From Nitrospinota bacterium (GTDB lineage Bacteria > Nitrospinota_A > UBA7883 > JACRLM01): a DNA stretch of 64,000 bases. The translations under genes were made by a program, and so were the position numbers. The DNA lies in contig JACRLM010000031.1 of NCBI GenBank assembly GCA_016235255.1, positions 43,763-107,762 of the forward strand, read 5' to 3'. Shown piece after piece: positions 1 to 64,000 of this stretch. Numbering within the stretch: the stretch's first letter is position 1; each line of letters opens with the position of its first letter. The notes below the pieces were generated by a model. That model ran no database searches. It saw only the letters and a list, made by a program, of their open reading frames with translations, and was not told the origin of the DNA.

Positions 1-334
1 CAATCGCCCGCGCCAGGTCGGACTCTTTCATCCCCACATTGCGCCGTTCCGTGGCGGGGTCGAGCGTAAGAAGCTTTTGTCCCGCCTTGATCGCATCCCC
101 CGGCTCGTATGGAAACTCGGTCACCTCGCCTGAAGCTTTCGATTTTATCTCCACCTGCGAATCCGGCTCTATGGCCCCAGTGGCGGACACGGCCAGTGTG
201 ATGTCCCCTTTTGCAATCCGGGCGGTCCTGGTCTTTTCATTCTTTCCGGACGTGCCGTTGAATTTGAAGACCCCCGCACCGGCGATAATCACCGCGAGGA
301 TGGTGACAATGGCGATAATCTTCTTTTTGTTCAT
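1..334 (-). CDS. HlyD-family membrane fusion protein (efflux periplasmic adaptor), N-terminal part; the 3' end runs off the window
   Basis: Minus-strand translation from the ATG at 334 gives MNKKKIIAIVTILAVIIAGAGVF...ARIAKGDITLAVSATGAIEPDSQVEIKSKASGEVTEFPYEPGDAIKAGQKLLTLDPA. This is a signal-anchor followed by the typical HlyD/MacA N-terminal biotinyl-lipoyl-like hairpin. The listed + ORF 39..410 is its antisense artefact. Confidence 0.55.
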   Translation of the reverse strand, partial: MNKKKIIAIVTILAVIIAGAGVFKFNGTSGKNEKTRTARIAKGDITLAVSATGAIEPDSQVEIKSKASGEVTEFPYEPGDAIKAGQKLLTLDPATERRNVGMKESDLARAI

Positions 335-663
335 CTTTGCATTGTATCATCGGGAAGCGCATCGGCATATGTCCGCGATTCAGACTAACGCCAAGATGAA
401 AACGACCTGAAAAAGGACACTGTAACTGTCCGCAAAGAAGTCAAATCGCCATAAGTTTATATCAAAGCAAACACAAAATGGGGGGCAGGAAGTTTCCGCG
501 CGACAGTCATCTTGATGATATTATTGAATTTATAAATAGACACCGCGCGAAAAACCGTTTGGCGTATTAATTGCTTAATATCATGGGCAGACTTGTCGGT
601 TTCATCCAAACGCTATTATATAAGTTGGAATACAACGATTTGAATTTGGTGGGGGTGTTTCTT

Positions 664-1671
664 ATGTTTCGCAGGGCGGTAGCAGGATTGGCGCTTGCCG
701 GGTTGATGATGATAGCTGGCTGCAGCGGGGTGGGCGGGGAGAATGACACTTCCACTTCGGGCTCCTCTTCTACCGGATCGGGCTCCACCAAGGACCTGAG
801 CAAGATAGGGCAGACCCCCGACCTGACCTGGCACAACGATTATATGACCGGCTCCCACGCAAACTATTCGTGCGGGATCACCTGCCACCCCACGGACACG
901 GCGCTCACAAAAACTTCGGCGCGGACCTCCGGCCAAACCAAACCGGGGATGGCGCTCACCTCCACCCGGTCGGAAATCTGCTCCCAGTGCCATATGAGCA
1001 ATTACAACGCCGCGTCCAACTTCAAACATTCCCAGAATAACGTGGGCACATACTGCAACTCGTGCCACTATTCGGACAGCTTCACCTCCCATTCGCGCGT
1101 GAGCCACACGGAATTCCACTCCGTCATCACCACGAACTGCGAAAGCTGCCACTCGAACAGGTATCCTTCATCGCACTCGTCCTCTGGCAGGACCTCTGGC
1201 TGCGCCTCGTGCCACCAGTATTCCAGCGGCTCGTGGGGTCTCTCGTCCGGCGGCGCGCACACTTATACCAGTGGCTGCTCCTCTTGCCACAGCCCGACCA
1301 CGAACCATTCCGGCAGGTCCTCAAGCTGCGAAACGTGCCACACATACCCGACATGGACGGTGGCGCATACTTATACCTCCGGCTGTTCCTCTTGCCACAG
1401 CCCGACAACAGACCATTCCGGCAGGTCCAGCAGTTGCGAAACGTGCCACACATACCCGACATGGGCATGGTCGCACCCGGACGTAACTTCCGGATGCTCC
1501 TCGTGCCATAGCGGCCACTACAGCCCCTACTCCTGCGAGGGGTGCCACACGAGGGGCTTAAGCTGGGACTTCAGCCACAACTCGGTGAGTTCCTCCAACT
1601 GTATCGCCTGCCACGCCGACGGGTATGGAGATGACGGCGGCGAGGGCGGCCACGGCGGCGGCGACAACTAA
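664..1671 (+). CDS. Secreted multiheme c-type cytochrome lipoprotein (~12 heme-binding motifs), Ser/Thr/His-rich
   Basis: Lipoprotein signal MFRRAVAGLALAGLMMIAGC with lipobox IAGC. There are 11 CXXCH motifs (CSQCH, CNSCH, CESCH, CASCH, CSSCH x3, CETCH x2, CEGCH, CIACH) plus one CX3CH (CGITCH) in ~335 aa. Many extra His residues could serve as distal ligands. A GGGGGTG RBS-like stretch lies 8 nt upstream of the ATG at 664. Confidence 0.6.
   Translation: MFRRAVAGLALAGLMMIAGCSGVGGENDTSTSGSSSTGSGSTKDLSKIGQTPDLTWHNDYMTGSHANYSCGITCHPTDTALTKTSARTSGQTKPGMALTSTRSEICSQCHMSNYNAASNFKHSQNNVGTYCNSCHYSDSFTSHSRVSHTEFHSVITTNCESCHSNRYPSSHSSSGRTSGCASCHQYSSGSWGLSSGGAHTYTSGCSSCHSPTTNHSGRSSSCETCHTYPTWTVAHTYTSGCSSCHSPTTDHSGRSSSCETCHTYPTWAWSHPDVTSGCSSCHSGHYSPYSCEGCHTRGLSWDFSHNSVSSSNCIACHADGYGDDGGEGGHGGGDN
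1255..1470 (+). repeat. Internal tandem duplication (2 x 108 bp, ~90% identical) inside the multiheme cytochrome gene
   Basis: Unit 1 at 1255-1362 and unit 2 at 1363-1470 each encode AHTYTSGCSSCHSPTT(N/D)HSGRSSSCETCHTYPTW, a two-heme module. Confidence 0.8.
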
Positions 1672-1842
1672 AAAGCGCTCCGGAAGGCTGTGCCCCAGAG
1701 AAATTTAATACCGTATTTGGTGGCGCCGGCCTGGCTTGCCCTTACCTCTTGCGGCGGGCCATCCGGGGTGGTTCGTGGGACCATGAGGCGGAAAGCCTTC
1801 GCATGACATTCCGGTGGGGTCTTCTGCCAGGACAGAAAGGAT

Positions 1843-3351
1843 ATGACAACGGATTCCGCTGCGCCATGTGACACGGGCCGTGACCGCATGGCGGATTACC
1901 CCGTCCTTTTCATCGCCGGAACGCTCATAGCGCTGGCCCAGTACTTCCTTTTGCAGGAGGTCACCGCGCTTACCGCCGGCACCGAAATCGTGATACTGCT
2001 CGTCACGGTGGCTTACTTTTCAGGATTTTCCATCGGATACACTCTTTCCGGACGGATCTCCGAACCGGCCATAATAAAACTGATCGCGCTTTTTTTTCTT
2101 TTGCACCTTACGTTCCCGTTTTCATTACGGCTCCTGGCCGGGGCGCTGCATGAAATGCTTCCCGGCCTTGCGGCGCTGGCGCTTTTGTTCGTCACGGCGT
2201 TTGCGATGGTCTCCGTTTTTTCGATCCTCCTCCCGGCGTACATAGACAGGCGCGGGCCGGCCTCGCTCCCGGCGCTGTACGCCACCGAGCTTTGCGGAAC
2301 CGCCTTCGGATTCGCCGTGATATTCGGCGTGGGGGCCGCCCAGGCTTACGCTGTGGCGGCGATTTACCATGTGGCGTTCGCGGCCCTGGTGGGCGCCGTG
2401 TTCTGGAACATGAAAGCGGCCTTGGCGGCGCTTGCATTGGCCGGTGTTTCCGTGTTCATGTCCTCTTCGATGGACCGGTGGTCGCTATCCTATTTCTATG
2501 AGCGCGCTTTCGGCGTCAAAGACGCCCAGACCCTCTACAGCGTGTACAGTCCATATCAGAAGGTGGACATTATCGAGGCAAAGTCCGGATCGCGAAGGCT
2601 GTACCTTAACGGGCTTTTGTTTTACGGCTCCGGCTCGCTGCGCCAGTTCAACCTGTACCTGACGAGGCTTCCGGTGGAGCTTGCCGCCCCGGCAAATACG
2701 CTTATCATAGGCTCGGGATCCATGGAGTCCGTCGCGTATGCGTCACAAAAATCGGCCAGCGTCACCACGGTGGAAATAGACGAGGCGGTGATAAAAGGGA
2801 GCCTGGCCTATTTCACAGATGTGAACATGGGCGGGAAAATACCCGGTTGGCGCTACGTGGTGGACGACGGCAAGCATTTCCTGGGATCGGGCGTGGAGAA
2901 ATATGACCTGATATCCGTGGACGTGCCTGCGCCTTTCACCATACAGACCGGGCTTGTATATTCGGAGGACTTCATGCGGCTTGCGCGCGGGAGGCTCTCG
3001 CCCAAAGGCGTTTTCTCAATTTCGTTGTGCGGCAGGATAGATGACGGAGGGATGATCGCCACGGCTGTGGCCGCCGCTGTGCTGAACACCTTTGACGGCG
3101 TGATAATCCACACTCCCGAAAAATCCCCATACAGTTTCGCGTTGGCCGGGCATAAACTCCCTTTCACAAAAGAGCAGGCCGCGCGATTGATCGGGCAGTA
3201 CGGCGGCGGGACCGTGAAAATAATGGACAAAGCCGAGGCGATGGCGGCGGTGGGGGGCGCAAAGCCGATCAGGTGGGACGATCCTAGCCTGCCGGTGAAG
3301 GCCAGCTTGCGGCGGACCGCGAAAAAATTCTTCCCCGCGGAGGGGAGATGA
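1843..3351 (+). CDS. Spermidine-synthase-like (polyamine aminopropyltransferase fold) protein fused to an N-terminal polytopic membrane domain
   Basis: The N-terminal ~200 aa are hydrophobic with multiple TM helices. The C-terminal half (YQKVDIIEAKSGSRRLYLNG...LIIGSGSMESVAYA...VTTVEIDEAVI...DLISVDVPAP) matches the SpeE-like Rossmann methyltransferase/aminopropyltransferase fold. AAAGGA lies upstream of the ATG at 1843. An alternative start is at 1888. Confidence 0.5.
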   Translation: MTTDSAAPCDTGRDRMADYPVLFIAGTLIALAQYFLLQEVTALTAGTEIVILLVTVAYFSGFSIGYTLSGRISEPAIIKLIALFFLLHLTFPFSLRLLAGALHEMLPGLAALALLFVTAFAMVSVFSILLPAYIDRRGPASLPALYATELCGTAFGFAVIFGVGAAQAYAVAAIYHVAFAALVGAVFWNMKAALAALALAGVSVFMSSSMDRWSLSYFYERAFGVKDAQTLYSVYSPYQKVDIIEAKSGSRRLYLNGLLFYGSGSLRQFNLYLTRLPVELAAPANTLIIGSGSMESVAYASQKSASVTTVEIDEAVIKGSLAYFTDVNMGGKIPGWRYVVDDGKHFLGSGVEKYDLISVDVPAPFTIQTGLVYSEDFMRLARGRLSPKGVFSISLCGRIDDGGMIATAVAAAVLNTFDGVIIHTPEKSPYSFALAGHKLPFTKEQAARLIGQYGGGTVKIMDKAEAMAAVGGAKPIRWDDPSLPVKASLRRTAKKFFPAEGR

Positions 3352-3887
3352 ACGGATCAGCGGGGCTAAAGACTTTATACGTGTTCATGATGGGGTTTTT
3401 TCTCGCCCTCACGCAGACCGGCTTTTTTTTCGGAATGGAGATATTTTTCACCTCCGCTTTCGCCGGATTCGGCGCTGTGGCCGGCGGCTGGCTTCTGGGA
3501 AGCGCGGCGGGGCTTTTCATCGCAAAAGCGCGAATATGGGGGAGCGGCGCCGTCCGCGCGCAGATTGCCCACATAGCCTTGTGCCTTGCCGCGTACTACG
3601 CCTTGCAATGGGGATTGCGGACGGCTCCTTTCGACACGGCGCTGGCGCCTGTGTACATAGTCCTCATCGCCGTCTCAGGATCGCAGGCCGGAGCTTTCTT
3701 TGCCCGGAGCGGCGGGATTTTCCCCACAGCCTCGCGGCTTTATCTGTGGGAGAACAACGGGTTCATCGCCGGGTGGGTGGCCGGATTCGCAGGGTACGTT
3801 TTCATGGGGAGCGGATTTACATTATGGGCGCCAGCATTGGCCGCCGCGCTCACGGCCTCGTTGGGAAACAGGGCGCACAAGGCCTGA
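3348..3887 (+). CDS. Hypothetical polytopic membrane protein, translationally coupled (ATGA overlap) to the SpeE-like gene
   Basis: The start overlaps the upstream stop at 3348-3351. The product has 5-6 predicted TM helices rich in G/A/F and no recognisable family motif. Confidence 0.45.
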   Translation: MNGSAGLKTLYVFMMGFFLALTQTGFFFGMEIFFTSAFAGFGAVAGGWLLGSAAGLFIAKARIWGSGAVRAQIAHIALCLAAYYALQWGLRTAPFDTALAPVYIVLIAVSGSQAGAFFARSGGIFPTASRLYLWENNGFIAGWVAGFAGYVFMGSGFTLWAPALAAALTASLGNRAHKA

Positions 3888-4089
3888 TCCCCTTGCGCCA
3901 TCCGGGAAGCCGCCACCAGTGCGGTCACAATCAGGCCTGCTTTCAGCTCTTTCAGTACGTTCCCTGCGCTCAGTTCGTTCAGATGCGGCTTTTCATTCTG
4001 TCCGCCTTCCAATCTGCGGGCCATACGGGTATATTCAGCTTGTGAAAGGCGGATAGCCTCCGCCGCCTTATGAATGGAAGGATGCTGAC

Positions 4090-5349
4090 ATGGACGGAAA
4101 AATCGCGGTCCCGGCTTACATGGCGGACTTTGCATGCCTTGGCGGCGAGTGCGACATGACATGCTGCCGTGTATGGGATGTCCCCTATGATGACGCGGCG
4201 TTTGACCGCTTGCAATCGGCCATGAGCCGGGATGAGTGGGCCGCAACCCTGAAAAATTTCCGCGCTCCCGATGTGGAGATAAAGGGGGCGAAGAGCATAG
4301 TAAAACTGCGGCCGGACGGTTATTGCGTATTTTTCGATGACAAAGGGCTCTGTTCCATACAGGGGAAGTACGGGGAGATGCGCCTTGGCGACGTTTGCGC
4401 CAAATACCCGCGCCAGTTCATCGGAATCGGGAACAGGATAGAGATGGTCGGCTGCCTTTCATGTCCGGAAGCTGTCCGGGGCCTTATCGCCAAGGGGGCG
4501 GCGCATGTGGCGGTAAAAGAGCCCTCATCGCTGCCACGGCCGGACTTGCTCACGCTCAAGCATTTTGTGGACACATCGTCCGCAAGTCTTTACCAAAGCG
4601 CATTTGACGATGTGCGGGGCGTTCTGCTTCAGCTATTGCAGGACGCTTCCCATCCGTTGGACACGCGACTTTTTCTGGCCAGCTATTTCGCCTCCCGCAC
4701 ATCCACTTTCTTCAGGAAAGGGGCCGGACGTGAGCATGCCGGGAAATTGGCCGTGGAGATAAAGAATATATTGTCGTCTGCGGCGCAGATGGAGCTTAAG
4801 GCCGGTTTTGACTCGATCAGTTTTTCCAGCAAGCTTGCCGTCTCCACCATCCGCGGCGTTCTGGAAGTCCGGGCCAAAACAAAAAGCGTCTTCCCGGAAT
4901 ATGTGGAGCTTATCGGGAAAATCGCGGACCATTACGCAGGCGAATCCTCGTCGGACGCTCTCTGGAAAGCGTATGAAGGGAGCAAATCCGCCGCGCCGCA
5001 ATCAGTGCGGGACTATTTTGACAGGCTGCTCGGCAATTACTGCGCGGAGCATTTGTTGTCCACCCCATATATAGTTGAAGAGGAGCTTCTTTCGTACATC
5101 GTGCTGCTCCTTTTGCGGGTGGCGGCGCTGCGTTTCATTTTCTACAGCCATCCGGACATTTATGAATTTCAGCATGAGGTGGACAAAATTCCGGAGGAAG
5201 ATTTTTATGGACGTCTGGCCGTGAAGACAGTGGTCTTTTTCACGAAAAACCTGGAGCACAACCTGGGTTACATGGAAGAGGTCAAAAAAGCGCTTGGGGG
5301 CGGCGGGATGTTCTCGCTGGCGCACGCGGCGGTCTTTATCAGGATGTGA
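4090..5349 (+). CDS. FliB-like flagellin lysine-N-methylase (YkgJ / CxxCxxCC-type Cys-rich family)
   Basis: The N-terminal FACLGGECDMTCCRVWDV (C-x4-C-x3-CC) matches my recollection of Salmonella FliB (FSCSGSACRDHCCKGWKI). The second cluster CVFFDDKGLCSIQGKYGEMRLGDVCAKYPR matches the FliB CPYLDEHRLC...C.SYPR block, and LSCPEAVRGLI matches LSCPEAARIIL. Confidence 0.55.
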   Translation: MDGKIAVPAYMADFACLGGECDMTCCRVWDVPYDDAAFDRLQSAMSRDEWAATLKNFRAPDVEIKGAKSIVKLRPDGYCVFFDDKGLCSIQGKYGEMRLGDVCAKYPRQFIGIGNRIEMVGCLSCPEAVRGLIAKGAAHVAVKEPSSLPRPDLLTLKHFVDTSSASLYQSAFDDVRGVLLQLLQDASHPLDTRLFLASYFASRTSTFFRKGAGREHAGKLAVEIKNILSSAAQMELKAGFDSISFSSKLAVSTIRGVLEVRAKTKSVFPEYVELIGKIADHYAGESSSDALWKAYEGSKSAAPQSVRDYFDRLLGNYCAEHLLSTPYIVEEELLSYIVLLLLRVAALRFIFYSHPDIYEFQHEVDKIPEEDFYGRLAVKTVVFFTKNLEHNLGYMEEVKKALGGGGMFSLAHAAVFIRM

Positions 5350-5416
5350 TTCCGGGCTTCATTCGGCGGCGTTTAACTAGTAGAATACGGCGGTTGGTTT
5401 TTATTAAGGAGACGAA

Positions 5417-6625
5417 ATGTCCAGGAAGATAAACAAGGTGGTCCTTGCCTATTCGGGCGGGCTGGACACCTCTGTCATAGTCCGGTGGCTCATCGAAAAT
5501 TATGGATGCGAGGTTGTCTGCTTCGCCGCCGACCTGGGGCAGGGGGAAGAACTAAAACCACTTCACGCCAAGGCGAAGGCCTCCGGCGCGTCCGGGCTTG
5601 TTATCCGGGACCTGAAGGAAACGTTCGTCAACGATTTCGTTTTCCCGATGCTGCGCGCCAACGCCATATATGAAGGGTCATACCTTTTGGGCACGTCCAT
5701 CGCCAGGCCGCTCATCGCCCGGGAGCAGGTGGCCATCGCCCGGGAAACCGGGGCGGACGCCGTTTCCCACGGCGCCACCGGCAAAGGCAACGACCAGGTG
5801 CGGTTCGAGCTGACGTTCGCCGCGCTCAATCCGTCGTTAAAATGCGTCGCCCCGTGGAGGGAGTGGAATTTCAAGTCGCGCGAGGACTTGATGAAATACG
5901 CGGCAAAATGGAAAATCCCTGTCTCCACCACGAAGAAAAAACCGTGGTCCATGGACAGGAACCTTCTGCACCTTTCGTTCGAAGGCGGGATTCTGGAAAA
6001 TCCGTGGAGCGCGCCGCCGGACGAAATGTTCGTATTGAGCGTGTCGCCGAAAAAAGCTCCGGACAAGGAGACTGTGCTGACCATCGGCTATAAAAAAGGC
6101 AACCCGGTCTCCATCAACGGCAAGGAGATGAGCCCGGCGAAACTGCTGGCTAGGCTGAACGAGCTTGGCGGGAAGAACGGCATCGGCCGGGTGGACCTAG
6201 TGGAGAACCGGTTCGTCGGGATGAAATCGCGCGGGGTGTATGAGACCCCCGGCGGGACCATATTGCACGCGGCGCACAGGGCTGTGGAATCGCTGACCCT
6301 CGACCGCGAGGTTTTGCGGCTGCGTGACTCGCTGATTCCCCAATACGCGGCGATGGTGTACAACGGATTCTGGTATTCGCCGGAGCGGGAGAACCTGCAG
6401 ACGTTGATAGACGAAATCCAGAAACCGGTGACAGGCGAGGCGCGTGTGTCGCTATACAAGGGAAGCGTCGCGGTGCTTGGCCGCCGTTCCCCCAATTCGC
6501 TGTTCGATCCGCGCTACGCCACCTTCGAGGCGGACACCGTTTACAACCAGGCCGACGCGGAAGGTTTTATACGGCTCAACGCGCTGCGGTTGAGGATCCG
6601 GGCGTTGGCCAAAAAGAAGCGATAA
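5417..6625 (+). CDS. argG: Argininosuccinate synthase
   Basis: [18 protein letters not shown] is the PP-loop ATP pyrophosphatase motif. The protein is full length at 402 aa. RBS AGGAGA is upstream. Confidence 0.95.
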
Positions 6626-6679
6626 AGGTTGGCATGGGGCGGATGGCAAGTCCGTCCCATGTATCCACACAGGAGATCA

Positions 6680-8800
6680 ATGACCCACCCATCCGTTGAC
6701 CTCGCCTCTCCAGTGCAGTTCCTCAAGGGTGTGGGGCCGCGCCGGGCGGAGCTTCTGGGCAAACTTGGAATCCAGACAGTGCGGGATCTTTTGAATCATT
6801 TCCCGCAGCGCTACGAAGACCGCGCCGCAATCAAACCGATAGCCCAGACCCAGGTGGACAATCTGGAGACCGTGCGGGGCGTCGTGAAAAACGTTTCCGT
6901 ATCCCCCATGGGGCGCACCCGGAAAAAAGTGTTCGAGGCGGCGTTCGCCGACAAGTCCGGCGTCATCCGCGCCATATGGTTCAAGTTTCCCGAAAAGGCG
7001 TATCTGCAAAGGTACGCCGTGGGGACGGAATGGATAGTTTCCGGCAAGGTCACTGTCAATAAATTCCGGGGCAACAAGGTGATCATCCACCCGGAGACCG
7101 AGGAGGCGGACATTGAACCGGGGGACGAGGGCGCCGCTGATTCATATAAAATCGTCCCCATATACCCCCTCACGGAAGGGCTTATCCAGCGGGCCTTGCG
7201 CGGCATCATAAAATCGGCCGAGCCGTTGATAGAACATATCGCCGACTTTATCCCCGATGAACTTAATGAGCGGTACAAACTGCCGGGGCTTGCGGAAAGC
7301 ATGGCGTATATCCATTCCCCCCCGCCGGATGCGGACGTGAACTCTCTAAACGAGTTTGAGGACCGCCACCAGAAAAAGCTTATCTTCAACGAGTTCTTCC
7401 TCGTGCAGACCGGCCTTGCGCTGAAGCATGGGACCGCCCGCGCCAAAATCCCCGGCGTGGCGATGGGGGTGGAGAGCGCGTTGATGGAAAAAATCCGATC
7501 CGTGTTCCCCTTTCCGTTGACGGGGGCGCAGAAACGGGCGCTAGGCGAGATCACGGCGGACATGACTTCCGACAAGCCGATGAGCAGGTTGCTGCAAGGG
7601 GACGTTGGAAGCGGGAAGACCGCCGTGGCCCTCTCCGCCGCGTTGATCGCCGTGCACAACCGCAAACAGGCCGCCATAATGGCCCCCACGGAGATATTGG
7701 CGAACCAGCATTACAAAAACATAAGCAGGGCGCTTGGCGCCACAAAAGTTCGCGTCGAACTTATAACTTCAGGTTCGGACGGAAAGAAGGAGGCCATATC
7801 CCGCGCCATGAGCGGCGAGGCGCACATCATCATCGGCACACACGCGTTGATACAGGAAGGGGTGGATTTCCACAACCTTGGGCTTGTGATAATAGACGAG
7901 CAACACAGGTTCGGTGTGCGCCAGCGGGCGGAGCTTATGAAACGCGGCGTCCACGCACACACTCTGATAATGAGCGCCACGCCGATCCCACGGACGCTGG
8001 CGATGACACTATATGGCGACCTTGACGTGTCGGTGTTGGACGAAATGCCGCCCGGGCGCACCCCCATCTCAACGAAAATCCATGAGCCGGAGCAGCGCCG
8101 CCGCGCCATCGAATTAGTGCGCGACGAAGTGAAAAAAGGGAGGCAGGCGTATATCATTTATCCGTTGGTGGAGGAGAGTGAGAAGCTGGAATTAAAGGCC
8201 GCCGTCACCATGTTCGAGCATCTGCGCGAAGGTGATTTCGCCGGATTGCGGCTCGGCCTCACCCATGGCCGGATGAAAAGCGCGGAGAAGGACGAGGTGA
8301 TGGAACGGTTCGGCCGGGGGGAGATAGACATACTCGTCTCCACCACGGTGATAGAGGTGGGGATAGATTACCCCAACGCCACGGTGATGATGATAGAGCA
8401 CGCGGACAGGTTCGGCCTAAGCCAGCTTCACCAATTGCGCGGGCGGGTGGGGCGCGGGACGCATTCTTCGCATTGTTTGTTGATGGCCGAATGCCACCGT
8501 GGCGCTCCAGGATGGGACAGATTGAAGGTGATGGAAAAATTTCAGGACGGATTCAAGATCGCCGAGGAAGACCTTGCGCGGCGCGGCGCCGGCGACTTTT
8601 TCGGATCGAAACAATCAGGATTGCCGGAATTTAAAATCGGGGATATATTGCGCGACCACCGCATACTTGCCGAAGCCCGCAAGGCGGCCTTTGCCTTGGT
8701 GGAAGAAGACCCTAAACTGGCGAAACCGGAGAACGCGAAATTATTGAAAGCGGTGAAGGAGAATTGGAAGGACAGGTTTGAATTGGGGGAGGTGGGATAG
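6680..8800 (+). CDS. recG: ATP-dependent DNA helicase RecG
   Basis: The N-terminus PVQFLKGVGPRRAELLGKLGIQTVRDLLNHFPQRYEDR is the RecG signature. Helicase motifs GDVGSGKT, DEQHRFG and QLHQLRGRVGRG are present. Start chosen at the ATG at 6680 (MTHPS), preceded by AGGAG. Confidence 0.9.
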   Translation: MTHPSVDLASPVQFLKGVGPRRAELLGKLGIQTVRDLLNHFPQRYEDRAAIKPIAQTQVDNLETVRGVVKNVSVSPMGRTRKKVFEAAFADKSGVIRAIWFKFPEKAYLQRYAVGTEWIVSGKVTVNKFRGNKVIIHPETEEADIEPGDEGAADSYKIVPIYPLTEGLIQRALRGIIKSAEPLIEHIADFIPDELNERYKLPGLAESMAYIHSPPPDADVNSLNEFEDRHQKKLIFNEFFLVQTGLALKHGTARAKIPGVAMGVESALMEKIRSVFPFPLTGAQKRALGEITADMTSDKPMSRLLQGDVGSGKTAVALSAALIAVHNRKQAAIMAPTEILANQHYKNISRALGATKVRVELITSGSDGKKEAISRAMSGEAHIIIGTHALIQEGVDFHNLGLVIIDEQHRFGVRQRAELMKRGVHAHTLIMSATPIPRTLAMTLYGDLDVSVLDEMPPGRTPISTKIHEPEQRRRAIELVRDEVKKGRQAYIIYPLVEESEKLELKAAVTMFEHLREGDFAGLRLGLTHGRMKSAEKDEVMERFGRGEIDILVSTTVIEVGIDYPNATVMMIEHADRFGLSQLHQLRGRVGRGTHSSHCLLMAECHRGAPGWDRLKVMEKFQDGFKIAEEDLARRGAGDFFGSKQSGLPEFKIGDILRDHRILAEARKAAFALVEEDPKLAKPENAKLLKAVKENWKDRFELGEVG

Positions 8801-8834
8801 CGCGGCTATATATAGATCGCCATGCTCGCGCCAT

Positions 8835-8927
8835 GTCATCCCGGAAGCCGTAATCGGCTATCCGGGATCACGGTATACAAGGGGCAACCCGGTGGGGGTC
8901 GCCTGAGGGCAAGCCAGCGGCTTGCCC
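8835..8927. repeat. REP-like palindromic intergenic element (two adjacent hairpins)
   Basis: Hairpin 1: GTCATCCCGGAAGCC-gtaatc-GGCTATCCGGGAT (8835-8868). Hairpin 2: GGGCAAGCC-agc-GGCTTGCCC (8907-8927). The hairpin-1 arm reappears in inverted orientation at 35752-35783. Confidence 0.45.
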
Positions 8928-8978
8928 CTACAAGGCGCTGATGCCGGATCAAGTCCGGTATGACAATTATTGAGCGCT

Positions 8979-9749
8979 CTACCCCACCCTCACAATCTTA
9001 CCCGGCCTGTCCTGCCCGGCCACTTCAAACGGTGTTGCGCCGCCGGGCAATGCTTCTTCCGCCATCTGGCGCACCAGATGTGGATTATTGTTCGTTTGCG
9101 ACACGTGGGCGAAGGTGATCCCTTGCAGGTTTGCGTGAACCACGTTTTTCACAAGCTCGAGGCATTGCCCATTTGAAAGGTGCCCGTTGCGGCTGGCGAT
9201 GCGTTGCTTCAACTCCCACGGGTACGGCCCGGCCTTTAGCATCTCGGGATCGTGGTTTGATTCCAGAATCATATAATCGGCCCCGGCTATTTTGCGCTCC
9301 ATAAGCCAGGTCACATATCCCGCGTCCGTCGCCACCGCCAGGCTGATTCCGCCCACCCTGAATATAAACGCGCAAGTGTCCCGCGCGTCGTGCGGGATGG
9401 AGAATGACACCACCTCTATCCCGCATGCGTCAAAAGCGCTTCCGGTGGCGAAATGCTCCACCCGGGGCAATTTCCCCAACCTATCCTTCACCGCATGATG
9501 GGTCTCCCGGTTCATGAATACCGGAACTTTCAAATTGCGCGCAACCACTCCGGCGCCTTTCACATGGTCGTTATGTTCGTGGCTTACCACGATGGCCTTG
9601 ATGTGATCCGGACGTATCCCCGCCTCGCTCAACCTTGCCAGTGTTCCTTTCGCGGAGAAACCCGCGTCCAACAGAATTCCCTCCCGCTCACCGCCAATGA
9701 ATATGGAATTGCCGGACGAACCGGAGCCGAGGACGCAAAGACGCAGCAT
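8979..9749 (-). CDS. MBL-fold metallo-hydrolase (YycJ/PhnP-like)
   Basis: HEHNDHVKG (the HxHxDH metallo-beta-lactamase motif) together with downstream His/Asp ligands. Confidence 0.75.
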   Translation of the reverse strand: MLRLCVLGSGSSGNSIFIGGEREGILLDAGFSAKGTLARLSEAGIRPDHIKAIVVSHEHNDHVKGAGVVARNLKVPVFMNRETHHAVKDRLGKLPRVEHFATGSAFDACGIEVVSFSIPHDARDTCAFIFRVGGISLAVATDAGYVTWLMERKIAGADYMILESNHDPEMLKAGPYPWELKQRIASRNGHLSNGQCLELVKNVVHANLQGITFAHVSQTNNNPHLVRQMAEEALPGGATPFEVAGQDRPGKIVRVG

Positions 9750-9756
9750 CGGAATG

Positions 9757-10704
9757 TTAATCCGACACCAGCATGTGATATAACAGCGGAATCATTATCT
9801 CGTGATGGCCCGTGATGGATATTCCGCGCCCGGCGCCCTGGATGGGGCGGTTCACAACGTTCACGGCGGGGCGGTAATGCTGGATCATGTCCATGTTCAC
9901 GGTCATAAATTCCGAAACATCGCTCCCCAGATTCCGCGCGGCGGAAAGCGCCTTGATGAACACCTCCGGCAATATCACAGACGAGCCGACGTTAAGGTAC
10001 ACCCCGCCGCCGCCGAGTTGGGAGACGACGCCGGTGAACAGGCGGAAATCGTTCAGCGTGGCCCGACCCGTCGCCGCGCCGTCCACGTTCGGATGGATAT
10101 GCACGATGTCCGTGCCGATGGCGGCGTGGACCGTCACCGGGATTTTGCGGTCATAACCGTTCGCCAACAGCGACAATGCGGCGTTGGGCATTTTTGATTC
10201 GGCGATATACCGCCCGATAGCTTCCCCCATGCCGGTGTCGCCAGTGGCGAACTTTTTTAACGCACCGTTAAAATGCGCCGCCGTCTCCTCCACCATGCCA
10301 AAGCGCCCTTCTTTTATTTCCACCGCCACATCTTCGCTGGTGGCCCCGTTAAACGCTATTTCCAGATCGTGCACCGCCCCCGCCCCGTTCATCGCCAGCG
10401 CGTCGAGGATGCCACGTTCCATAAGGTTGATGAGGATCGGCGGCATGCCGCACTTGATCACATGCGCCCCGATGGCCATCACAACGGGTTTGCCTTTGGA
10501 CTTTGCATCGCGTATGGCGGACACCACCTTGCGCAAATCATTCGCCTTTAGTATCGAAGGGAGCAGATCGGAAAACTTCCCGCTTTTTTGATACGCCGCC
10601 ACGTCCGCGAACATCCCGGTGGTGACGAGGCTTTTGCGCCCGGCGATCGGGTATGACCCGATTTTCGAAAAGTCCGCCGGTTTGAATTTGTATCCGTCCG
10701 CCAT
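9757..10704 (-). CDS. Deoxyhypusine-synthase-like NAD-binding protein (bacterial DHS-like family)
   Basis: The product is ~315 aa. KPVVMAIGAHVIKCGMPPILINLMERGILDALAMNGAG, HAAIGTDIVHIHP and GGGGVYLNVGSSVILPEVF follow the architecture of deoxyhypusine synthase (TIFLGYTSNLISSG..VLVTTAGG, FSPALTDGSLGDM, ILGGGVVKHHI). The gene ends 8 nt before the MBL start, so the two are probably co-transcribed. Confidence 0.4.
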   Translation of the reverse strand: MADGYKFKPADFSKIGSYPIAGRKSLVTTGMFADVAAYQKSGKFSDLLPSILKANDLRKVVSAIRDAKSKGKPVVMAIGAHVIKCGMPPILINLMERGILDALAMNGAGAVHDLEIAFNGATSEDVAVEIKEGRFGMVEETAAHFNGALKKFATGDTGMGEAIGRYIAESKMPNAALSLLANGYDRKIPVTVHAAIGTDIVHIHPNVDGAATGRATLNDFRLFTGVVSQLGGGGVYLNVGSSVILPEVFIKALSAARNLGSDVSEFMTVNMDMIQHYRPAVNVVNRPIQGAGRGISITGHHEIMIPLLYHMLVSD

Positions 10705-10929
10705 TTATTTAATCAATTCCATGAATTCATCCAACGTCAGGCCAGCCTGCTCGATTATGTTCACCAGCGTTCCCTTTTTTATGTCCCTGTTCTGGTGATG
10801 GGGGACAACCACCCGGAAGCCCTCTTTCTTGAATATTTTATGGCTCCCCTTTTGCCGATGCTCGATAAAGCCCGCCTTCACCAAGGCTTTGACCACTTCA
10901 CGGCTTTTTAGCGTGGGAGTTTTCGTCAA
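10705..10929 (-). CDS. hicA: HicA-family type II toxin (mRNA interferase)
   Basis: 74 aa; KSREVVKALVKAGFIEHRQKGSHKIF...VVVPHH is typical of HicA. Confidence 0.8.
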   Translation of the reverse strand: MTKTPTLKSREVVKALVKAGFIEHRQKGSHKIFKKEGFRVVVPHHQNRDIKKGTLVNIIEQAGLTLDEFMELIK

Positions 10930-11147
10930 ACGCTGGCTTCCACCTCGAGGAACAAACGGTTTTCCTCCGGGACGGGCAATCCGTCCGCCTCCAAGCTTTC
11001 AATATAAAGGTCCATAGCTTCCTTGATGTTGGCTATGGCCTCATCATAAGTGTCCCCTTGTGAAATGCACCCGGGCAACGAAGGGACCAAAGCGGTGAAT
11101 CCCCCTTCTTCCTGTGGTTCAAGGATGACCTTGTAATAGCGTTTCAT
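10926..11147 (-). CDS. hicB: HicB-family antitoxin
   Basis: MKRYYKVILEPQEEGGFTALVPSLPGCISQGDTYDEAIANIKEAM is the HicB (UPF0150) N-terminal fold. GGAG lies 6 nt upstream of the ATG at 11147. There is a 4-nt overlap with hicA. Confidence 0.75.
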   Translation of the reverse strand: MKRYYKVILEPQEEGGFTALVPSLPGCISQGDTYDEAIANIKEAMDLYIESLEADGLPVPEENRLFLEVEASV

Positions 11148-11231
11148 GATATCTCCGCTTTCCAACAATTACCTGGCGGCAAGTTTCTTTGTTTATTATA
11201 GCTATCCCGCGCGCCGGGGAGCCATTTATAT

Positions 11232-12695
11232 TTACCCGCCGAACCGGCCCATGATGCCGTTAATAATGTTCGTGGTGGACTTGCCCGCCACCAGCGGCAC
11301 TATCTCCACCCTGCCGCCGCGTTTCTCCACCACGTCGCGCCCCACCACCGTGTCCGGGGTATAGTCTCCCCCTTTCACCAGGATGTCCGGCGACACGGCC
11401 TTGATAACGTTGATCGGCGTGTCCTCGTTGAAAACGGTGACAGCGTCCACGCATGAGAGCGCGGAAAGAACTTTTATCCTGTCGTCCTGCTTTGTCAGCG
11501 GCCTGTTTTTACCTTTGATGCGGCGCACGGAAGCGTCCGAGTTAAGGCCCACCACCAGCGCGTCGCCAAGGGCGCGGGCCTTTTCCAGATAATGGACATG
11601 CCCTGCATGGACGATGTCGAAACAGCCGTTGGTGAACACCACCGCCCGTCCCTCGCCCCGGAGTTTTTTGGCGTATTCCGCCGCCTGCGCGCGGCTCTTC
11701 ACCTTGCCGTTTCCAGCCTTGTCGGGCATAAGCCTGTCGAGCACTTCGCGCCGGGTGACGGCCCTTGCGCCCACATGCCCCACTTCGATGGCGGCCGCCA
11801 CGTTGGCGATTTTCGCCGCCTCTTCCAGCGGCAGCCCGGCGAAAAGCGTGACGGCCAGCGCCGCTATCACAGTGTCCCCAGCGCCGGTGACGTCAAACAC
11901 TTCCAGCGCCTCAGCGGCGAAATGCATGCTGGCTCCATCTTTGCCAAACACGCTCATCCCCTCGTCGCCGCGGGTGATGAAGATGTGCTCGGCGCCGGTC
12001 ACTTTGAAAAGCCGCGCCGCCGCCGTGCGGTAATCCCTGTCCGTTTTTATCTCCACCCCGGAGGCCAGCGCGGCCTCCTTGCGGTTCGGCGTGATGATGG
12101 TGGCGCCGGAGTATTTGGAATAGTCGCGACCCTTCGGATCGACTATCACCATCTTGCCCGCTTTCCGGGCGCATTTTATTATCCGCGCCGTGACGGCGGC
12201 GGGAAGCGCCCCTTTGCCGTAATCGGAAAGGATCACCCCGTCGCACTTTTTGACGGCGCCTTCCACCCGCGCCACAAGCCTGGCCTGGCCTTTGTTGTCA
12301 GCGTCCGCCCTGCTCTCCCGGTCCACCCGGAGCATCTGCTGGCGCATGGCGATGAACCTTGTCTTGCGCGTGGTGGGGCGTGCCGGGTCGGTGACAAGGT
12401 CGGCCGGGCTGATCCCTTTTTTCTTTAGCAGCGCCTTTATGGAATCCGCGCCGTCATCATCTCCCAGAAGGCCCACAAGCCGGGCCTTGGCCCCAAGGGC
12501 GGATGCGTTTGCCGCCACGTTCGCCGCGCCGCCTAAAATCTCCTCCTCGTCGGTCACTTCCAGCACCTGCGCCGGGGCCTCGGGCGATATCCGCTCGATA
12601 TGCCCCCGCACATACCTGTCGAGTATCACGTCCCCCACCACCAAAGCGGTGGGCCGCCGCATTCCGTTCAAAGCATCGAATAGCCGCTTGTTCAT
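11232..12695 (-). CDS. hldE: Bifunctional D-beta-D-heptose 7-phosphate kinase / D-beta-D-heptose 1-phosphate adenylyltransferase
   Basis: The N-terminal ribokinase-like domain has GAGDT. The C-terminal cytidylyltransferase domain has VFTNGCFDIVHAGHVHYLEKAR. Confidence 0.9.
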   Translation of the reverse strand: MNKRLFDALNGMRRPTALVVGDVILDRYVRGHIERISPEAPAQVLEVTDEEEILGGAANVAANASALGAKARLVGLLGDDDGADSIKALLKKKGISPADLVTDPARPTTRKTRFIAMRQQMLRVDRESRADADNKGQARLVARVEGAVKKCDGVILSDYGKGALPAAVTARIIKCARKAGKMVIVDPKGRDYSKYSGATIITPNRKEAALASGVEIKTDRDYRTAAARLFKVTGAEHIFITRGDEGMSVFGKDGASMHFAAEALEVFDVTGAGDTVIAALAVTLFAGLPLEEAAKIANVAAAIEVGHVGARAVTRREVLDRLMPDKAGNGKVKSRAQAAEYAKKLRGEGRAVVFTNGCFDIVHAGHVHYLEKARALGDALVVGLNSDASVRRIKGKNRPLTKQDDRIKVLSALSCVDAVTVFNEDTPINVIKAVSPDILVKGGDYTPDTVVGRDVVEKRGGRVEIVPLVAGKSTTNIINGIMGRFGG

Positions 12696-12701
12696 CTGGC
12701 G

Positions 12702-13406
12702 TTATATTTCCCCGTTGTCCGAAAACGAATAGTACCGCCCGTCACCAAAAATCAGGTGGTCGAGCACTTTTATGTTCATCAACCGCCCCGCCTCCGCCAT
12801 GCGCCGGGTGAGGTTTATGTCATCGTCAGAAGGGTCAGGATCGCCACTGGGATGGTTGTGCATCAGGATCACGCCGCAGGCGGACTCCCGGATGGCGGGG
12901 TTGAACACTTCCCTGGGCTCCACCACCGCCGCCGTGATTCCCCCTTCGGAAACTACGACAGTCTTTATTATCCTGTTTTTCGCGTTAAGCAGCGCCACGC
13001 GGAACGTTTCCTTGCGCAGGTTCTTCATTTGCGGCTGATAAAGTTTGGCCACGTCCTCGCTGGCCCGCACTGGGGTGGAAGCTGTGTCCCTGCCGGACGA
13101 CGAGAACCTGCGCCCAAGCTCCAGGCCCGCCTTTATGCTTATGGCCTTCACCTCGCCGATCCCCTTCACTTTTTTGAGCTCGCCGATGGAGGCTGCCTCC
13201 AGCCCGCTAAGGTCCTCGAATGTCCTTAAAAGTTCCCTTGCCAGGTCCAGCGCGTTTTTCTCCCCCACGCCAGATCCGATGAGGATGGCGATCAGTTCGG
13301 AATCCGAAAGGCTGGACGCCCCGTTTCGCAGAAGCTTCTCCCGCGGCCTGTCATTCTCCGGCCATTGCTTGATCGCTTCCCTGAGGGCGTATTTTTTAGG
13401 TGGCAT
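12702..13406 (-). CDS. radC: RadC-like JAB/MPN-domain protein
   Basis: HNHPSGDPDPSDDD is the JAMM motif. The N-terminal helix-hairpin-helix reads LKKVKGIGEVKAISI. Confidence 0.8.
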   Translation of the reverse strand: MPPKKYALREAIKQWPENDRPREKLLRNGASSLSDSELIAILIGSGVGEKNALDLARELLRTFEDLSGLEAASIGELKKVKGIGEVKAISIKAGLELGRRFSSSGRDTASTPVRASEDVAKLYQPQMKNLRKETFRVALLNAKNRIIKTVVVSEGGITAAVVEPREVFNPAIRESACGVILMHNHPSGDPDPSDDDINLTRRMAEAGRLMNIKVLDHLIFGDGRYYSFSDNGEI

Positions 13407-13440
13407 CCTTTAATCTCCGCTTGTGGAGGAGGCCGCGCCG

Positions 13441-14379
13441 TTATACTTCCAGCTTGGTCAGGTAATAGTCTATCGTTTTACGGAGCCCTTCCTTGAGGTT
13501 CACCTTCGGCTCCCATCCCAGCTTTTCCTTCGCGCGGCTTATGTCCGGCCGGCGCTTCTTCGGATCGTCCTGCGGCAGGTCGTGGAATGTTATCTTGCTA
13601 GAAGACCCGGTGCGCTCAAGCACCACATTGGCCAGTTCCAGTATGGTCATCTCCGCCGGGTTGCCTATGTTCACAGGCTCGGTGACGTTGGAGTAAAGAA
13701 GCTTTACGATCCCCTCCACCATGTCCGTTACATAGCAGAACGACCGTGTCTGCGACCCGTCGCCATACACCGTCAAGTCATCCCCCCGCACGGCCTGACA
13801 GACAAAATTGGTGACCGCGCGCCCGTCCTCCACCCGCATGTTCGGGCCGAATGTGTTGAATATCCGCAATAGCCTGATGTCCACCCCGTGCTTGCGGTGA
13901 TAGGCCATCGTGGCGGCCTCCGCGTACCTTTTCGCCTCATCGTAGCAGGAGCGCGGCCCGATGGAGTTCACGTTCCCCCAATATGTCTCTTTCTGCGGAT
14001 TGATCTCCGGGTCGCCGTATATCTCCGACGTGCTGGCGATCATGAACACCGCCTTGTCCCGCAGCGCCACATCAAGACAGGCGTGGGTGCCAAGCGATCC
14101 GGTCAACAGCGTCTCCACGGGATATTTCAGATAGTCCGGCGGCGAGGCTGGCGAAGCGAAGTTCATCACATAGCTGAAAGGTCCTTTGATGTCCATCAAG
14201 CCCTTGGTGATGTCCCTTTCGATATATGTGAACTTCGGCGATTTGATATCGCTTATGTTTTCCAGCGATCCTGTGATCAGGTTGTCCACGCACACCACCT
14301 CGTGCCCTTCGCCAAGAAACCGTTCGCAAAGGTGCGAGCCGATGAAACCGGCGCCGCCCGCTATCAAAAATCTTGCCAT
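13441..14379 (-). CDS. UDP-glucuronate decarboxylase (UDP-xylose synthase) / NAD-dependent epimerase-dehydratase family
   Basis: LIAGGAGFIGSHLCERF is the Rossmann motif. YDEAKRYAE is the catalytic YxxxK. The protein is ~312 aa and lies directly downstream of ugd. Confidence 0.7.
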   Translation of the reverse strand: MARFLIAGGAGFIGSHLCERFLGEGHEVVCVDNLITGSLENISDIKSPKFTYIERDITKGLMDIKGPFSYVMNFASPASPPDYLKYPVETLLTGSLGTHACLDVALRDKAVFMIASTSEIYGDPEINPQKETYWGNVNSIGPRSCYDEAKRYAEAATMAYHRKHGVDIRLLRIFNTFGPNMRVEDGRAVTNFVCQAVRGDDLTVYGDGSQTRSFCYVTDMVEGIVKLLYSNVTEPVNIGNPAEMTILELANVVLERTGSSSKITFHDLPQDDPKKRRPDISRAKEKLGWEPKVNLKEGLRKTIDYYLTKLEV

Positions 14380-14392
14380 CGCAATTTTCCTT

Positions 14393-15688
14393 TCAGGCCC
14401 TTCCTATGCAGTAATACTCGAAGCCGGAGGCCCTGATCCTGTCGGGATCGTATATGTTCCTGCCGTCAAAAATCACCGGCGTCTTCATAAGGCTCCTGAG
14501 CCTTTCCGCGTTCAACAGCCGGAACTCCCGCCATTCGGTGACAATCACCAGCGCGTCCACCCCTGTGGCGGCGGTGTATGCGCTGTCGCAATATTCCACG
14601 CCGGAAGGGAGCGTCTTGCGGCTGTTTTCCATTGCCACCGGGTCATACGCCTTCACGGCGGCCCCTTTTTCCACGAGGGATTTTATTATCTCCGCCGATT
14701 TGGCCTCGCGCATGTCGTCCGTGTCCGGCTTGAACGCAAGCCCAAGCACGCCGAACCTGCGCCCTTTCATATCGGGAAACCGCTTGTATATCCTGTCCAT
14801 GAAGTGGGACACGCGGTTATCGTTCACGCTGAGCACTTCCTTTAGCATCCCGAACGGCGTGCCAAGCTTGCCTGCGGTATAAAGAAGGGACATCACATCT
14901 TTCGGGAAACACGATCCGCCGAATCCAAGCCCTGCGTTAAGGAATTCATGCCCGATCCGCCTGTCCGCCCCCACTCCCTTGGCCACGTCCTTCACGTTGG
15001 CGCCAACGGTCTCGCAAATATCGGATATTTCGTTGATAAACGATATTTTAAGGGCCAGAAACGCGTTGGACGCATATTTGATAAGCTCCGCCGAAGGGAC
15101 GTCCGTCACCAGCACCGGCGCCCCCAAGGTGTAATAAAGCTCCAGCAGCTTTAACGCCACCTGCTTGGTTGGCGCGCCTATCACTATCCTGTCCGGGCTG
15201 AGCGCGTCGGCAATGGCCGAACCCTCGCGCAAAAACTCGGGATTGGACACCACGTCGAATTCCTGCCCGTTGCTTTTAGATTCGTTTATCACGCGGCGCA
15301 CCAGGTCCCCCGTGCCGACGGGAACGGTGCTTTTGTTGACTATAACCTTGTATCCATTGAGGTTTTTTCCGATTGTCTTGGCGGCGCTTTCAACATATGA
15401 AAGATCCGTCCCGCCATCGTCCTTCGGAGGGGTGCCCACACATATGAAAATGATTTCCGAAGTATTCACCCCACCGGCCACATCAGTGGAGAAAGTCAGG
15501 CGGTTTTCGTCCATGTTCCGCTTGACCATTTCTTCGAGCCCCGGCTCGTAAATGGGCATGATTTTCTTGTTAAGGGAGGCCACTTTCGCCCCGTCCACGT
15601 CCGCACAGTTCACATCATTGCCCATGTCGGAGAAAACGGCGGCGGTGACAAGCCCGACGTAACCTGAGCCAATAACGCAGATTCGCAC
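14393..15688 (-). CDS. ugd: UDP-glucose 6-dehydrogenase
   Basis: MRICVIGSGYVGLVTAAVFSDMGNDV and the catalytic GGSCFPKD motif are present. Confidence 0.9.
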   Translation of the reverse strand: MRICVIGSGYVGLVTAAVFSDMGNDVNCADVDGAKVASLNKKIMPIYEPGLEEMVKRNMDENRLTFSTDVAGGVNTSEIIFICVGTPPKDDGGTDLSYVESAAKTIGKNLNGYKVIVNKSTVPVGTGDLVRRVINESKSNGQEFDVVSNPEFLREGSAIADALSPDRIVIGAPTKQVALKLLELYYTLGAPVLVTDVPSAELIKYASNAFLALKISFINEISDICETVGANVKDVAKGVGADRRIGHEFLNAGLGFGGSCFPKDVMSLLYTAGKLGTPFGMLKEVLSVNDNRVSHFMDRIYKRFPDMKGRRFGVLGLAFKPDTDDMREAKSAEIIKSLVEKGAAVKAYDPVAMENSRKTLPSGVEYCDSAYTAATGVDALVIVTEWREFRLLNAERLRSLMKTPVIFDGRNIYDPDRIRASGFEYYCIGRA

Positions 15689-15867
15689 CTCTATTTCCTC
15701 GTTAAAGAATGAAAAGCAAGGGGTTATTATAGCGTATAAGCGTTTTCATGGAAGGGAAATTAAAGCTTTCAGCCAGTTCCGTGCCGCCGGCATGGTCATA
15801 GGGCCAGCGGTGGGATATAATCTTGCGAGGTTGTAACATTTAGTAATCAGGGAAGTGACCGGAAGTT

Positions 15868-16452
15868 ATGGGCAAAGTATCGTTGAGACGAGGGTCGGAC
15901 GCCGCGCGAAGGAAAGCCGCAGAGACCATAGAGGCCACCATCATCCATCAGAGGCAAAAGGAACTTACGGTTGGGCGGTGGGATTTCGTGGTGTTCGGCC
16001 CTTCGCGGGATAGGGGCAAAGCTGTGGCCAGGGTGTGCGTGGCGGAGCATATGATCATCCAGAAGGCTCCGGTGTACCTTGCGGCTGTGGGGGATCCATC
16101 GGTGATCGGTGAACCGGGCCTTGTGCCCATCGAGGAACTGACCGGCGGGGACGTGGCCGAGGAACTTTTCGGCCTTGAGGTCTATCACATTTCCCCGCTG
16201 CGCCCAATAGACGTGGTGGAAAGAAAAGAAAACGTGGATTTGGACCGGCTGCGCGGCATTGTGATAGAGGAATATTCCGGCCTGAACATAGCCATAATCG
16301 AAACACCCGACGAGGCGGCGTGGAGCGTTTCCGCGCTTCAATACCTCAACGATTGCGACGATATTTTTCCCGACCAGCTTATGAGCGCCATCCGCTCCAC
16401 CATGCGGGACACTTCCATAACCTTCCGCCAGCCACCGGGGCTTATAAACTAG
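15868..16452 (+). CDS. Hypothetical protein (acidic, 194 aa), divergent from ugd
   Basis: Good GC3 codon bias in this frame and no recognisable family. The overlapping minus-strand ORF 15847..16341 is His-rich antisense junk. Confidence 0.35.
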   Translation: MGKVSLRRGSDAARRKAAETIEATIIHQRQKELTVGRWDFVVFGPSRDRGKAVARVCVAEHMIIQKAPVYLAAVGDPSVIGEPGLVPIEELTGGDVAEELFGLEVYHISPLRPIDVVERKENVDLDRLRGIVIEEYSGLNIAIIETPDEAAWSVSALQYLNDCDDIFPDQLMSAIRSTMRDTSITFRQPPGLIN

Positions 16453-16539
16453 CTTTTCCAGCCATTTTTACCGTGCCGCTCCGGCATGATTATAACGCCG
16501 CATTATTACAATTATTGTTCAAAGCGGCGTATATTAGTC

Positions 16540-19325
16540 ATGGATAGGCATCGGCGGAACGCGCTAATGAAAATGAAAAGGCCTCCGTTAACCCCGGCGC
16601 AGATAGCATTGGTTTACCTGGTCGTAGCTATCGCGTGGGAAATATTTTCAGACACTTTTGTGTTCCATCTGACAGGCAGATTCGGCCCGCCAACGCTCGC
16701 GCATATTTCGGAAGAATTTCTTGTCGTATCGGTCACCGCTTTTATCATTTTCGCGCTCATTCGCAAATCGTCCATTACCCTGCTTGGCAAACAGGTGGAA
16801 ATTGAGTCCGCAAACCGCTTTCTGAGGATCATAAGCGACTCCAACAAGATATTGATCAACTCGGGATCCGAAGTGGAATTTCTTCGCCGGATATGCGAGG
16901 TGATCGTGGAAACTGGCGGTTACCCGATGGCCTGGGTGGGATTGGCGGGGGATGATAAAGACCGCAAAGTAACGCCATTGGCATGGGCCGGCGCCGTGGA
17001 CGGATATTTCGAGGCCGTTCAAATACGCTGGGACGATTCCGATGGGGGCGCCGGCCCCACCGGGCGGGCCATCAAGACCGGCCTGCCCCAGATTAGTGGC
17101 GATATGCGGACGGACGAATCATGCCGCAATTGCGCCGAAGAGGAGGCCAAGCGCGGATTCCTTTCGTGCATTTCGTTCCCGATGATCGGCAACGGCGGTA
17201 CATTTGGCGTCCTGACCGTTTTTTCGGACACCCCCAACGCTTTCACGGAGGTGGAGTCGCAACTGCTCGGCGAACTGGCGGACGACATGGCCTATGGAGT
17301 CGCCGCGTTGCGCGCAAGACAAACCGCGATTCTAGCTGAAGAAACATCGCGCCGGCTGGCCAGATTCCCGGAAGAAAACCCTCATCCCGTGCTGCGCGCC
17401 GGAGAAGACGGCTCGCTGATATACGCCAATCCGGCCGCGGAAAGTATCTGTCAAAACGGAGGGCTGCTGCCGGACGATCTGGCGGCTGCGGTGGTGAGCG
17501 CCTACTTAAACGAGACCAGTGACGAGATTGTCGTGGAACGGGGCGGCAAACACTTTTCGTTGCACATAGTCCCGATTCCAAAGGAAGGGTATGTCAACAT
17601 TTATGGACGGGACATAACCGAACGTATAGAACGCGAGAGGAGCCTTGCGTACCGGCTTGGAGCGGAAAAGGCGCTGGCGGAGTTTTCGGCCATGTTCGCC
17701 TCACCGGATCCGCCGGACATGGACGTGGCGCTGGGGGTGCTTGGCCGCGCCGTGGACACGAGCCGATGCTACATCTTCGCAATGGAAGAGGGCGGCAGGA
17801 AGATGAGCAACGTCAACGAATGGGTGAAGGAAAGCGTGACGCCCCAGATCGCGAATTTACAGAATCTCGACGTTTCCATCGTCCCCTGGTGGAACGCCCG
17901 GATCGGCGCGCAGGAATACATCGCCATTCCAGACGTTTCCGCCATGCCACTTGAAGCCGCGGCGGAAAAGGCCATATTCGAACAACAGGACATAAAATCC
18001 TTGCTTTGCGTCGCCATCAGGCATGGGGACGGGCGGCTGGCCGGCTTTATCGGATTTGACGACACGGATAAGGCGCGCAAATGGCATGATGAGGACATCC
18101 GGCTTATGAAAGTTGCGGCGGATATCCTTTCCGCCCACTTTAAACGCAGGGAAATGGAAAAAATATTGCGGCTGCTCTCCGTCGGTGTGGAGCAGAGCAA
18201 CGCCTCCATTATCATGACGGACACGCAAGGGAGGATCGTCTATGGCAATAAAAAGACGTTTGAAGCCACCGGATACAGCAAGGCGGAGCTGATGGGGCAA
18301 AATCCCCGGCTGTTCAAGTCTGGGCACACTGCGCCGGAGGAATATAAAAAGCTTTGGGACACCATCACGTCGGGCCGGGTATGGCGGGGTGAATTCCATA
18401 ACAAAATGAAAAACGGCGAGCTTTACTGGGAGAGCGCCGTGATATCGCCGGTGAGGGGGACGGACGCATATCCAACTACATCGCCGTCAAGGAGGACATA
18501 ACCCAAAAGAAACACCTGGAGGCCGTCGCGCTCCAGTCTGAAAAAATGGCCTCCATAGGCCAACTGGCGGCGGGCGTGGCCCACGAGATAAACAATCCCA
18601 TCGGATACGTATATTCCAATTTCGGCTCGCTGGAACGATATGTAAAGGCGCTTGTATTCCTTCTGGACGAGCACGGAGCGCTGGAAAACCATTTGCCGGA
18701 GGAAGCTCGTTCGCGGCTTGACGATATCAGGAAAACCATCAAGTTCGACATTATAAAGACCGACATTTTCGACCTGATGAGCGAATCCCGCGATGGTCTA
18801 GAGCGGGTGAAGCACATCGTTATGGCCTTGCGGGACTTCTCCCACTCCGCCGAAAACGAATGGCGGGAGTACGACCTTGCCGCCGGGCTTTCCAGCACGC
18901 TTAACATCGTGCACAACGAAGTGAAATACAAGGCCGAAGTGGTGAAGGAGTTCGGCGGCATTCCGAAGGTGGAATGCATGCCCATGCAGATAAACCAGGT
19001 TTTCATGAACATCATCATAAACGCGGCGCAGGCGATCACGGAGCGGGGCGTCATCACGATAAAAACATATGCGGAGGATGAAGGCGTGGCCGTGGAGATA
19101 ATAGACACCGGCCAGGGCATCCCGCCCGGCGACTTGAAAAAAATCTTCGACCCGTTTTTTACGACCAAGCCGGTTGGGCAGGGAACCGGGCTGGGCCTTT
19201 CCCTTTCCTACAGCGTTATCCAGAAACACCGGGGCAGACTGGAAGTGGAAAGCGAACCGGGAGAAGGAACCCGGTTCAAGATATGGCTCCCCTGTAAGCG
19301 CAAGGTGGAGAGCGGCGGCCAATAA
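16540..19325 (+). pseudogene. Multi-domain sensor histidine kinase (2TM-GAF-PAS-GAF-PAS-HisKA-HATPase_c) interrupted by a 1-nt frameshift in a G5 run at 18455-18459
   Basis: ORF 16486..18501 ends mid-PAS domain at ...WESAVISPVRGTDAYPTTSPSRRT*. Reading one base earlier continues DGRISNYIAVKEDITQKKHLEAVALQSEKMASIGQLAAGVAHEINNP (HisKA H-box) and GTGLGLSLSYSVIQKHRGRL (G2 box), ending at 19325. Confidence 0.65.
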
Positions 19326-19384
19326 ACCACCCCTCCCGCGCGGCCGACACACTGAAAGCGGGCGTTGCGTGGTAAAATGTCCGG

Positions 19385-20431
19385 ATGAGCCAGGATATTA
19401 TAAAACTGCCCGACCGGCCCCGGATTCTGGTGGCGCGGACGGACAGGATCGGCGACGTGGTCCTGTCGCTGCCGGTGTTCACTTCGTTGAAAACGTTTTT
19501 TCCCAGGGCATACTTGTGCGCCCTCACCAGAAGCTATACCAAAGACCTTCTGCTCAGCAGGCCGGACGTGGACGAGGTGATATCGTTCGATTCAAAGAAC
19601 GCGGCCATACCCTTCGGCGAATTTCCAAGGCTGCTAAAAGAAGTGAGGAAAAGGAAATTCGACGCGGCGGTGATCCTGTACTCGAACTTCTCCGTGGCGG
19701 CTCTGGCGGCGATGGCGGGGATTCCCTGCCGCGTTGGGCCCGCTTCCAAGGTGGCGCAGGTTTTTCTTACGCAAAGAGTGATCCAGCGCCGTTCCAAAAA
19801 CCTTGTCCACGAGGCCGACCACAACCTGAATCTCTTAAAGCCGTTCGGAGTGACCCCTATCCGGGTCCCTTTCCTGCTGGCGCCAAAGCCGCCTCTTATC
19901 CTTTTGCAAAGGACGGAAGGGCGGCCTCTTATCGGTGTGCATCCGGGGCATGGCGGATCTTCGCGCAACTGGCCGGAAGAGCGGTATGCCCAGCTTTGCG
20001 CACAACTGTATGATTCCGGTTGCGACGTTGTGGTGACAGGATCGGCCGCCGAAAAGCCGCTTGTGGAGCGGATTGTGGCGGCAAGCGGCAAGCCTGCGCG
20101 GAAATTCATCGGCTCCGGCCCTTTGCCAGAGCTTGTAAGCGCCCTTTCGCAACTGGACGTTTTCGTGGCGTCGAGCACCGGTCCTTTGCACATCGCCTCC
20201 GCCGTGGGGACTCCGGTGGTGGGGCTGTATTGCCCGATCTTCGCCTGTTTGCCGCAGCGCTGGGGCCCCATCGGGCCGAAGGACACGGCCCTCAGCCCCA
20301 AGGTGGAGCCTTGCATGCGTTGCACCCCCCGAAAGTGCCTTCATTTCGATTGCATGGAAAAAATCGAGGTGCGCCTCGTGCGGGACGCGGCGCTTGGAAA
20401 AGTCAGCCCGGTCATGGAGCTTGCGCGCTGA
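19385..20431 (+). CDS. ADP-heptose:LPS heptosyltransferase (GT9 family)
   Basis: RILVARTDRIGDVVLSLPVFTSLK at the N-terminus and SAAEKPLVERIV...GPLHIASAVGTPVVGLY are typical of RfaF/RfaC-like GT9 enzymes. Confidence 0.8.
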   Translation: MSQDIIKLPDRPRILVARTDRIGDVVLSLPVFTSLKTFFPRAYLCALTRSYTKDLLLSRPDVDEVISFDSKNAAIPFGEFPRLLKEVRKRKFDAAVILYSNFSVAALAAMAGIPCRVGPASKVAQVFLTQRVIQRRSKNLVHEADHNLNLLKPFGVTPIRVPFLLAPKPPLILLQRTEGRPLIGVHPGHGGSSRNWPEERYAQLCAQLYDSGCDVVVTGSAAEKPLVERIVAASGKPARKFIGSGPLPELVSALSQLDVFVASSTGPLHIASAVGTPVVGLYCPIFACLPQRWGPIGPKDTALSPKVEPCMRCTPRKCLHFDCMEKIEVRLVRDAALGKVSPVMELAR

Positions 20432-22191
20432 TGGATATGTACAGGCGCCTTCTTTCATACCTTGCTCCGTACCGGGACCGGTTCATCTTCGCGGCGCTTT
20501 GCATGGTGGCCGTTTCCGCCACATCCGGAGCCGCCGCATACATAATCCAGCCGATATTGGACGACATCTTCATGAGCAAAAACGCGGACATGCTCTCGCT
20601 TTTGCCGCTGGGGGTGGTGGCCATTTATCTGGTCCGGGGCGTCGGGCGCTATTTCGCGTCGTCGCTTATGCAGTCCATCGGCCAGCTGGCAGTAAAGGAC
20701 ATGCGGGACGCCCTTTTCGGAAGGCTGCAAAGCCTCTCCCTTTCGTTTTACTCCACAAGGCAGACCGGCCAGATCATGAGCCGCGTCACAAACGACGTGA
20801 CGGTGATCCAAGACGCTGTCTCCATCGTGGTGTACGACCTGATCCGCGAGGCGCTGACAATGGTGGCGCTCATGGCGGTGGTGTTCTACCGGGACTGGAA
20901 GATGGCCCTGGTCTCCGTGACGATCATTCCTTTCTCCGGCGCGCTCATCGGCAGGCTGGGCAAGTCTTTGCGGATCGTCTCCCGGGAGTCGCAGGAGCGC
21001 ATGGCCGACCTGACCGCCATGCTGCACGAGTCCATCACCGGCATCCGCGTTGTGCAGGCGTTCGGGATGGAGGAGTATGAGACGGGCCGCTTTAAAAAGG
21101 CCAACAACAGCTATTACGAGACCATCCGCAAGACCATCGTTATAAACGAGCTGTCCAGCCCGCTATTGGAATTTATCGGCGCTTTCGGCATCGCGGCGAT
21201 TATCTGGTATGGCGGCGCGCAGGTGATAGAGGGGAAGGCCACCGTCGGGTCGTTTTTCTCGTTCCTTACCGCATTGTTCATGCTGTACACCCCCATCGCC
21301 AGGCTTTCCCGGGTGAACAACAAAATTCAGCAGGCCTTAGCTTCCGCCGCCAGGATTTTCGAGCTTATGGACTCGGAGGTGACCATAAAGGACCCGCGGG
21401 ACGCAGTGGATATCCCGCCGCTGGAAAAAGGGATCGGGTTTTCAAGCGTCAGCTTTTTCTACGCTCCCGGCAAGCCGGCCCTTTCGGACATCCAGCTTAA
21501 CGTGGCCAAGGGGGAGATTGTCGCCATAGTCGGCTCTTCCGGAGCGGGGAAGACCACGCTGGTGAACCTTATCCCAAGATTCCTGGACCCGGGCGCGGGC
21601 GCCGTGCTTTTCGACGGGCTGGACATCCGGCGCGCCACGCTAAAATCGTTGCGGGCCCAGATCGGCATCGTAACGCAGGACGTGTTCCTGTTCCACGGCA
21701 CAATCAGGGAAAACATCGCCTACGGACGGGTGGACGCCCCGATGGAAGCGGTGGAAGGCGCCGCCAGGGCCGCCTTCGCCCACGATTTCATAATAGAGAC
21801 TCCAGACGGATACGACACAATGACCGGCGAGCGCGGCGTAAAGCTTTCCGGCGGGCAGCGCCAGCGCATATCCATCGCCCGGGCCATTATGAAAAATCCG
21901 GCGGTGCTCATTCTCGACGAGGCCACATCGGCGCTGGACACGGAGTCGGAAAAGATGGTGCAGATGGCTCTTTCCAACCTTATGCAAAAACGGACAACCT
22001 TCGTGATCGCCCACAGGCTTTCCACGATAATGCACGCGGACAGGATAATCGCCATGGAAAGGGGCCGGATCGTGGAGACTGGCTCCCATGACCAGCTTAT
22101 GCGGCAAGATGGTTACTACAAGCGGCTCTTTGAGTTACAATTTAACGGCGGCGGGGACATCGCCGCTGCTGCAACAGGGAAAATGGAGTGA
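20431..22191 (+). CDS. msbA: Lipid A export ABC transporter (fused permease/ATPase), MsbA-like
   Basis: Six TM helices precede the ABC domain (GSSGAGKTTL, LSGGQRQRISIARA, ILDEATSALD). The real start is MDMYRRLL at 20431, overlapping the upstream stop as TGATG. The listed ORF 20020.. is an upstream read-through of the frame. Confidence 0.85.
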   Translation: MDMYRRLLSYLAPYRDRFIFAALCMVAVSATSGAAAYIIQPILDDIFMSKNADMLSLLPLGVVAIYLVRGVGRYFASSLMQSIGQLAVKDMRDALFGRLQSLSLSFYSTRQTGQIMSRVTNDVTVIQDAVSIVVYDLIREALTMVALMAVVFYRDWKMALVSVTIIPFSGALIGRLGKSLRIVSRESQERMADLTAMLHESITGIRVVQAFGMEEYETGRFKKANNSYYETIRKTIVINELSSPLLEFIGAFGIAAIIWYGGAQVIEGKATVGSFFSFLTALFMLYTPIARLSRVNNKIQQALASAARIFELMDSEVTIKDPRDAVDIPPLEKGIGFSSVSFFYAPGKPALSDIQLNVAKGEIVAIVGSSGAGKTTLVNLIPRFLDPGAGAVLFDGLDIRRATLKSLRAQIGIVTQDVFLFHGTIRENIAYGRVDAPMEAVEGAARAAFAHDFIIETPDGYDTMTGERGVKLSGGQRQRISIARAIMKNPAVLILDEATSALDTESEKMVQMALSNLMQKRTTFVIAHRLSTIMHADRIIAMERGRIVETGSHDQLMRQDGYYKRLFELQFNGGGDIAAAATGKME

Positions 22192-23165
22192 CAATGAAGA
22201 AGAATCTATTGCTTTCGCTTCTGGCCGCAACTGTCCTCTACGCGGCTGGATGCGGCAACATCACTGAGACTATACTTTCGGGAGGCGCGGAAACACCCTA
22301 TGACAAACTTGGCGTGGGGATATTCCCGGGCAACCGCAACGCCGGGGACCTTTATACCCAAATGGCGGACATAGCCACCCTCAAGTTCAAGTGGGTGCGG
22401 GCCACTTTCTGGTTTGACACACAGTTTATGGCCTACAACGGAGCGTCGCCAAACTACGCCAGGTTTGACGAGACCATCAACGCGGCCGCCGCATCCGGAC
22501 TGGAGGTCGTCCCTATTCTGGCTTACGTGCCGGACTGGCTTCGGGGAGACCCAAACTGGAAAAACACTTTTGTGAACGATTATGTAATCCCGCTGGTGAG
22601 GCGGTACAAAGGCTCGGTGAAATACTGGGAGGTCTGGAACGAGCCGGACGAGATGAAATATGACGTGCTAAACGGCTCGGCGGAGGACTATTTCGACCTG
22701 CTAAAGCAGGTGTCGGCCGCGATACGCTCTGTTGATCCGTCCGCGAAAGTCGTCGCCGCGGCCACCACGAGCATAGTCACCGACGGGCTGGCCAAGTTCG
22801 AGTGGACGCAAAAACTTGTGGACATGGGCCTTTCGTCGTACGCCGACGTGCTTAATATTCATTATTATTCCGATCTGGACATAGAGCTTTCCGCCAACGG
22901 CGGGCCGCTGGTGACCAACGCCGGAATGCCTGTGTGGGTGACCGAGACCGGCAAGAGCGGACAGGGAAACCAAAAATCCTATTTCGACTCCAACATGGGA
23001 TACATAGACAAGTCGGTCAATCCCGAACGCATTTTCTGGTATTGCTATATCGAAGGCGAAGGGCGGACGGAGGAGCATAATCCGGACGAGACCTACGGCC
23101 TGTTGACATATTACGGCGGATACAGGTACGAATCATCCTTGTACACGCACCTGAAGAGCCGCTGA
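22188..23165 (+). CDS. Lipoprotein, putative glycoside hydrolase (GH5/GH39-like clan GH-A)
   Basis: Signal plus lipobox LYAAGCG. KYWEVWNEPD matches the clan GH-A acid/base NEP motif. The start overlaps msbA (ATGA), inside the LPS cluster. Confidence 0.4.
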   Translation: MTMKKNLLLSLLAATVLYAAGCGNITETILSGGAETPYDKLGVGIFPGNRNAGDLYTQMADIATLKFKWVRATFWFDTQFMAYNGASPNYARFDETINAAAASGLEVVPILAYVPDWLRGDPNWKNTFVNDYVIPLVRRYKGSVKYWEVWNEPDEMKYDVLNGSAEDYFDLLKQVSAAIRSVDPSAKVVAAATTSIVTDGLAKFEWTQKLVDMGLSSYADVLNIHYYSDLDIELSANGGPLVTNAGMPVWVTETGKSGQGNQKSYFDSNMGYIDKSVNPERIFWYCYIEGEGRTEEHNPDETYGLLTYYGGYRYESSLYTHLKSR

Positions 23166-24376
23166 TGGGCGATAGCGCCATAAAGTATCCTTGGCCTGTA
23201 AGAGCCGAGGTATGGGACAGGTGGCTCTGGATTTTCGCTGTCGTTTTCGCTGTCATGGACTTTGTTTCTATATCCATCGCGCAAACGGCCGCTGCGGGCA
23301 TGGTGATATGCTGGACGGCAAGGCATGCAGCGGGAAGAACGCTGCCTGATCTTTCTCCTTTGAAGCGGCCCATCGGCGCTTTTGTCATTGTGTCTCTGCT
23401 GGCCGCCCTGTTTTCGGTCAATGTGAAAGAGTCGCTGATAGATTCGAAGGATCTTTCACACTTCCTCATTTTTTTCGTCATGTTCGACTACCTTTCCAGG
23501 CGGCGGGAAAAAATACGGCCGGCGTTGCTGGCCGTCGCGGCGGGTGGGGCGATCGCGGCTTTTATGGGCCTTTATCAGGCCGCCATGCGGGGAATAGACA
23601 TTCACAACCGCATTTCCGGCTTTCAGGACATATACATGACATTCGCCGGTCTTTTGATGCTGGCAGCCGTCGTGGCCACAGCCATTTTCATCTTCAACGG
23701 AGCCGCGTGGCGTGGCGTGGCTCTGGCCGGAGCGGCCGTGATGACCGCCGCTATTTTCCTTTCTTTGACTCGCAACGCTGTGATGGGACTTGGCGCCGGG
23801 CTGGCCGTGATCATCGCTCTTCGAAAGCCTGCATGGCTGGTCATACTTCCGTTGCTGGCCTCGGCGGTGTTCATTCTTTCTCCATCCGGAGTGCGCAACA
23901 GGGTGAGCAGCATTGCCGACCTTGGGGACGAGACCACCCGCGAGCGGTTCCACCTCTGGAGCGCCGGGGTGAAAATCATCCTGGACCACCCGGTGCTGGG
24001 CGTCGGGCAGAATTCTTTTCCGCTTGTGTACCCGTCATACCGCAGTGCACAGGTGAAGGAGCCTAACATCTCCCACCTGCACAACAATTTTTTGGAATTG
24101 GGGGCCGAAAGGGGTCTGGCCGGCCTTGGAGTGTGGACATGGATGTGGGCAGCCGCTTTCTGGCTGACGCTCAAAGGGTGGAAAAGCCCTGTGGAAAGAG
24201 GGCTTCGGGCCGCAAGGGCGGCCGGTATTGGCGCCATCACAGCCTTCATGGCGGCTGGAGTCTTCGAGTACAACTTTGGGGCGTCGGTGATCCAGATGCT
24301 TATGTACTACATTGTGGCGGCCGGTCTTGCGGCCTCCCATGAAGGGAATAACTCTAAGGACACCGTTTTGGCTTGA
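23165..24376 (+). CDS. O-antigen ligase-like (Wzy_C domain) polytopic membrane protein
   Basis: About 10 TM helices. SLTRNAVMGLGAGLAVII and HNNFLELGAERGLAGLGVW resemble the WaaL/Wzy_C signature. Confidence 0.65.
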   Translation: MGDSAIKYPWPVRAEVWDRWLWIFAVVFAVMDFVSISIAQTAAAGMVICWTARHAAGRTLPDLSPLKRPIGAFVIVSLLAALFSVNVKESLIDSKDLSHFLIFFVMFDYLSRRREKIRPALLAVAAGGAIAAFMGLYQAAMRGIDIHNRISGFQDIYMTFAGLLMLAAVVATAIFIFNGAAWRGVALAGAAVMTAAIFLSLTRNAVMGLGAGLAVIIALRKPAWLVILPLLASAVFILSPSGVRNRVSSIADLGDETTRERFHLWSAGVKIILDHPVLGVGQNSFPLVYPSYRSAQVKEPNISHLHNNFLELGAERGLAGLGVWTWMWAAAFWLTLKGWKSPVERGLRAARAAGIGAITAFMAAGVFEYNFGASVIQMLMYYIVAAGLAASHEGNNSKDTVLA

Positions 24377-24427
24377 CGCGGAGCCTGCAATAGGTTCAAA
24401 TTTTATAAAGACCTTTATATTTGGATC

Positions 24428-24787
24428 ATGAGCAAAATCAATTTAGATTTTTTCAGACAGGCCCTCGAAAAGCAGCGGGAGGACATCGTCAAGGAAGCGA
24501 CGGAGTCCGCCAATGGGGGGATCTCCGCGAATTCGGAAGAACTTCCCGACGTGGTGGACCGGTCATCGCTTGAGACCGACAGAAACTTCACCCTCCGTCT
24601 GCTGGACCGGGACAGGAAGCTTATTAAAAAGATCGAAGAAGCCATCGGCAGGATAGAAGCCGGTGAATTCGGCCATTGCGAGGATTGCGGCGGGGAAATC
24701 GGCGAAGAACGCCTGAAGGCGCGCCCCGTGGCCACCTTGTGCATCGGGTGCAAGGAAGAGCAGGAGCGCAAGGAGAAGGCCCGCTAG
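24428..24787 (+). CDS. dksA: DksA/TraR-family C4 zinc-finger transcription factor
   Basis: A coiled-coil is followed by GEFGHCEDCGGEIGEERLKARPVATLCIGCKEEQE, the C4 zinc finger. Confidence 0.8.
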   Translation: MSKINLDFFRQALEKQREDIVKEATESANGGISANSEELPDVVDRSSLETDRNFTLRLLDRDRKLIKKIEEAIGRIEAGEFGHCEDCGGEIGEERLKARPVATLCIGCKEEQERKEKAR

Positions 24788-24892
24788 CGCACTTTCAGCG
24801 CTTTTGACTTCCTGGTGGAAACCTCAGAGCCGCTTGTTTCCAAGATATTTCCAGCGGATTTTGCGGCGCATATTTACCGTCGATTATCGAAT

Positions 24893-24921
24893 TTGAACTT
24901 TGCGGCCCGATAGAATATAAT
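24893..24921 (+). promoter_or_regulatory. Sigma70-type promoter for tRNA-Arg
   Basis: TTGAAC (24893-24898), a 17-nt spacer, then TATAAT (24916-24921). The tRNA 5' end is 12 nt downstream. Confidence 0.55.
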
Positions 24922-24932
24922 TACAGATTCGT

Positions 24933-25010
24933 GCGCCCGTAGCTCAGCCCGGATAGAGCGCCAGATTGCGGTTCTGTAGGTCGCAGGTTCGAATCCTGCC
25001 GGGCGCACCA
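24933..25010 (+). tRNA. tRNA-Arg, anticodon read as GCG (includes the encoded CCA)
   Basis: Manual cloverleaf: acceptor GCGCCCG/CGGGCGC, D-stem GCTC/GAGC with D-loop AGCCCGGATA, anticodon stem CCAGA/TCTGT, loop TTGCGGT, T-arm GCAGG-TTCGAAT-CCTGC, discriminator A, then CCA. Overall similarity to E. coli tRNA-Arg(ACG) is high. Confidence 0.85.
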
Positions 25011-25099
25011 ATCAAACACATCCAGCCACGCCACACCTTCCGTATGTTTCTTGCGGAAGAGCGGACTTCGCCAGACGTCAGACCGGCCCAGGCAATAGC

Positions 25100-25222
25100 C
25101 TATCTGTAGCCGTGGGACATGACCCGGAATATAAATGATGTTGCTATGCCAGCCATGACAAGGATCATTATGATGACAAGCGTGCGCTGGGAAATAAAAA
25201 ACTTCTTTTTGCCTTCAGACAT
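25100..25222 (-). CDS. Candidate 40-aa single-TM micro-protein following ctaB (MSEGKKKFFISQRTLVIIMILVMAGIATSFIFRVMSHGYR)
   Basis: The ATG at 25222 is 21 nt after the ctaB stop. The product has one hydrophobic helix. It is below the ORF-track size cut-off. Confidence 0.3.
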   Translation of the reverse strand: MSEGKKKFFISQRTLVIIMILVMAGIATSFIFRVMSHGYR

Positions 25223-25242
25223 TTGAGACCGCCAGGTGAGTT

Positions 25243-26139
25243 TTAACGAATATCAACGATAATCAGGCAGTACAGCAGGGGGAGATGCACCAGGGAGAAA
25301 AAGAAGAGGCTCATCGCCACCTTCCTGCCCGAGAAAACAAACCACAGGGACAGAGAGAAGAACAGGACGCCGGCCGCCATTGCTCCGGCAAGGTAAAACA
25401 GCCCCGCCATCCCGACTACATAAGGCAGAATTGAGACCGCCGCAAGCACAAAGGCCCATATGGCTATCTGCCGCTTGGTCTCGTCCACCCCTCTTTTCAC
25501 CGGCAGGTTCATCACTCCGGCGCTTTTGTACTCATCCATGTACTTTAGGGCGAGCGACCAGAAATGCGGATGCTGCCAGGCGAATATTATCAGGAAAAGC
25601 GTGAGCGCCCAGATGTCCGGAACCGGCTTGATCGCCGCGTAACCTATCACCGGAGGAAGAGCCCCGCCCACGCCGCCCACAAAGGTGGCCAGCGGCGTGC
25701 TGCGCTTGGTCATCAAAGTGTACGGTATGACGTAAATGAACAAGGCCGCCGTGGAATATAGCGCGGCGGCCTTGTTTACATGTGCCGTAAGGATCACAAC
25801 GGAAATGGCGGAAAGCGCCAGCCCGCAATAAAGGGCCTTCAACGGGCTGATCAATCCGGAGGGGAGCGGCCGGCCTGAAGTTCGGCGCATGACAAAATCT
25901 ATATCTCTGTCGATATAGTTGTTCAATGCGGCGGCGCCCGCCGTGGAAAAAGCGGTCCCCAGAAGTGTCCAGAAGACAAGCGCGGGGGCGGGAAGCCCCC
26001 TTTGCGCTATGTACATCCCGGCCAGGGCGGAAACTATCACAAGCGCGATTATCCCCGGCTTTACAAGCGCAAGGTGGTCCAACAGGACCCCTTTAAGGCT
26101 GATCTGCCTCGCTTCAGCGGTGGATACGCGCCCGGACAT
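25243..26139 (-). CDS. ctaB: Protoheme IX farnesyltransferase (heme O synthase)
   Basis: UbiA-family motif NNYIDRDIDFVMRRTSGRPLPSG. The product is polytopic. Confidence 0.9.
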   Translation of the reverse strand: MSGRVSTAEARQISLKGVLLDHLALVKPGIIALVIVSALAGMYIAQRGLPAPALVFWTLLGTAFSTAGAAALNNYIDRDIDFVMRRTSGRPLPSGLISPLKALYCGLALSAISVVILTAHVNKAAALYSTAALFIYVIPYTLMTKRSTPLATFVGGVGGALPPVIGYAAIKPVPDIWALTLFLIIFAWQHPHFWSLALKYMDEYKSAGVMNLPVKRGVDETKRQIAIWAFVLAAVSILPYVVGMAGLFYLAGAMAAGVLFFSLSLWFVFSGRKVAMSLFFFSLVHLPLLYCLIIVDIR

Positions 26140-27033
26140 TTACGCCCTCGCCTCCTCTTGAACCAGCATGTTAAATCCAAGAAGCCCCGGGGCCGACCTG
26201 TAGGCCACCCAGCCGAGCAGCAGGAATCCAAAGGCGCCGTGGCCGACAATCAGGGGGAGGAACATGCCGGAATGCACGATTCCTATGCCCACCGCCCCCT
26301 GCGCCACCACGAGCGAAAACGTTATGACGGAATTGGCCACGTCGCTCTTGTCCTTTATCGCCTTTATCATATAACCGCCGGTGAAAAAGAACACCACATA
26401 CGCCATCAGCCGGTGGACAAAGTGAAGAGCGATACCCGGCTCCGCGAATTCCGGGATCACCTGGCCGTTGCAAAGCGGGAACTCCGCCGAGCAGGCCATG
26501 GCCGCCTGGCTGTACCTGACGAAAATCCCAAGGATCACCTGGAGAAGGATTATGGCGAACATCACAGTATAGACACTGTTTTCCTTCGCCGCCGGAGCCG
26601 TGTCCAGCCGCCGGTAGGCAAGGATCATGAGAATGAAAATGGCCGTGGCCACAATAATGTGGAACGAGATAACCATTATATGCAGAACGCCCTCAAGAAG
26701 CGGCGCCTCCAGCATGACGATCACCCCGCCGAATACCGCGCCAACCCCCAATAGCCCCAACGCCGACATCGTCAGCGCCCTGACAGGCCCCTTTGCCGTC
26801 AACCATACGGAAACCGTCGCGCCTAATATGAAAAGCCCTGTCGCGCCTCCAAGAAGCCTGTGACTCCATTCAATCCATGTCTGTATCTGAAGGGGAGGGA
26901 CTACCGTCCCGTAACACAACGGCCAGTCCGGACAACCCAGGCCGGATCCGGTCGTGGTGACCACGTTCCCCACCACCATAAGAATGTAAGTGAAAGCGAT
27001 TGAGAGCCCGATAAGTATCTTGTTCATGCGCAT
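26140..27033 (-). CDS. ctaA: Heme A synthase (COX15/CtaA)
   Basis: GSGLGCPDWPLCYG and conserved His-containing TM helices are present. Start chosen at MRMNK (ATG 27033) with AGGAA upstream. The stop abuts the ctaB start. Confidence 0.85.
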   Translation of the reverse strand: MRMNKILIGLSIAFTYILMVVGNVVTTTGSGLGCPDWPLCYGTVVPPLQIQTWIEWSHRLLGGATGLFILGATVSVWLTAKGPVRALTMSALGLLGVGAVFGGVIVMLEAPLLEGVLHIMVISFHIIVATAIFILMILAYRRLDTAPAAKENSVYTVMFAIILLQVILGIFVRYSQAAMACSAEFPLCNGQVIPEFAEPGIALHFVHRLMAYVVFFFTGGYMIKAIKDKSDVANSVITFSLVVAQGAVGIGIVHSGMFLPLIVGHGAFGFLLLGWVAYRSAPGLLGFNMLVQEEARA

Positions 27034-27158
27034 TGTTCCTCTACTGCTTTTAATGCTAACAAAGATGTATTTGAAAATATACGCAAACTTTATAAAGAAC
27101 GGCCCGGCTCCGGTATTATACCAGAGCCGGGACCGCATCATTCTACCAGGAACACGCC

Positions 27159-28742
27159 TTATATCGTGTGAGCAGTATGCTTACCGTAGTTATAAGGCGA
27201 CCAATCCGCCGACACGGTCGGAGGAGTGGGGAAGTTGCCGGCCCCCGGAGGATACACGGTGTGTGTCCACTCCAGCGACTTGGAACCCCACGGATTGTGA
27301 GGGGCCTTCTCGCCGGCGATGGCGCCGTGGATCCAGGTGATGATCGTGATGGCCATGCCAAGGGCGATGATAAGGGCGCCGACAGTGGCGATCTTCATCG
27401 CGCCTTCAAACTGCGGGAACATGGCATAGTCGAAATACCTCCTGGGCATCCCTTCCACGCCGATCCACATCAGCGGAGCGAAGGTCACGTTCACGCCGAT
27501 GAAATTGAGCAGGAAGCCCAGCTTGCCGAGGGTCTCGTTGTACATCCGGCCGGTCATAAGCGGGAACCAGAAATAGACCCCCGCAAACACCGCGAATGTG
27601 GCCATGATTCCCATTATGTAATGGAAGTGGGCCATAACGAAGTATGTCTCGGAAAGATGCAGCGTCATCGAGGTCATGGACAGCGGGATACCGGTCAGCC
27701 CGCCCGCCAGGATCAGGAACAGCTCGGAGGCCGCGTACAGCATCGGGGTGTTGTACTGGATGGAACCCTTGTACAGCGTCCCCACCATGGTCAAGACCAG
27801 CAGACCCACCGGGATGGAGATGATGATCGTCGTCATCATCATGCCGATCCTGAGCCAGTCCACAAGACCTGAAACGTACAGGTGGTGGGCCCACACGTCC
27901 GAACCGAGCACCACAGTCCCCCACACGCCGCCATAAACACAGGTCTTATAGTTGAATATGGGGTTGCGGGACATGGTGGAGAGTATCTCAAGGATGGTCC
28001 CGATGGCCGGCAGCAGAATAACGTACACCGCCGGGTGCGAATAGAACCAGAACAGGTTCTGGTATAAAAGCACGTCGCCACCCTGGGCCGGCGCGAAGAA
28101 CGCCGTGCCGAAATACTTGTCAAAGAGAACCAAAGTCACCGCCGCGGCGAGCACGGGGATGAAGATCAATTGCAGGACGAACGCGCCCAGAACGGTCCAC
28201 ACGAAGATGTTCAGTTGGTTCCAGCCCAGGCCTGGCGCCCTCATGTAGATCACGGTGCAAAGGAAGTTGACCGCGCCGAGGATGGACGAGAAGCCCATCA
28301 GGTGCACGGTGAACACGTAGAAAGAAGTGTTCCCGGCCGTCTGCACGGAGTACGGGGGATAGCCCGTCCACATGACATCAGGCGGATCCGGGATGACGAA
28401 AGTCAGAAGAGCAAGAACGATGGCGAACCAGAAGAGCCACACCGAGAACGAGTTGATCCTCGGGAAGGCCACGTCGTGCGCGCCTATCATTATCGGGATG
28501 AGGTAGTTCGCCAAAAACCCTGTCAGCCCCGGTATCAGGAACGCCAAGATCATCGCGGCGCCGTGGAAATACAACCATACGTTGTAGTTCGTGGCGTCGC
28601 TTGTGATTGTCGGCCCCAGGCCCGACTGTTCAAGCCGTATCAGAAGGGCCATTATCCCGGCGACAGCGAACGCCGCGATGGACCCTACCAGATACAGGAT
28701 GCCGATCCTTTTATGATCGGTTGAAAAAATCCAATCCTTCAT
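27159..28742 (-). CDS. ctaD: Cytochrome c oxidase subunit I
   Basis: MKDWIFSTDHKRIGILYLV, the heme-copper oxidase His ligands, and WAHHLYVSG.. / HFHYIMG motifs. AGGA RBS is present. Confidence 0.95.
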   Translation of the reverse strand: MKDWIFSTDHKRIGILYLVGSIAAFAVAGIMALLIRLEQSGLGPTITSDATNYNVWLYFHGAAMILAFLIPGLTGFLANYLIPIMIGAHDVAFPRINSFSVWLFWFAIVLALLTFVIPDPPDVMWTGYPPYSVQTAGNTSFYVFTVHLMGFSSILGAVNFLCTVIYMRAPGLGWNQLNIFVWTVLGAFVLQLIFIPVLAAAVTLVLFDKYFGTAFFAPAQGGDVLLYQNLFWFYSHPAVYVILLPAIGTILEILSTMSRNPIFNYKTCVYGGVWGTVVLGSDVWAHHLYVSGLVDWLRIGMMMTTIIISIPVGLLVLTMVGTLYKGSIQYNTPMLYAASELFLILAGGLTGIPLSMTSMTLHLSETYFVMAHFHYIMGIMATFAVFAGVYFWFPLMTGRMYNETLGKLGFLLNFIGVNVTFAPLMWIGVEGMPRRYFDYAMFPQFEGAMKIATVGALIIALGMAITIITWIHGAIAGEKAPHNPWGSKSLEWTHTVYPPGAGNFPTPPTVSADWSPYNYGKHTAHTI

Positions 28743-28817
28743 GCCTATATCCTTTCATTTCAAGCCTATTTTCCGTAAAGCCGACGAACCCCAAGCCCGC
28801 CGGCCTCTTTAAAACCG

Positions 28818-29639
28818 TTACTTTCCGGCGGCCGGAGCAGCCGGAGCGGCGGCGCCTTCAGCTGCCGGAGCGGCCGGGGCAGCGCCCTCAGCCGGAGCGG
28901 CCGGAGCCGGAGTTGCTGCGCCACTCTTGGCAAGGATCATTTCCTCAAACTTGGCTGCGGGAATGACCTTCACCTTGCCGAACATGTTCGAATGACCAAC
29001 GCCGCAATACTCGGTGCAGGTGAGCACGTTCTCCCCGATCTGCTTGGGCAGGAACCACTCGTAAGTGATGCGCCCAGGCATAACGTCTTCCTTCACGCGG
29101 TAATCGGGAAGGAAGAAGGAGTGGACCACGTCTTCGCTGTGCATCCGGAGGACAACAGGCTGCCCCTGAGGAACGAAAAGCTGCGGCCTGCCGTTGGCGT
29201 CCGCCTCGGCGACGACTCCGTTGCCGTAGTCGAACTCCCAGTTGTACATCATTGCGGTCAGTTTGACTTCCCTGGCGTTCACAGGGACGGTCCTCTGGTT
29301 GATCCACAGCTTGAAGCCATTGGCGGCCAGATACATATCGTCCGCCAGGAACACAAACACCGGGACAAGCGTCCAGGCCAGCGAGCCGCCCAGCGACAAT
29401 CCCGGAAGGCTGCCCTCTTCGTTCTCGCTCTTCCTCACGAAAGACACGAGCATGTAAATCGATATCAGCCCGAAAACAACGCCAATCGCGCCCAGGTCTA
29501 GCACCAGATGGCCCCAAAGATTGTTCCAACCCTCGGTGTGGTCATGGATAGCCCCCTCGGCGGCCGGTGCGGCTGATGACGCCATAGCCGTCAATGGAGC
29601 GGCAGCCATCATAGCCGCCGTAAACACCCATTTCTTCAT
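28818..29639 (-). CDS. ctaC: Cytochrome c oxidase subunit II (CuA) with a C-terminal Ala/Pro-rich tail
   Basis: CTEYCGVGHSNM is the CuA motif. Two N-terminal TM helices. The C-terminus is PAPAAPAEGAAPAAPAAEGAAAPAAPAAGK. The start overlaps the SCO1 stop (ATGA). Confidence 0.9.
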   Translation of the reverse strand: MKKWVFTAAMMAAAPLTAMASSAAPAAEGAIHDHTEGWNNLWGHLVLDLGAIGVVFGLISIYMLVSFVRKSENEEGSLPGLSLGGSLAWTLVPVFVFLADDMYLAANGFKLWINQRTVPVNAREVKLTAMMYNWEFDYGNGVVAEADANGRPQLFVPQGQPVVLRMHSEDVVHSFFLPDYRVKEDVMPGRITYEWFLPKQIGENVLTCTEYCGVGHSNMFGKVKVIPAAKFEEMILAKSGAATPAPAAPAEGAAPAAPAAEGAAAPAAPAAGK

Positions 29640-30487
29640 ATTTTAGTCTCCTTGCCTCTCTTCACTTTTTTCCTCTGAATATTGGCGGCGAATAAAAACG
29701 CCGCCACTCCCGTCAACAATGAACCGAAAGAAACGAAAAGCGGATAATTGAGCCGGTACTTGCCATCCTTGAAGTTATAGCTGTAGCACATGCTCATCGC
29801 TATATTGCCCGCGTCCGCCGGCTTGAGCTGCTCGAACTTGCTTTCCAATATCGCAAGCTCCATGTCCCGCGCGTCGGAAACCTGGCTTTGAAGGATTCGA
29901 AGGACCCTGCCCTCGGGGGAAATGAAATAATACGCGCTTGAGTGGAAGAACATCCTGTCGGCGGGAGACCAGAAGAACTTGAAACCAACATTCGAAGTGA
30001 GCTTTTTGATGTCCTCATGATCCTTGAAGGTGGCCACATACCAGCTGCCCTTCATGTCCGATGGAATCCCAAGGCTCTTCGAAAATATTTCCGCGCTCGA
30101 CGCATTGTCGTTCTTGTCGAAAGACAGGGTCAACACGGAAAAGTCCTTGCCGATCTTCACGTTCTTTAACGCCTGCGCCTTGTCGAGCACCTTTTTCAGG
30201 TCGCCGTTGAAGGCCGGGCAGAATCCGTCGCAAGAATAATAGGAAAGGACCATGATCACAGGCCTGCCACGCAGGTCTTTCATGGAAAATTCCTTCCCGT
30301 CGCTCCCTACGAAGGTCAGTCCGCCGTCAAGCTTGGTCCCGAGGACGTTGATCTCGTCAACCAGCAAGGTCGCCGGATCAAGCTCGGACTCGGGCGGGCG
30401 GAATCCCTGGGCGCTCCCTTGCGCCGCGAAAAACAGGATAAGCGCGGCCGCCATCACAACGGCCCGGTGCTTCCCAAACGTGTACAC
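29636..30487 (-). CDS. SCO1/SenC copper chaperone (thioredoxin-like)
   Basis: YYSCDGFCP is the CxxxC copper-binding motif. A signal peptide or anchor is at the N-terminus. The gene sits between oxidase subunits III and II. GTG start at 30487; an alternative ATG is 11 codons in. Confidence 0.75.
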   Translation of the reverse strand: MYTFGKHRAVVMAAALILFFAAQGSAQGFRPPESELDPATLLVDEINVLGTKLDGGLTFVGSDGKEFSMKDLRGRPVIMVLSYYSCDGFCPAFNGDLKKVLDKAQALKNVKIGKDFSVLTLSFDKNDNASSAEIFSKSLGIPSDMKGSWYVATFKDHEDIKKLTSNVGFKFFWSPADRMFFHSSAYYFISPEGRVLRILQSQVSDARDMELAILESKFEQLKPADAGNIAMSMCYSYNFKDGKYRLNYPLFVSFGSLLTGVAAFLFAANIQRKKVKRGKETKI

Positions 30488-30502
30488 TTGATTATCCCCG
30501 AA

Positions 30503-31276
30503 TTACCAGATGTAAACCTGGCTCACAACGAAGAACCAAACGATATCAACGAAGTGCCAGTAAATCCCGGCCCCCTTCACGAAAGTGTGGCTCACAGCCC
30601 CGCCAAGCGCCGGTATCAGTATCGCGATGAACGCGCACAGGCCGACGAGAACGTGGGAAGCGTGGAAGCCGGTTATCGAGTAGAACGCCGTGCTCTTCGC
30701 GTTGGTGCCCCACACGAAACCTTCGCTGAGAAGATGGTTGTATTCATAGGCCGTGCAGCCAAGGAATACGGCGCCCAATGCTATGCTCACCATCAGCCAG
30801 GTGTTGAACCCGCCCTTGTCTCCCTCTTCGATCCTCATTTCACCGAGGTGGTATGTGACCGAGGAAGTGACCAGTATCACGGTCATAATCAGAGGAAGGG
30901 TCACGCCTATCTCCGGAGAACCCGCAGGCGGCCACACGTCGGCGGACATCCTCATTGTCCAGTAAGCGGCGAAAAGAGACAGGAATATCATGACTTCCGA
31001 AACGATGAAGATCGGAAGGCCTGTCAGGGAGTAGCCGTGCTCATGATCCCTGTTTGCGATGCCTTCCTTCGTCCAACCAGCGACCCCCCAGATCAAAAGC
31101 GGCGTCCCAATGCCAAGGGCGGCTATGCCCATGGTGGCGTTGTGATACTGGAAAAAGAGGCCGAATGCGATTGGAATCGCGAAAAAGATGCCCGCCACCA
31201 GAATCAGCGGATAAACGCTTGATTCCCAGTGATGGACGGTATGGCCTTGGCCACCATGGCCCTCGTTATGCGCCAT
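30503..31276 (-). CDS. ctaE: Cytochrome c oxidase subunit III
   Basis: HHWESSVYPL, FYSITGFHASHVLVG and WHFVDIVWFFVVSQVYIW are present. Start chosen at MAHNEG (ATG 31276), preceded by GGGGGAGGG 5 nt upstream. The longer listed ORF (to 31339) lacks an RBS. Confidence 0.9.
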   Translation of the reverse strand: MAHNEGHGGQGHTVHHWESSVYPLILVAGIFFAIPIAFGLFFQYHNATMGIAALGIGTPLLIWGVAGWTKEGIANRDHEHGYSLTGLPIFIVSEVMIFLSLFAAYWTMRMSADVWPPAGSPEIGVTLPLIMTVILVTSSVTYHLGEMRIEEGDKGGFNTWLMVSIALGAVFLGCTAYEYNHLLSEGFVWGTNAKSTAFYSITGFHASHVLVGLCAFIAILIPALGGAVSHTFVKGAGIYWHFVDIVWFFVVSQVYIW

Positions 31277-31705
31277 AAAAACCCTCCCCCATAATGTTAG
31301 TTGATAAAAACCTAAAGCCCACCCACGCGCGCAATGCATATACGCGTGGAATTAAACCGTTTTTTCTGACCGATCCAGGACACTTTAGTTAACAAGACTT
31401 TGTTTGAATTTCTCCCCCCCCACTTTCGCTGAACCCATTTAGCGCCGGATGCCCCTCTCAAGGCCCGCGCGTTTATGAAATCAACGATTTGGAGATAAAT
31501 CAAGGTCTCTATATACCTTGATGTTCTTGACTTTTTACATTAACCGGCATGTATTGTCAAGTGATTACTTTTCGGGAAGGGAAAATTACTTGTTTACGGA
31601 TTGACAGCGCTTACAAGACAAAAACGAGGACATATGTCCACAATTGCGCAAGTTTTTTCCGGGAGCCTTTCAAAATCGTGGCCCGATGGCTCCAATGCGC
31701 CGTTT

Positions 31706-31995
31706 TTACGGCTTTTCCCGGGCAGTAATCACAATGGCGGAGCCGTCATGGTCAACTATCACATCATCCCCTATCACATCATCCCCGCCGAGCACATTTC
31801 CTTCGACGATCATCATCGAGAGTTTGTCGAGTATCTGGGCCTGGATAGCCTTTTTAGCGGCCTGACGCCGAATGTTTCGTCATACCCGGCCTGCGCAAGG
31901 TACGCGGCGGCCGCGGGAGTGACAATAATGCCGATGTTCTTTTTGGCAAGCCTTTCCTCCACATTTTCATCTGCAGCCACGCCACGCCGGCTATC
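31706..31995 (-). pseudogene. Relic C-terminal fragment of a Clp/Hsp100 ATPase (ClpB/ClpA/ClpC C-terminal D2-small domain), frameshifted
   Basis: Minus-strand translation gives ...RLAKKNIGIIVTPAAAAYLAQAGYDETFGVRPLKR; a 1-nt slip in an A-run near 31848 then continues AIQAQILDKLSMMIVEGNVLGGDDVIGDDVIVDHDGSAIVITAREKP*. This matches the ClpB C-terminus ...GYDPVYGARPLKRAIQ...ILSGE..G..I.VD. There is no upstream ATPase body (stop at 31996-31998). The listed + ORF 31601..32023 is antisense to it. Confidence 0.55.
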
Positions 31996-32142
31996 TACTC
32001 CCGGTCCAGTTTGTGGAAAATAATGGTGTCGTACAGCCTGCTTAAAAACTCATAGATAATACCTGCGGCAGGCAAGTCATGGTTTTACATGCTCATAAAA
32101 ATATACTTGACTATAAACTTAGATAGCAGCATATATTTAATC

Positions 32143-32823
32143 ATGAGACATAAACAATTGTCCCTTCGGGAAAAGAAGTTCGCCAGAACCAAGCAAAAAC
32201 TGCTGGATGCGGCGCTGGCCCTTATGGCGCAAAAACCACTGGAAGAAGTGACCGTCGCCGAAATATGCCATGCGGCGGAGGTCTCATACGCCACCTTCTT
32301 CAACTATTTCGCCAGAAAAACAGACCTGCTTGTTTATTTCATCCAGCTTTGGAGCGTGGAAGTTTCATGGCGCGCAAGGATGACCTACGAAGAAGGTGGG
32401 GGGAGCGTTGCGGCCATCGAGGCGATTTTCGCCCATACCGCCAGCCTTTGCGAGAAAAACCCGGAGGTGATGGAGGAGATCGTCGCGTTCCAGTCCCGAA
32501 AAAGGAACATGGAAAACATCTCGGCCATTCCTCTCACCATTGCGGAAAAAGCACTCCGGTTCCCCCAGATCGAAGATTTCCAGGAATTGGGGGACTTGGG
32601 ATTGGAATCGGTATTGCCCCCCCTCATCAAAACGGCCATCGCTAATGGCGAACTTCCCTCCGGGGCGGATGTGGACGGGATTATGCTTTCGCTGGCGGTG
32701 ATATTCCTTGGAACGCCGGTGGTTGTGGCGTCCCACAGGATGATAGGGCTTGGCGAGGCTTACAAACGGCAGTTGGCGCTCCTATGGACGGGGGCACGTG
32801 GGCGCCACGCCGGGAATATATAG
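32143..32823 (+). CDS. TetR/AcrR-family transcriptional regulator
   Basis: VAEICHAAEVSYATFFNYFARKTDLL is the TetR HTH. Possible promoter TTGACT at 32107-32112 with a -10-like TATATT 8 nt before the ATG (near-leaderless). Confidence 0.75.
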   Translation: MRHKQLSLREKKFARTKQKLLDAALALMAQKPLEEVTVAEICHAAEVSYATFFNYFARKTDLLVYFIQLWSVEVSWRARMTYEEGGGSVAAIEAIFAHTASLCEKNPEVMEEIVAFQSRKRNMENISAIPLTIAEKALRFPQIEDFQELGDLGLESVLPPLIKTAIANGELPSGADVDGIMLSLAVIFLGTPVVVASHRMIGLGEAYKRQLALLWTGARGRHAGNI

Positions 32824-32834
32824 GAGGATCGAAA

Positions 32835-34334
32835 ATGAATGCGCTCACGGAGGTTGATGATGGGAGGTTTTCACTTTCAAACAAGGGATTTCATTTAACG
32901 CTTCTGGCAGGGGGGGCGTTGTTGTTCCTTTCCATGTACCGGTTTAGCGCCCAGGAACTGGCGTGGGTGGCGTTCGCCCCTTTCCTTGTGGCAATGACCG
33001 CCCGGAGCGACTTTAAAGGGCATTTATGGCTGCTTTTTTATCTGACCATTGCCATGAACCTGACTGTGGCGAAAATAATCTCTCCTCCGGTGATCCTGCC
33101 GGTCCCTCTTTTCGCTGTCCCGGCGGCGGTCTATGTATTCGCGGGAATATCTCTCACCGCCGCCATATCAAGACGGCTGGGCGTCCGGTGGGGGATATAC
33201 TTCTTCCCAGCTATCACTGTGGCGGCGGAGTGGCTAAATTACAGTTTCACTGAACTGGGGACGTGGGGCGCCCTTGCGCTCACCCAGGTGGACAACCTTC
33301 CTCTGGCGCAGTCAGGCTCGCTGGCGGGCATCGCGGGCCTTTCGTTTCTAGTTGCGCTAGGCTCATCAGTGACGGCGGCGGTTGCTATCTATGGGCCGCG
33401 CGCCGTGAAAGGGGACATCTTCGCGTTCATCATCCTCTTCATCGCAACGCAGGCGTATGGCAATCTGCGGCTGCTCACCGATCCTCCATTAAAGAACGCC
33501 ACCGTTGCGGCGGTCTCATCGCCTTTGCCACTTGACCTCATACTCGAAATGAGGAAGAGCACCGACATTTTCAGGCCGTATGACAGCGTCCTTTTCGATC
33601 GGACCGGCAAGGCCGCCGATATGGGCGCAAAGACCGTGGTATGGAATGAAGCGGGCACGCTTCTGCGTAAAGATGAAGAAGAGGCGTTCGTTGCCAGAGG
33701 GGCGGCGCTTGCCCGCGAAAAGGGGATATCGCTGGTGATGGCTATTGGTGTGGTAAATTCGTTCGAGCCGTTTGTGTGGGAGAATAAATATCACTTCATC
33801 ACAAGTTCGGGGAAAGTGGCGGACGTTTATCACAAGCGCCATCCCGTGCCGGGCGAAGGACCGATACCCGGCGAGGCCAAAGCGGCGGTGGTGGAGGTGG
33901 ACGGAGTGAAGATGACCGGCGCGATCTGCTACGACTACGATTTCCCGCAAATAGCGCGGGACAACGCCCAGAGCGGGGCGGACATGGTTTTGCTCCCGTC
34001 GTCCGACTGGCCGGGGATAGACCCTGTCCATTCGATGATGGCCCGGTACATGGCGCTGTCCAACGGGATGCCGATGGTGCGTTCGGTCCGCCGGGCCACA
34101 TCCTTCGCCTCCGACCAGTATGGCAGGACGGCCGCCTCCATGCGGTTTGACGGCGACGCGGACGGAATCATGATCGCCGACGTTCCCGTTGGGCGCGTTC
34201 CCACATTGTACGCCGACACGGGGGACGTGCTGCCTGTAATGGCGCTCATTTTCTGCGCCGTTTCGGGGCTGGCGGCTTTAATAATACCCAAAGTCCGGAG
34301 ACGGCTTCAACCGGAGGAATTCAGCCGCATATAA
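32835..34334 (+). CDS. lnt: Apolipoprotein N-acyltransferase
   Basis: N-terminal multi-TM region plus a CN-hydrolase domain (VVWNEAGT, ICYDYDFP, LLPSSDWPG). AGGAGG RBS lies before the ATG at 32835. Confidence 0.8.
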   Translation: MNALTEVDDGRFSLSNKGFHLTLLAGGALLFLSMYRFSAQELAWVAFAPFLVAMTARSDFKGHLWLLFYLTIAMNLTVAKIISPPVILPVPLFAVPAAVYVFAGISLTAAISRRLGVRWGIYFFPAITVAAEWLNYSFTELGTWGALALTQVDNLPLAQSGSLAGIAGLSFLVALGSSVTAAVAIYGPRAVKGDIFAFIILFIATQAYGNLRLLTDPPLKNATVAAVSSPLPLDLILEMRKSTDIFRPYDSVLFDRTGKAADMGAKTVVWNEAGTLLRKDEEEAFVARGAALAREKGISLVMAIGVVNSFEPFVWENKYHFITSSGKVADVYHKRHPVPGEGPIPGEAKAAVVEVDGVKMTGAICYDYDFPQIARDNAQSGADMVLLPSSDWPGIDPVHSMMARYMALSNGMPMVRSVRRATSFASDQYGRTAASMRFDGDADGIMIADVPVGRVPTLYADTGDVLPVMALIFCAVSGLAALIIPKVRRRLQPEEFSRI

Positions 34335-34353
34335 AGACTTGGAGGGACACACT

Positions 34354-34389
34354 CGCTGACATATACTTGTTCATGAGTATATGTCAGCG
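34354..34389. promoter_or_regulatory. Perfect 14-bp inverted repeat with 8-nt spacer (CGCTGACATATACT-tgttcatg-AGTATATGTCAGCG) between lnt and pfp
   Basis: Read directly. Arms are at 34354-34367 and 34376-34389, 25 nt upstream of the pfp ATG. Confidence 0.4.
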
Positions 34390-34414
34390 AATTAATCCAT
34401 TTTAGGGGATAGGC

Positions 34415-35722
34415 ATGAACCCTTTGACTGTAGGCATACTGGTGGGCGGTGGGCCCGCTCCGGGGATAAACAGCGTCATCCGCGCGGCCACGATAAAGCT
34501 TCGCAACCATGGATCGAAGGTGATAGGCATTTTCGATGGCTTCGCCAACCTGATGGCAAAGGATATCACCCAGGTGAAGGAGCTTTTCATCGAGGATGTG
34601 TCCACTATTCATTTTGAGGGGGGCTCCATCCTTCGCACTTCGCGGGCAAATCCGACGAAGAGGCCGGAGGACTTGAAGGCCGTCGTCGAATCGCTCGACA
34701 ATCTCGGGATAAATTGCCTTTTGTCCATCGGGGGGGACGACACGTGTTTCTCCGCCCACCAGGTGGCAAAGCTTGCCCAGGGGCGCATCCGGGTGATCCA
34801 TGTCCCCAAGACGATAGACAACGACTTGAACCTCCCCCACGGCATCCGCACCTTCGGCTTCGCCACAGCGCGGCATTTCGGGGTGCAGATAGTCAAAAGC
34901 ATAATGAACGACGCCAAGACCACAAGAAGGTGGTACCTGGTGGTTGCCATGGGAAGAAAGGCCGGGCATCTTGCCATCGGCATCGGCAAACCGGCCGGCG
35001 CCACCATAACCGTGATACCGGAGGAGTTCGCCGGACCTAAAATTGACTTCATGTGGATTGTGGACACCCTGCTGGGAGCCATCATAAAACGCAAGGCGGC
35101 AGGCAGGCCCTATGGCGTGGCGATATTGGCGGAGGGACTGGCCGAAAAACTTTCCACGGAAGAACTCGAACGCATGGGGCATCTGGAATACGACGAGCAC
35201 GGCCATCCGCGCCTTTCGGAAATCGAGCTTGGCAAGGTGGTGAAGAACACCCTGCGCGGCGAACTTAAAAAACTTGGGATAAAGACCACCGTCGTGGACA
35301 AGGACATAGGCTATGAGCTGCGCTGCGTGGAGCCTGTCCCTTTCGACATGGAGTACACGAAAGAACTGGGCTTCGCCGCGGCGAAACACGCGCTATTGGG
35401 CGGCAGCGGGGACATGATAACGATACAGGACGGCAAGTCGGTGCCGATGCCTTTTTACGCGATCATGGACCCGGATACGGGGCGCACGAAGGTGCGCATG
35501 GTGGACATACACACCGAGACGTACGAAATGGCGCTGGAATACATGATCCGGCTGAAAAAGGACGACTTTAAGAACGAAGAATACGTAAAGCACCTGGCCG
35601 CCCAGACAAACCTTACACCGGAGCAGTTCCGCGAGAGGTTTGAGCGCGTCGCGGTGGCATTTGAAGGGCCATCCACGTACATCCCGTACCAGCAGCCCGG
35701 TTTCGCGGCGGGGGAGATATAG
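34415..35722 (+). CDS. pfp: 6-phosphofructokinase, probably pyrophosphate-dependent (PPi-PFK)
   Basis: GILVGGGPAPGINSVIRA, GGDDT (Asp, not Gly, at the ATP/PPi-discriminating position) and PKTIDNDL (Lys) point to the PPi-dependent type. Confidence 0.8.
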   Translation: MNPLTVGILVGGGPAPGINSVIRAATIKLRNHGSKVIGIFDGFANLMAKDITQVKELFIEDVSTIHFEGGSILRTSRANPTKRPEDLKAVVESLDNLGINCLLSIGGDDTCFSAHQVAKLAQGRIRVIHVPKTIDNDLNLPHGIRTFGFATARHFGVQIVKSIMNDAKTTRRWYLVVAMGRKAGHLAIGIGKPAGATITVIPEEFAGPKIDFMWIVDTLLGAIIKRKAAGRPYGVAILAEGLAEKLSTEELERMGHLEYDEHGHPRLSEIELGKVVKNTLRGELKKLGIKTTVVDKDIGYELRCVEPVPFDMEYTKELGFAAAKHALLGGSGDMITIQDGKSVPMPFYAIMDPDTGRTKVRMVDIHTETYEMALEYMIRLKKDDFKNEEYVKHLAAQTNLTPEQFRERFERVAVAFEGPSTYIPYQQPGFAAGEI

Positions 35723-35751
35723 AGAGGCTCCGAGCCGGGGCCGGGGCCCTT

Positions 35752-35783
35752 ATCCCGGATAGCCTATGAGGCTTCCGGGATGA
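35752..35783. repeat. REP-like hairpin unit (inverted copy of the unit at 8835-8868)
   Basis: ATCCCGGATAGCC-tatgag-GGCTTCCGGGATGAC. The 3' arm is the exact reverse complement of 8835-8849. Confidence 0.45.
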
Positions 35784-35840
35784 CAGCAAACGCGCTGGTG
35801 GCGCTCCCAAAGGAAAAACCCATTGTCGAAAATGATTTTC

Positions 35841-36195
35841 TGCTTCCCCGTAACCGTTTCTATTAACGCTTCCCCGTGGTCGCCTCTTAATGCTTCCCCG
35901 TGGTCGCCTCTTAATGCTTCCCCGTGGTCGCTGACCACGGATTCCTAAAGCGGGGAACCGGGGACTTCGTGGGAGCGCGGGCATCTTGCCCGCACTAATT
36001 AGACGGGGCCTAAACGGCTCCGTCTAATTACAGCAGCGCTTTTTGCAAGTCCAAGACGCCTTCGAGGCTCCTTGGACTTGTTGCGGGCAAGATGCCCGCG
36101 CTCCCAGGGGGGAACGAATCGCTGTCCGGGGTGTTCTTCACCCCGGACTCATCATGCCGCCGTATACGATGGCGGGGTGAAGAACATCCCGGCGA
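35841..36195. repeat. Composite palindromic intergenic repeat element, copy A (tandem 26-bp direct repeats plus nested hairpins enclosed by a 23-bp inverted repeat)
   Basis: Direct repeats CGCTTCCCCGTGGTCGCCTCTTAATG x2.5 (35867-35940). Hairpins GTGGTC-g-CTGACCAC, TAATTAGACGG..CCGTCTAATTA, CAAGTCCAAG..CTTGGACTTG, CGGGGTG..CACCCCG. Outer inverted repeat GGGAGCGCGGGCATCTTGCCCGC (35961-35983) / GCGGGCAAGATGCCCGCGCTCCC (36083-36105). A ~95-nt core is near-identical to 58690-58790. Confidence 0.55.
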
Positions 36196-36316
36196 GCAGT
36201 AAAAAGTCAAAAGTAAACGGCCTGACCCCTTTCTTACTTTCAAAAAAGGTCAAGCTCCCCCGCCCCACCGCCGATAAGTTCTCCATGAAGACTTATCGGG
36301 CGAGGAGTGCGGTCGA

Positions 36317-36592
36317 ATGCCTTCGTTGAGCGTGCCTAAGGCCACGGGCAATAAAATGTCGTCGTCCATCAGGCCGACGGGGAAGAACATATCCATGCCC
36401 CCAGCGGCCAAAAATCCGGGGCAGCTTCTGGACTGGTCCGGCAAACTGTCCAATGTGCCGATGAAAGGAAGCGGAGCTCCATATAAGAACGTCAACAACC
36501 AGACGTCGGACGCGCAGACCTCGCGCCTGCGGCAGAGCGGCCAGGAAGCGGTACAAGGCGGAAAGGGTGAGAGAATCGGCATTAAAGTGTAG
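36317..36592 (+). CDS. Possible small polar/disordered protein (91 aa), low confidence
   Basis: High GC3 in frame (~70%) but no hydrophobic core or motif. It lies between the repeat element and the DUF72 gene. Confidence 0.2.
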   Translation: MPSLSVPKATGNKMSSSIRPTGKNISMPPAAKNPGQLLDWSGKLSNVPMKGSGAPYKNVNNQTSDAQTSRLRQSGQEAVQGGKGERIGIKV

Positions 36593-36667
36593 GCGCCCTC
36601 CAAAAAATATCGCACCACCCCCTCCCCTCCTGTTAATCTATTTCAATTTGACGTTGGGCGTGGAACC

Positions 36668-37480
36668 ATGGAAATAGACGAACCCCGGATATTGGCCGGA
36701 ACCTCCGGCTTTTCGTATGACGACTGGATAGGGCCGGTGTACCCGAAAGGGACGAAAAAGGAGGAGATGCTCTCCTATTACGCCACCGAGCTTAAGTTCA
36801 AGATAGTGGAGCTAAACTTCACCTATTACACCATGCCCGCCGCCAAGACGTTTGAGACCATGTTAAAGCACGTGCCGGACGATTTTACGTTCGTGGTGAA
36901 GACCCACGGCTCGATGACCCACAAGATCCGCGCCGGGGACGGCTCCCTTGTCCGGGACGAGGGGACGTTCGCCGATTTCATGGAAGGATTGAAACCCCTT
37001 ACGGAGGCGGGGCGGCTAAAGTGCGTGCTGGCGCAGTTCCCTATTAAATTCGCCAGAAGCGGAGAGACCGAGGAGCATCTAAAATGGTTCGTCCAGGCGC
37101 TCCGGCCATTGAAGCTCACGGTGGAACTTCGCAACCGGGGGTGGGTGGCGCAATCGGCCTTCGACCTTTTGCGGAGCCTGGATGCCGGGTATTGCGTTGT
37201 GGACGAGCCGGACCTGCCAAAACTCACGCCGTTCACCCCCGTGGCCACGTCGGACCTGGCGTATTTCCGGTTCCACGGGAGGAACACGAAATGGTTTGAC
37301 GTGCCCGCCTATGTCCGTTACGACTATCTTTATTCGGACGCGGAGTTGAGGGGCTTTATAGAGCCGGTGAAAAGGGTGGCTGCGCAGGCCGGGGAGACGC
37401 TGGTATTTTTCAACAACCACTTCCAGGGCTCGGCGGCGAAGAACGCCCAGATGTTCAAAGAGCTTGTGGGAGCGAAGTAA
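36668..37480 (+). CDS. DUF72 (YecE-like, UPF0759) family protein
   Basis: ILAGTSGFSYDDWIGPVYP...FTYYTMP...FVVKTHGSMTH is the DUF72 signature. Confidence 0.75.
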   Translation: MEIDEPRILAGTSGFSYDDWIGPVYPKGTKKEEMLSYYATELKFKIVELNFTYYTMPAAKTFETMLKHVPDDFTFVVKTHGSMTHKIRAGDGSLVRDEGTFADFMEGLKPLTEAGRLKCVLAQFPIKFARSGETEEHLKWFVQALRPLKLTVELRNRGWVAQSAFDLLRSLDAGYCVVDEPDLPKLTPFTPVATSDLAYFRFHGRNTKWFDVPAYVRYDYLYSDAELRGFIEPVKRVAAQAGETLVFFNNHFQGSAAKNAQMFKELVGAK

Positions 37481-37487
37481 GACTGCG

Positions 37488-38303
37488 ATGGACGACGAAA
37501 ATATAGCGGCCCCGGACAAGCAAAAGCAAGCCCCCGGCGCGGCCGTCCCCCCAAAAGTCATGCGCCGCGTGGGGGAAGAGGAAAAACTTCCGTTCACCAC
37601 CCACCTGGAGGAACTGCGGCAACGGCTTATCTATTGTCTTGTGACCGTCGGCGTGGTGTTCATGGCGGTCTATGCCGTTTCCGGAGATATCTACCAGTTT
37701 GTCAGAAAGCCTATAGGCATTGACCTTGTGTTCCTTTCCCCCACCGAGGCTTTTTTCGTTTACTTAAAGCTTTCCATATACGTTGCCGTGATGATTAGCA
37801 CGCCGATGCTTCTATACCAGGCCTGGGAATTCGTGGCGCCGGGCCTTCTGGCGGTGGAGCGGCGGTACACGGGGGCTTTCGTGGTGATAGGCACCCTGTT
37901 TTTCGCGATTGGGGCGGCGTTCTGCTACTTTGCCGTGTTGCCCATCGGATTGCAGTTCCTGATCGGATACGGCGGAGAGGGATTAAAGCCGATGATCTCG
38001 GTGGGCAATTACCTCTCTTTCGTGTTCATGTTCACGCTGGCGTTCGGGATCATATTCGAGATGCCGCTTGTGATAGTGTTTCTGGCCAGCATGGGATTGG
38101 TCACGCCGGACTGGCTGGCCAAGCAGAGGTCATATTTCATCGTTGGGGACTTTGTGGTGGCGGCCATTCTCACACCGACTCCGGACGTGGTCTCCCAGCT
38201 TATGATGGCCGTGCCGATGATGATATTGTTCGAGGCGGGGTTATTCGCGGCCCGTTTCTTCACGGCGAAAAAGCAGGAGGAGCCGGATGGGCAAACGGAC
38301 TGA
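37488..38303 (+). CDS. tatC: Twin-arginine translocase subunit TatC
   Basis: PFTTHLEELRQRLIYCLVTV and six TM helices. Start chosen at MDDENIA (37488), after the DUF72 stop. Confidence 0.85.
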   Translation: MDDENIAAPDKQKQAPGAAVPPKVMRRVGEEEKLPFTTHLEELRQRLIYCLVTVGVVFMAVYAVSGDIYQFVRKPIGIDLVFLSPTEAFFVYLKLSIYVAVMISTPMLLYQAWEFVAPGLLAVERRYTGAFVVIGTLFFAIGAAFCYFAVLPIGLQFLIGYGGEGLKPMISVGNYLSFVFMFTLAFGIIFEMPLVIVFLASMGLVTPDWLAKQRSYFIVGDFVVAAILTPTPDVVSQLMMAVPMMILFEAGLFAARFFTAKKQEEPDGQTD

Positions 38304-39027
38304 CGATCCGGCCGAAAGGCTGATGGTGGCGCTGGACGTTGCAACCCACGCGGAGGCGATGGCCGCCGTGGAGCCGCTTAAGGGGGCCGTCCAGTGGTTC
38401 AAGGTTGGAAGCCAGCTTTTCACCGCCTGCGGGCCCCGCATAATAGAAGATATTAAAAACGCGTCCGGCGCGAAGATATTCCTGGACTTAAAGTTCCACG
38501 ATATACCGGCCACCGTCGCCTTGTCCGGAAAGGCGGCCGCCGGGCTTGGGGTGGACATGTTCAACATGCACGCCCTGGGAGGGCCGGAAATGATGTCCAC
38601 CGCCGTCAAGGAAGTGACGGCCTTTTGCGCGAGCGCTGGAAAGACCCTTCCCATAATAATAGCGGTCACAATCCTCACAAGCATGACGGAGCCGGAACTA
38701 AAAGCGGCCGGCGTTGGCTCCACTCCAGCCATGATGGTCCTTCATCTGGCGAGGAACGCCAAAATATCGGGGCTGGACGGCGTGGTGGCGTCGCCGCAGG
38801 AGGCGCGGATGATAAAGGAAATCACCGGGGACGATTTTCTGGTGGTCACGCCGGGTGTCCGCCCGGCGTGGGCCGCAGCCGACGACCAGGCGAGGATAAT
38901 GACCCCCTCTGCGGCCATCGAGGAAGGAGCGGACTATATAGTAGTGGGACGCCCAATATTGAAGGCTGGCAATCCCAAGGAGGCCGCCTTAAGAATAATA
39001 GAGGAAATTTCGTCCACCTCCGTCTAA
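38287..39027 (+). CDS. pyrF: Orotidine 5'-phosphate decarboxylase
   Basis: MVALDVATHAEAM...FLDLKFHDIPATV (catalytic D-x-K) and the C-terminal IVVGRPI. Confidence 0.9.
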   Translation: MGKRTDDPAERLMVALDVATHAEAMAAVEPLKGAVQWFKVGSQLFTACGPRIIEDIKNASGAKIFLDLKFHDIPATVALSGKAAAGLGVDMFNMHALGGPEMMSTAVKEVTAFCASAGKTLPIIIAVTILTSMTEPELKAAGVGSTPAMMVLHLARNAKISGLDGVVASPQEARMIKEITGDDFLVVTPGVRPAWAAADDQARIMTPSAAIEEGADYIVVGRPILKAGNPKEAALRIIEEISSTSV

Positions 39028-39238
39028 TATCCCCCCGGCAATTTTTTCATCTCCAGCCAACTTCCATGCCATCTTTCCCGCAAGCAAAAAAAACCCTCAA
39101 GGAAAAATTTCGCCGGGACGATAAGAAATCAACTTCGGGAAAACCCGATGAAGATCGGCGGTAGAAGCGCCACCGACAAAAGAGGTTAACTGGTTTCAGC
39201 AAGGATGCTGAGGCCCACATTATCAAGGAGGACCGGCA

Positions 39239-40120
39239 ATGCCATTAAGAGTTTACAACAACCTGTATTCCCTCACCGCCCAGCGCAATTTGGGCACCAA
39301 CAACGCCAGCCTTGGCACATCGTTGGAAAGACTTTCATCCGGTATGAGGATCAACCGCGGATCGGACGACGCGGCGGGTCTGGCCATATCCGAAGGCTTG
39401 AGGGCGGACATCCGCTCCCTCCAGCAGGCCACAAGGAACGCTTACGACGGCGTGAGCATGATCAACACGGCGGAAGGCGCCCTTTCCGAACAGTCTTCCA
39501 TCCTCGTTCGTATGCGCGAACTGGCCGCGCAGGCCGCCACGGGCACAGTCGGTTCCACCGAACGGGCCACCATCAACCGCGAATTTTCCGCGCTGCGGGA
39601 CGAAATAGACAGGATCTCGACGGTCACCGAATTCAACGGCCAGAAACTGCTCAACGGCGCACTGAACGGCGACATAACCACCATCAAGTTGAACAACGGC
39701 GCATCCGCCAACTCGGTGGTGATCCAGATTGGCATGCAGGCCGGCTGGGCTGACCGCATCAGCCTGAACGCCTCCGTGGACCTGACCGCCATAGACTCCA
39801 CCGGGCTTAACATAACCAACATTTCGGTGACGCACGTCTCTTCGGCCCTCGACGCTCTTGGCAGGATAGATTCCGCTCTTGCCAGGGTGACCGAAGCCCG
39901 CGGCCGGCTTGGCGCGGTGCAAAACCGGCTCGTGCACACCATCAACAACCTGGCGGTGTCCGCTGAGAACCTGCAGGCAGCCGAATCACAGATACGCGAC
40001 GCGGACTACTCGCACGAAATCTCGCAGTTCACCAGGAATCAGATACTGGTGCAGGCTTCGACGGCGATCTTGGCCCAGGCCAACCTTGTGCCTCAGTCGG
40101 TGCTGCAGCTGCTCGGTTAA
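39239..40120 (+). CDS. fliC: Flagellin (short, 293 aa, D0/D1 only)
   Basis: The N-terminus LGTSLERLSSGMRINRGSDDAAGLAISEGL and the C-terminus LGAVQNRLVHTINNLAVSAENLQAAESQIRDADYSHEISQFTRNQILVQASTAILAQANLVPQSVLQLL are the flagellin N and C domains. Confidence 0.9.
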   Translation: MPLRVYNNLYSLTAQRNLGTNNASLGTSLERLSSGMRINRGSDDAAGLAISEGLRADIRSLQQATRNAYDGVSMINTAEGALSEQSSILVRMRELAAQAATGTVGSTERATINREFSALRDEIDRISTVTEFNGQKLLNGALNGDITTIKLNNGASANSVVIQIGMQAGWADRISLNASVDLTAIDSTGLNITNISVTHVSSALDALGRIDSALARVTEARGRLGAVQNRLVHTINNLAVSAENLQAAESQIRDADYSHEISQFTRNQILVQASTAILAQANLVPQSVLQLLG

Positions 40121-40171
40121 CGTCATGGCGCTTCGCATCCAACACCTTGATAATCAAACCGTTGGATCAAA

Positions 40172-40210
40172 GAAGGGGTCTGGAGCAATCCAGACCCCTT
40201 TGATTTTTCA
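40172..40210 (+). terminator. Rho-independent terminator after fliC
   Basis: AAGGGGTCTGG-agcaat-CCAGACCCCTT is a perfect 11-bp stem, followed by TGATTTTTC. Confidence 0.65.
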
Positions 40211-40314
40211 AGCGAAGTGGCGTTTAAACCTGCAATCTGGCGGCAAAAATTAATGTTTTGGCCTGTTTATTGCTATAATTTTCTAGCGCATATGGGTAAA
40301 CAGTAAGATTATCC

Positions 40315-40342
40315 TAAAGGGGATAGCGCATTGAACCGATAA
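40315..40342 (+). promoter_or_regulatory. Candidate sigma28 (FliA) promoter upstream of fliD
   Basis: TAAA (40315-40318), a 16-nt spacer, then ACCGATAA (40335-40342), against the consensus TAAA-N15-GCCGATAA. Confidence 0.3.
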
Positions 40343-40385
40343 TATACTTGAAGTTCGATTATGCGGCTTTAACGGGGTTTATAAA

Positions 40386-41975
40386 ATGTCTATTTCCATT
40401 GACGGGCTGGTCTCAGGGACTAACTATACGTCCTTGATCCAGCAACTGATTGACATCGAGAGGCAGCCCATAAAGCTAATCGAGAACAAGCAGACCATCC
40501 TCAAGGAAGAAAAGACCGCCTGGTCGGCCATCAGCCCCAAGCTCGTTTCGCTTGAGTCCGCCGCCAATGACTTAAAATCGGCCCAGAAGTTCTCCAGCCT
40601 GTCCGCCTCGTTCCAGAACAACAACTCCGCCGGCGGGTCCGTCCTGTCGGTCACGGCCACCACATCCGCGGCGGCAGGCACATATAACGTAAAGGTCACT
40701 CAACTAGCCGCCAACCAGATTTCCGCCAGCAGCCAGACTTTTGCGAGCATGACCACAGCCGCCGGGCTTTCGGGGACCTTGAGCATCGGCGCCACCAACG
40801 TGAGCATCACTTCCGGGCAGAGCCTGTCGGATATTTTGAGCAACATAAACAATTCGGCCGCCGCAGCCACGGCGACAATAGTCAACTCCGGAACGACCGC
40901 AAGCCCACTATACAAGCTTGTCCTCTCCGGCGATGACACCGGGGCCGCCGGGGCATTCACCGCATCAACGGTGATGGACGCGGGAGCGCTTAGTTTCACC
41001 ACCACGCAGTCCGCCCAGAACGCCCTGTTCACCGTCAACGGCATATCCATAAGCAAGGACACGAACACGGCCACTGACGTCATTTCCGGGGTGACGCTAA
41101 ACCTGCAGACCTCCGGGTCCGGCGCCGTGACGGTCGCCACCGACTATGCCGGGATCGTCACGAAGGTAGAAAAATTCGTCGCCGCGTACAATGACGCGCT
41201 CAACCTGATCTCCAACGAGCTCAAGTACGACCCGTCCACAAAGTCGAAAGGGGCGCTTTTCGGCAATAACGCCCTGATGACCATACAAAACCAGCTGCGC
41301 TCCATAGTCAGCGGCGCGGTGCCCGGACTGGACCCCACTGACACAAGCACGTTATCGACGCTGTCGCAGGTGGGGATCATGATGGACCGGAATTTCCAGC
41401 TCACGGTGGACACAGCCGAGCTTTCCTCGGCGCTGCAGACCAATTTTGCCCAGGTCCAGAACCTTTTCGCCCCCAGCGGAAGCGGTACCTACACTTTCGT
41501 GGCCGCCTCTGGCAAAACACAGGGCGGGACATACAGCACCAGGGTGTCCGGCGGGGTGTTCCAGATGAAGCTTTCCGGCACAAGCGACTGGATATCCCTC
41601 ACGCAGGACGGGAACTTCGCCCTTGGGCAGGCCGGAACATCGCTTGAAGGGCTGCTAATCAGGACAGGATCGCTGGTGGAAAGCGCCACGGGCCAGATGA
41701 AAATAACCGTGGGCGTGGCCGAGCGCGTGGCCACCAACGCTTCGACTTACACGGAATATTCGGCTGAAGGGCTGATCTACACCCAGACCAAGAGCATAGA
41801 TGACCGGGACAGGGAATATCAGGACAACATTGACGCCTTGAACGTGAGAATCACGAAAAAGGAAGTGGACCTGAAAGCTAAATTCGCCAATCTGGAGGTC
41901 TTGCTGGCAAAGATGAGCTCCCAGCAGCAATACCTTAACAACCAGTTGACGAACCTGAACAAGAACTGGAGATAA
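40386..41975 (+). CDS. fliD: Flagellar filament cap protein FliD (hook-associated protein 2)
   Basis: The N-terminus ISIDGLVSGTNYTSLIQQLIDIERQPIKLIENKQ and the C-terminal coiled coil (...DNIDALNVRITKKEVDLKAKFANLEVLLAKM) are characteristic of FliD. Confidence 0.85.
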   Translation: MSISIDGLVSGTNYTSLIQQLIDIERQPIKLIENKQTILKEEKTAWSAISPKLVSLESAANDLKSAQKFSSLSASFQNNNSAGGSVLSVTATTSAAAGTYNVKVTQLAANQISASSQTFASMTTAAGLSGTLSIGATNVSITSGQSLSDILSNINNSAAAATATIVNSGTTASPLYKLVLSGDDTGAAGAFTASTVMDAGALSFTTTQSAQNALFTVNGISISKDTNTATDVISGVTLNLQTSGSGAVTVATDYAGIVTKVEKFVAAYNDALNLISNELKYDPSTKSKGALFGNNALMTIQNQLRSIVSGAVPGLDPTDTSTLSTLSQVGIMMDRNFQLTVDTAELSSALQTNFAQVQNLFAPSGSGTYTFVAASGKTQGGTYSTRVSGGVFQMKLSGTSDWISLTQDGNFALGQAGTSLEGLLIRTGSLVESATGQMKITVGVAERVATNASTYTEYSAEGLIYTQTKSIDDRDREYQDNIDALNVRITKKEVDLKAKFANLEVLLAKMSSQQQYLNNQLTNLNKNWR

Positions 41976-42016
41976 CGTCGGCGGTTCGAACATTTATCTG
42001 AAAGGAATCACTTACA

Positions 42017-42454
42017 ATGCAAGGTTACGGCAGGCCATCGGTTTACCAGGTGACGCAGGTTTCGACCGCGAACAAGTCAAAGCTGGTCCTCATGATGTAT
42101 GACGGGGCGATACGCTTCATCAACGACGCGAAACGCTGCCTTGAAACACGGGACATCGCGGGCAGGGGGCTTGCCATAAGCAAGGCTCAACGCATAGTGC
42201 ACGAATTGCGCGCCGCTCTGAACATGGAAAAAGGGGGAGAGGTGGCGGTCAGTCTGGAGAAGGTCTATTCGATCGTCAACAGGCGGCTTTTGGACGCGAA
42301 CATGAAGGGAAGCGTGGCGGACCTGAACATCTGCATGGACATGTTCACCACGTTAAAGGACGCGTGGAGCCAGGCGATGCACTCGGCGGGGCAGGAGCAA
42401 ATGCCGATCCACGCCGCGCCAATGGCGGCGGCCGGGGTTAAAGTGGCCGTCTGA
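42017..42454 (+). CDS. fliS: Flagellin-specific chaperone FliS
   Basis: YQVTQVSTANKSKLVLMMYDGAIRFINDAK...VAVSLEKVYSIVNRRLLDANMKGS is the FliS four-helix-bundle signature. Confidence 0.85.
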   Translation: MQGYGRPSVYQVTQVSTANKSKLVLMMYDGAIRFINDAKRCLETRDIAGRGLAISKAQRIVHELRAALNMEKGGEVAVSLEKVYSIVNRRLLDANMKGSVADLNICMDMFTTLKDAWSQAMHSAGQEQMPIHAAPMAAAGVKVAV

Positions 42455-42520
42455 CGGATACTTGCGGCGCAATGACGGGCGCATTGTCCCCGTTGCCAAA
42501 GATGACGTCAGTTCTTTTTT

Positions 42521-42772
42521 TCAGACGGCCTGCATCTGCTCAAGCTTGCGTTTCATGATATCGAGCAGGTATGAGGTGCATTCCTGGCAGAATTCATATG
42601 GCTTTAACTGGAACTCAAGGCCCCGCCGCCGGGCGTGAAGCGTCACCCCAAGCGGAACGCTCCTCATGTCCTTGAATTCGGCCTCAACCTCAATCTGGCC
42701 TGGTTCGCCTTCATCGGAAAACATCCTGCCGCACCCGTCGCACTTTACAAGACTTTGCGTGTCCATTTCCAT
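42521..42772 (-). CDS. Hypothetical zinc-ribbon protein (CxxC...CxxC), 83 aa
   Basis: KCDGCGRMF ... FCQECTSYL are two CxxC pairs ~50 aa apart. It is convergent with fliS and upstream of the hemerythrin gene. Confidence 0.4.
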   Translation of the reverse strand: MEMDTQSLVKCDGCGRMFSDEGEPGQIEVEAEFKDMRSVPLGVTLHARRRGLEFQLKPYEFCQECTSYLLDIMKRKLEQMQAV

Positions 42773-42794
42773 AACTCCGGAATCAGATTGACGC

Positions 42795-43232
42795 TCATAC
42801 GCCCGTCTCGCGTCCGCTCATGGCGTGACGCTGCGTTTGCCCGCTTGAAAGACAGGCGCCGTATTCAATGTCCCTTTTCATGATGTGGTTTTTCAGCCAT
42901 TCGGAAATAAACCGGAGCAGGTCCAGGGGCATGACCTTCACCCCGTTCATGTGATCGGAAAGACAGCCGATCACCTCGCTCCGGAATAAAGCGTGCTCCT
43001 TTTTGTGGGCTTCCAGCCCCGCATACCCGGCCGCGGCCATCGCCTTTTCCTCCAGGGAAAAATGCGTGGCGGCGTAACTGGCCAGCTCGTTTAACGTGGG
43101 GAGCAGGGAATCCCCGCTGTGGCCGGAAATTATCCGGCTGTGAAAATCGTTCATGATGTCGAACAATATCTTGTGCTGCCTGTCAAAATTATCCACGCCG
43201 GCCCTGTATGAACTGCTCCACTGGATATACAT
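42795..43232 (-). CDS. Bacteriohemerythrin (hemerythrin-like O2/NO-binding di-iron protein)
   Basis: W.....G....D.QHK.LF, H...E...H..F...E and H...WL..HI..D are the hemerythrin His/Glu/Asp ligand pattern. Confidence 0.75.
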   Translation of the reverse strand: MYIQWSSSYRAGVDNFDRQHKILFDIMNDFHSRIISGHSGDSLLPTLNELASYAATHFSLEEKAMAAAGYAGLEAHKKEHALFRSEVIGCLSDHMNGVKVMPLDLLRFISEWLKNHIMKRDIEYGACLSSGQTQRHAMSGRETGV

Positions 43233-43468
43233 GGCCCACCCCGATTTTCATGTTTGACATCGCCACCGATTCACGCCGCCGCAAAACATATTTGCTCCGC
43301 CAAGCAGAAGCGGCACTCCAATCATTTATGGAGCAATAGCGGCGCCAGACGTAACATGTGAATTTTAAAAGAGTTAATTTGGATGGGGATTCTTTCACCG
43401 CCGCATTTGGCCACACCCGGTGAAAATTGCGGCAGTGGAACATGCAACATACAGCCGCGCCTGTCCGC

Positions 43469-43924
43469 TCAATCAAACTTCGGATCGGCCAGAAGTTTCA
43501 TCACCATGCGCCATGCCTCCTCCGCCTTTGACCCGGCTTTCGCGAACACTTTGGCGAAACGCATGCGCTGGGCTCCGGACAGTTCCCGCTCCAGCCGCTG
43601 GCCGTTCTTCGTGAGGGAAAGGCGCTTTACACGGCGATCCTGCCCGTCCTGGACAAAGCTGACATGGCCTTTTTCCATAAGCTGCCTTAACGGCCTGTTG
43701 AGGTATTGCTTGCTCACGCCCAGGATGCGCAAAAGTTCGTTGACGCCAAGCCGGGGATTGCGCCCGACGAAGTATAGGATGCGGTGATGGACGCGCGAAA
43801 ACCCGAGCCCGGCAAGCCGCGCGTCGGGCTTGGCGATGACCGCGCGGAAAGCAAAGAACAGCGCTTCCAGCGCCTTGTTCAGACAAGCCTCCCGGGAGGC
43901 TTCGGGCGTAATATGGTCAACCAT
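43469..43924 (-). CDS. MarR-family transcriptional regulator
   Basis: LGVNELLRILGVSKQYLNRPLRQLMEKGHVSFVQDGQDRRVKRLSLTKNGQ is the winged HTH. Confidence 0.8.
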   Translation of the reverse strand: MVDHITPEASREACLNKALEALFFAFRAVIAKPDARLAGLGFSRVHHRILYFVGRNPRLGVNELLRILGVSKQYLNRPLRQLMEKGHVSFVQDGQDRRVKRLSLTKNGQRLERELSGAQRMRFAKVFAKAGSKAEEAWRMVMKLLADPKFD

Positions 43925-43975
43925 GTTGACATTATAGACCGGATGGAGTAAGTTTAATATGTCAATATAGTTGAC
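43925..43975. promoter_or_regulatory. Candidate MarR operator / divergent promoter region (inverted TTGACAT ... ATGTCAA half-sites)
   Basis: TTGACAT (43925-43931) and ATGTCAA (43958-43964) are reverse complements. TTGACC at 43970-43975. The site lies between the marR-like gene and the aminotransferase gene. Confidence 0.3.
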
Positions 43976-44001
43976 CTTATTTGAGACAAAGGAGGGCGGT
44001 C

Positions 44002-44865
44002 ATGGGCGGCAAATCGGTGTGCTGGATGGACGGGAAAATCGTCCCGGGGGACGAGGCGAAGGTTTCGGTGTTCGATCACGGCCTGCTGTACGGCGACGGC
44101 GTCTTCGAGGGTATCCGGTTCTACCGGCGCAGGATTTTCAAACTCGGCGAACATTTGGACAGGCTGTTCGGCTCGGCCCGGGCCATCGCCCTTGATGCAG
44201 GGCGCACCCATGACGAAATCAGAACGGCTGTGGAAAAGACCGTTGCCGCTTTCCCTGGTGAAGACGGATACTTAAGGCTGGTTGTCACCCGGGGCAAAGG
44301 GCCGCTGGGAATAGATCCAAAAAAATGCCCGAAACCGTCGTTATTTATCATCGCGGACGAACTTGCGATGGTGAGCCGGGAAGCCCGCGAGCGAGGCGCA
44401 AGGGTGATAATCGCATCCACCCGGCAGGCCCCTTCCGATGTGCTCGACCCGCGCATTAAAAGCCTTAACTACTTGAACCGCATCCTGGCCAGGATCGAGG
44501 CGAACCGGGCGGGGGCCGACGAAGCTTTGCTGCTCAACGCACAGGGAAGGGTGGCCGAGGGGACGGCGGACAACGTGTTCATCGTCCGCAACGGGCGTGT
44601 GCTAACCCCTCCCGCCGTCGAGGGGGCGCTGGAGGGGATCACCCGGTCTGTCGCTCTGGAACTGGCGGGCAAGGCCGGGATTCCCGCCGCCGAAACGGCA
44701 TTGGCGCCATATGACATATATACGTCCGACGAGTGCTTTTTAACCGGGACGGGGGCTGAACTGATACCCGTGGCGCAGGTGGACGGCCGGCAATTGGCCG
44801 CGTGTCCGGGGCCTGTGTTCCTTGAATTGTCCAAAAGGTTCATGGCGCTCGTCACGCAGGGATAA
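44002..44865 (+). CDS. Class IV (fold-type IV) PLP aminotransferase, branched-chain amino acid aminotransferase-like
   Basis: DHGLLYGDGVFEGIRFY and the later E..NVF...G.L.TP / TGTGAE motifs. AGGAGGG RBS lies before the ATG at 44002. Confidence 0.75.
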   Translation: MGGKSVCWMDGKIVPGDEAKVSVFDHGLLYGDGVFEGIRFYRRRIFKLGEHLDRLFGSARAIALDAGRTHDEIRTAVEKTVAAFPGEDGYLRLVVTRGKGPLGIDPKKCPKPSLFIIADELAMVSREARERGARVIIASTRQAPSDVLDPRIKSLNYLNRILARIEANRAGADEALLLNAQGRVAEGTADNVFIVRNGRVLTPPAVEGALEGITRSVALELAGKAGIPAAETALAPYDIYTSDECFLTGTGAELIPVAQVDGRQLAACPGPVFLELSKRFMALVTQG

Positions 44866-44932
44866 GGGCAATTTGGAGGCAAATTACTAAATCCAGGCGC
44901 CTTGCCGCCGTTTGATTGGCTATACTGTCCTG

Positions 44933-46924
44933 ATGAGCGCTAAATTCAGGATAGTCTCGGACTTCAAGCCGGCGGGGGACCAGCCGGACGCCATCGCAAA
45001 ACTCGTGGAGGGAGTCGAGTCCGGTTTGAAGCACCAGACGTTGCTGGGGGTCACAGGCTCGGGCAAGACTTTCACCATCGCCCACGTCATCGAAAAAACC
45101 CAGAAACCTGCGCTGGTGATCGCCCATAACAAGACCCTGGCCGCCCAGTTATATTCGGAGTTCAAGTCGTTTTTCCCGGAGAACGCGGTCGAATATTTCG
45201 TCTCCTATTACGACTACTACCAGCCGGAGGCGTATCTGCCCAAGACAGGCACATACATCGAGAAAGACTCCTCCATCAACGAGGAGATAGACAAGATGCG
45301 CCACTCCGCCACCATGTCGCTTCTGGAGCGGCGGGACGTGATCATAGTGGCCTCCGTTTCGTGCATATACGGTCTGGGTTCGCCGGAAGCATATAACGCC
45401 ATGCGGATCCGGATCGAGCGGGGCAAGAAGATGGAGCGGGACGCGCTTCTGGAAAAACTTGTGGAGATACAGTACGAGCGAAACGACATCGACTTTAAAC
45501 GCGGCACGTTCCGCGCCACCGGGGACGTGGTGGAGATACTCCCCATATACGAAAGCGACACGGCGATACGCGTGGAGTTCTTCGGCGACGAGATAGACTC
45601 CATAAGTCGGGTGGACTCCCTCACCGGCAGGGTGGCCGCCAGGCTTGACGGGGTGAACATCTATCCAGGCTCGCATTACGTCACCCCCGCCGAGGTGATG
45701 GAAAAGGCCATGGGCAGGATCCGCTCCGAACTTCTGGAGGTGGTCCCGCAATTCACCGTCAACGGCAAACTTATCGAGGCGCAGCGGATAGAGGAGCGCA
45801 CCATGGCCGACATCGAGATGATAAAGGCCATCGGCTACTGCAACGGGATAGAGAATTACTCGCGCTACCTGACCGGCCGCAAGCCGGGGGATCCGCCCCC
45901 CACCCTTCTGGACTATCTGCCCAAGGACGCGCTATTGGTGATAGACGAATGCCATCAGACAATCCCGCAGATCGGCGCCATGCTAAAGGGGGACAGGTCC
46001 AGGAAGAGATCGCTGGTGGAATACGGGTTCCGCCTTCCTTCCGCCTATGACAACAGGCCCCTTTCCTTTGAGGAGTTCGAGGCGCTTGTGCCGCAGGCGA
46101 TATACGTTTCCGCCACACCGGCGGCCTACGAGCTGGAAAAGTCTTGCGGTGTGGTTGTTGAGCAGGTGGCGCGTCCCACCGGGCTTTGCGATCCTCAGAT
46201 CATCGTGCGCCCCGTGGCGGGGCAGGTGGACGACCTGCTCGACGAGATAAGGAAACGGGTGGAGCGCAACGAGCGGGTGCTTATCACGGCGATGACCAAG
46301 AAGCAGGCCGAAGACCTCGCCGATTACTATCAGGGGCTGGAGGTGCGGGCCCGCTACCTGCATTCGGACATCCAGACCCTGGAGCGCATGGCGATCATCC
46401 AGGACTTGCGGATGGGGGAGTTTGACGCGCTCATCGGCATCAACCTTCTGCGCGAGGGGCTGGACATCCCGGAAGTGAGCCTGGTGGCCATCCTCAACGC
46501 GGACATGGAGGGGTTCCTGCGGTCGGAAACGTCTCTGATCCAGACCTCCGGGCGCGCCGCGCGTAACGTGGAGGGGACGGTGATAATGTACGCCGACAAG
46601 ATGACCGGCTCGATGAAGCGGGCAATCGGCGAGACAGACAGGCGCAGGAGCATCCAGCGGGCCTACAACGAAAAGCACGGCATCACCCCCCAGAGCGTGA
46701 AGAAAAAGATCGGCGAGGCGCTCGCCTCCGTGTACGAGCAGGATTATGTGACCGTGCCCAAGGAAAGCGAGGAAGCGCTCGACTATCTGCCGGAGGCGCA
46801 GATCGAAAGGCTGATCCGCGAATACGACGCGAAGATGAAAAAAGCGGCGCGGGACCTTGACTTTGAGACCGCCGCCATGTACCGCGACAGGATAAGGAAG
46901 CTTAAGAAGATGGAGATGAAATGA
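44933..46924 (+). CDS. uvrB: Excinuclease ABC subunit B
   Basis: [37 protein letters not shown] and the C-terminal UVR domain ([12 protein letters not shown]). Confidence 0.95.
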
Positions 46925-46956
46925 GCCCATGCCGGTAAAATCGGGCTAAAATATTT

Positions 46957-47316
46957 ATGGCGAATACCATGCCGGAGGAAACCATGTTTGAAAAGAGCGT
47001 CACCACCAACATCAATATCAACGGCAAGGTTTACCGGAGCCTTGACGAGGTCCCGGAGGAGCTGCGCGCCCTGCTTGGGGACAACATCCACAAGGCCATG
47101 GAAAATCCGGGCCAGACAATCACTGCCAAGAGCGGGTTGGAGGTTCCGTTGGACCAACTGCCCAAAGAAACCCGGGACAAAATCGCTTCCATGTTGCCGG
47201 GCAAGGCGCAAAACTCCTCAAGCGGCGTCAGCTTCACGATAAAGGGGGGGCGCAAGGCAGACGAGGGATCACAACCGGCATTTTTGGCCTTGACTTGCCG
47301 CTCCAACCGTTCTTAA
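46957..47316 (+). CDS. Hypothetical protein (119 aa)
   Basis: ORF with reasonable codon bias and no recognisable domain. Confidence 0.3.
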   Translation: MANTMPEETMFEKSVTTNININGKVYRSLDEVPEELRALLGDNIHKAMENPGQTITAKSGLEVPLDQLPKETRDKIASMLPGKAQNSSSGVSFTIKGGRKADEGSQPAFLALTCRSNRS

Positions 47317-47345
47317 ACTGAGAACTTAAATTCAACCGGAATAAA

Positions 47346-48110
47346 ATGAATAACACCTTACGCAACGCGGCCCTCATTCTCGCTGCGGCCTTCACAATGG
47401 CCGGAACATCTTCCTGCGCTTCCATGACCGATTCTCTGATCTGGAAAACGGAGGACGCGGACAAGCCGATGCCCGGCAAACCGGCGCAGGCCAAACAGGA
47501 AAAGGCGGCGGAGATAACGCCTGTGGGCCTGGAGGAGACGCGGATAAATCCAATTAGCCCCGAGGAGACGGCGCGCACGGCCCTTTCGCGCCCGAAAGTG
47601 GTGAAGGTGGAAGAGGCCGGCCTCGGCAACGGAGCCAACAAACGGTACTTCGAGGTGGTGGACGAAAAGGCGCAGACTCCCTCCGGAGCCGCCGTGGACG
47701 AGGGGGCAAAGCCCACCCGGGTGGTCACATACGACAACAACTCGGTGCTAAAAGAGTACAACCTGAAATTCGGCGTGGCCTGGAACAGGATTGTGGACAC
47801 CGTTGTGGACCTTCCGTTGACAACGCTGGACAGGTCGTCCGGGATGATATTGACCGGCTGGATATATGACGAGCGCAAGGACAAGGACGCGCTCATCTCC
47901 ATCAACCCCTTCGGGGGAGATGCGGTGATCCGCTATCGCTATAACGTGCGCATCGCCGACAAGGGGGCATCGGTACAGATAAAGGTGGTCCCGTTCACGG
48001 AGGTCTTCAAGGGGACCAGGTGGGAAGAGGCCAAGCCAAACATCGTCGTCACCGACAGGCTGTTTAAAAGGCTCGAACGGGAGCTGGCGATCCCGCTGGC
48101 GTCGGAGTGA
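47346..48110 (+). CDS. Hypothetical lipoprotein (254 aa)
   Basis: Signal peptide with lipobox-like MAGTSSC. The mature part is a beta-rich soluble domain with no family assignable by eye. Confidence 0.45.
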   Translation: MNNTLRNAALILAAAFTMAGTSSCASMTDSLIWKTEDADKPMPGKPAQAKQEKAAEITPVGLEETRINPISPEETARTALSRPKVVKVEEAGLGNGANKRYFEVVDEKAQTPSGAAVDEGAKPTRVVTYDNNSVLKEYNLKFGVAWNRIVDTVVDLPLTTLDRSSGMILTGWIYDERKDKDALISINPFGGDAVIRYRYNVRIADKGASVQIKVVPFTEVFKGTRWEEAKPNIVVTDRLFKRLERELAIPLASE

Positions 48111-48128
48111 TTCCGGTAAAACTCCTGA

Positions 48129-48782
48129 TCAGGAAAGATTGAGCGAGGGGAGGACCGCCTCCACCGCCGCGATCAGGCTTCCTATCCTTTCGCTCTTGGT
48201 CTTGTAGGAGGCCCTGTTCACCACAAGGCGCGCCGTGGCCTCCATGATAAGCTCCACCTGCGTAAGCCCGTTCTTGCGCAGGGTCTCGCCCGTGGAGACA
48301 AGGTCGACTATCCTTTCGGAAAGACCGACCAGCGGGGCCAGCTCGATGGAGCCGTACAGCTTTATTATCTCTATCTGCACTCCCCGCCCGGCGAAATGGG
48401 CCTCCGTGATGTTGGGGAATTTCGTCGCTATCCTGATGTGGGTCCAGTCGCCGGGGTTGTCCCGCTCCGAAAGCTCCTTGGGCTCGGCAACCATCATCCG
48501 GCAGTAGCCGTATTTGAGGTCGAGCGGCTCATACAGGTCCCGCCCCTGCTCGGCCAGCACGTCCGCCCCGGACACGCCGATATCGGCGGAGCCGTTTTCG
48601 ACGTACGTCGGGATGTCCGTGTCCCGCACGACAATTGCCCTGGAGCCGGCCCCGGGCGCTTCGAATATCAGTTTGCGGTTGTCGGTGAGCGCTCCGGAAA
48701 AATCTAGCCCCACCGCCTTGAAAAGCGCCACGGATGGCTTTAAGTTGCGCCCTTTGGGCAACGCTATCGTCAAATATTCCAT
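48129..48782 (-). CDS. hisG: ATP phosphoribosyltransferase (short form)
   Basis: LTIALPKGR, IVVRDTDIPTYVENGSADIGVSG.D and PLDLKYGYCRMMVA. Confidence 0.9.
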   Translation of the reverse strand: MEYLTIALPKGRNLKPSVALFKAVGLDFSGALTDNRKLIFEAPGAGSRAIVVRDTDIPTYVENGSADIGVSGADVLAEQGRDLYEPLDLKYGYCRMMVAEPKELSERDNPGDWTHIRIATKFPNITEAHFAGRGVQIEIIKLYGSIELAPLVGLSERIVDLVSTGETLRKNGLTQVELIMEATARLVVNRASYKTKSERIGSLIAAVEAVLPSLNLS

Positions 48783-48800
48783 TTCATGTTTCCATTTTCT

Positions 48801-50612
48801 TCAGCCGCCGTCCGCCGCGCCGAGGGCCGCGATTTTTTCCTTTGCCTGCGCCATGAGGCTGCCGCCATGTCTGGACAGCCTTATGGTCTCCATATAATAG
48901 AAAGCCGCCGTCTTTTTGTCTCCAGAAATCTCATGCGCCCGGGCAAGGGCGAAGGCGCGCACCGGCCTTGGATCCATGTCCAACCCTTTCTTGATCAGGG
49001 GAGCCGCTTTCACCGCATCGCCTTTCATAAGGTACGCAAGGCCCATGTTGTGGTATGCGTCGGCCGATCCCGGCTCGATTTGCAGCGCTTTCATGTTTTG
49101 CGCTATGGCCTCGTCCGGCTGGTTTGCGGCAAGCGCCACCGAACCCAATAACGAAGCGAACCTGGACTGCGCGGGGAATTTCTCGGCGCCAGCTTGCGCC
49201 GCGGCTTTGGCGCCGGCAAGGTCGTTTAAGGCAAGGTACCCCTTCGCCAGATAGAACTCCTCCGCCCCGGATGGAGGGGACGGGGCGACGGACTTTGACG
49301 CGGCGAACAACGCCAGCGCCACTGCGCATACCGACGCCATCCGCGCATAGTCGCGGCCTTTGAGCCATTCGGCCGCCTGTTTCACAAAAATCCCCGCGCC
49401 AATGGCAAGAAATGGGACCGCTTCCATCCTCATCCGCGACGAAGCGTAAAAGATCACTATGGAGCATGCTATCGCCAGCGGCGGCCCTATGGCGTAGACC
49501 ACGCGCCTGTCCCGCCAGAATCCTGCGGCAAGGCCGGGAATCCCCAGGGCCAGCAGGAACGCGAATGTGGGAAGAGGAAGCCTTAACACCCACGAAAACT
49601 CCGCCGCCTGGTAAAACGAATGGATGTCGGGTATCTCGTAATCGCCCCCAGCCGCCTTGAGTTTGTTGGCCGCAAGCCGCAATATGACCGATGGGGTGGA
49701 GGCGAGAAAGCTTAGCGTCTCATTCGTCCAATAGTCCGACACCTGGCGCTGCGTAAGTTTCTTGCCCAGCCGTTTCTCCGCCTCGGCGTGGAAATCTGTC
49801 TCGGAGTCCTCCGGATTCGGGCGGGAAAACGGAGGGGTGTTGTATCGCCCGGTGAGGTTGTCCGGATTGTTGCATGAATAAAGGAGCCTCCCCCCCTGCG
49901 TCGGCAGCATGGCAAACTCACCTGCGGCGGCGAAGTTCCTTGCCGCTCCGGCCATGAGAGGCGCCATTACTCCGGCGGCGAACATCACGCAGGCGCCAAC
50001 GAAGGCGCCCATCCTGGGGCGGCGGGCAATCCAATACATGGCCGGAACCATCGTCATGAGAAGAGCCGTGTTCGCCCGAAGCTCCACGGCCAATCCGCCC
50101 AACAGCCCGAGCAATAACCATCGTTTCAGGCTTGCGTTTTCCGATGCGCGGACAAGGAGGTGCACGAACAACAGCAACGCCGTCATGGTCAGCGTGGTCT
50201 TGAGGATCGTCAGAGAATAAAAGAACGACACTTTATAAAAAGCGTATATCAGCCCCGCCGCAAGCCCCGCCGTTTTGCCGGCCAAACGCGCCCCGATCAA
50301 ATAAACGAGGGCCGCGCTCACCGAGTCCAGGACGATTTGCGCGGCGCGCACAAACAAAAGATCGTCACCGGCGGCTGCGAGCAGCGCGCCAAGAAAATAA
50401 CCGTACAGCGGATCCATGAAAAAAGCCCGCCCCTCGCCCATGAGAAATCCGGAGGCGATCCCCCTGCCAAGACCTGCGTAATACGCTTCATCGAGAATGG
50501 GTGTGTGGAGCAATGGATTTTGCAGGCTGGCCAGAAGGTGGAGGAACCTGGCCGCAAGCGCCACGGCGAAAACGATCCAGACCTCCCTGCGCCCCCAGGC
50601 CGCATCATCCAT
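48801..50612 (-). CDS. Membrane glycosyltransferase of the GT39/GT83 (PMT/ArnT-like) family with C-terminal TPR repeats
   Basis: The N-terminal ~420 aa have ~11 TM helices, with DEAYYAGLGRGIASG... and the loop-1 acidic motif typical of GT-C enzymes. The C-terminal ~180 aa carry TPR-like repeats (AYHNMGLAYLMKGD..). Confidence 0.6.
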   Translation of the reverse strand: MDDAAWGRREVWIVFAVALAARFLHLLASLQNPLLHTPILDEAYYAGLGRGIASGFLMGEGRAFFMDPLYGYFLGALLAAAGDDLLFVRAAQIVLDSVSAALVYLIGARLAGKTAGLAAGLIYAFYKVSFFYSLTILKTTLTMTALLLFVHLLVRASENASLKRWLLLGLLGGLAVELRANTALLMTMVPAMYWIARRPRMGAFVGACVMFAAGVMAPLMAGAARNFAAAGEFAMLPTQGGRLLYSCNNPDNLTGRYNTPPFSRPNPEDSETDFHAEAEKRLGKKLTQRQVSDYWTNETLSFLASTPSVILRLAANKLKAAGGDYEIPDIHSFYQAAEFSWVLRLPLPTFAFLLALGIPGLAAGFWRDRRVVYAIGPPLAIACSIVIFYASSRMRMEAVPFLAIGAGIFVKQAAEWLKGRDYARMASVCAVALALFAASKSVAPSPPSGAEEFYLAKGYLALNDLAGAKAAAQAGAEKFPAQSRFASLLGSVALAANQPDEAIAQNMKALQIEPGSADAYHNMGLAYLMKGDAVKAAPLIKKGLDMDPRPVRAFALARAHEISGDKKTAAFYYMETIRLSRHGGSLMAQAKEKIAALGAADGG

Positions 50613-50624
50613 CGCCGGGCACCT

Positions 50625-51548
50625 TTACCTTTTTCCCCGTGAAAAAGCCTTTTTCACGGACCAGTCTATATTCTTCCTATCCACGCAATACCGCGCCACC
50701 CATTCGGAAAAGCTGGCGATATGGCAGTGCCGGGTGACTATCCCGGATTCCGAACAATTGTAAAACTCGGCCGGGGGCTGGTCCCGCTTGAGGTTGACGA
50801 AAGCCCACTCCATCCACTGTTTGGACACCGAAAAACTTTTGCGTGTGCGCACCGGGCGGCCGAAAATGTCCCGCTCCTCCACCACGGCGTCCACGCTGGA
50901 GGCCAGGGCGTCCTGGGCGGAGATGTCTTCATAAATCGTGTCCCCGGCGTAGGCCGCCCCGCCGTGAGGGAACGAAAGGTCCTGCCCGATAAAGGCGATA
51001 CGCGGGCAGCCGAGCCTGAAGGCCAAGTCCAGCCCCACGGTGAGGACCGATCCGCCGGGTATTAAATAGCCAAGCCTCTGGTTCATCCGTGCGATTTCCG
51101 TGAGTACAGGGATGTCCGGGGCGAACTTGTTGTAGAAGACCGTCTCCCCTTTCCACGCCTCTATCGTGGCGGGATGGGCTATGGAGGGGACCACAAGAAT
51201 TTTTTTTGCGGTGGAAGCGCCGGCGAAGAACCTGGCCACGTCGGGCTGGGGATCGAGGGTCACGGTGAACGTGGGCGCTATCCCCTCGTCCGCCAATGAC
51301 TTGAAAATCGTGTCCACGGCGATTATCACCGCCTTTCCCTGCGCGGCGTGGAGCCACATCCTGTTCTTGTCCAGCGACGGGCCCGCCCCCACGATCACCG
51401 CCGGAACGTCCGTGAACCTTCCGAACAGCGGCGCAACGCCGGGTGATGATGCGATCTTAGGCTTTAGCGCTTCATGGTTGGCAAGCCATAGGGCGCCGAA
51501 ATTGGCGATGGTGGCGGTCTTTACCTCGTATATCCTTTGCAGGTCCAT
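50625..51548 (-). CDS. Maf-like / DUF115 (6-hydroxymethylpterin diphosphokinase MptE-like) protein, putative flagellin glycan transferase
   Basis: PAVIVGAGPSLDKN...VIIAVDTIFKSL...TVTLDP...GGSVLTVGLDLAFRLGCPRIAFIGQDLSF follows the MptE-like/Maf core (G-x-G-P-S-L). Confidence 0.45.
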   Translation of the reverse strand: MDLQRIYEVKTATIANFGALWLANHEALKPKIASSPGVAPLFGRFTDVPAVIVGAGPSLDKNRMWLHAAQGKAVIIAVDTIFKSLADEGIAPTFTVTLDPQPDVARFFAGASTAKKILVVPSIAHPATIEAWKGETVFYNKFAPDIPVLTEIARMNQRLGYLIPGGSVLTVGLDLAFRLGCPRIAFIGQDLSFPHGGAAYAGDTIYEDISAQDALASSVDAVVEERDIFGRPVRTRKSFSVSKQWMEWAFVNLKRDQPPAEFYNCSESGIVTRHCHIASFSEWVARYCVDRKNIDWSVKKAFSRGKR

Positions 51549-51556
51549 TCGCGCCG

Positions 51557-52951
51557 CTAGCTTGCCACGACGCGGTTGCGCCCCTGCTTCTTGGCATCGT
51601 ACAGCCGCTTGTCCGCCCGCTGGATGAGGCTCTCGGGCGTGTCCCCCTCCGCAAACTCCGCCACTCCAAGGGACACATTCACGCTTATCGTCTTGTCCCC
51701 GCCTTTGAAAACGAACTCGTGGGAGCCGACCGCCGCCCGGAGCGACTCCGCCACCTTGGCCCCTTGTTCGCTCGATGTCTTGTACACTATCACGGCGAAT
51801 TCCTCCCCGCCGTAGCGCGCCACTGTGTCCGCCGCCCGTACAGTGTCCTTGGATATGTCCGCCACCGTGCGCAGCACCTTGTCCCCCACCTGGTGGCCGT
51901 AAGCGTCGTTGAATTTCTTGAAATGGTCCACGTCGTACATTATCAGGCAGAAGGGCTCTTTGTAACGCTGGTAATTTGTTACCGTCTCCTTTAGCTTCTC
52001 GTCGAAATATCCCCGGTTGTACAACTGGGTCAGGTGGTCGACGATCTTCTCCTGCCGGGCCATTTCAAGGGCGTTCTCCAGCTTTGCTATCTTCTCGGCG
52101 GACTCTTTTAGCTTGCGTTCCGACTCCACAAGCCGCTCCCGCACCGCGCCGTTTTCTTTCTGTATGGTCAAAGTCTCGGTGAGAATGGCGCGCTGGATCT
52201 GCTTTATCTCGTCCAGGTTCGTGGTGACAGCGATCTTCCTGGAGTACGTGTCCAACTTGTTGCCGAAGGTTTCGCTGGATACGGAGAGCGTCTGGATGTG
52301 GCTTGTGAGGTTGCTGATTATCCGCTTGAGCTCTTCGCGCTCATTTTCAAGGGCGTGGGACTCGTTGCTCTTGTTGATATAGAAGTTGTACAGGGAGGCG
52401 CTCATGGAGTCCACCTCCGGCTGTTTAAGTTCGGCGAACCGCTTGTCCCGCTTGAACTTCAACGGCGTGTAGAACGGCTCCTCCTCGTCGGCCAATATGA
52501 GCGTCCCTTTGGCGAAGCTGTCCAGAAGGGAGACATATGGGCCGAGAAGCTCCCGCGATGTGTCCACAATCTCCATCCGCGTGTCGTATTCCTTTGCGGC
52601 GGCCGCTTCCACTTTCTGCTCGGCCTCCTCCTTGCCTCCGAACAGCGATCCTATGGCGGAGAACAGACCTCCTCCCCCCCCCCCTTTGGCCGCGCCCCAC
52701 CGGTCCTTCATCCAGGAGTCCACGTACTTCACCAGCGTCATGTAATCGCGATGAAGCTGTTGCACCTGGAAAAGGTTGTCCGCCCCCTTGATGCGCTGGG
52801 CCAGCGCGTCCATCGCTTTTTCAAGCTCTGGATTCCCCTTCACCAGCCCTTTGATATGGGTGAGTATGGCGGTTGCAAGGGTCTTGTACGACTCGATGAC
52901 TTCGGAAAGCCGCTCTGCCTTGTCCCTGTATTTCTGGATTACTTCGCTCAT
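51557..52951 (-). CDS. GGDEF-domain diguanylate cyclase with N-terminal coiled-coil sensor region
   Basis: LTQLYNRGYFDEKL...LIMYDVDHFKKFNDAYGHQVGDKVL...RYGGEEFAVIV is the GG(D/E)EF A-site, with an RxxD I-site upstream. Confidence 0.8.
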   Translation of the reverse strand: MSEVIQKYRDKAERLSEVIESYKTLATAILTHIKGLVKGNPELEKAMDALAQRIKGADNLFQVQQLHRDYMTLVKYVDSWMKDRWGAAKGGGGGGLFSAIGSLFGGKEEAEQKVEAAAAKEYDTRMEIVDTSRELLGPYVSLLDSFAKGTLILADEEEPFYTPLKFKRDKRFAELKQPEVDSMSASLYNFYINKSNESHALENEREELKRIISNLTSHIQTLSVSSETFGNKLDTYSRKIAVTTNLDEIKQIQRAILTETLTIQKENGAVRERLVESERKLKESAEKIAKLENALEMARQEKIVDHLTQLYNRGYFDEKLKETVTNYQRYKEPFCLIMYDVDHFKKFNDAYGHQVGDKVLRTVADISKDTVRAADTVARYGGEEFAVIVYKTSSEQGAKVAESLRAAVGSHEFVFKGGDKTISVNVSLGVAEFAEGDTPESLIQRADKRLYDAKKQGRNRVVAS

Positions 52952-53053
52952 CGGCTCAGGATAACCTTCTTACATTAAAATCGCGGCGGCATGATCCGCC
53001 TTGCGGTAAAGTCTATCCCTATCCGGCAGACGGCGCAACGTTATCGGCGCGCT

Positions 53054-54640
53054 TCATCCGGTCAACACCCTGCCGCCGCGCTGCCGGGTCAGCTTGCCGG
53101 ACTTCATCGCAATGGCGCCATTGACGATAACAGTGTCCACCCCTACGGAGTAATGGAGCGGGTCGGCGTAGGTTGATCTGTCCCCGATGGTGTCCGGGTC
53201 GAACACCACGATGTCGGCGAAATGCCCTTCGCGCAGCCTGCCACGGCCCGACAGACCGAAAAAATCGCAGGCGGCGGTGGAGGTCTTTTTCACCGCCTCG
53301 GGGATGGTGAACATCTTTTTCTCCCGCACGAATTCCTTGAAGAATTTCGGGAACGATCCGAACGTGCGCGGATGTGGCCTGCCCAGGGCCAAAGGCCCGT
53401 CCACCGCCCTTGCGCCAGAGTCCGATCCTATCACCACCCACGGTTTGCGGAGTATTCGGGAAAGGTTGTCCTCGCTCATGCAGAAGTAAATCGCCTCGAC
53501 ATCGGTCTTCTCCTCCGCCAGAAGGTCGAACACGAAATTGAAGACGTCCTTGCCCCGCGCCGCCGCTCCCTGGGCCACGGTGAGCCCTTCCATGCCGCGG
53601 TTTGCGTCCGTCACCACCTGGGACACCATCACCGTCTCCCAGTATTCCGGTTCCGGATGGTTTTTCAAAATCTCCGCCTTGAAAGCGTCTCGCTCGCGCC
53701 TGTCCTTTAACATCGCCACCAGGTTGTCCTTGCCGCCGTCAAACGCCCTGTCCGGCAGAATCACCTGCAATCCGGTGTTGGATGCGAGGTATGGATACCT
53801 GTCCGCCATTATCTCCACCCCGCCGTCCATGGCGCCTTCCAGTATTTCAAAGGCCCGGGGAAGCTTTCCCCAATTTTCCTTCCCGGCGGTCTTTAAATGG
53901 CTCACCTGCAATTTCGCCCCGGAGCCTTTTGCCACCGCCGCCACTTCTTCCAGCGATTCAAGCAGCCTGGGCCCTTCGGATCTTATGTGCGAGGTGAACA
54001 CTTTCCCACGCTCCGCCACCGGACGAAACGCTTCGATGAACTCGTCCGTTTCCGCGAAACAGGCCGGCGGGTACACAACGCCGACGGACATGCCTATTGC
54101 GCCGTGGTCAAGGGCGCCTGCCACCGTCTCCTGTATTTTTTTCATTTCGCGCTCCCCCGGCTTGCTGGAATTCATCCCCAGCACCGAACCGCGCACCGTG
54201 TTGTATCCTATCAGCGCAGCGAAGTTCACCGCCGGTTTCGCGTCCTCAAGCGCGCCGAGATATTCGTCCATCCGCGTCCAGTCAACATTGATGGAGAACT
54301 GTTCCTTGTAATCCCTGGCCCTGCGCGCGGCCACCTCGCCGCTCATGGGGGCCGCCGAATATCCGCAGTTGCCGCCAACCTCGGTGGTCACCCCCTGGGT
54401 CACTTTCGATCCGGCCCTTGGATCGATGATCAGGTAATAGTCCGAATGGGAATGGGCGTCCACAAACCCCGGCGCCACAACGCGCCCGGCCGCGTCCACC
54501 AGCGCATCGGCGTTGTCCGCCGGAATTGATGGGGCAATAGCGACGATCTTGTCTCTTGACACGGCTATGTCCGCCTTGCTCATGGTGGGCGAATCACCGT
54601 CTGCCACAAGGCCGTTTTTGATCACTATGTCGTACTTCAT
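53054..54640 (-). CDS. N-acyl-D-amino-acid deacylase (D-aminoacylase) family amidohydrolase
   Basis: MKYDIVIKNGLVADG...APGFVDAHSHSDY is the amidohydrolase HxH. The product is ~528 aa. Confidence 0.8.
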   Translation of the reverse strand: MKYDIVIKNGLVADGDSPTMSKADIAVSRDKIVAIAPSIPADNADALVDAAGRVVAPGFVDAHSHSDYYLIIDPRAGSKVTQGVTTEVGGNCGYSAAPMSGEVAARRARDYKEQFSINVDWTRMDEYLGALEDAKPAVNFAALIGYNTVRGSVLGMNSSKPGEREMKKIQETVAGALDHGAIGMSVGVVYPPACFAETDEFIEAFRPVAERGKVFTSHIRSEGPRLLESLEEVAAVAKGSGAKLQVSHLKTAGKENWGKLPRAFEILEGAMDGGVEIMADRYPYLASNTGLQVILPDRAFDGGKDNLVAMLKDRRERDAFKAEILKNHPEPEYWETVMVSQVVTDANRGMEGLTVAQGAAARGKDVFNFVFDLLAEEKTDVEAIYFCMSEDNLSRILRKPWVVIGSDSGARAVDGPLALGRPHPRTFGSFPKFFKEFVREKKMFTIPEAVKKTSTAACDFFGLSGRGRLREGHFADIVVFDPDTIGDRSTYADPLHYSVGVDTVIVNGAIAMKSGKLTRQRGGRVLTG

Positions 54641-56818
54641 CTAATTCTCATCCGCGTGTTTGGCGCTTTTAAGCCCCGCTTCCGCCGCCGGATCCGGCCG
54701 GGCGGAAGGGGCGTATATACGCCGGTATAGGACCATGTTGCGCATCACTTTTTTCACATACTCCCTAGTCTCAAGATATGGTATCAATTCCACGAACTCG
54801 TCGTCGTCATGATTTCCAAACCGCGCGTCCCACCTGTCCACGGCGGGGGCTCCGGCGTTATACGCCGCGATGGCGCGGGGGAGGTTGCCCTTGTAACGGG
54901 CCACAAGCTCCTGGAAATATGCCGCGCCGAGGGTCACGTTCGTCTCCGGGTCGAATAACGACAAAGGATCAAACTTCACGGCGGGCTCACGCCCGGAGCC
55001 TGTTTTCTCGAAAATCACCTTGCCTGTGGAGGGTATCAGCTGCATCAGCCCCCGCGCGTTGGCCGGCGACAGCGCGCCGGGATTGAAAGCCGACTCCTGC
55101 TTTATTATCGCAAGGGTCATAAACGGGCTGATCCCACGGCTGGCCGAGGCGCCGCGTATGATCTCCCAATGGCTCACCGGATACACGGCCCGCCAGTATG
55201 GGTCGGTGTAATCCGCCGCGCGCTCGGCGAATATGGGCGAAGTGAGCAGGCGGATGGACTGGTCCGCCGCCCCCGCCCTCCGGTATAACGAAGCAAGCCA
55301 CAAGGTCTCCTCCGATCCACCGCCTGTAAGCCCGCCTATGGCGCCAGCCTCCATCCTCGCCCCTTCCATGTGGCCGATCTGGGCCAGCATTTCAAACCGC
55401 TGATAGCGCCGCAGCGCCTCCTCGGCAAGATGCGCGGGGGGAGCGGTAAAAGCGCCGGTAACCGGATCGATGTCCGCCATGTCCACAGCGCTTTCTCCAA
55501 TTCCTTCCGCCATTGTCCCGTAATATGTGCGCGGATGCTTGCGTGTCAGCGTCGCCATTAAAGCGCTGGCCGATTCGCCGTCCCCCGCACGGCTTTGCGC
55601 CCGGGCCGCCCAATACAGTAATTTCCCGTCATTATTGAATGAACCCGCCTTTTCGGCGGCGCGCTGGAAATACTTCGCCGCTTCCTTGAATTTCCCCTGC
55701 CGGTACTCTACCCATCCCAGCTTCCATCGAATTTCATCTTCCGCAGCGGGAGCAAGCCCCATTGCCAGCGCCCTTGAGTAATGCGATCTGGCGCCGGGGA
55801 AATCCCCCCGGGCCTCGGCGATCTTGCCCATAAGTATCCGCGCCTTTCCAGCCGCTTCGCACGTCGGCTCGGCCTTGATTAATTTAGACGCAGTCTCCAG
55901 CGCCTCGCCCCCCATGTCCAGGTTCCACTGGATAGACGCCATGTGATACATGGCCCATGCGGCGTGGCTGCTTTTCGGGAATTCGTCCAAAAGCCTTTGA
56001 TAGCGGTCAAGCGCCTTCTTGCGCTCACGCCCCTTGTTGTAAGCTTCGCCAAGTTTCAACAGGGCGCTCTCGCGCTGATGCGGCGGCGTGGCGGATTCGA
56101 TCACGCTCTCCAGCTCTTCGGCCGCCTCAGTATATTTGTACGCCGCCTTGAGTTTCTCCGCCCGTTCCATCCGCTGATTGATGGTGGTGATTTCCAGGTT
56201 TTCCCGCAGAGTCTCGTCCGCTCCGCTTTCGATGGAGTCTATCGCGGCCTTCGCCTTTGACGCCGCGCTGGAAGCCGGATATGAAAGATAGATGTCCATG
56301 AAAACGGCATGGGCTCCTGCGGCGTCTCCTTCTTTAAGCTTGAGCGTCCCTTCGATGAAAAGCCGCTCTGGGGCGAATTCGTTTGGAACATCCGCCGCGC
56401 CGATCAACTCCAGATATTCGCCGCACTTTTCCATCCCGGCGTCAGCGCAAGCGGCCCTGACCCGCAATTCGTTGGCCTTGGCCTGTAACGGGGTGTCCGG
56501 ATATCTTTCCAGCATGGTGTTCATGATGGACAAGGCTTCGGCGGGGCGCCTGTCTTCCATCTCCATGCGGGCCAGGTCATACGCCGCATAGTCACCAATG
56601 ATGAACGCGGCGGAACCGAGCTTTGCAAACTCCCGGCGAGCTTCGGAATATTTCCCTGCCTGCTTGAGTTTGCGGGCGCTTTGATACGCCATCGCATGGC
56701 CGCCGGAATCTTTTGACGTGGACTTGAAGGCCGCCGGGCGCTGATCCGGAGTTGTCCCGCACGACGCTAACGAAAGCGCGCTAATGAGCGACGCGGTGAC
56801 GAGCGAAATATTCCGCAA
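54641..56818 (-). CDS. Soluble lytic murein transglycosylase-like lipoprotein (superhelical TPR-like N-domain plus SLT domain)
   Basis: The C-terminal AIIKQESAFNPGALSPANARGLMQLIPSTG is the SLT catalytic motif (ES..GLMQ). Start inferred as TTG at 56818, giving MRNISLVTASLISALSLASC (lipobox LASC). The listed ATG at 56899 would overlap miaA by 119 nt. Confidence 0.75.
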   Translation of the reverse strand: MRNISLVTASLISALSLASCGTTPDQRPAAFKSTSKDSGGHAMAYQSARKLKQAGKYSEARREFAKLGSAAFIIGDYAAYDLARMEMEDRRPAEALSIMNTMLERYPDTPLQAKANELRVRAACADAGMEKCGEYLELIGAADVPNEFAPERLFIEGTLKLKEGDAAGAHAVFMDIYLSYPASSAASKAKAAIDSIESGADETLRENLEITTINQRMERAEKLKAAYKYTEAAEELESVIESATPPHQRESALLKLGEAYNKGRERKKALDRYQRLLDEFPKSSHAAWAMYHMASIQWNLDMGGEALETASKLIKAEPTCEAAGKARILMGKIAEARGDFPGARSHYSRALAMGLAPAAEDEIRWKLGWVEYRQGKFKEAAKYFQRAAEKAGSFNNDGKLLYWAARAQSRAGDGESASALMATLTRKHPRTYYGTMAEGIGESAVDMADIDPVTGAFTAPPAHLAEEALRRYQRFEMLAQIGHMEGARMEAGAIGGLTGGGSEETLWLASLYRRAGAADQSIRLLTSPIFAERAADYTDPYWRAVYPVSHWEIIRGASASRGISPFMTLAIIKQESAFNPGALSPANARGLMQLIPSTGKVIFEKTGSGREPAVKFDPLSLFDPETNVTLGAAYFQELVARYKGNLPRAIAAYNAGAPAVDRWDARFGNHDDDEFVELIPYLETREYVKKVMRNMVLYRRIYAPSARPDPAAEAGLKSAKHADEN

Positions 56819-57758
56819 CTTCCGTCCTTGCGAATATGGCGTCCGCCACGGCGCTTGCCGTGTCTGCCGCTCCGGCGGGTATGCAAATGGCGTTTTCAAC
56901 CTTCTTGAACCATGTTATCTGCCGCTTGGCGAAATTCCTGGTTTCCTTCTTTATCGTCTCCGCCGATTGGGCGGCGGGAATGGCGCCTTCAATCTCCCGC
57001 AGCAACGTCTTGTAGCCCAAAGCCCTCATCGGCTTTGTTTTTTCATTATAACCTTTTTCCTTCAGCCTTTTAACCTCTTCGCGCCATCCTTCTTCCATCA
57101 TCTCGTCCACCCTTTTCCCGATCCGGTCATATAAGACCTTGCGATCCGGGCTTATCACGATCACCAGCGCGTCCCACTCAGGCCGGTTCGGATTCCGGGC
57201 GTATATGCCGCTCATGGTCTTTCCGGTGGCAAGGAACACCCCCAGGCATCGCCGGATGCGGAAATTGTCGTTCGGATGGATTTTCGCCATCCACACCGGG
57301 TCGGCCTCAACGGCCCGTTTGTATAGCCCCGCAAGCCCCTCGGCCGCCTCGATGGCGTCCATGCAAAGCTCCGTCCTCTCGTCCGCCCGCACGCCGCAAT
57401 GCAATCCTTCGGTCAACGCCTTGATGTACAGCCCAGTGCCGCCCACCACCAGTGGGATTTTGACGCGTCTCCACATATCCCGCGCGATGGCCTCCGCCTG
57501 TTCCCGGAACATCCCCACCGTGTAGTTTTCGTCCGGCCCGGCCACGCTTACCAGATGGTGTTTCACCCGCGCCAATTGCCGCGCGGTGGGCTTGGCGGAG
57601 CCGATGTCGAAATGTTTATATACCTGCACCGAGTCGGCGGAGATTATTTCTGTTCCAAGCCTTTCGGCCACGATGACGCCGGTCTCTGTCTTGCCGCAGG
57701 CCGTCGGCCCGGCGATCACCAGCAGCGGCGGCGGAGCGTCCGGGTTATCTGGACACAT
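56781..57758 (-). CDS. miaA: tRNA dimethylallyltransferase
   Basis: LLVIAGPTACGKTETGV..ISADSVQVYKHFDIGSAKP. Confidence 0.9.
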   Translation of the reverse strand: MCPDNPDAPPPLLVIAGPTACGKTETGVIVAERLGTEIISADSVQVYKHFDIGSAKPTARQLARVKHHLVSVAGPDENYTVGMFREQAEAIARDMWRRVKIPLVVGGTGLYIKALTEGLHCGVRADERTELCMDAIEAAEGLAGLYKRAVEADPVWMAKIHPNDNFRIRRCLGVFLATGKTMSGIYARNPNRPEWDALVIVISPDRKVLYDRIGKRVDEMMEEGWREEVKRLKEKGYNEKTKPMRALGYKTLLREIEGAIPAAQSAETIKKETRNFAKRQITWFKKVENAICIPAGAADTASAVADAIFARTEVAEYFARHRVAH

Positions 57759-58458
57759 ATCTGGCGATTATCCTGTTGAATTCGTCCGAGTCCGCCCCGT
57801 CGCCTTTTTTAAGCACAAGCGCGGATTGCTCTTCCGCATTTCCTTTATGACCGAGCCTCGCTTCCGAAAGGAAAAGGATCGGGGGCGATCCTGTGAAGGA
57901 TTTTACGTCACGCACCCTTGTTTCGCCAAAACCGTGCCGCGCAAGGATCGCACAGTATTCATCGCGCCGCTCATGGATCATCGTTATCCAAAGCGCCCCC
58001 CCCTCTTTTAAAACATGCGAGGCCGATTTCACAAGCCCGTCCAGGGTCATCATTATCTCGTGCCGCGCCGCCGCCTTGGCCGGATCGGGATTGAGCCTGC
58101 CGGAGCCTTTGCGCCGGTATGGAGGATTGGAGACAACAGCATCGAACGTCCCTTTTGAAAACAGTTTTGGCGATTCCATCATGTCCCCCGTCACAACATG
58201 ATAGTTTTCAAGCCCGTTGTTGCGCGCGTTCTCTTCCGCCAGCCGAGCAAGCTCCGGGTTTATCTCCAGCGCCGTTATTTTTATCCTCGGATTTTCGATG
58301 CCGATCAATATGGACACCACCCCCACCCCCGCTCCCATGTCCAGAAGCGCCCCCGCTCCCGCCGGACGGAAAAAATCGGCCAGAGCGAACGAATCGCGGT
58401 TGTACCTGTAGCCAGTCTCGCGCTGGTTGAGGCTTAATGTTTTATATGAATGGGCCAT
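57745..58458 (-). CDS. Class I SAM-dependent N6-adenine methyltransferase, tRNA (adenine37-N6)-methyltransferase-like (YfiC/TrmN6)
   Basis: LDMGAGVGVVSI (motif I) and DAVVSNPPY (the NPPY N6-amino methyltransferase motif). The product is 237 aa. Confidence 0.6.
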   Translation of the reverse strand: MAHSYKTLSLNQRETGYRYNRDSFALADFFRPAGAGALLDMGAGVGVVSILIGIENPRIKITALEINPELARLAEENARNNGLENYHVVTGDMMESPKLFSKGTFDAVVSNPPYRRKGSGRLNPDPAKAAARHEIMMTLDGLVKSASHVLKEGGALWITMIHERRDEYCAILARHGFGETRVRDVKSFTGSPPILFLSEARLGHKGNAEEQSALVLKKGDGADSDEFNRIIARYVSR

Positions 58459-58662
58459 GGGGAGTGGGATATCGTTCTATTTTTTCAATAATATCATATC
58501 TCAACTGACGGGGGTCTTCTTGATCCGGCTATCTTCGCGACGCCGGTATAGTGCCTGCAATTGCCACCGTCAAAGGTGGCGCTGCAACGGAACCCAGGGA
58601 GCGCGGGGTGGCACGGCCACGGCGGAATTCCCGCATCACATAAATGGAACCTCAAAGACTCC

Positions 58663-58940
58663 ATAACGTTTCCCCGTGGCCGCCTCCATTAACGCTTCCC
58701 CGTGGTCGCTGACCACGGATTCCTAAAGCGAGGAACCGGGGACTTCGTGGAAGCGCGGGCATCTTGCCCGCACTAATTAGACGGAGCATCAAAGGCTCCA
58801 TAATGCTTCCCTGTGGTTACCTCTACTAACGCTTACCGCTGTCCGGGGTGTTGTAGCCCGCAAGGGCGGTCACCCCGGACTCTTTGTGCTCCGTTCAGGA
58901 AGGCGGGGTGACGCGCTTCGCGCTCAAACACCCCGCCGAG
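58663..58940. repeat. Composite palindromic intergenic repeat element, copy B (diverged)
   Basis: Shares the ~95-nt core ...TTAACGCTTCCCCGTGGTCGCTGACCACGGATTCCTAAAGCG(A)GGAACCGGGGACTTCGTGG(A)AGCGCGGGCATCTTGCCCGCACTAATTAGACGG... and the CGGGGTG..CACCCCG hairpin with copy A. It lacks the 3' partner of the long inverted repeat and has an 18-nt insertion in one hairpin loop. Confidence 0.55.
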
Positions 58941-58993
58941 CGGCAGAAGGCTGGCCGATGGCGATTAAAGGAGGGGATATAACTACTATGCGC

Positions 58994-60205
58994 TCACCAC
59001 CCGAATTCAAGCTTCGGGGCTCCGTATTTCACCATCGCCATGTAATATCTCTCGAACGCGTGTTTCATCCAGTGGTACACGCGCCCTCTGTCGTGGCGCA
59101 GCTTGTTGCGGGGCGGCAGAAGGGGCGAAGCGGAAATATAAAATGCTGTGTCCCCCGCGTCGGCTATGCAGATCACCGAAAAGTCCTTCCCCCGTTTTTT
59201 GGCCCCACCCCGGATGTCCGCCACGATGTTATGGGCGGCCGCTTCCGCCATGGCGCCGGTCATCTGCCCGGTCTTGGGAACGCCGACCGCCACTGGCGTC
59301 TCGGCTGGAGGCGGTATGGCAAGGGTCACCCCCACCGCATAAACGTTCTGGTATTTAGGGTTCGCAAGATAATCGTCACCAATTATGAATCCGCGCGGAT
59401 TTGAAAATCCTTCAATCCCCATATATGCATGGCTGCCGAAAAACGCGGGGACGATCAGAGAAAAATCGCTTTTCCATTTATCACCGTCGCCAAACTCCAC
59501 CCCGTCCGGCAACACTTGCGTCAACTTCGCGTTTGTTTTCCACGCGATCCCACGGTCGGCGAACTCGTCTTCCATCATCCGGCCCATGGCGCCAAAACCG
59601 CCAACGCCAAAATGACCGAGGAAAGGCTCGTTTGTGAAAAGTGATATCTTGAACTTGGGGCGGATTTTAAGGCCCCGCAACTTGGTGTCCATCATCATGG
59701 CCAGTTCGTACACCGGGCCAAGGCAGGAGGCCCCCGGCGCGTTGCCCAGCACTATATGGCCACTCCCCCGTTCGATCAGCGCGTCGAGCGCGCTTTTGGT
59801 CTGCATCGCCTGATGAACGTTGAAAATGGAATAACTGTTCCCCCCTTCCGGCCCCATTCCCGGTATGGCGGAAAAATCAAGCTCCGACCCTGTGGCGGCC
59901 ACAAGGTAGTCATAATCGTATTCGCCCGCGGAGCCCCGGACGCGGCATTTGTCCGGCTCGGCCTTCACTATAGTGTCATGGATGAATTTGATCCCAAGCT
60001 TTCCCAACCGCACGGCCACGTCCGCCTGTATGTCTTCCGGATTTTTCCATCCCATCGCCACCCATGGGAGCGACGGGACGAATGTGAACATTTTTTCGGA
60101 GGAGACCACCGTCACATCATCGGTGGGGCCAAGGGAATACCGCAGCGCAACCGCCGCGTTGAACCCGCCGAAAGACGAACCTGAAACGACGATCCTTTTG
60201 CCCAT
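58994..60205 (-). CDS. FAD-dependent pyridine nucleotide-disulfide oxidoreductase, sulfide:quinone oxidoreductase (SQR)-like
   Basis: RIVVSGSSFGGFNAA is the N-terminal FAD-binding motif. The 403-aa length and Cys positions (GASCLGPVYE ~160; VICIADAGD ~340) resemble SQR/flavocytochrome-c family proteins. Confidence 0.5.
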   Translation of the reverse strand: MGKRIVVSGSSFGGFNAAVALRYSLGPTDDVTVVSSEKMFTFVPSLPWVAMGWKNPEDIQADVAVRLGKLGIKFIHDTIVKAEPDKCRVRGSAGEYDYDYLVAATGSELDFSAIPGMGPEGGNSYSIFNVHQAMQTKSALDALIERGSGHIVLGNAPGASCLGPVYELAMMMDTKLRGLKIRPKFKISLFTNEPFLGHFGVGGFGAMGRMMEDEFADRGIAWKTNAKLTQVLPDGVEFGDGDKWKSDFSLIVPAFFGSHAYMGIEGFSNPRGFIIGDDYLANPKYQNVYAVGVTLAIPPPAETPVAVGVPKTGQMTGAMAEAAAHNIVADIRGGAKKRGKDFSVICIADAGDTAFYISASPLLPPRNKLRHDRGRVYHWMKHAFERYYMAMVKYGAPKLEFGW

Positions 60206-60233
60206 GCGCCGTCCCCTTTTTGAAAGGAAGATT

Positions 60234-60593
60234 TTAGAAAGTGACCACTTTATCCGAGCTCATAGTCCAGTCGTAAAGCAACTGCATGGATCCGGCGGCG
60301 ATTTCTCCGATCATGTCCCCCGTGCCAATCCCGCAACGGTCTATGCATGTCTTGCAGTATTTTACCTCCACTCCCTGCTCCGCTGTTTCTTTGAGCATAT
60401 CGGCCAGGTTGAAGTAATTTTCGGGGGGTTGCAGGCCGCTTCGCCCGGCGTCCACACCGTTGTTGATAAGGAAAATACGGGTCGCGGTCCCGTTTTTGAC
60501 CGATGTTTGCGCCAGCCGCATGGCGTTCCAAACGTTGTCAGTCCCATTATACGGAGCGGAACTTATGATGATAAGAAGTGACTTTCCAGCCAT
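60234..60593 (-). CDS. DsrE/DsrF/TusD-like sulfur-relay family protein
   Basis: ~119 aa; SLLIIISSAPYNGTDNVWNAMRLAQ... with a Cys cluster KYCKTCIDRCGIG. GGAGGAGG lies 9 nt upstream of the ATG at 60593. Confidence 0.5.
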   Translation of the reverse strand: MAGKSLLIIISSAPYNGTDNVWNAMRLAQTSVKNGTATRIFLINNGVDAGRSGLQPPENYFNLADMLKETAEQGVEVKYCKTCIDRCGIGTGDMIGEIAAGSMQLLYDWTMSSDKVVTF

Positions 60594-60672
60594 AATCGCC
60601 ATCCTCCTCCAGAGATAATGGCCGATTATCCAGCCTTAACAATAAAATGTCAAGACTGCTAACCGTTAGAGG

Positions 60673-61134
60673 TCAAGCTCCGGAGGATTGCACAAGACAC
60701 CGGGGGCCGATGTCCCGCCCCTGGTGTATCTTCATGTCTTTGTTCTTGTCGTACGTCAGGTAGATCGGGCATCCGTAACAGGTGCGCATGTCCGTCTGGC
60801 CCGATTCGGCTATGGCTTCCCAGCATTTTTTTGCCGTGGCGCCATACGCCGGGCAATCCCCCTGCCGTCCGCACTGTTTGATCTCCCAGCAGGGCGCCAT
60901 CATGTAAAGAAGTTTTAGCCCTGTAATAGTCATGCCGACTTTTTCCAGGTAGAAACGGATGTTCTTGATAAACTGGATATCGTTGTTCGAATACCGCCGC
61001 TGGCTGTTTATCCGGGCCGGTTTTATGAATCCCGCCTTCTCGTATTCGCGCAGCATCCTCGGAGTGGTACCGCACACTTCCGCCGCCACGTTGATCGGGT
61101 AAAGGGGCTTTGAGTCTTCAAATTCTGTTTCCAT
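60673..61134 (-). CDS. MerR-family transcriptional regulator with a Cys-rich C-terminal extension (6 Cys)
   Basis: YPINVAAEVCGTTPRMLREYEKAGFIKPARINSQRRYSNNDIQFIKNIRFY is the MerR HTH. The C-terminus is APCWEIKQCGRQGDCPAYGATAKKCWEAIAESGQTDMRTCYGCP. The listed 447-aa ORF is an artefactual upstream extension that overlaps the + strand M50 protease gene. Confidence 0.6.
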   Translation of the reverse strand: METEFEDSKPLYPINVAAEVCGTTPRMLREYEKAGFIKPARINSQRRYSNNDIQFIKNIRFYLEKVGMTITGLKLLYMMAPCWEIKQCGRQGDCPAYGATAKKCWEAIAESGQTDMRTCYGCPIYLTYDKNKDMKIHQGRDIGPRCLVQSSGA

Positions 61135-61215
61135 CCATCTGATAATACACCAAATGGAGGAATTTTTCCCATTTTGGCCTGTGGCGGGGCGCAAGTTGTA
61201 TGGTAAATTGTCCTG

Positions 61216-61920
61216 ATGGACACAGGAAATATCGGCCATCTTATCCAGACGATTTCGGTGATGGCCATCCCCGTTGTGCTTGCGGTGACTCTCCATGAGG
61301 TGGCACACGGATACATGGCCCACCTCAAAGGGGACGACACCGCCAAGATCATGGGAAGGCTCACACTCAATCCCTTGGCGCATGTGGACATCTTCGGCAC
61401 CGTGATCCTGCCCATCGTGTTCTACGCCACCACTGGGTTCCTTTTCGCCTACGCAAAGCCTGTGCCGGTGAACTTTTTCAACCTGCGCAGCCCGAAGCGG
61501 GACATGGTGTGGGTGTCGGCGGCGGGGCCTTTGACAAACGTAATCCTGGCGGTGATATCGGCTTTTGCGATAAAAGGGATCGGGTGGCTTTACCCTGAAT
61601 CCTTGCTGGAAGTGTACGCCAACATCCAGGGGGGTGGCGCCGGGGCCGGCAGCGTGGTGATCGTGCCGGTGATATACATGCTTTACTTCTCCGTGCTTCT
61701 CAACACCATCCTGGCGGTCATCAACCTTATCCCCATCCCACCCGCCGACGGGGGGAGGATCGTGGTCGGCCTTCTTCCGGAGCCGCATTCCTCTTCTTAC
61801 GCCCGGATAGAGCCTTTCGGCATGTTCCTTTTGATTTTCATCCTTTTCTTCAACCCGTTGCATATTATAGACGTCACGATCCACCCGCTGATACGGTGGG
61901 TGCTCGACCTTCTGTTGTGA
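61216..61920 (+). CDS. Site-2 protease family (peptidase M50) membrane metalloprotease
   Basis: HEVAHGY (HExxH) in a TM helix and NLIPIPPADGGR (the LDG motif). Confidence 0.7.
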   Translation: MDTGNIGHLIQTISVMAIPVVLAVTLHEVAHGYMAHLKGDDTAKIMGRLTLNPLAHVDIFGTVILPIVFYATTGFLFAYAKPVPVNFFNLRSPKRDMVWVSAAGPLTNVILAVISAFAIKGIGWLYPESLLEVYANIQGGGAGAGSVVIVPVIYMLYFSVLLNTILAVINLIPIPPADGGRIVVGLLPEPHSSSYARIEPFGMFLLIFILFFNPLHIIDVTIHPLIRWVLDLLL

Positions 61921-61937
61921 CAGGGGCTTAGGATAAA

Positions 61938-62948
61938 ATGGGCAAAAAACGGATACTCTCCGGCATGCAGACCACTGGGAACCTGCACATAGGCAACCTT
62001 CTTGGCGCCCTTTCAAACTGGGTGCGGCTGCAGGACGAGTACGAATGCTACTATTTCGCGGCGGACTGGCACGCCCTCTCCTCCAACTACGAGGAAACGG
62101 GGCATTTGAAGGACAACCTGCTGGACCTGGCGGTAAACTGGCTGGCCGCCGGGCTGGACCCGAAAAAGTGCGTCATGTTCGTCCAGTCGCTCATCCCGGA
62201 GCACGCGGTGCTGCACCTTTTATTTTCCATGATCACGCCATTGCCGTGGCTGGAGCGGGTGCCAAGCTATAAGGAAAAAATGGAGCAGGTGGAAAACAGG
62301 GACCTGCACACATACGGATTTTTGGGCTACCCGGTGCTGCAGGCGGCGGACATCGTGTTGTACAAGGCGGATTTCGTGCCGGTGGGGATAGACCAGATGC
62401 CGCACCTGGAGCTGACCCGCGAGTTAGTCCGCAGGTTCCACGACATCTACAAATGCCGTGTGTTCGTGGAGCCGGCGGGACTTATGAGCGAGGTGCCAAA
62501 ACTCCCCGGGGTGGACGGGCGCAAGATGAGCAAATCGTACAACAACGCCATATATCTTTCGGACTCGAAAGAGGTTATGGCGGCAAAAATAAAAAATATA
62601 GTCACCGACCCGGCCAGGGTGCGAAGGACCGACCCCGGTGATCCGGACAAGTGCGTCGCCTACAGCTTTCACAAGGTGTTCACATCGAAGGAGGACACGT
62701 CCGCCGTCGAATCGGAATGCCGCTCCGCCGCGAGAGGATGCGTGGACTGCAAAAAACAACTCGCCGGAAACATATTCTCCAAGCTCGCGCCGCTGCTCGA
62801 AGGCCGGGAACACTGGAAAGCCCGCCCCAAGGAAGCGCTGGACATTTTTTATAACGGGACGCAGAAGGCCCGCGAAGTTGCCCGGCAGACCATAGCCGAG
62901 GCCGAGGCGGCGATGAAGATAGATATAAAGGCGATGTTCGGGGAGTAA
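61938..62948 (+). CDS. trpS: Tryptophan--tRNA ligase
   Basis: ILSGMQTTGNLHIGN (HIGH-class) and KMSKS. The product is 336 aa. Confidence 0.95.
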   Translation: MGKKRILSGMQTTGNLHIGNLLGALSNWVRLQDEYECYYFAADWHALSSNYEETGHLKDNLLDLAVNWLAAGLDPKKCVMFVQSLIPEHAVLHLLFSMITPLPWLERVPSYKEKMEQVENRDLHTYGFLGYPVLQAADIVLYKADFVPVGIDQMPHLELTRELVRRFHDIYKCRVFVEPAGLMSEVPKLPGVDGRKMSKSYNNAIYLSDSKEVMAAKIKNIVTDPARVRRTDPGDPDKCVAYSFHKVFTSKEDTSAVESECRSAARGCVDCKKQLAGNIFSKLAPLLEGREHWKARPKEALDIFYNGTQKAREVARQTIAEAEAAMKIDIKAMFGE

Positions 62949-62990
62949 TTGCGGGGAAATGTGGAATATAATAGCTACACGGATTGAATC

Positions 62991-63308
62991 ATGATTACCG
63001 AAGACAAAATCATGGAAGCGGCCAGGCTCATCGGCGAGGCGGCCAAACCCGCCAAGGTGATCCTGTTCGGTTCCTACGCTCGCGGAGAGGCCACTGAGGA
63101 TTCCGACCTGGATTTCCTTGTCATAGAGCCCGCCGTGGATGACAAGGGACAAGAAATGGTGCGCCTTCACAAGGCGCTCCGCCCTCTCCGGATGACGGCG
63201 GACGTGCTGGTTTATTCCGAAGCCGAAGTGAAGGAGCGGCAAGATTGGTGTTCAACGCCCGTGTATTGGGCGTTGCGCGAAGGCAAGGTGGTTTACGAAA
63301 CAAGATGA
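62991..63308 (+). CDS. Nucleotidyltransferase (MNT) family antitoxin-like protein
   Basis: ILFGSYARGEATEDSDLDFLV is the GS..RG..x(n)..DxD pol-beta nucleotidyltransferase motif. Confidence 0.75.
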   Translation: MITEDKIMEAARLIGEAAKPAKVILFGSYARGEATEDSDLDFLVIEPAVDDKGQEMVRLHKALRPLRMTADVLVYSEAEVKERQDWCSTPVYWALREGKVVYETR

Positions 63309-63682
63309 AAAAGGAAGCCAAAATCCTTTTGCAGGTCGCGCAGAGAGATTACGTGGCTTTCGATATCCTCAGGAGAAATCCTGACGCCCATTTGAACAAT
63401 GTCCTTTTCAACGCACAGCAATGCGCCGAAAAACTGATTAAGGCCGCGCTGGCGTTCAATGAAGTTTATTACAAGAAAACACACAACCTCATTGAACTGT
63501 ATTATCAACTGGAAGAAAAAGATATCCCATTTCCGGCCAGCATGGACGACCTTGAGAAACTCAATCCGTACGCTGTCGGATTCAGGTATGAAAGCAGCGA
63601 GATCGGCCTGATGTCCCGGGAAGAAGCGGCGGAACTATTGAATATTTTGCGCGAGTGGGCGAAGCAAATCGTCGGCGAGTAG
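63305..63682 (+). CDS. HEPN-domain protein (toxin-like partner of MNT)
   Basis: ATGA overlap with the MNT gene. The fold is helical, and LIKAALAFNEVYYKKTHNLIELY is a HEPN-like R-x4-6-H region. Confidence 0.65.
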   Translation: MKKEAKILLQVAQRDYVAFDILRRNPDAHLNNVLFNAQQCAEKLIKAALAFNEVYYKKTHNLIELYYQLEEKDIPFPASMDDLEKLNPYAVGFRYESSEIGLMSREEAAELLNILREWAKQIVGE

Positions 63683-63701
63683 CCCATTCATGAGTTTTTC
63701 C

Positions 63702-63962
63702 TCAGACCAATCCCGTGAGCATGTGCGTCCCGTCGCAGAAAGGCGGCTTTGTCGTCTTCTTGCATCCGCATAGGGCGGCGTGCCTGTCCTTTTCGATTTC
63801 AAAAACCATCGGGACGTTTTTCATCCCTTCATACTCCGTCCCCTTGTGCGACCCGTCGCAGAAAGGCTGCTTTCTGGAAAGCCCGCACCCGCACCATGCG
63901 TAACTTCCAGCCTTAAGCTCCACGATGTAAGGAGCGTTCTTCGGCGATTTGGGATCAGGCAT
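63702..63962 (-). CDS. CDGSH-type iron-sulfur domain protein (mitoNEET-like), two CDGSH motifs
   Basis: CGCGLSRKQPFCDGSH and CGCKKTTKPPFCDGTH. Confidence 0.75.
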   Translation of the reverse strand: MPDPKSPKNAPYIVELKAGSYAWCGCGLSRKQPFCDGSHKGTEYEGMKNVPMVFEIEKDRHAALCGCKKTTKPPFCDGTHMLTGLV

Positions 63963-64000
63963 CGGGGCGCTCCGGCTTAATATTTTGTTTCCGCAATTTT

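Follow-up and report, generated by a model that had tools for sequence, protein, structure and literature searches.

A predicted dodecaheme c-type cytochrome lipoprotein with a conserved CX3CH site and a duplicated di-heme module in Nitrospinota

We report that the 64 kb stretch of Nitrospinota DNA analysed here (in its entirety referred to as the window) contains a gene for a predicted multiheme c-type cytochrome of the c3/c7 superfamily, and that the gene (the query) belongs to a small family seen only in Nitrospinota MAGs with 8-14, possibly 17, heme sites per member. The best explanation of our data, to which we give about an even chance of being correct, is that the product is a Sec-exported dodecaheme, lipid-anchored wire, which would form the outward-facing outer-membrane end of an electron conduit. 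In relatives the gene is adjoined by genes for an outer-membrane barrel and a giant cytochrome, which makes electron transfer across the envelope, or past it, the probable role of the family. These two partners are neither adjacent to the gene nor found in the query genome and its clade, and the conduit reading is therefore supported for the family and unproven for the query copy.

The query locus was reached in the databases via the downstream SpeE-like protein, by which 1.75 kb of additional upstream sequence was gained. The 335-aa product is called identically in three independent assemblies and the nucleotides are identical (for features see Table 1). The first-pass annotation had named a non-functional start at 664 as a point that would refute it; in the family alignment the ortholog N-termini align at this position, and together with the Shine-Dalgarno-like stretch GGTGGGGG and the independent gene calls this supports the start. 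The 321-aa NCBI model begins at Met15 and would thus have a truncated signal peptide. A promoter and terminator scan of positions 300 to 2000 gave nothing better than shuffled sequence. The practical value for the query gene is a corrected start and the label "multiheme cytochrome c lipoprotein" in place of a hypothetical annotation.

Table 1. Positions of the query gene, its sequence features and its neighbours in the window
Feature	Position	Strand	Basis and remarks
MacA-like membrane-fusion protein gene, 5' part ("HlyD-type adaptor")	2..334	-	Pfam, NCBIfam; cut by window edge; divergent
Shine-Dalgarno-like stretch, GGTGGGGG, G-rich	648..655	+	Read from sequence; 8 nt 5' of the ATG at 664
Dodecaheme c-type cytochrome lipoprotein, CDS (predicted)	664..1671	+	ORF and motif count; 335 aa plus stop
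Signal peptide (residues 1-19) and lipobox Cys20	664..723	+	Sequence; L-M-M-I-A-G, then C
Ser/Gly/Thr low-complexity tether (residues 21-44)	724..795	+	Between lipid anchor and the first conserved block, DLSxIGxxPDxSWH
Heme site 1, CGITCH (CX3CH; residues 70-75)	871..888	+	Conserved in family alignment
Tandem duplication of a 108-bp (36-aa) di-heme module, HTYTSGCSSCHSPTT[ND]HSGRSSSCETCHTYPTW	1255..1470	+	TRF and pairwise alignment
Acidic Gly/Asp/Glu/His-rich C-terminal tail (residues 318-335)	1615..1668	+	Present in all family members
FGE-sulfatase-domain lipoprotein gene remnant (3' end, pseudogene fragment)	1740..1865	+	tblastn; in the spacer after the cytochrome gene
Spermidine-synthase-like (SpeE-like) protein, membrane-domain-fused, 502 aa	1843..3351	+	Pfam Spermine_synth, 40.3 bits
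Polytopic membrane protein, 179 aa	3348..3887	+	Overlaps end of SpeE-like gene; no Pfam or NCBIfam match

Translation of the gene gave eleven CXXCH motifs (at residues 106, 131, 159, 180, 205, 222, 241, 258, 278, 291 and 313) in addition to the CGITCH motif, all behind a signal peptide with a lipobox, in keeping with the heme-dense, secreted cytochrome c lipoprotein that had been described on first reading. The claim that Cys, His, Ser and Thr together make up well over 40% of the residues was also borne out, the measured value being 47.8% (Ser 20.6%, Thr 11.6%, His 8.1% and Cys 7.5%; Gly accounts for 11.3%). At this composition chance would account for 0.15 CXXCH motifs, and among 20,000 shuffled sequences the mean was 0.15 and the highest count 4, compared with the 11 observed. 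The protein has 25 Cys residues, 24 of which are inside heme motifs, while the 25th is the lipobox Cys20 and none is free; a Cys count of twice the number of sites plus one holds in nearly all family members. Fifteen His residues lie outside the motifs, and of these approximately 13 are conserved among 20 aligned sequences, to be compared with twelve hemes. The family alignment has no conserved Met available for the query hemes, and all twelve hemes would probably be bis-His ligated.

The N-terminus, MFRRAVAGLALAGLMMIAG followed by C20, reads as a signal peptide with the sequence IAGC, which fits the lipobox pattern [LVI][ASTVI][GAS]C, and the earlier suggestion to look for signal-peptide and lipoprotein features was thus answered positively. 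A lipobox was found in 16 of the 17 family members read from loci, and the remaining one lacks a complete N-terminus. Residue +2 after the lipobox Cys is Ser in the query and Asp in one ortholog; sorting of the query lipoprotein to the outer membrane is presumed. The window also encodes the apolipoprotein N-acyltransferase Lnt (positions 32784 to 34334). The tether that follows the lipid anchor differs among all members in both length and sequence, and conservation begins at approximately residue 44. At the other end, the C-terminus of the query (the "Gly tail" of the first-pass annotation) is ADGYGDDGGEGGHGGGDN, and in the acidic tails of the family DD nearly always comes last and the Asp run reaches approximately 20.

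The non-canonical CX3CH site withstood comparison with the orthologs. C70, C74 and H75 are invariant in the 20 aligned sequences, in which the site has the form CGxxCH (mostly CGxTCH) in 11 and CxxCH in 9. This alternation at an invariant position indicates a one-residue insertion within a conserved heme site, and the insertion is carried by one clade. The CX3CH and CXXCH forms are thus homologous, and the CX3CH motif represents a conserved heme site, not a chance match, for which heme attachment is predicted. As the family switches from CXXCH to CX3CH at a conserved position, it also lends itself to testing which substrates the cytochrome c maturation machinery tolerates.

The duplicated di-heme module was reported by TRF with a period of 108, 1.9 copies, 88% matches and a score of 336, and the two copies are identical at 92 of 108 DNA positions and at 32 of 36 amino acids. 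One copy of the module is present in the closest orthologs (10 hemes) and three copies in other members (14 hemes), and the 108-bp tandem duplication in the query gene is recent, with two hemes gained. The family, with members having 8, 10, 12 or 14 hemes, represents a compact natural example of how the length of a heme wire can change via cassette duplication.

Two Pfam models place the query in the c3/c7 superfamily, i.e. PF14537 (Cytochrom_c3_2; 36.2 bits, gathering cut-off 25) and PF14522 (Cytochrome_C7; 31.5 bits, gathering cut-off 24.8). The profile search that had been proposed therefore succeeded for the c3/c7 models, but not for the families of known conduits and shuttles: the query scored 20.4 bits on the MtrC/MtrF domain II/IV model (PF22113; cut-off 30), 19.8 bits on the MtrA/DmsE model (TIGR03508; cut-off 192.2) and 25.3 bits on the small tetraheme CctA model (NF047727; equivalog cut-off 180), the latter being a local match at the module level. 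No OmcA/MtrC NCBIfam model was among the query matches at E≤10, and the nanowire_3heme model TIGR04257 did not match the query. As these scores are below the curated thresholds, the query is placed outside the OmcA/MtrC, MtrA/DmsE and STC families. With an E-value below 1e-40 approximately 21 orthologs were retrieved, every named one of which is from Nitrospinae/Nitrospinota MAGs, and the samples of origin include groundwater, a hydrothermal vent and a subsea tunnel. More distant matches of 450-580 aa were rejected as orthologs; one group of these corresponds to the 21-heme periplasmic cytochromes of PCC3 clusters (see below), and the others combine a membrane anchor at the N-terminus with NapC/NirT- or NrfB-like Pfam matches, followed by many di-heme repeats. 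AlphaFold2, supplied with the query and the alignment of 20 family sequences, produced an unusable model (mean pLDDT 44, pTM 0.28), and a linear-wire geometry is hence proposed by analogy.

Among solved structures, STC (CctA) of Shewanella (PDB 2k3v, 1m1p) was the best single-sequence match (E=2e-4), with four heme sites aligned in register with query residues 149-227 and a comparable density of approximately 22 residues per heme. STC is a 91-aa soluble periplasmic shuttle, whereas the query is lipid-anchored and has three times its heme number. When the family profile was used, the best match among solved structures, weak and motif-driven, was the dodecaheme "nanowire" GSU1996 of Geobacter (PDB 3ov0; E=1.3e-6, 31 bits), which also has 12 hemes, is almost of query length (318 aa) and consists of repeated c7-type modules. 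However, GSU1996 is soluble and periplasmic, is devoid of lipid anchor and acidic tail and has His-Met hemes, while the query has no conserved Met. The query shares with MtrC and OmcA of the Shewanella MtrCAB system that it is a lipoprotein multiheme cytochrome, but it lacks their beta-barrel domains, is half the size and has a higher heme density. In MtrCAB the genes are ordered mtrC-mtrA-mtrB, and the same order of lipoprotein cytochrome, Sec-signal cytochrome and barrel is present in five Nitrospinota relatives, although MtrB has 26 strands compared with the 22 predicted for the Nitrospinota partner. Another twelve-heme outer-membrane lipoprotein is OmcB of Geobacter sulfurreducens; it is approximately twice as long as the query, and no search gave any sequence relationship between the two. 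OmcB is part of the OmaB-OmbB-OmcB porin-cytochrome complex, in which OmbB is a small barrel (PMC5566968) like the approximately 420-aa barrel of the Nitrospinota relatives, while OmaB has 8 hemes as opposed to 30-36 in the Nitrospinota periplasmic partner.

The family also resembles the extracellular-type cytochrome of the PCC3 clusters, which were described by He et al. 2017 with the extracellular location as a prediction (PMC5566968) and are covered by a survey of Gallionellaceae (PMC10734462). Using a true PCC3 cluster (L021) as positive control, the part of the family profile at approximately 166-242 (a di-/tetra-heme unit) matched the 54-heme L021 protein 17 times with 17-40 bits per repeat, compared with at most 17.8 bits for the Nitrospinota giant cytochrome and at most 14.2 bits for the PCC3 periplasmic cytochrome. 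Like the family, the PCC3 extracellular cytochrome is rich in Thr, Ser and Gly, poor in Lys and has very few residues per heme, and its heme number shifts by gain and loss of repeats. The differences are that it has 10-63 hemes compared with 12 in the far smaller query, and that the L021 protein has an ordinary signal peptide while the query is lipid-anchored. Moreover, the PCC3 inner-membrane protein (two WX3HX13H motifs) is missing from the Nitrospinota clusters, the 890-aa PCC3 porin is unrelated to the 420-aa barrel (no significant BLASTP match), and the PCC3 periplasmic cytochrome has 21-27 hemes compared with the Lys-rich 30-36-heme cytochrome of the Nitrospinota clusters. Hence, of a PCC3 cluster (inner-membrane protein, 21-27-heme cytochrome, repeat-rich extracellular cytochrome and large porin) only the repeat module was recovered. 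PCC3 is itself experimentally uncharacterised, and the similarity to STC, GSU1996 and PCC3 resides in short, compositionally highly biased repeats rich in Cys and His.

The ortholog heads a gene cluster in five further genomes of Nitrospinota (L004/L012, L005/L016, L007/L013, L010 and L011), in which the lipoprotein cytochrome, with or without an 8-heme paralog, is followed by a 30-36-heme cytochrome (Lys-rich and with a Sec signal) and a protein of 418-422 aa ending in YxF; the L010 contig stops inside the giant cytochrome gene. The 418-422-aa protein had no match in Pfam and NCBIfam and was modelled (pLDDT 82) with 22 beta-strands behind a signal peptide, i.e. it is predicted to be a 22-strand outer-membrane barrel. 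A Foldseek search of this model against the PDB gave generic large barrels only (FimD/PapC ushers, AlgE and porins; TM ≤0.54), which at the level of the model confirms a barrel and assigns no specific family. The arrangement of a barrel gene beside multiheme cytochrome genes, as in porin-cytochrome conduits, is thus present in related genomes; at the query locus a second CXXCH-containing ORF and a barrel homolog are both absent from the 64 kb window. Searches with the barrel as single sequence (10 matches) and as profile (11 matches) gave about 13 clusters in all, and none of the matches had the prefix HZB29_ (the query genome) or HY751_ (the closest long-contig relative, with a 2.2 Mb contig) in this word-indexed search of MAGs that may be incomplete. 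In an NJ tree the genes from cluster-bearing loci occupy basal positions, and the sister of the query clade is L007, where a SpeE-like neighbour and a barrel cluster are both present. Together these comparisons suggest that the gene was parted from the barrel and giant-cytochrome genes in the query clade. The resemblance to outer-surface cytochromes of extracellular electron transfer pointed out earlier is indirectly supported by the five ortholog clusters with a barrel and by the match to the PCC3 repeat, while the cut-offs of the known families were not reached and the searches gave no barrel partner for the query genome.

The first-pass annotation had also placed the gene next to an HlyD-type efflux adaptor and away from porin-cytochrome and cytochrome-maturation genes, and this holds within the window. 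No other ORF of the window contains CXXCH, and no ccm or ccs genes were detected among the 41 large window ORFs that were scanned, so that the search for maturation genes and partners gave neither ccm/ccs genes nor a barrel here, and partner genes only beside the orthologs. The complete MacA-like gene and a LolD/MacB/DarD-type ABC ATPase gene are found upstream of the window, and the full-length adaptor in L018 scores 165 bits on TIGR01730 (cut-off 94.9). This adaptor is a conserved divergent neighbour in five genomes (the window, L001, L006, L014 and L015) and is absent beside the cluster-bearing orthologs. A functional link to the cytochrome was rejected, as only the cut-off of a generic RND-adaptor subfamily was passed, with no equivalog and no permease in view; the adaptor is treated as part of a probable MacAB-like pump, i.e. 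as neighbourhood and not as mechanism.

On the downstream side, the FGE-sulfatase-like remnant aligns over 42 aa, with 76% identity, to the last residues encoded by a 234-aa gene that lies intact behind the ortholog in L001, indicating that the locus has suffered a deletion. The SpeE-like gene, whose product had NCBIfam matches below equivalog cut-offs, adjoins the cytochrome gene in the window and in L001, and also in L007, where the two are divergent; in the window the scan gave no plus-strand terminator in the spacer separating them. It is accompanied by the gene for the 179-aa membrane protein in L001 and L007 as well; this protein has two His only and can therefore not be a counterpart of the di-heme b-type inner-membrane protein of PCC3 clusters. 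The pair was rejected as an inner-membrane redox partner on the basis of having no heme or His motifs, no redox domains and a divergent orientation in L007. Another candidate, a 419-aa ORF (positions 4090 to 5349) of a size similar to that of the barrel, proved to be a flagellin lysine methylase of the FliB type (152 bits against a cut-off of 85). The window also includes an operon for an A-family heme-copper oxidase, the subunit II of which is without a heme c domain.

Putting these data together, the favoured model is that of a Sec-exported, lipid-anchored cytochrome that would carry twelve covalently bound hemes, the CX3CH motif accounting for one and the CXXCH motifs for the other eleven. 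The hemes, packed at approximately 22-26 residues each, would form an elongated wire of STC/c7-like modules and the repeated 36-residue di-heme unit, and this wire may hang from the membrane on a flexible linker of approximately 25 residues and end in the acidic tail. Most likely the outer-membrane-anchored end would pass electrons between the envelope and extracellular or insoluble partners, e.g. Fe or Mn minerals, and uptake of electrons is a possible direction in an organism with an A-type heme-copper oxidase. Given the separation from the barrel and the giant cytochrome, the protein must in the query clade work with other partners or alone.

A possibility that deserves serious weight, albeit on balance a doubtful one, is that the dodecaheme wire faces the periplasm, its anchor sitting either in the inner membrane or in the periplasmic leaflet of the outer membrane, and is never exposed on the surface; it would then act as an electron shuttle or capacitor that carries or stores electrons between periplasmic oxidoreductases and the respiratory chain. 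Its closest solved relatives, STC and GSU1996, are periplasmic, and no barrel or giant cytochrome was detected beside the gene or in the searches for its genome and clade. Apart from the cytochrome gene, the aerobic terminal oxidase operon accounts for all redox genes of the window, and this oxidase, lacking a heme c domain in subunit II, needs a cytochrome c as separate donor; a long flexible tether would be equally suited to a periplasmic "fishing line". What speaks for a surface location instead is that the orthologs head clusters in mtrCAB-like order and that the repeat module and composition are far closer to the extracellular-type PCC3 cytochrome than to the periplasmic-type cytochromes. 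Moreover, in both characterised porin-cytochrome systems, MtrCAB and OmaB/OmbB/OmcB, it is the lipoprotein cytochrome that is extracellular (PMC5566968).

The absence of partner genes from the locus, together with the reduction of the downstream FGE-sulfatase-like gene, could also indicate a decaying relic, i.e. a gene that lost its partners, became useless to this lineage and now drifts or is silent. This is very unlikely, however, as the ORF is intact with its 12 heme motifs, lipobox and conserved His all kept, the module has recently been duplicated in frame and not degraded, and the sequence is identical in three assemblies. In addition, intact copies with 43-51% mutual identity and every Cys conserved persist in at least five "orphan" clade genomes, a pattern that indicates purifying selection. 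The extreme Cys and His content, together with a potentially cation-chelating acidic tail that includes His, might be taken to suggest a Cys/His/Ser-rich protein that binds metal or sulfur without heme, an alternative raised in the first-pass annotation as a metal- or sulfur-reactive protein. We consider it of almost negligible probability: each non-lipobox Cys has the spacing of CXXCH or CX3CH with a total of twice the number of sites plus one, the Pfam multiheme models score above threshold and the STC alignment has its four heme sites in register. With no Cys left free and enough conserved His for bis-His ligation of twelve hemes, this alternative is unsupported.

Beyond the favoured model, we tentatively, and with considerable reservation, suggest that the clusters represent a previously undescribed class of Nitrospinota conduit consisting of a 22-strand barrel, a Lys-rich 30-36-heme cytochrome of periplasm-spanning length and an 8-14-heme surface wire, with the window copy being a stand-alone surface module. 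In such a class the length of the wire would be tuned by gain and loss of the 36-residue di-heme cassette and the acidic tail might bind cations at its tip; an aerobic groundwater Nitrospinota could then take electrons from Fe(II) or Mn(II) minerals or give them to oxides, and the window copy might act through a partner not yet recognised. Nitrospinota are known for aerobic nitrite oxidation and are treated as specialist nitrite oxidizers. Unexplained multiheme cytochrome clusters have been described in Nitrospinaceae MAGs (Fe/Mn-oxidising biofilms; PMC11995701). If the family constitutes an envelope-spanning conduit, some Nitrospinota could exchange electrons with iron or manganese minerals.

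The main new finding of this analysis is a set of gene clusters that surround orthologs of the predicted twelve-heme lipoprotein cytochrome (hereafter the query) in other Nitrospinota genomes. The query itself carries CXXCH motifs at residues 106, 131, 159, 180, 205, 222, 241, 258, 278, 291 and 313 and a single CX3CH site (CGITCH) at residues 70-75. All but one of its 25 cysteines lie within heme motifs and the remaining one is Cys20 of the lipobox (MFRRAVAGLALAGLMMIAG/C); the heme-dense lipoprotein with eleven CXXCH and one CX3CH described in the first-pass annotation is thus borne out by the translation. Its composition is also as extreme as claimed (Cys+His+Ser+Thr well over 40%), with Cys+His+Ser+Thr at 47.8% and Ser+Thr+Gly+His+Cys at 59%; 0.15 CXXCH motifs are expected by chance at this composition and the maximum in 20,000 shuffles was four. 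To judge from the sequence, 664 is the correct start because the N-termini of the orthologs align there, a G-rich stretch resembling a Shine-Dalgarno sequence precedes it by 8 nt, and three independent assemblies from other sequencing runs have the identical 1008 nt and 335-aa call. The NCBI model (HZB29_03645, 'hypothetical protein', Nitrospinae bacterium, 321 aa) begins at Met15, a difference that falls within window 664-708 and would cut off the signal peptide.

Features of the window and of the compared loci
Feature	Location	Strand	Remarks
Query CDS	664..1671	+	335 residues
Two tandem 108-bp units	1255-1470	+	TRF 88% matches; pairwise alignment 92/108 positions identical
Acidic Gly/His-rich tail after last heme motif	1615-1668 (query)	+	also in P0002-P0021, P0022, P0023 and P0028 (proteins of the first homology search)
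FGE-sulfatase-domain (SUMF1/EgtB/PvdO-like) lipoprotein gene remnant	1740-1865	+	42 codons, 3' end, 76% identical
FliB-type flagellin lysine-N-methylase	4090-5349	+	152 bits, cut-off 85; three genes 3' of cytochrome
HicA/HicB toxin-antitoxin pair	10705-11168	-	between 315-aa gene and bifunctional HldE-like PfkB-kinase/cytidylyltransferase gene
A-family heme-copper oxidase operon	25243-31339	-	COX3, COX2, COX1, CtaA, CtaB/UbiA; heme a synthesis genes
FliD	40386-41975	+	
Giant cytochrome and barrel gene clusters	L004 9127-12677; L005 9130-14058; L007 5809-9806; L011 5025-8590		Nitrospinota
Complete PCC3-type cluster	L021 7078-16183		gammaproteobacterial contig; control

The Pfam matches (Cytochrom_c3_2, 36.2 bits; Cytochrome_C7, 31.5 bits; both above the gathering scores) assign the query to the multiheme c3/c7 superfamily. 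The search against multiheme families proposed in the first pass was positive at this level and failed for each specific family tested, i.e., MtrC/MtrF domain II/IV (20.4 bits, cut-off 30), DmsE/MtrA decaheme (19.8 bits, cut-off 192) and CctA/STC (25.3 bits, cut-off 180). The closest solved structure by sequence is the Shewanella small tetraheme cytochrome, whose four heme sites align with residues 149-227, and the top solved match of the family profile is the Geobacter GSU1996 (318-residue dodecaheme 'nanowire', E=1.3e-6); both resemblances are weak and at the level of modules. In a family alignment of 20 sequences about 13 of the 15 non-motif His residues are fully or almost fully conserved and no Met is; all twelve hemes can therefore be bis-His ligated, the electron-transfer rather than the catalytic type. 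The predicted hemes come at one per 26 residues in the mature protein and one per 22 in its core, more densely than in MtrA, whose ~33 residues per heme a comparative study (PMC5566968) gives as the minimum for typical multiheme cytochromes. Because the AlphaFold model (pLDDT 44) was too poor for use, we infer a chain-like heme geometry from the solved relatives.

In the alignment the Cys, Cys and His of the first heme site are invariant; 11 sequences read CGxxCH there (CGxTCH for the most part) and nine read CxxCH. Judged by this, the CX3CH is a one-residue insertion within a conserved predicted heme site and not a chance motif; it is kept across proteins with only ~50% identity. Nearly all CX3CH forms belong to the query's clade and the cluster-bearing basal branches have CXXCH; since L017_b, from a trio of outlying tandem paralogs, has CGDTCH, the insertion is not strictly clade-specific. 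CX3CH is routinely counted as a heme site in comparative studies (e.g. PMC5566968), and a recent preprint reports the same CX2CH-to-CX3CH switch for heme 1 in one branch of MtrA (bioRxiv 10.1101/2025.05.29.656830).

A search of 5.8 billion proteins gave ~21 orthologs at E<1e-40, the named ones all from Nitrospinae/Nitrospinota MAGs, and a scan limited to a single genome for each species gave 10 loci, all Nitrospinota except one record labelled Nitrospirae. The number of heme sites per member ranges from 8 to 14 (an outlier with 17 resembles an assembly with repeated segments), and nearly all have a lipobox, a variable Ser/Gly tether and a cysteine number equal to twice the heme sites plus one. 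The Gly/Asp/Glu/His tail, present in all members and almost always ending in Asp-Asp, could serve to capture cations, to make contact with minerals or to direct sorting. The Asp-Asp ending is also found in distant cytochromes with an N-terminal membrane anchor, NapC/NirT- or NrfB-like Pfam matches and many di-heme repeats; a subset of the acidic-tailed proteins has a short hydrophobic 'LLxWLx' end added. When 1.84 billion representatives were searched exhaustively with the profile, full-length matches (~240-330 residues) were few and the 260 proteins below 1e-30 were mostly giants of 1,000-3,900 residues with the repeat region matched up to 33 times; the compact lipoprotein architecture is therefore rare and its building block widespread.

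Each of the tandem units encodes a 36-residue di-heme cassette, HTYTSGCSSCHSPTT[N/D]HSGRSSSCETCHTYPTW, with 32 residues the same in both copies. The nearest orthologs have one copy (ten hemes) and others three (fourteen hemes); the duplication is recent, and wire length across the family shifts via cassette gain and loss. Gene duplication likewise expands the family, given L017 (112-2799), where three tandem cytochrome paralogs (8-10 heme sites each, CX4CH sites included) are all that a Nitrospinota MAG contig holds, and MAG nNGHbin12, with two family copies on separate contigs (L008, L009).

The HlyD-type adaptor said to adjoin the cytochrome is a MacA-like membrane-fusion protein encoded divergently upstream, followed on longer contigs by a LolD/MacB-type ABC ATPase; as also stated, maturation genes are absent nearby, with none among the 41 large ORFs of the window that were scanned. 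There is no second CXXCH-bearing ORF in the whole 64 kb. Downstream, 171 bp of spacer, in which no terminator was recognised, separate the query from a same-strand gene for a membrane-fused spermidine-synthase-like (SpeE-like) protein of 502 aa; this gene overlaps the next one, whose 179-aa membrane protein gave no family assignment. In L001, a locus of a related genome, an intact FGE-sulfatase-domain gene (234 aa) lies between cytochrome and SpeE-like gene; compared with this, ~190 codons were lost from the query locus by deletion, and the remnant overlaps the annotated SpeE-like start. A second HicAB pair is located near the L001 ortholog. Given the FliB-type methylase and FliD, the organism is flagellated and probably methylates its flagellin. 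A 283-aa ORF without family match is listed between COX3 and COX2 in the oxidase operon; subunit II has no CXXCH, so no cytochrome c is fused to the oxidase, which must rely on a separate protein as donor. The remaining window genes, the oxidase operon included, are housekeeping genes (argG, recG, LPS/O-antigen genes, Lnt, TatC, flagellar genes).

Among the loci compared the family gene has two arrangements. In arrangement A (window, L001, L006, L014, L015) the MacA-like gene lies upstream in divergent orientation, and the neighbourhood holds no further cytochrome. In arrangement B (L004, L005, L007, L010, L011) the lipoprotein cytochrome comes first, at times followed by an 8-heme lipoprotein paralog, then a giant cytochrome (Sec signal, 763-914 residues, 30-36 heme motifs, 14-16% lysine). 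The last gene overlaps that of the giant cytochrome and encodes a protein of 418-422 residues that has a signal peptide and ends in YxF. This protein has no Pfam or NCBIfam match; a close homolog (alignment representative) was modelled as a 22-strand beta-barrel (pLDDT 82) with generic large barrels as the closest solved folds, and we consider the protein a modelled 22-strand outer-membrane barrel. The order lipoprotein cytochrome, periplasmic cytochrome and barrel is shared with mtrCAB. Single-sequence and profile searches of 5.8 billion proteins for the barrel returned ~13 clusters, the named ones all Nitrospinota, and neither search found it in the query genome or in the closest relative with a 2.2 Mb contig. 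L007 combines the barrel cluster with the SpeE-like pair, which is divergent there. A rough neighbour-joining tree makes L007 the sister of the query clade and puts the remaining arrangement-B genes at the base, so the orphan arrangement A is probably derived. Directly upstream of the L004 barrel cluster (L004 1-7675) are genes for a molybdopterin oxidoreductase, a 4Fe-4S subunit and a chaperone resembling NarJ, together with those of a sigma-54 two-component system, which hints at co-regulated respiratory modules.

P0065 (520 residues, 21 hemes), a distant match of the first search, belongs to L021, which fits the PCC3 definition of He et al. 2017 (PMC5566968). L021 encodes an inner-membrane protein in which the WX3HX13H motif occurs twice, P0065 as the periplasmic cytochrome, a cytochrome of 1311 residues and 54 hemes, and an 890-residue porin. 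The family profile matched the 54-heme 'extracellular' cytochrome 17 times (17-40 bits each), and the PCC3 periplasmic cytochrome (up to 14.2 bits) and the Nitrospinota giant cytochrome (up to 17.8 bits) weakly; these scores include a large compositional-bias term, and the extracellular site of the PCC3 protein is a prediction. The PCC3 extracellular-type cytochrome and the query family are both S/T/G-rich and Lys-poor, whereas the PCC3 porin and the Nitrospinota barrel are unrelated. The repeat matches and composition thus suggest a module in common with the predicted extracellular component of PCC3, and the unrelated barrels that the Nitrospinota clusters are a different system.

The query would be exported by Sec, lipidated and loaded with twelve hemes, presumably sorted to the outer membrane, and could there form, by analogy with GSU1996 and MtrA, a ~10 nm heme wire on a flexible tether that relays electrons between a conduit in the envelope and partners that are external or insoluble. 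That the query is such a conduit end we regard as an even prospect. For the query's copy neither barrel nor giant cytochrome turned up, which makes a shuttle facing the periplasm a serious, if somewhat doubtful, rival; a relic and a non-heme role both appear very unlikely.

Nitrospinaceae MAGs from Fe/Mn-oxidising tunnel biofilms are reported to have unexplained multiheme clusters (PMC11995701), and L015 is from MAG OFTM379, a name that follows the naming in that study. The query is hypothetical in annotation and in no curated family, yet recognisable as a predicted multiheme cytochrome lipoprotein; as far as the searched literature shows, its family, the barrel and the giant cytochrome have been noticed only in passing. 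If the query is the conduit end, then, since an aerobic oxidase is encoded, electron uptake from Fe(II) or Mn(II) phases would be at least as plausible as reduction.

Follow-up and report, generated by a model that had tools for sequence, protein, structure and literature searches.

The nearest characterized analogue of the protein described here is the fungal N-terminal histidine methyltransferase NHMT, an experimentally proven methyltransferase that acts on secreted proteins in the ER lumen; its TM domain is required for activity and has been described as unlike known folds (PMC10349129, Batth et al. 2023). In plant SPDS, the single replacement D103I abolishes SPDS activity and creates methyltransferase activity, which is enhanced by Q79T and V106T (PMC3725402). 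MFS-mediated supply of SAM to a non-cytoplasmic methyltransferase is represented by the plant Golgi SAM transporters (GoSAMT). Membrane-fused "spermidine synthases", by comparison, are routinely annotated as polyamine enzymes. The literature that we searched on membrane-bound spermidine synthases, MFS-SpdS fusions, COG4262 and periplasmic methyltransferases contained no functional study, in agreement with the remark in a first-pass annotation of this DNA that such fusions are poorly characterized.

Here we describe a gene pair, E and P, in a window of 64,000 nucleotides from a Nitrospinota bacterium (contig JACRLM010000031.1), in which a membrane protein with a remodelled spermidine-synthase-like domain is coupled to a half-sized MFS-like partner.

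The locus and its genes

The features considered are as follows.

664..1671, + strand: multihaem c-type cytochrome lipoprotein (11 CxxCH, lipobox IAGC) ending 171 bp upstream of E; a possible associate, at low confidence
1843..3351, + strand: gene E, encoding a 502-aa membrane protein: seven TM helices, then a spermidine-synthase-fold domain
1843..2487, + strand: TM domain of E (aa 1-215), supported by AF2 helices, hhalign against the P profile, and conservation
2488..3351, + strand: spermidine-synthase-fold domain of E (aa 216-502); cofactor and substrate site remodelled
3339..3351, + strand: translational-coupling junction E/P, Shine-Dalgarno GGAGGGGAG followed by ATGA
3348..3887, + strand: gene P, 179 aa, a stand-alone six-helix MFS half-bundle

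Both ORFs are real genes, not chance ORFs. Conservation of the E family extends over 27 full-length loci in seven phyla (found by searching with an 11-sequence subset of the alignment), and the P family has at least 147 members. AAAGGA precedes the ATG of gene E at 1843. An alternative start is ATG 1888 (Met16), which is used in the NCBI annotation of the gene (HZB29_03650, 487 aa, MAG Nitrospinae).

The ATG of P (3348-3350) overlaps the TGA stop of E (3349-3351), the junction reading ...GGGAG ATGA ACGG..., and a strong Shine-Dalgarno sequence serving P (GGAGGGGAG, 3339-3347) lies inside the 3' end of gene E. The ATGA overlap (3348-3351) bears out the earlier proposal that translation of E is coupled to that of another polytopic membrane protein. 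An identical -4 overlap is seen in L004, L005, L010, L011, L012 and L019; gaps in the other loci range from -68 to +82, the exception being L014, which is a first-start ORF artefact.

The spermidine-synthase-fold domain of E

The AF2 model and a match to PF01564 bear out the earlier description of the 502-aa protein as a multi-TM N-domain joined to a SpeE-like fold. The fold is of the PABS/spermidine-synthase type, complete with the N-terminal beta-domain. The match is significant and GxG is kept, the two points on which the first-pass annotation had staked its proposal.

The active site, however, differs from that of spermidine synthase. GSGS293M replaces GGGDG, F269/N270 stand in place of Tyr/Gln, and VD360VPA363P replaces VDSSDP. 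It is the residue immediately following GxG that is informative. In spermidine synthases, the acid within GxG(D/E)G binds the amine of dcSAM and repels the carboxylate of SAM. Neither D nor E was found at this position in any of 150 sequences: it is Ser in 39 and Thr in 13 of the 52 close members, and Ser in 88, Thr in 6 and Ala in 4 of 98 wider sequences. The site of the distal putrescine-binding Asp (human D176) is A/S/V/M in the close members, and an acidic residue is found there in none of the 52 close or 98 wider sequences. The catalytic Tyr site (human Y79) is F/L/H, never Tyr, in the 52 close members, whereas 14 of 98 wider sequences have Tyr there. Retained are the catalytic Asp D360 (human D173 / Pf D196; 51/52 close and 92/98 wider sequences) and, among the 52 members, the adenosyl-cofactor site (Q239 51/52, E311 as E/D 52/52, D342 52/52). 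Conservation of the dcSAM- and putrescine-binding residues had been named earlier as a check on the proposal: the dcSAM acidic residue and the distal putrescine Asp are lost, whereas the catalytic Asp is kept. The first-pass interpretation is supported only in part. Lining the former active site are new invariant residues, N270, K344, P362 and Q368, the last three of which are family-specific.

Scores against the SpeE equivalog models are below the NCBIfam cutoffs (PRK00811 69.3 vs 260; TIGR00417 46.9 vs 249.55), as is the score against PRK03612, the membrane-bound "SpeE" (52.5 vs 472). NF037959, "fused MFS/spermidine synthase", aligns to aa 60-426 with 20.2 bits (E 2e-4) and does not reach its subfamily cutoff of 40. 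By profile similarity the domain resembles true aminopropyltransferases (E 2e-25) much more strongly than METTL13 (E 1e-6).

Judged by the loss of the dcSAM and putrescine residues, which like the fold itself is established computationally, the E domain is not an aminopropyltransferase, and transfer of the SpeE annotation is wrong for this clade. All three switch positions of plant SPDS are altered in E (S293, N270 and S296). The domain combines a non-acidic Asp site with retained adenosine-binding residues, as expected of SpdS-derived SAM methyltransferases (PMC3725402, PMC10349129), Ser/Thr at the Asp site being in itself no proof of SAM use or catalysis. Because the cofactor site and the catalytic Asp are kept while the dcSAM and putrescine residues are lost, the domain is most likely a SAM-dependent transferase. 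By analogy only, the group transferred would be methyl, and the domain is probably an N-methyltransferase.

The membrane domain and its partner P

AF2 places the helices of E at aa 15-43, 48-69, 74-88, 93-135, 139-163, 168-187 and 190-223, with the SpdS fold after them. Six are in register with the six of P; the additional seventh (aa 190-223) is hydrophobic in 96% of 98 sequences. Near-invariant polar residues of the TM domain are E39, E48, H88, P92, R96, P131, Y146, E149 and G152. An earlier hhalign comparison of P with this domain, based on small alignments, was weak (E 0.005, 7% probability); with larger alignments, the comparison with the P profile gave E 9.7e-5 and 58% probability over 147 columns, with TM1-6 in register. 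This moderate profile-profile score suggests that the TM domain of E is homologous to P. The P family was not retrieved with a HMMER profile of the E TM domain, and a Pfam search with 18 E TM-domain sequences gave no meaningful match. The consensus of the TM2-3 loop, GYxLS(D/R)(R/K)LSx(R/K)xL(R/K), has only a partial resemblance to MFS motif A, of which a loose pattern occurs in 9 of 98 E sequences and the strict pattern in none. Across 1.84 billion representatives searched (50% identity clusters), the E TM domain is present in only 218 clusters, and the large PRK03612/NF037959 families were not retrieved with its profile.

P is a six-helix bundle with an MFS half-domain fold, as modelled computationally, and with only six helices it falls short of the 12 TM helices in one chain that mark an MFS protein. 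Invariant in P are G16, Q23, W48, G55, P94, G115, F117, F118, E135-N-N-G-F139, G142 and P162. A Pfam search with P gave no MFS match, and this stand-alone half-MFS partner represents a protein family not described before and lacking a Pfam model.

Comparison of genome context, a check named in the first-pass annotation, places P directly 3' of E on the same strand in 26 of the 27 loci (seven phyla), and no other neighbour of the pair is conserved across the 27 loci. Among 37 long relatives, 28 carry a P-type domain and an E-type protein in a single polypeptide. Fusions in the permuted order P-E include the single-chain protein of L057; the layout of P0028 is 7TM - domain - TM - RWRRRTR - 6TM. 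The E-P linkage is obligate, and E and P are one unit. We propose, from the profile comparison, that TM1-6 of E may be the second MFS half for P.

Orientation of the catalytic domain

With the N-terminus inside and seven TM helices, K+R in the loops of E amounts to 5.93 vs 1.87. Treating aa 74-105 as a re-entrant hairpin would place the domain inside the cell, and K+R then amounts to 4.78 vs 3.02. The linkers of the P-E fusions are short (5-12 aa) or very basic, so the N-terminus of E is probably cytoplasmic. Of the 28 fused forms, 16 continue beyond the SpdS-like domain with a single hydrophobic helix and end in a short tail rich in K/R. From four topology arguments (loop charge, linkers, the hydrophobic seventh helix and the ends of the fused forms) we infer, with good support, that the catalytic domain of E faces outside the cytoplasm. 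The prior for an outward-facing SAM enzyme is low, since no bacterial periplasmic SAM-dependent enzyme was found in the literature searched.

Neighbouring genes

The cytochrome upstream of E has an Asp/Gly-rich C-terminal tail (...ADGYGDDGGEGGHGGGDN), and homologous cytochromes adjoin the E-P pair in L004, L010 and L012. Secreted proteins with Asp-rich tails are enriched beside the pair in several lineages (6/25 vs 4/444 in the first 27 loci). Six additional loci with fused or other forms lack them, so these tails are only a lineage-restricted clue. Substrate clues from the neighbours differ between lineages, and many neighbours are housekeeping genes.

Pilin or pseudopilin neighbours were dropped as a clue: sub-threshold GspG-like matches occur in L058 only, and the neighbours in L062 and L057 were unrecognized. 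Neighbouring genes of the GSU2086-like, FliB-like, MBL and argG kinds were rejected as functional partners of the pair, since in relatives none of them accompanies it. The gene at 9757-10704, taken in the first-pass annotation as a second polyamine-chemistry homologue, belongs to the GSU2086 family (NF052581, 403 bits vs cutoff 250) and is sub-threshold for deoxyhypusine synthase (PF01916 20.9 vs 27; TIGR00321 20.8 vs 304). It lies 6 kb from the pair on the opposite strand and is near the pair in 0 of 27 relatives. The suggested polyamine link between the two loci is not supported.

Proposed function and alternative readings

Our best model, to which we attach slightly less than an even chance, is that a split MFS-like core hands SAM on to a periplasmic methyltransferase which is tethered to it and whose targets lie in the envelope. 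E and P would form one membrane machine whose MFS-type core is divided between two polypeptides, one half supplied by helices 1-6 of E and the other by all six of P. The seventh helix of E would carry the spermidine-synthase-derived domain to the periplasmic side, where it may bind an adenosyl cofactor, with the catalytic Asp positioning the attacking amine. SAM is made only in the cytoplasm. By analogy only, the E/P core could conduct the SAM cation, for which E39, E48 and E149 of E and E135 of P would be suited. The kind of substrate is likewise suggested purely by analogy: the outward domain may modify an envelope target, which could be a protein, secreted or anchored in the membrane, or else an amine of a lipid or glycan. 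A fuller version, which we hold as possible but doubtful, is a self-contained periplasmic methylation machine in which the split MFS exports SAM or presents it directly to its own tethered methyltransferase, and secreted or envelope molecules are modified post-translationally. Candidate targets would then be the Asp-rich-tailed secreted proteins and the adjacent multihaem cytochrome.

The same architecture could serve transport. E/P may be an importer or exporter whose outward SpdS-like domain is a pseudoenzyme that binds MTA/SAH/SAM or another ligand and hands it over or gates the core. This would fit the MFS half-fold of P, the E-P fusions, the outward topology and the loss of several SpdS catalytic and substrate residues, and would require no SAM outside the cell. 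We nevertheless think it unlikely, given that D360 is kept (51/52 and 92/98) and N270, K344, P362 and Q368 are newly invariant, a conservation pattern typical of a retuned rather than a decaying enzyme, and that NHMT, the nearest characterized analogue, is catalytic. Tethered extracytoplasmic binding domains are not known from MFS transporters. If the topology is misread, for example with aa 74-105 forming a re-entrant hairpin, E would instead be a cytoplasm-facing membrane methyltransferase of a lipid head group or of the cytoplasmic end of a membrane protein, for which methylation of prepilins by PilD offers a parallel; the E TM domain and P would then make a substrate groove or product flippase. 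The much larger charge bias of the N-in 7-TM model (5.93 vs 1.87) makes this orientation quite improbable, and both the helix-plus-basic-tail ends of the 16 fused forms and P0028 would break the positive-inside rule.

Two further readings concern the group transferred. The carboxylate of SAM could be held by the hydroxyl residue at the Asp site (always Ser or Thr in the close family) together with S296 and K344, which is invariant, in which case the 3-amino-3-carboxypropyl group of SAM might be moved onto an envelope amine, as in nicotianamine-synthase-type/acp-transferases. Propyl-chain transfer is what the SpdS scaffold is made for, and the profile is nearer to aminopropyltransferases than to METTL13. 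Yet the characterized SpdS derivatives without that Asp (PMT, NHMT and the METTL13 C-domain) are all methyltransferases, and we regard such a transfer as very unlikely. A membrane-anchored aminopropyltransferase of non-canonical polyamine synthesis, linked to the gene at 9757-10704, was the original proposal for this locus. The PF01564 match, the SpdS fold and the retention of D360 speak for it, but the dcSAM Asp is absent from 150/150 sequences, the distal Asp is lost and the Tyr is missing from 52/52 close members (Tyr in 14/98 wider sequences). Moreover, the equivalent single mutation abolishes SPDS activity (PMC3725402), the SpeE models score far under cutoff, and 9757-10704 never co-occurs with the pair. 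From the sequence evidence, this reading appears already largely refuted, and we give it hardly any credence.

Implications

The annotation of about 218 clusters at 50% identity is affected by these results, including those of abundant marine Nitrospina, Marinimicrobia and Anaerolineae. If outward topology and SAM dependence both hold, the pair would provide a bacterial route to periplasmic SAM chemistry, currently assumed absent, and with it a new class of modifications of envelope and secreted proteins. E would then be the first case of a SAM-dependent enzyme demonstrated to act beyond the cytoplasm in bacteria.

Comparison with known systems

Compared with SpeE (PF01564; TIGR00417, PRK00811), E is membrane-embedded, predicted to face outward, and has Ser/Thr in place of the dcSAM Asp. 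The PRK03612/COG4262 and NF037959 proteins share with E a polytopic N-terminal membrane region fused to an SpdS-like domain, and NF037959 aligns from TM2 to the catalytic domain of E, so E is related to it in architecture without being a member. A neighbouring gene in L015 (7981-10128) encodes a 715-aa protein with two membrane repeats of this kind in cis. Unlike in the PRK03612/NF037959 families, the second MFS half at this locus is a separate, translationally coupled gene. PMT and the C-terminal domain of human METTL13 differ from E in being soluble and cytosolic, and PMT keeps the putrescine-binding Asp that E has lost. MFS proteins normally have both halves in one chain, whereas here they would be encoded by two genes, or by a P-E fusion; E also differs from ordinary MFS proteins in carrying an enzyme-like domain on one MFS-like half. 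With the split core as proposed, E/P would be a clear case of an MFS transporter divided over two genes.

The closest likeness is to fungal NHMT (Aspergillus nidulans AN4663), whose layout is nearly the same: by its published description, seven TM helices occupy about 215 aa and a spermidine-synthase-like domain comes after them. Both proteins have lost the acidic residue of GxG(D/E)G, NHMT having Ile at this site and the E family Ser/Thr. NHMT is eukaryotic and has no reported second half-MFS subunit, whereas E has P. The ER lumen is topologically equivalent to the periplasm. If our model is correct, E/P would correspond to NHMT in prokaryotes and may be its evolutionary origin, and would hint at how the 7TM domain of this LPMO-methylating enzyme, which is of biotechnological relevance, obtains SAM.

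Organization of the gene pair

We identified two overlapping ORFs, and the first-pass annotation was right about both and about the stop/start overlap that joins them:

1843-3351, + strand, E, ORF of 502 aa (seven-helix transmembrane (TM) domain and a spermidine-synthase-fold domain, aa 216-502)
3348-3887, + strand, P, ORF of 179 aa (partner membrane protein)

The junction reads GGAGGGGAG-ATGA, with the start of P overlapping the stop of E and a strong ribosome-binding site just before P. In GenBank both are "hypothetical" proteins of an uncultured Nitrospinae/Nitrospinota MAG (HZB29_03650, starting at Met16 with 487 aa, and HZB29_03655). Identical E-P pairs are carried by three other metagenomic contigs.

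Cofactor and substrate site

Judged by its residue pattern, which is common to the family rather than specific to the window, E is not an aminopropyltransferase. Scores against the NCBIfam equivalog models for spermidine synthase (SpdS, SpeE) are 69, 47 and 52, all far below the cutoffs of 260, 250 and 472. Functional residues were mapped via alignment to the P. falciparum enzyme. S293 occupies the position of the GGGDG Asp (Pf D127, human D104), F269 that of the catalytic Tyr (Pf Y102), N270 that of the neighbouring His/Gln, and A363 that of the distal putrescine-binding Asp (Pf D199, human D176). Retained are the adenosine-binding residues Q239, E311 and D342 and the catalytic Asp (D360), each conserved in at least 51 of the 52 unique family members. 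Among these 52, the GGGDG-Asp site holds Ser (39) or Thr (13), and none has an acidic residue at the distal Asp site or a Tyr at the Tyr site. A wider set of 98 sequences was taken after 1.84 billion cluster representatives had been searched exhaustively; in it, the GGGDG-Asp site is Ser in 88, Thr in 6 and Ala in 4, the distal site is acidic in none, and Tyr is found at its site in 14. New invariant residues (N270, K344, P362 and Q368) lie near the former active site.

Published experiments on spermidine synthases and on the fungal N-terminal histidine methyltransferase (NHMT, Aspergillus nidulans AN4663) give these changes a meaning. The D103I substitution in Datura spermidine synthase abolished aminopropyl transfer and conferred putrescine N-methyltransferase activity, which Q79T and V106T increase (PMC3725402). 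All three positions differ in E (S293, N270 and S296 for D103, Q79 and V106, respectively). NHMT, a proven methyltransferase for His1 of secreted LPMOs, consists of a 7-TM domain (residues 1-215) and then a SpdS-like domain with Ile at the GGGDG acidic site (PMC10349129). E resembles it in joining a TM domain to a SpdS-like domain that lacks the acidic residue, although the replacement is S293 rather than Ile. The soluble domain of E is closer by profile match to true spermidine synthases (E-value 2e-25) than to METTL13 (1e-6). We read it as a SpdS-derived lineage with switched cofactor and substrate, most likely a SAM-dependent N-methyltransferase; a less probable but conceivable alternative is that it moves the aminocarboxypropyl group of SAM.

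The partner and a probable split MFS-like core

P has no Pfam or NCBIfam match, and its relatives (at least 147 in a profile search) are all unnamed proteins of 165-224 aa. When one genome of each species was scanned, 27 full-length relatives of E were recovered, from Nitrospinota, Nitrospirota, Fidelibacterota, Chloroflexota, Verrucomicrobiota, Gammaproteobacteria and Myxococcota. P lies directly downstream on the same strand in 26 of the 27 loci, often with the ATGA overlap repeated; apart from P, no neighbour gene of E is conserved across phyla in these loci. In profile-profile comparison, the six helices of P align in register with helices 1-6 of E (E-value 9.7e-5, 58% probability, 147 columns), with matching motifs in TM1 (G..L.L.Q), in TM2, after TM3 (PF) and in TM5 (LY/LF..E..G). 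Only 218 clusters among the 1.84 billion representatives match the profile of the E TM domain. A P-type domain is present in the same chain in 28 of 37 long E-type relatives (E-values 1e-20 to 1e-49), the order being P-type domain, TM domain, SpdS-like domain. Thus, synteny, register alignment and fusions together make a strong case that E helices 1-6 and P build one MFS-like 12-helix core.

Gene context at two loci indicates how the fusions arose: L055 has the order E1, P1-E2 fusion, P2, and L057 encodes a single-chain P-E protein with no separate P. Tandem E-P duplications of the L055 type, with the first partner gene fused to the second enzyme gene, span L055 4520-8552 and L058 4515-9243. 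In L058, a 1080-aa chain comprises two partner domains, then one enzyme.

Topology and proposed mechanism

The catalytic domain of E is predicted to face outward, and four partly independent arguments make this quite likely. Family-wide, K+R values for successive loops of E are 1.58, 0.19, 1.52, 1.35, 1.29, 0.33 and 1.54, and an N-in, seven-helix model gives K+R of 5.93 inside versus 1.87 outside. The topology would be inverted if aa 74-105 formed a re-entrant hairpin, but the charge bias is then weaker (4.78 versus 3.02). A cytoplasmic N-terminus, as in the N-in, seven-helix model, is also indicated by the P-E linkers of the fusions, which are short (5-12 aa), strongly basic (13 K/R in 46 aa in relative P0179) or a hydrophobic stretch of ~40 residues that fits a two-helix hairpin. 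Of the 98 sequences, 96% have a hydrophobic helix 7 (aa 190-223), with K/R richer on its N-terminal side; being hydrophobic, this helix adds one membrane crossing to those of the six-helix half. Of the 28 fused relatives, 16 continue past the SpdS-like domain with exactly one strongly hydrophobic 17-mer, which leads into a short K/R-rich C-terminal tail (e.g., RRRRAAR, RYLPRLRPRNK), and relative P0028 runs from seven TM helices through the domain to one TM helix, RWRRRTR and a second six-helix unit. These anchors and this layout satisfy the positive-inside rule only with an extracytoplasmic domain.

SAM is cytoplasmic, and an outward-facing SAM enzyme would need a route of cofactor supply. In E the enzyme is physically joined to an MFS-like core, and on the simplest model the E/P core would conduct SAM to the tethered domain, which would alkylate, probably methylate, an envelope target. 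Conserved acidic and polar residues of the core (E39, E48, H88, R96, Y146 and E149 in E; Q23 and E135-N-N in P) are on helices equivalent to those that normally line the MFS cavity. Precedents support such conduction in principle, by analogy: plant Golgi MFS SAM transporters supply lumenal methyltransferases, and the TM domain of NHMT, whose targets are secreted proteins, is essential for activity (PMC10349129). Bacteria are not known to have a periplasmic SAM enzyme, and literature searches turned up none.

Genomic neighbourhood

Upstream of the pair is a weak clue to the substrate:

664-1671, + strand, multihaem c-type cytochrome lipoprotein (11 CxxCH motifs, lipobox IAGC, Asp/Gly-rich C-terminal tail)

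A near-duplicate segment, HTYTSGCSSCHSPTT(N/D)HSGRSSSCETCHTYPTW, occurs twice within this protein, and homologues adjoin the pair in L004, L010 and L012. Several unrelated lineages encode, directly upstream or at most two genes away, a secreted protein whose C-terminal tail is Asp-rich and of low complexity. These are the window's 11-haem cytochrome and its L004 homologue (the L010 and L012 tails end only in ...HRGDYD), DUF5666/PepSY proteins of an ECF-sigma operon in five Anaerolineae (N/D/S/G repeats ending GMGGMG), SdrD-B/DUF7507 adhesin-like proteins in three Gammaproteobacteria (DK/DS repeats, as in L025), and an L016 secreted protein of no named family (HHHHDDDD). Tailed neighbours adjacent to the pair in L013, L014, L016, L017, L019, L021, L024, L025, L027 and L028 are non-homologous. 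By a strict criterion (7 or more Asp among the 30 C-terminal residues), tails occur in 6 of 25 adjacent upstream genes versus 4 of 444 others (Fisher p 2e-6, with no correction for kinship; about five lineages are independent), and 3 of those 4 are also within two genes of the pair. Six further loci have no Asp-rich tails, and housekeeping genes adjoin the pair in many loci. We regard the tailed neighbours as a weak, lineage-restricted association and not as evidence of substrate identity.

In Anaerolineae, E-P ends a tight six-gene, same-strand operon (L019 1439-7979; also L013, L014, L017 and L021) in the order 529-aa protein of no assigned function, ECF sigma factor, PepSY protein, DUF5666+PepSY protein, E, P, which suggests envelope-stress-type regulation in this lineage. 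Directly after the pair in a Verrucomicrobiales MAG (L015 7981-10128, +) is a protein of 715 aa that belongs to the "fused MFS/spermidine synthase" type. Its two TM repeats (about 13 helices) lie in tandem, and its SpdS-like domain carries GSGYG at the cofactor motif; with it, the operon has two membrane SpdS-like systems that differ from each other. Two GspG-like pseudopilin genes (E-values 1e-9 and 1e-6, below cutoff) adjoin the fused P-P-E gene in L058 (9262-10922, -) and a PilY1-like gene lies two genes upstream of the pair in L025; these pilin-type neighbours are possibly coincidental.

Other features identified in the window are:

4090-5349, + strand, FliB-type flagellin lysine-N-methylase homologue (NF038110, 152 bits, cutoff 85)
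8979-9749, - strand, MBL-fold hydrolase
9757-10704, - strand, GSU2086-family protein (403 bits)
10705-11168, - strand, HicA toxin/HicB-like antitoxin pair (mapped from gene calls of the identical contig L001, 12459-12901)
24933-25010, + strand, tRNA-Arg (anticodon GCG), the sole Rfam or ARAGORN match in the 64-kb window

The FliB-like gene starts 203 bp downstream of the pair; such a gene is near the pair in none of the 27 relatives. The gene at 9757-10704 had been taken as deoxyhypusine-synthase-like and linked to E as a second polyamine-chemistry gene. It belongs instead to the GSU2086 family (403 versus 250 bits), its deoxyhypusine-synthase match is sub-threshold, and it is near the pair in 0 of 27 relatives. 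Thus, the window does not hold two linked polyamine genes. The family weakly resembles deoxyhypusine synthase and the C-terminal Rossmann domain of ArgZ, and its gene adjoins that of the MBL-fold hydrolase (7-bp gap).

Comparison with known systems

All functional statements on E and P are computational predictions that await experiment. Our searches found no functional literature on bacterial membrane-fused SpdS-like proteins. Such proteins are already present in annotation (COG4262; NCBIfam "fused MFS/spermidine synthase"), and NHMT is one characterised eukaryotic example. New here are a rare, coherent E clade in whose sequences the residues for decarboxylated SAM and putrescine are uniformly lost, P as a half-MFS partner family not described before, a split or permuted MFS organization supported by synteny and gene fusions, and the predicted extracytoplasmic location of a SAM-type domain.

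Follow-up and report, generated by a model that had tools for sequence, protein, structure and literature searches.

The gene at positions 4090..5349 (forward strand) of the 64,000-nt stretch that we analyzed, hereafter the window (contig JACRLM010000031.1 of assembly GCA_016235255.1, positions 43,763-107,762, forward strand), encodes a divergent homologue of the flagellin lysine methylase FliB. Its membership of the FliB family, the conservation of its cluster-binding and auxiliary cysteines, its confidently predicted fold and the flagellar linkage of several of its near relatives are established here. The reading that we favor, and to which we give about an even chance, is that of an intact, divergent FliB-family enzyme whose most likely client is the flagellar filament protein, acting either site-specifically or on another flagellin. 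To our knowledge, no protein-lysine methyltransferase other than FliB depends on an Fe-S cluster; we know of no solved structure of FliB, the question of its mechanism is not settled, and we are aware of studies in Salmonella alone.

The gene encodes a full-length FliB homologue

The open reading frame starts with an ATG codon that is preceded at a distance of 7 nt by a ribosome-binding site, GGAAGGA (4076..4082, forward strand; read from the sequence), and encodes a protein of 419 aa that is homologous to the [4Fe-4S]/SAM protein-lysine methyltransferases of the FliB family and that falls into the clade referred to below as clade II. The initial annotation had listed two cysteine blocks and the short motifs RVW, KYPR and LSCPEA in this ORF, and we found all of them as described. 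Thus, the translation contains C16-x4-C21-x3-C25-C26 (CX4CX3CC; codons at 4135..4167, forward strand; aligned with the Salmonella protein), which is followed by R27-V28-W29; a second block, Y78-C79-VFFDDKGL-C88-SIQGKYGEMRLGDV-C103-AKYPR108; and a third motif, L123-S-C125-PEA. The second set of cysteines that is conserved in the family alignments (C79, C88, C103 and C125), together with P107-R108 and C125-P126-E127, is encoded at 4324..4464 (forward strand).

The proposal that this protein belongs to the FliB family was borne out by the profile search that had been suggested as a check. The NCBIfam FliB model NF038110 matched with 152.2 bits (cutoff 85, E 2.8e-44), and the match was full-length (residues 8-397 against profile positions 1-372 of 373); in addition, the precomputed Pfam annotation of the exact protein includes the newer domain PF27117 (FliB_C). 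The second profile that had been suggested, PF03692 (CxxCxxCC/YkgJ), failed: it did not match the protein even at E<=1 in the Pfam profile search, in which the sole match, TP6A_N at E 0.25, is noise. A clade II relative (L005) scored 22.5 bits with PF03692, which is below the cutoff of 23. The hallmarks of the radical SAM superfamily, the PF04055 domain and a CX3CX2C motif, were not found in the protein either. The identical protein is present at NCBI as 'MAG: flagellin lysine-N-methylase [Nitrospinae bacterium]'. Hence, the assignment to the FliB family is right but had been made before, and the gene adds little as an annotation.

The database protein P0077 (401 aa, representing a cluster of 4,212 sequences) served as the Salmonella anchor in all analyses. 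All eight cysteines (C16, C21, C25, C26, C79, C88, C103 and C125) are invariant in an alignment (A3) with P0077 and the FliB proteins of Yersinia and Enterobacter, as are W29, G95, L99, P107-R108 and P126-E127, and in an alignment of 75 family members (A2) the eight cysteines, P107-R108 and P126-E127 are invariant or at least 90% conserved. The motifs are therefore not due to chance, because they are conserved across 75 homologues as well as in the enterobacterial FliBs. They are also the hallmarks by which FliB proteins are defined in the literature. The AlphaFold2 model (pLDDT 89.7, pTM 0.90) shows an N-terminal module rich in cysteine and, behind it, a helical C-terminal domain; the latter, all-helical and covering approximately residues 165-419 (the FliB_C region), is encoded at 4582..5346 (forward strand).

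In Salmonella FliB, the CX4CX3CC motif (C17/C22/C26/C27) binds a [4Fe-4S] cluster, and mutants of the four-Cys motif lose both the cluster and activity, while the cysteines equivalent to C79, C88, C103 and C125 have no assigned role even in that protein (PMC8598068). It is almost certain that the window protein adopts the FliB fold and possesses the Fe-S site that goes with it, and [4Fe-4S]/SAM-dependent protein-lysine methylation is our best guess for its mechanism. The match to NF038110 defines a fold family and not a substrate, since members that are not linked to flagellin also pass its cutoff.

The FliB family contains at least two deep clades

We searched 1.84 billion representative sequences exhaustively with HMMER and retrieved 4,460 FliB family members at E<=1e-3, among which the best match to the window protein other than itself shares 33-35% identity with it. 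Overall identity to Salmonella FliB is 16%, and similarity to that protein detectable by BLAST is confined to the N-terminal part (residues 5-133, about 136 residues; 25% identity, E 4e-13). A neighbor-joining tree of 73 sequences, calculated from BLOSUM62 score distances over 419 columns, has two clades, and the split between them was recovered in 100 out of 100 bootstraps. Clade I comprises the Enterobacteriaceae, including Salmonella, together with Bacillota, Acidobacteriota and one betaproteobacterium. Clade II comprises sulfur-oxidising Gammaproteobacteria, Myxococcota (cultured myxobacteria are not known to be flagellated) and the window protein, which is thus placed in another clade than Salmonella FliB and is not its ortholog in this sense. 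Group HMMs that were built without the window protein gave this protein scores of 286 bits for the gammaproteobacterial model, 276 for that of the Myxococcota, 186 for clade I without the enterics, and 64 for the enterics.

The flagellin-linked FliB proteins of Bacillota score 309-338 bits on NF038110 and the clade II proteins without flagellar context 152-184 bits, all above the cutoff, and this model does not separate clade I from clade II. NF038110 spans at least two deep clades, one of which has non-flagellar branches; outside clade I, the automatic label 'flagellin lysine-N-methylase' is therefore a fold assignment and not a functional one, and this equivalog label probably covers a clade of broader function. 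Branching within clade II is star-like; the window protein lies outside the gammaproteobacterial sub-branch and has no supported sister. It is because of this lack of a reliable sister that no transfer of genomic context from a nearest neighbor to the window protein is justified.

Genomic context of fliB-like genes

Loci with as much as 10 kb of flanking sequence on either side were collected, 80 from genomes and 80 from metagenomes, and were then searched with flagellin, FliD and FliS as queries. The metagenome loci had been found with a 10-sequence alignment and mostly re-sampled the gammaproteobacterial core, and the counts given here are restricted to those loci whose two flanks together reach 8 kb or more. 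One or more of the flagellar genes fliC, fliD and fliS were present within 10 kb at 27 of the 54 non-enterobacterial clade I loci, none of which had an adjacent Peptidase_M99 gene. The gammaproteobacterial core of clade II showed flagellar genes within 10 kb at none of its 34 loci and an adjacent Peptidase_M99 gene at 28 of them. There, the fliB-like gene is the third cistron of an operon, behind genes for a VanY-like D,D-carboxypeptidase and a Peptidase_M99 of the Csd4/Pgp1 type, and the gap is often 0-4 nt. Among the 17 other clade II loci, one had flagellar genes and none an adjacent Peptidase_M99 gene.

The contigs of the near relatives of the window protein (29-33% identity) were looked up directly. 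Seven of these have a readable context, and in four cases this is a flagellar or flagellin-glycosylation locus: P0353 is located within a flagellar cluster that is complete, with a sigma-54 regulator on one side and fliE-fliF-fliG on the other; P0201 in an island encoding flagellin, FliD, FliS, FliT and a glycosyltransferase; P0209 (locus L168) next to an island with an 832-aa Maf protein and PseB/PseC/NeuB/NeuC/NeuA; and L113 3' of FliD-FliS. As for the remaining three, P0197/P0345 retains the sigma-54 regulator as its only such neighbor, P0199 lies 3' of a PMT_2 glycosyltransferase gene, and P0211 has no flagellar neighbor. Apart from the fliB-like gene itself, the clade II loci have no neighbors in common with the window.

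Surroundings of the fliB-like gene in the window

On one side the fliB-like gene is flanked by genes for a spermidine-synthase-like membrane protein and a 179-aa membrane protein and on the other side by argG-recG; a cytochrome c gene is also among its neighbors. The same 419-aa protein with the same neighbors recurs in several independent assemblies. The GC3 of the gene (0.66) is slightly lower than that of its neighbors (0.72-0.78). The distance from its end to the start of the flagellin gene is 33.9 kb; unlike a gene of a flagellin methylation island of the fliDC/fliAZ type, it thus lies outside the flagellin locus and is not adjacent to it. This distance carries little weight either way, because the flagellin gene, fliC, itself forms with fliD and fliS an isolated three-gene unit among housekeeping genes, between pyrF/tatC and aminotransferase/uvrB genes.

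A scan with the sigma-28-type pattern T[AC]AA-N16-xCCGATAA identified, as consensus matches only, the putative promoters TCAA-N16-GACGATAA (39097..39124, forward strand), 115 nt 5' of the flagellin gene, and TAAA-N16-ACCGATAA (40315..40342, forward strand), 44 nt 5' of fliD. The same scan gave no sigma-28-type promoter 5' of the fliB-like gene, and a consensus scan gave no sigma-70 promoter there. The best local resemblance to a sigma-28 promoter, GCGGATAG, was rejected since it has no -35 partner. Terminator-like matches are weak. An Rfam search of the window returned a single tRNA and nothing else.

The flagellin in the window as a candidate substrate

The short flagellin of 293 aa that the initial annotation had placed at 39239..40120 is indeed encoded there (fliC, forward strand), with Flagellin_N at residues 7-141 (E 3e-44) and Flagellin_C at residues 208-292 (E 4e-28). 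It is followed by fliD (40386..41975, forward strand), which encodes the filament cap protein of 529 aa with FliD_N and FliD_C domains, and by fliS (42017..42454, forward strand), which encodes the flagellin chaperone of 145 aa (PF02561, E 8.6e-37). The Flagellin_N and Flagellin_C parts are joined by a 66-residue linker, and the flagellin thus consists of D0/D1 only, without D2/D3. No second flagellin gene is present in the window; further flagellins may be encoded outside of it.

As a candidate substrate this flagellin is poor in lysine. The count of its lysines, which had been suggested for the D1 region, gave two in the whole protein, as compared to 22 arginines: K136 (FNGQKLLNG, codon at 39644..39646, forward strand), the conserved lysine of D1, and K150 (TTIKLNNG, codon at 39686..39688, forward strand), the single lysine of the short central segment. 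This corresponds to a lysine fraction of 0.7% versus a mean of 5.2%, the lowest among the 46 proteins of the window, and argues against extensive methylation. In Salmonella, a flagellin molecule can receive as many as 16-18 methyl groups from FliB, mainly on D2/D3 (PMC7181671; PMC8598068). The window flagellin does not have the many surface-exposed lysines that D2/D3 provide in Salmonella, and heavy methylation of the Salmonella type is impossible on it; one or two sites would be the maximum.

Flagellins encoded next to fliB elsewhere usually have 8-17 lysines. Those adjoining fliB in Bacillota are also D0/D1-only proteins, of 255-281 aa with 9-17 lysines, and because short flagellins are thus normal beside Bacillota fliB, missing D2/D3 domains alone do not argue against flagellin being the substrate. 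Next to the clade II fliB-like genes of L086 and L169, the flagellins have 8 and 17 lysines, respectively, 10 of the latter being in the variable region, and both contain the lysine equivalent to K136. Nor is the pairing of a fliB gene with a low-lysine flagellin unique, as the clade I loci L055 and L076 combine fliB with flagellins of 2-4 lysines. A target lysine shared by low-lysine flagellins was considered and rejected, the lysines of the L055 and L076 flagellins being at other positions.

The DUF115 protein and flagellin glycosylation

A Maf/DUF115-like protein had been proposed at 50625..51548, with glycosylation of the flagellin as a further possibility. The domain is there: the gene (reverse strand) encodes a DUF115/MptE-like protein of 307 aa that matches PF01973 with an E value of 2.4e-36. 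The Maf part of the proposal did not hold, since the protein scores 76 bits against the PseD model NF050051, whose cutoff is 670, and covers profile positions 230-460 of 640; it thus consists of the core domain alone, without the N- and C-terminal domains that flank DUF115 in full-length PseD/Maf proteins. Its gene is part of a tight string of genes encoding GGDEF, DUF115, PMT_2/TPR and hisG. No genes for NeuB, PseB/PseC or a CMP-sugar synthetase were found among those ORFs of the window that encode 150 aa or more. The sugar genes that are present, encoding HldE, a GT9 heptosyltransferase, Wzy_C and a UDP-glucose dehydrogenase, look like LPS and O-antigen functions; nonulosonic-acid genes could be located outside the window. 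It is therefore doubtful that the DUF115 protein is part of a flagellin-modification system, and glycosylation of the flagellin finds no support in the window, because only the DUF115 core is present, NeuB/PseB/PseC genes are absent, and the sugar genes are of the LPS/O-antigen type.

Possible substrates of the enzyme

What we infer for the window protein as regards cluster binding, use of SAM, methylation of lysines and its substrate is as follows. The enzyme would be cytoplasmic and would hold an oxygen-sensitive [4Fe-4S] cluster on its N-terminal CX4CX3CC motif; with S-adenosylmethionine as the methyl donor, it would methylate protein lysines at their epsilon-amino group, and the flagellar filament protein would be modified in the cytoplasm ahead of its export. 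On the flagellin of the window, the modification would affect K136 and/or K150 at most. Since only these two residues are available, the action would have to be site-specific, or directed at another flagellin, rather than a surface-wide coating.

A flagellar role of the protein is plausible, and we estimate the chances that flagellin is its client to be roughly even. The initial interpretation stands in part: a FliB homologue is present in a flagellated genome, but the step from there to a methylated flagellin is weak; the flagellin has two lysines, the enzyme belongs to another clade than Salmonella FliB, and its gene has no sigma-28 promoter. The view that flagellin is the client is favored by the flagellated nature of the host, which has fliC, fliD and fliS, and by four of the seven near relatives with a readable context, which lie in flagellar or flagellin-glycosylation loci. 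It is weakened not only by the near-absence of lysines, the missing sigma-28 promoter and the different clade, but also by the non-flagellar branches in clade II, the flagellar linkage of only one of the 17 other clade II loci, the spermidine-synthase-like, argG and recG neighbors, and the restriction of the BLAST similarity with Salmonella FliB to the N-terminal part.

Several of these observations are what would be expected if the protein were an Fe-S/SAM protein methyltransferase with the FliB fold and a non-flagellin substrate, clade II having diversified and the name having been inherited from an over-broad equivalog model. Members from VanY-Peptidase_M99 operons and from Myxococcota score 152-184 bits on NF038110, above its cutoff; flagellar linkage is absent at all 34 gammaproteobacterial core loci and nearly so at the other clade II loci; the flagellin of the window is nearly free of lysine; the gene has no sigma-28 promoter; and the adjoining genes have housekeeping and membrane functions. 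On the other hand, several of the closest relatives reside in flagellar or flagellin-glycosylation loci, the window protein lies outside the VanY-M99 sub-branch, and its own neighbors do not point to any other substrate, so that we regard a non-flagellin substrate as possible but rather unlikely. In a related and equally tentative reading, clade II would represent a broader set of [4Fe-4S]/SAM protein methyltransferases, of which the one studied here would coexist with a lysine-purged flagellin (2 K, 22 R) and act on this flagellin at a single site, either K150 or K136, or else on a client other than flagellin. If true, this would parallel the gammaproteobacterial branch that is tied to genes for peptidoglycan carboxypeptidases (VanY and the Csd4/Pgp1-type M99).

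The lysine-poor flagellin could also mean that the protein is a true flagellin methylase that acts on one or more lysine-richer flagellin paralogues encoded outside the 64-kb window. Many FliB-linked loci hold two to four flagellin genes (for example L066, L081, L055 and L076), and the window is a minor part of the MAG, the source contig alone having a size of 146.5 kb. We nevertheless think this unlikely, as there is only one flagellin in the window, and the fliC-fliD-fliS unit, with its own sigma-28-type promoters, resembles a canonical filament unit. Still far less probable is that the gene was left over, decaying or without function, from a flagellin-modification island that had been acquired horizontally. 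The lower GC3, the location of the gene apart from other modification genes, and its singleton status, all relatives being at 35% identity or less, would fit such an origin, but the ORF is full-length and has a good ribosome-binding site, the eight cysteines and the other invariant residues are kept, the fold is predicted with confidence, and the identical protein is found across independent assemblies.

The preferred reading, in which the filament protein is the client, would have a practical side. With two lysines and no domains beyond D0/D1, the flagellin that accompanies this FliB homologue makes a very clean test substrate, and if the enzyme is active on this flagellin its site specificity could be read from two residues. 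The modification would then be a one- or two-site change, not the hydrophobic coating described for Salmonella.

Comparison with known systems

The CxxCxxCC/YkgJ family (PF03692), whose members are putative zinc or iron chelators, has an N-terminal Cys-rich motif of similar style, and the resemblance of FliB to this type of motif has been pointed out before (PMC8598068). The spacing is different, however, being CX4CX3CC in the window protein and CX2CX2CC in PF03692.

The characterized FliB of Salmonella enterica (NF038110, PF27117; PMC8598068, PMC7181671) is of comparable size (401 aa versus 419 aa) and has the CX4CX3CC motif, the eight cysteines, W29, G95, L99, P-R and C-P-E at aligned positions. 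Both proteins combine a Cys-rich N-terminal module with a helical C-terminal domain, match the family HMM over their full length and come from flagellated genomes. They differ in that they share only 16% identity and belong to different deep clades (100/100 bootstraps), and in that Salmonella flagellin is methylated at up to 16-18 sites, whereas the window flagellin lacks D2/D3 and has two lysines. In Enterobacteriaceae, fliB is part of a 'flagellin methylation island' at fliDC/fliAZ (PMC4875605), whereas the window gene is located 34 kb away from the flagellin gene, between the spermidine-synthase-like membrane protein gene and argG.

The FliB proteins of Bacillota (Paenibacillus, Cohnella, Anoxybacillus and Clostridium; clade I) are covered by the same model and are likewise accompanied by short D0/D1-only flagellins of 255-281 aa. 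Unlike the window protein, which scores 152 bits, they score 309-338 bits on NF038110, and their flagellins have 9-17 lysines. Half of the clade I loci (27/54) also have fliC, fliD or fliS within 10 kb, which is not the case for the window gene. The FliB-like proteins from the VanY-Peptidase_M99 operons of Gammaproteobacteria (Thioalkalispiraceae, Ectothiorhodospiraceae and Thiohalophilus MAGs) form a sub-branch of their own, with approximately 550-630 bits on the gammaproteobacterial HMM versus 286 for the window protein, and their genes are separated by 0-4 nt from a gene for a Csd4/Pgp1-type carboxypeptidase, a neighbor that the window gene does not have. On the other hand, they share with the window protein the deep clade, about 27% identity, the same cysteine pattern and a location away from flagellin genes. 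Compared with all of these systems, the window protein is a divergent addition to the known FliB family.

Gene neighbourhoods of FliB-like proteins

In the gamma core, the sub-branch of the FliB family formed by sulfur-oxidising Gammaproteobacteria and lying apart from the window protein, a string of three genes ends with the FliB-like one; the first encodes a VanY-like D,D-carboxypeptidase bearing a TAT signal, and the second a Peptidase_M99 of the Csd4/Pgp1 cell-shape carboxypeptidase type (for example, L005:7713-11242). The genes of this string are separated by only 0-4 nt, and the arrangement is conserved in 28 of the 34 gamma-core loci (L005, L006-L024, L029, L031, L033, L093-L112), the hosts being Thioalkalispiraceae, Ectothiorhodospiraceae and Thiohalophilus MAGs. 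No flagellar genes were found within 10 kb of the gamma-core FliB-like genes, and the NCBIfam label for the encoded proteins would still be "flagellin lysine-N-methylase" (184 bits). Together, there are hints that the Fe-S methylase of the VanY-M99 string has a peptidoglycan- or cell-shape-related role.

Clade I, the branch that includes the Salmonella enzyme, contains fliB genes accompanied by tandem short flagellins at two loci of Pseudomonadota MAGs (L055:7405-9349 and L076:9344-11285). These flagellins are 265-268 aa long and have only 2-4 lysines, the conserved lysine of "saKDDAAGLAI" being among those kept. Thus, a lysine-poor flagellin beside a FliB gene is not specific to the window.

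Some Myxococcota FliB-like proteins are extended at the N-terminus. In P0204 and P0347 (769 aa, from a Polyangia MAG), the FliB module is fused behind about 340 additional residues, and the alignment to the window protein begins at residue 338. Long ORFs of this kind are also present at loci L026 and L035. At three loci (L084:5257-7965, L085:8567-11275 and L169:8354-11353), the gene immediately upstream of the FliB-like gene encodes a sigma-54-dependent response regulator with the domains Response_reg, Sigma54_activat and HTH_8. The pair at L169 sits within a flagellar cluster; those at L084 and L085 are present without any other flagellar gene at the locus. It may be the regulator-FliB-like pair itself that constitutes the conserved unit.

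In the near relative P0199, the FliB-like gene is directly preceded by a PMT_2 gene. The minus strand of the window contains a tightly packed string (48129-52951) comprising genes for a GGDEF diguanylate cyclase (51557-52951), a DUF115-only protein (50625-51548) and a PMT_2 GT-C glycosyltransferase with TPR repeats (48801-50612), in this order, followed by hisG. Based on the gene adjoining P0199, a FliB-like/PMT_2/DUF115 association may therefore be a recurring one.

Promoter matches and respiration in the window

The top-ranking sigma-28-type promoter match of the window (36250-36277; TCAA-N16-GCCGATAA, with a perfect -10 element) falls in a stretch of about 950 nt without a convincing gene (35723-36667), in which no Rfam match was found. 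A 91-aa ORF without a Pfam match is located downstream (36317-36592), and an unannotated small gene or RNA of the flagellar regulon may be transcribed from the promoter match. A short intergenic tandem repeat following the phosphofructokinase gene (about 35750-35940) reads, in two reading frames, as GDHGEALR x3 and RPRGSIKR x3. Another sigma-28-type match (16338-16364; TCAA-N15-GACGATAT) lies 122 nt upstream of the gene for a GAF-GAF-PAS protein (16486-18501), which may belong to the flagellar or chemosensory regulon.

Finally, COX3, SCO1, COX2, COX1, CtaA and CtaB/UbiA are encoded in the window as a cluster for a cytochrome c oxidase of the aa3 type (25243-31339, minus strand), and a multihaem cytochrome c is encoded at 571-1671 (plus strand); the host therefore respires oxygen. 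This contrasts with the clusters of FliB-type enzymes, which are oxygen-sensitive in vitro (PMC8598068).
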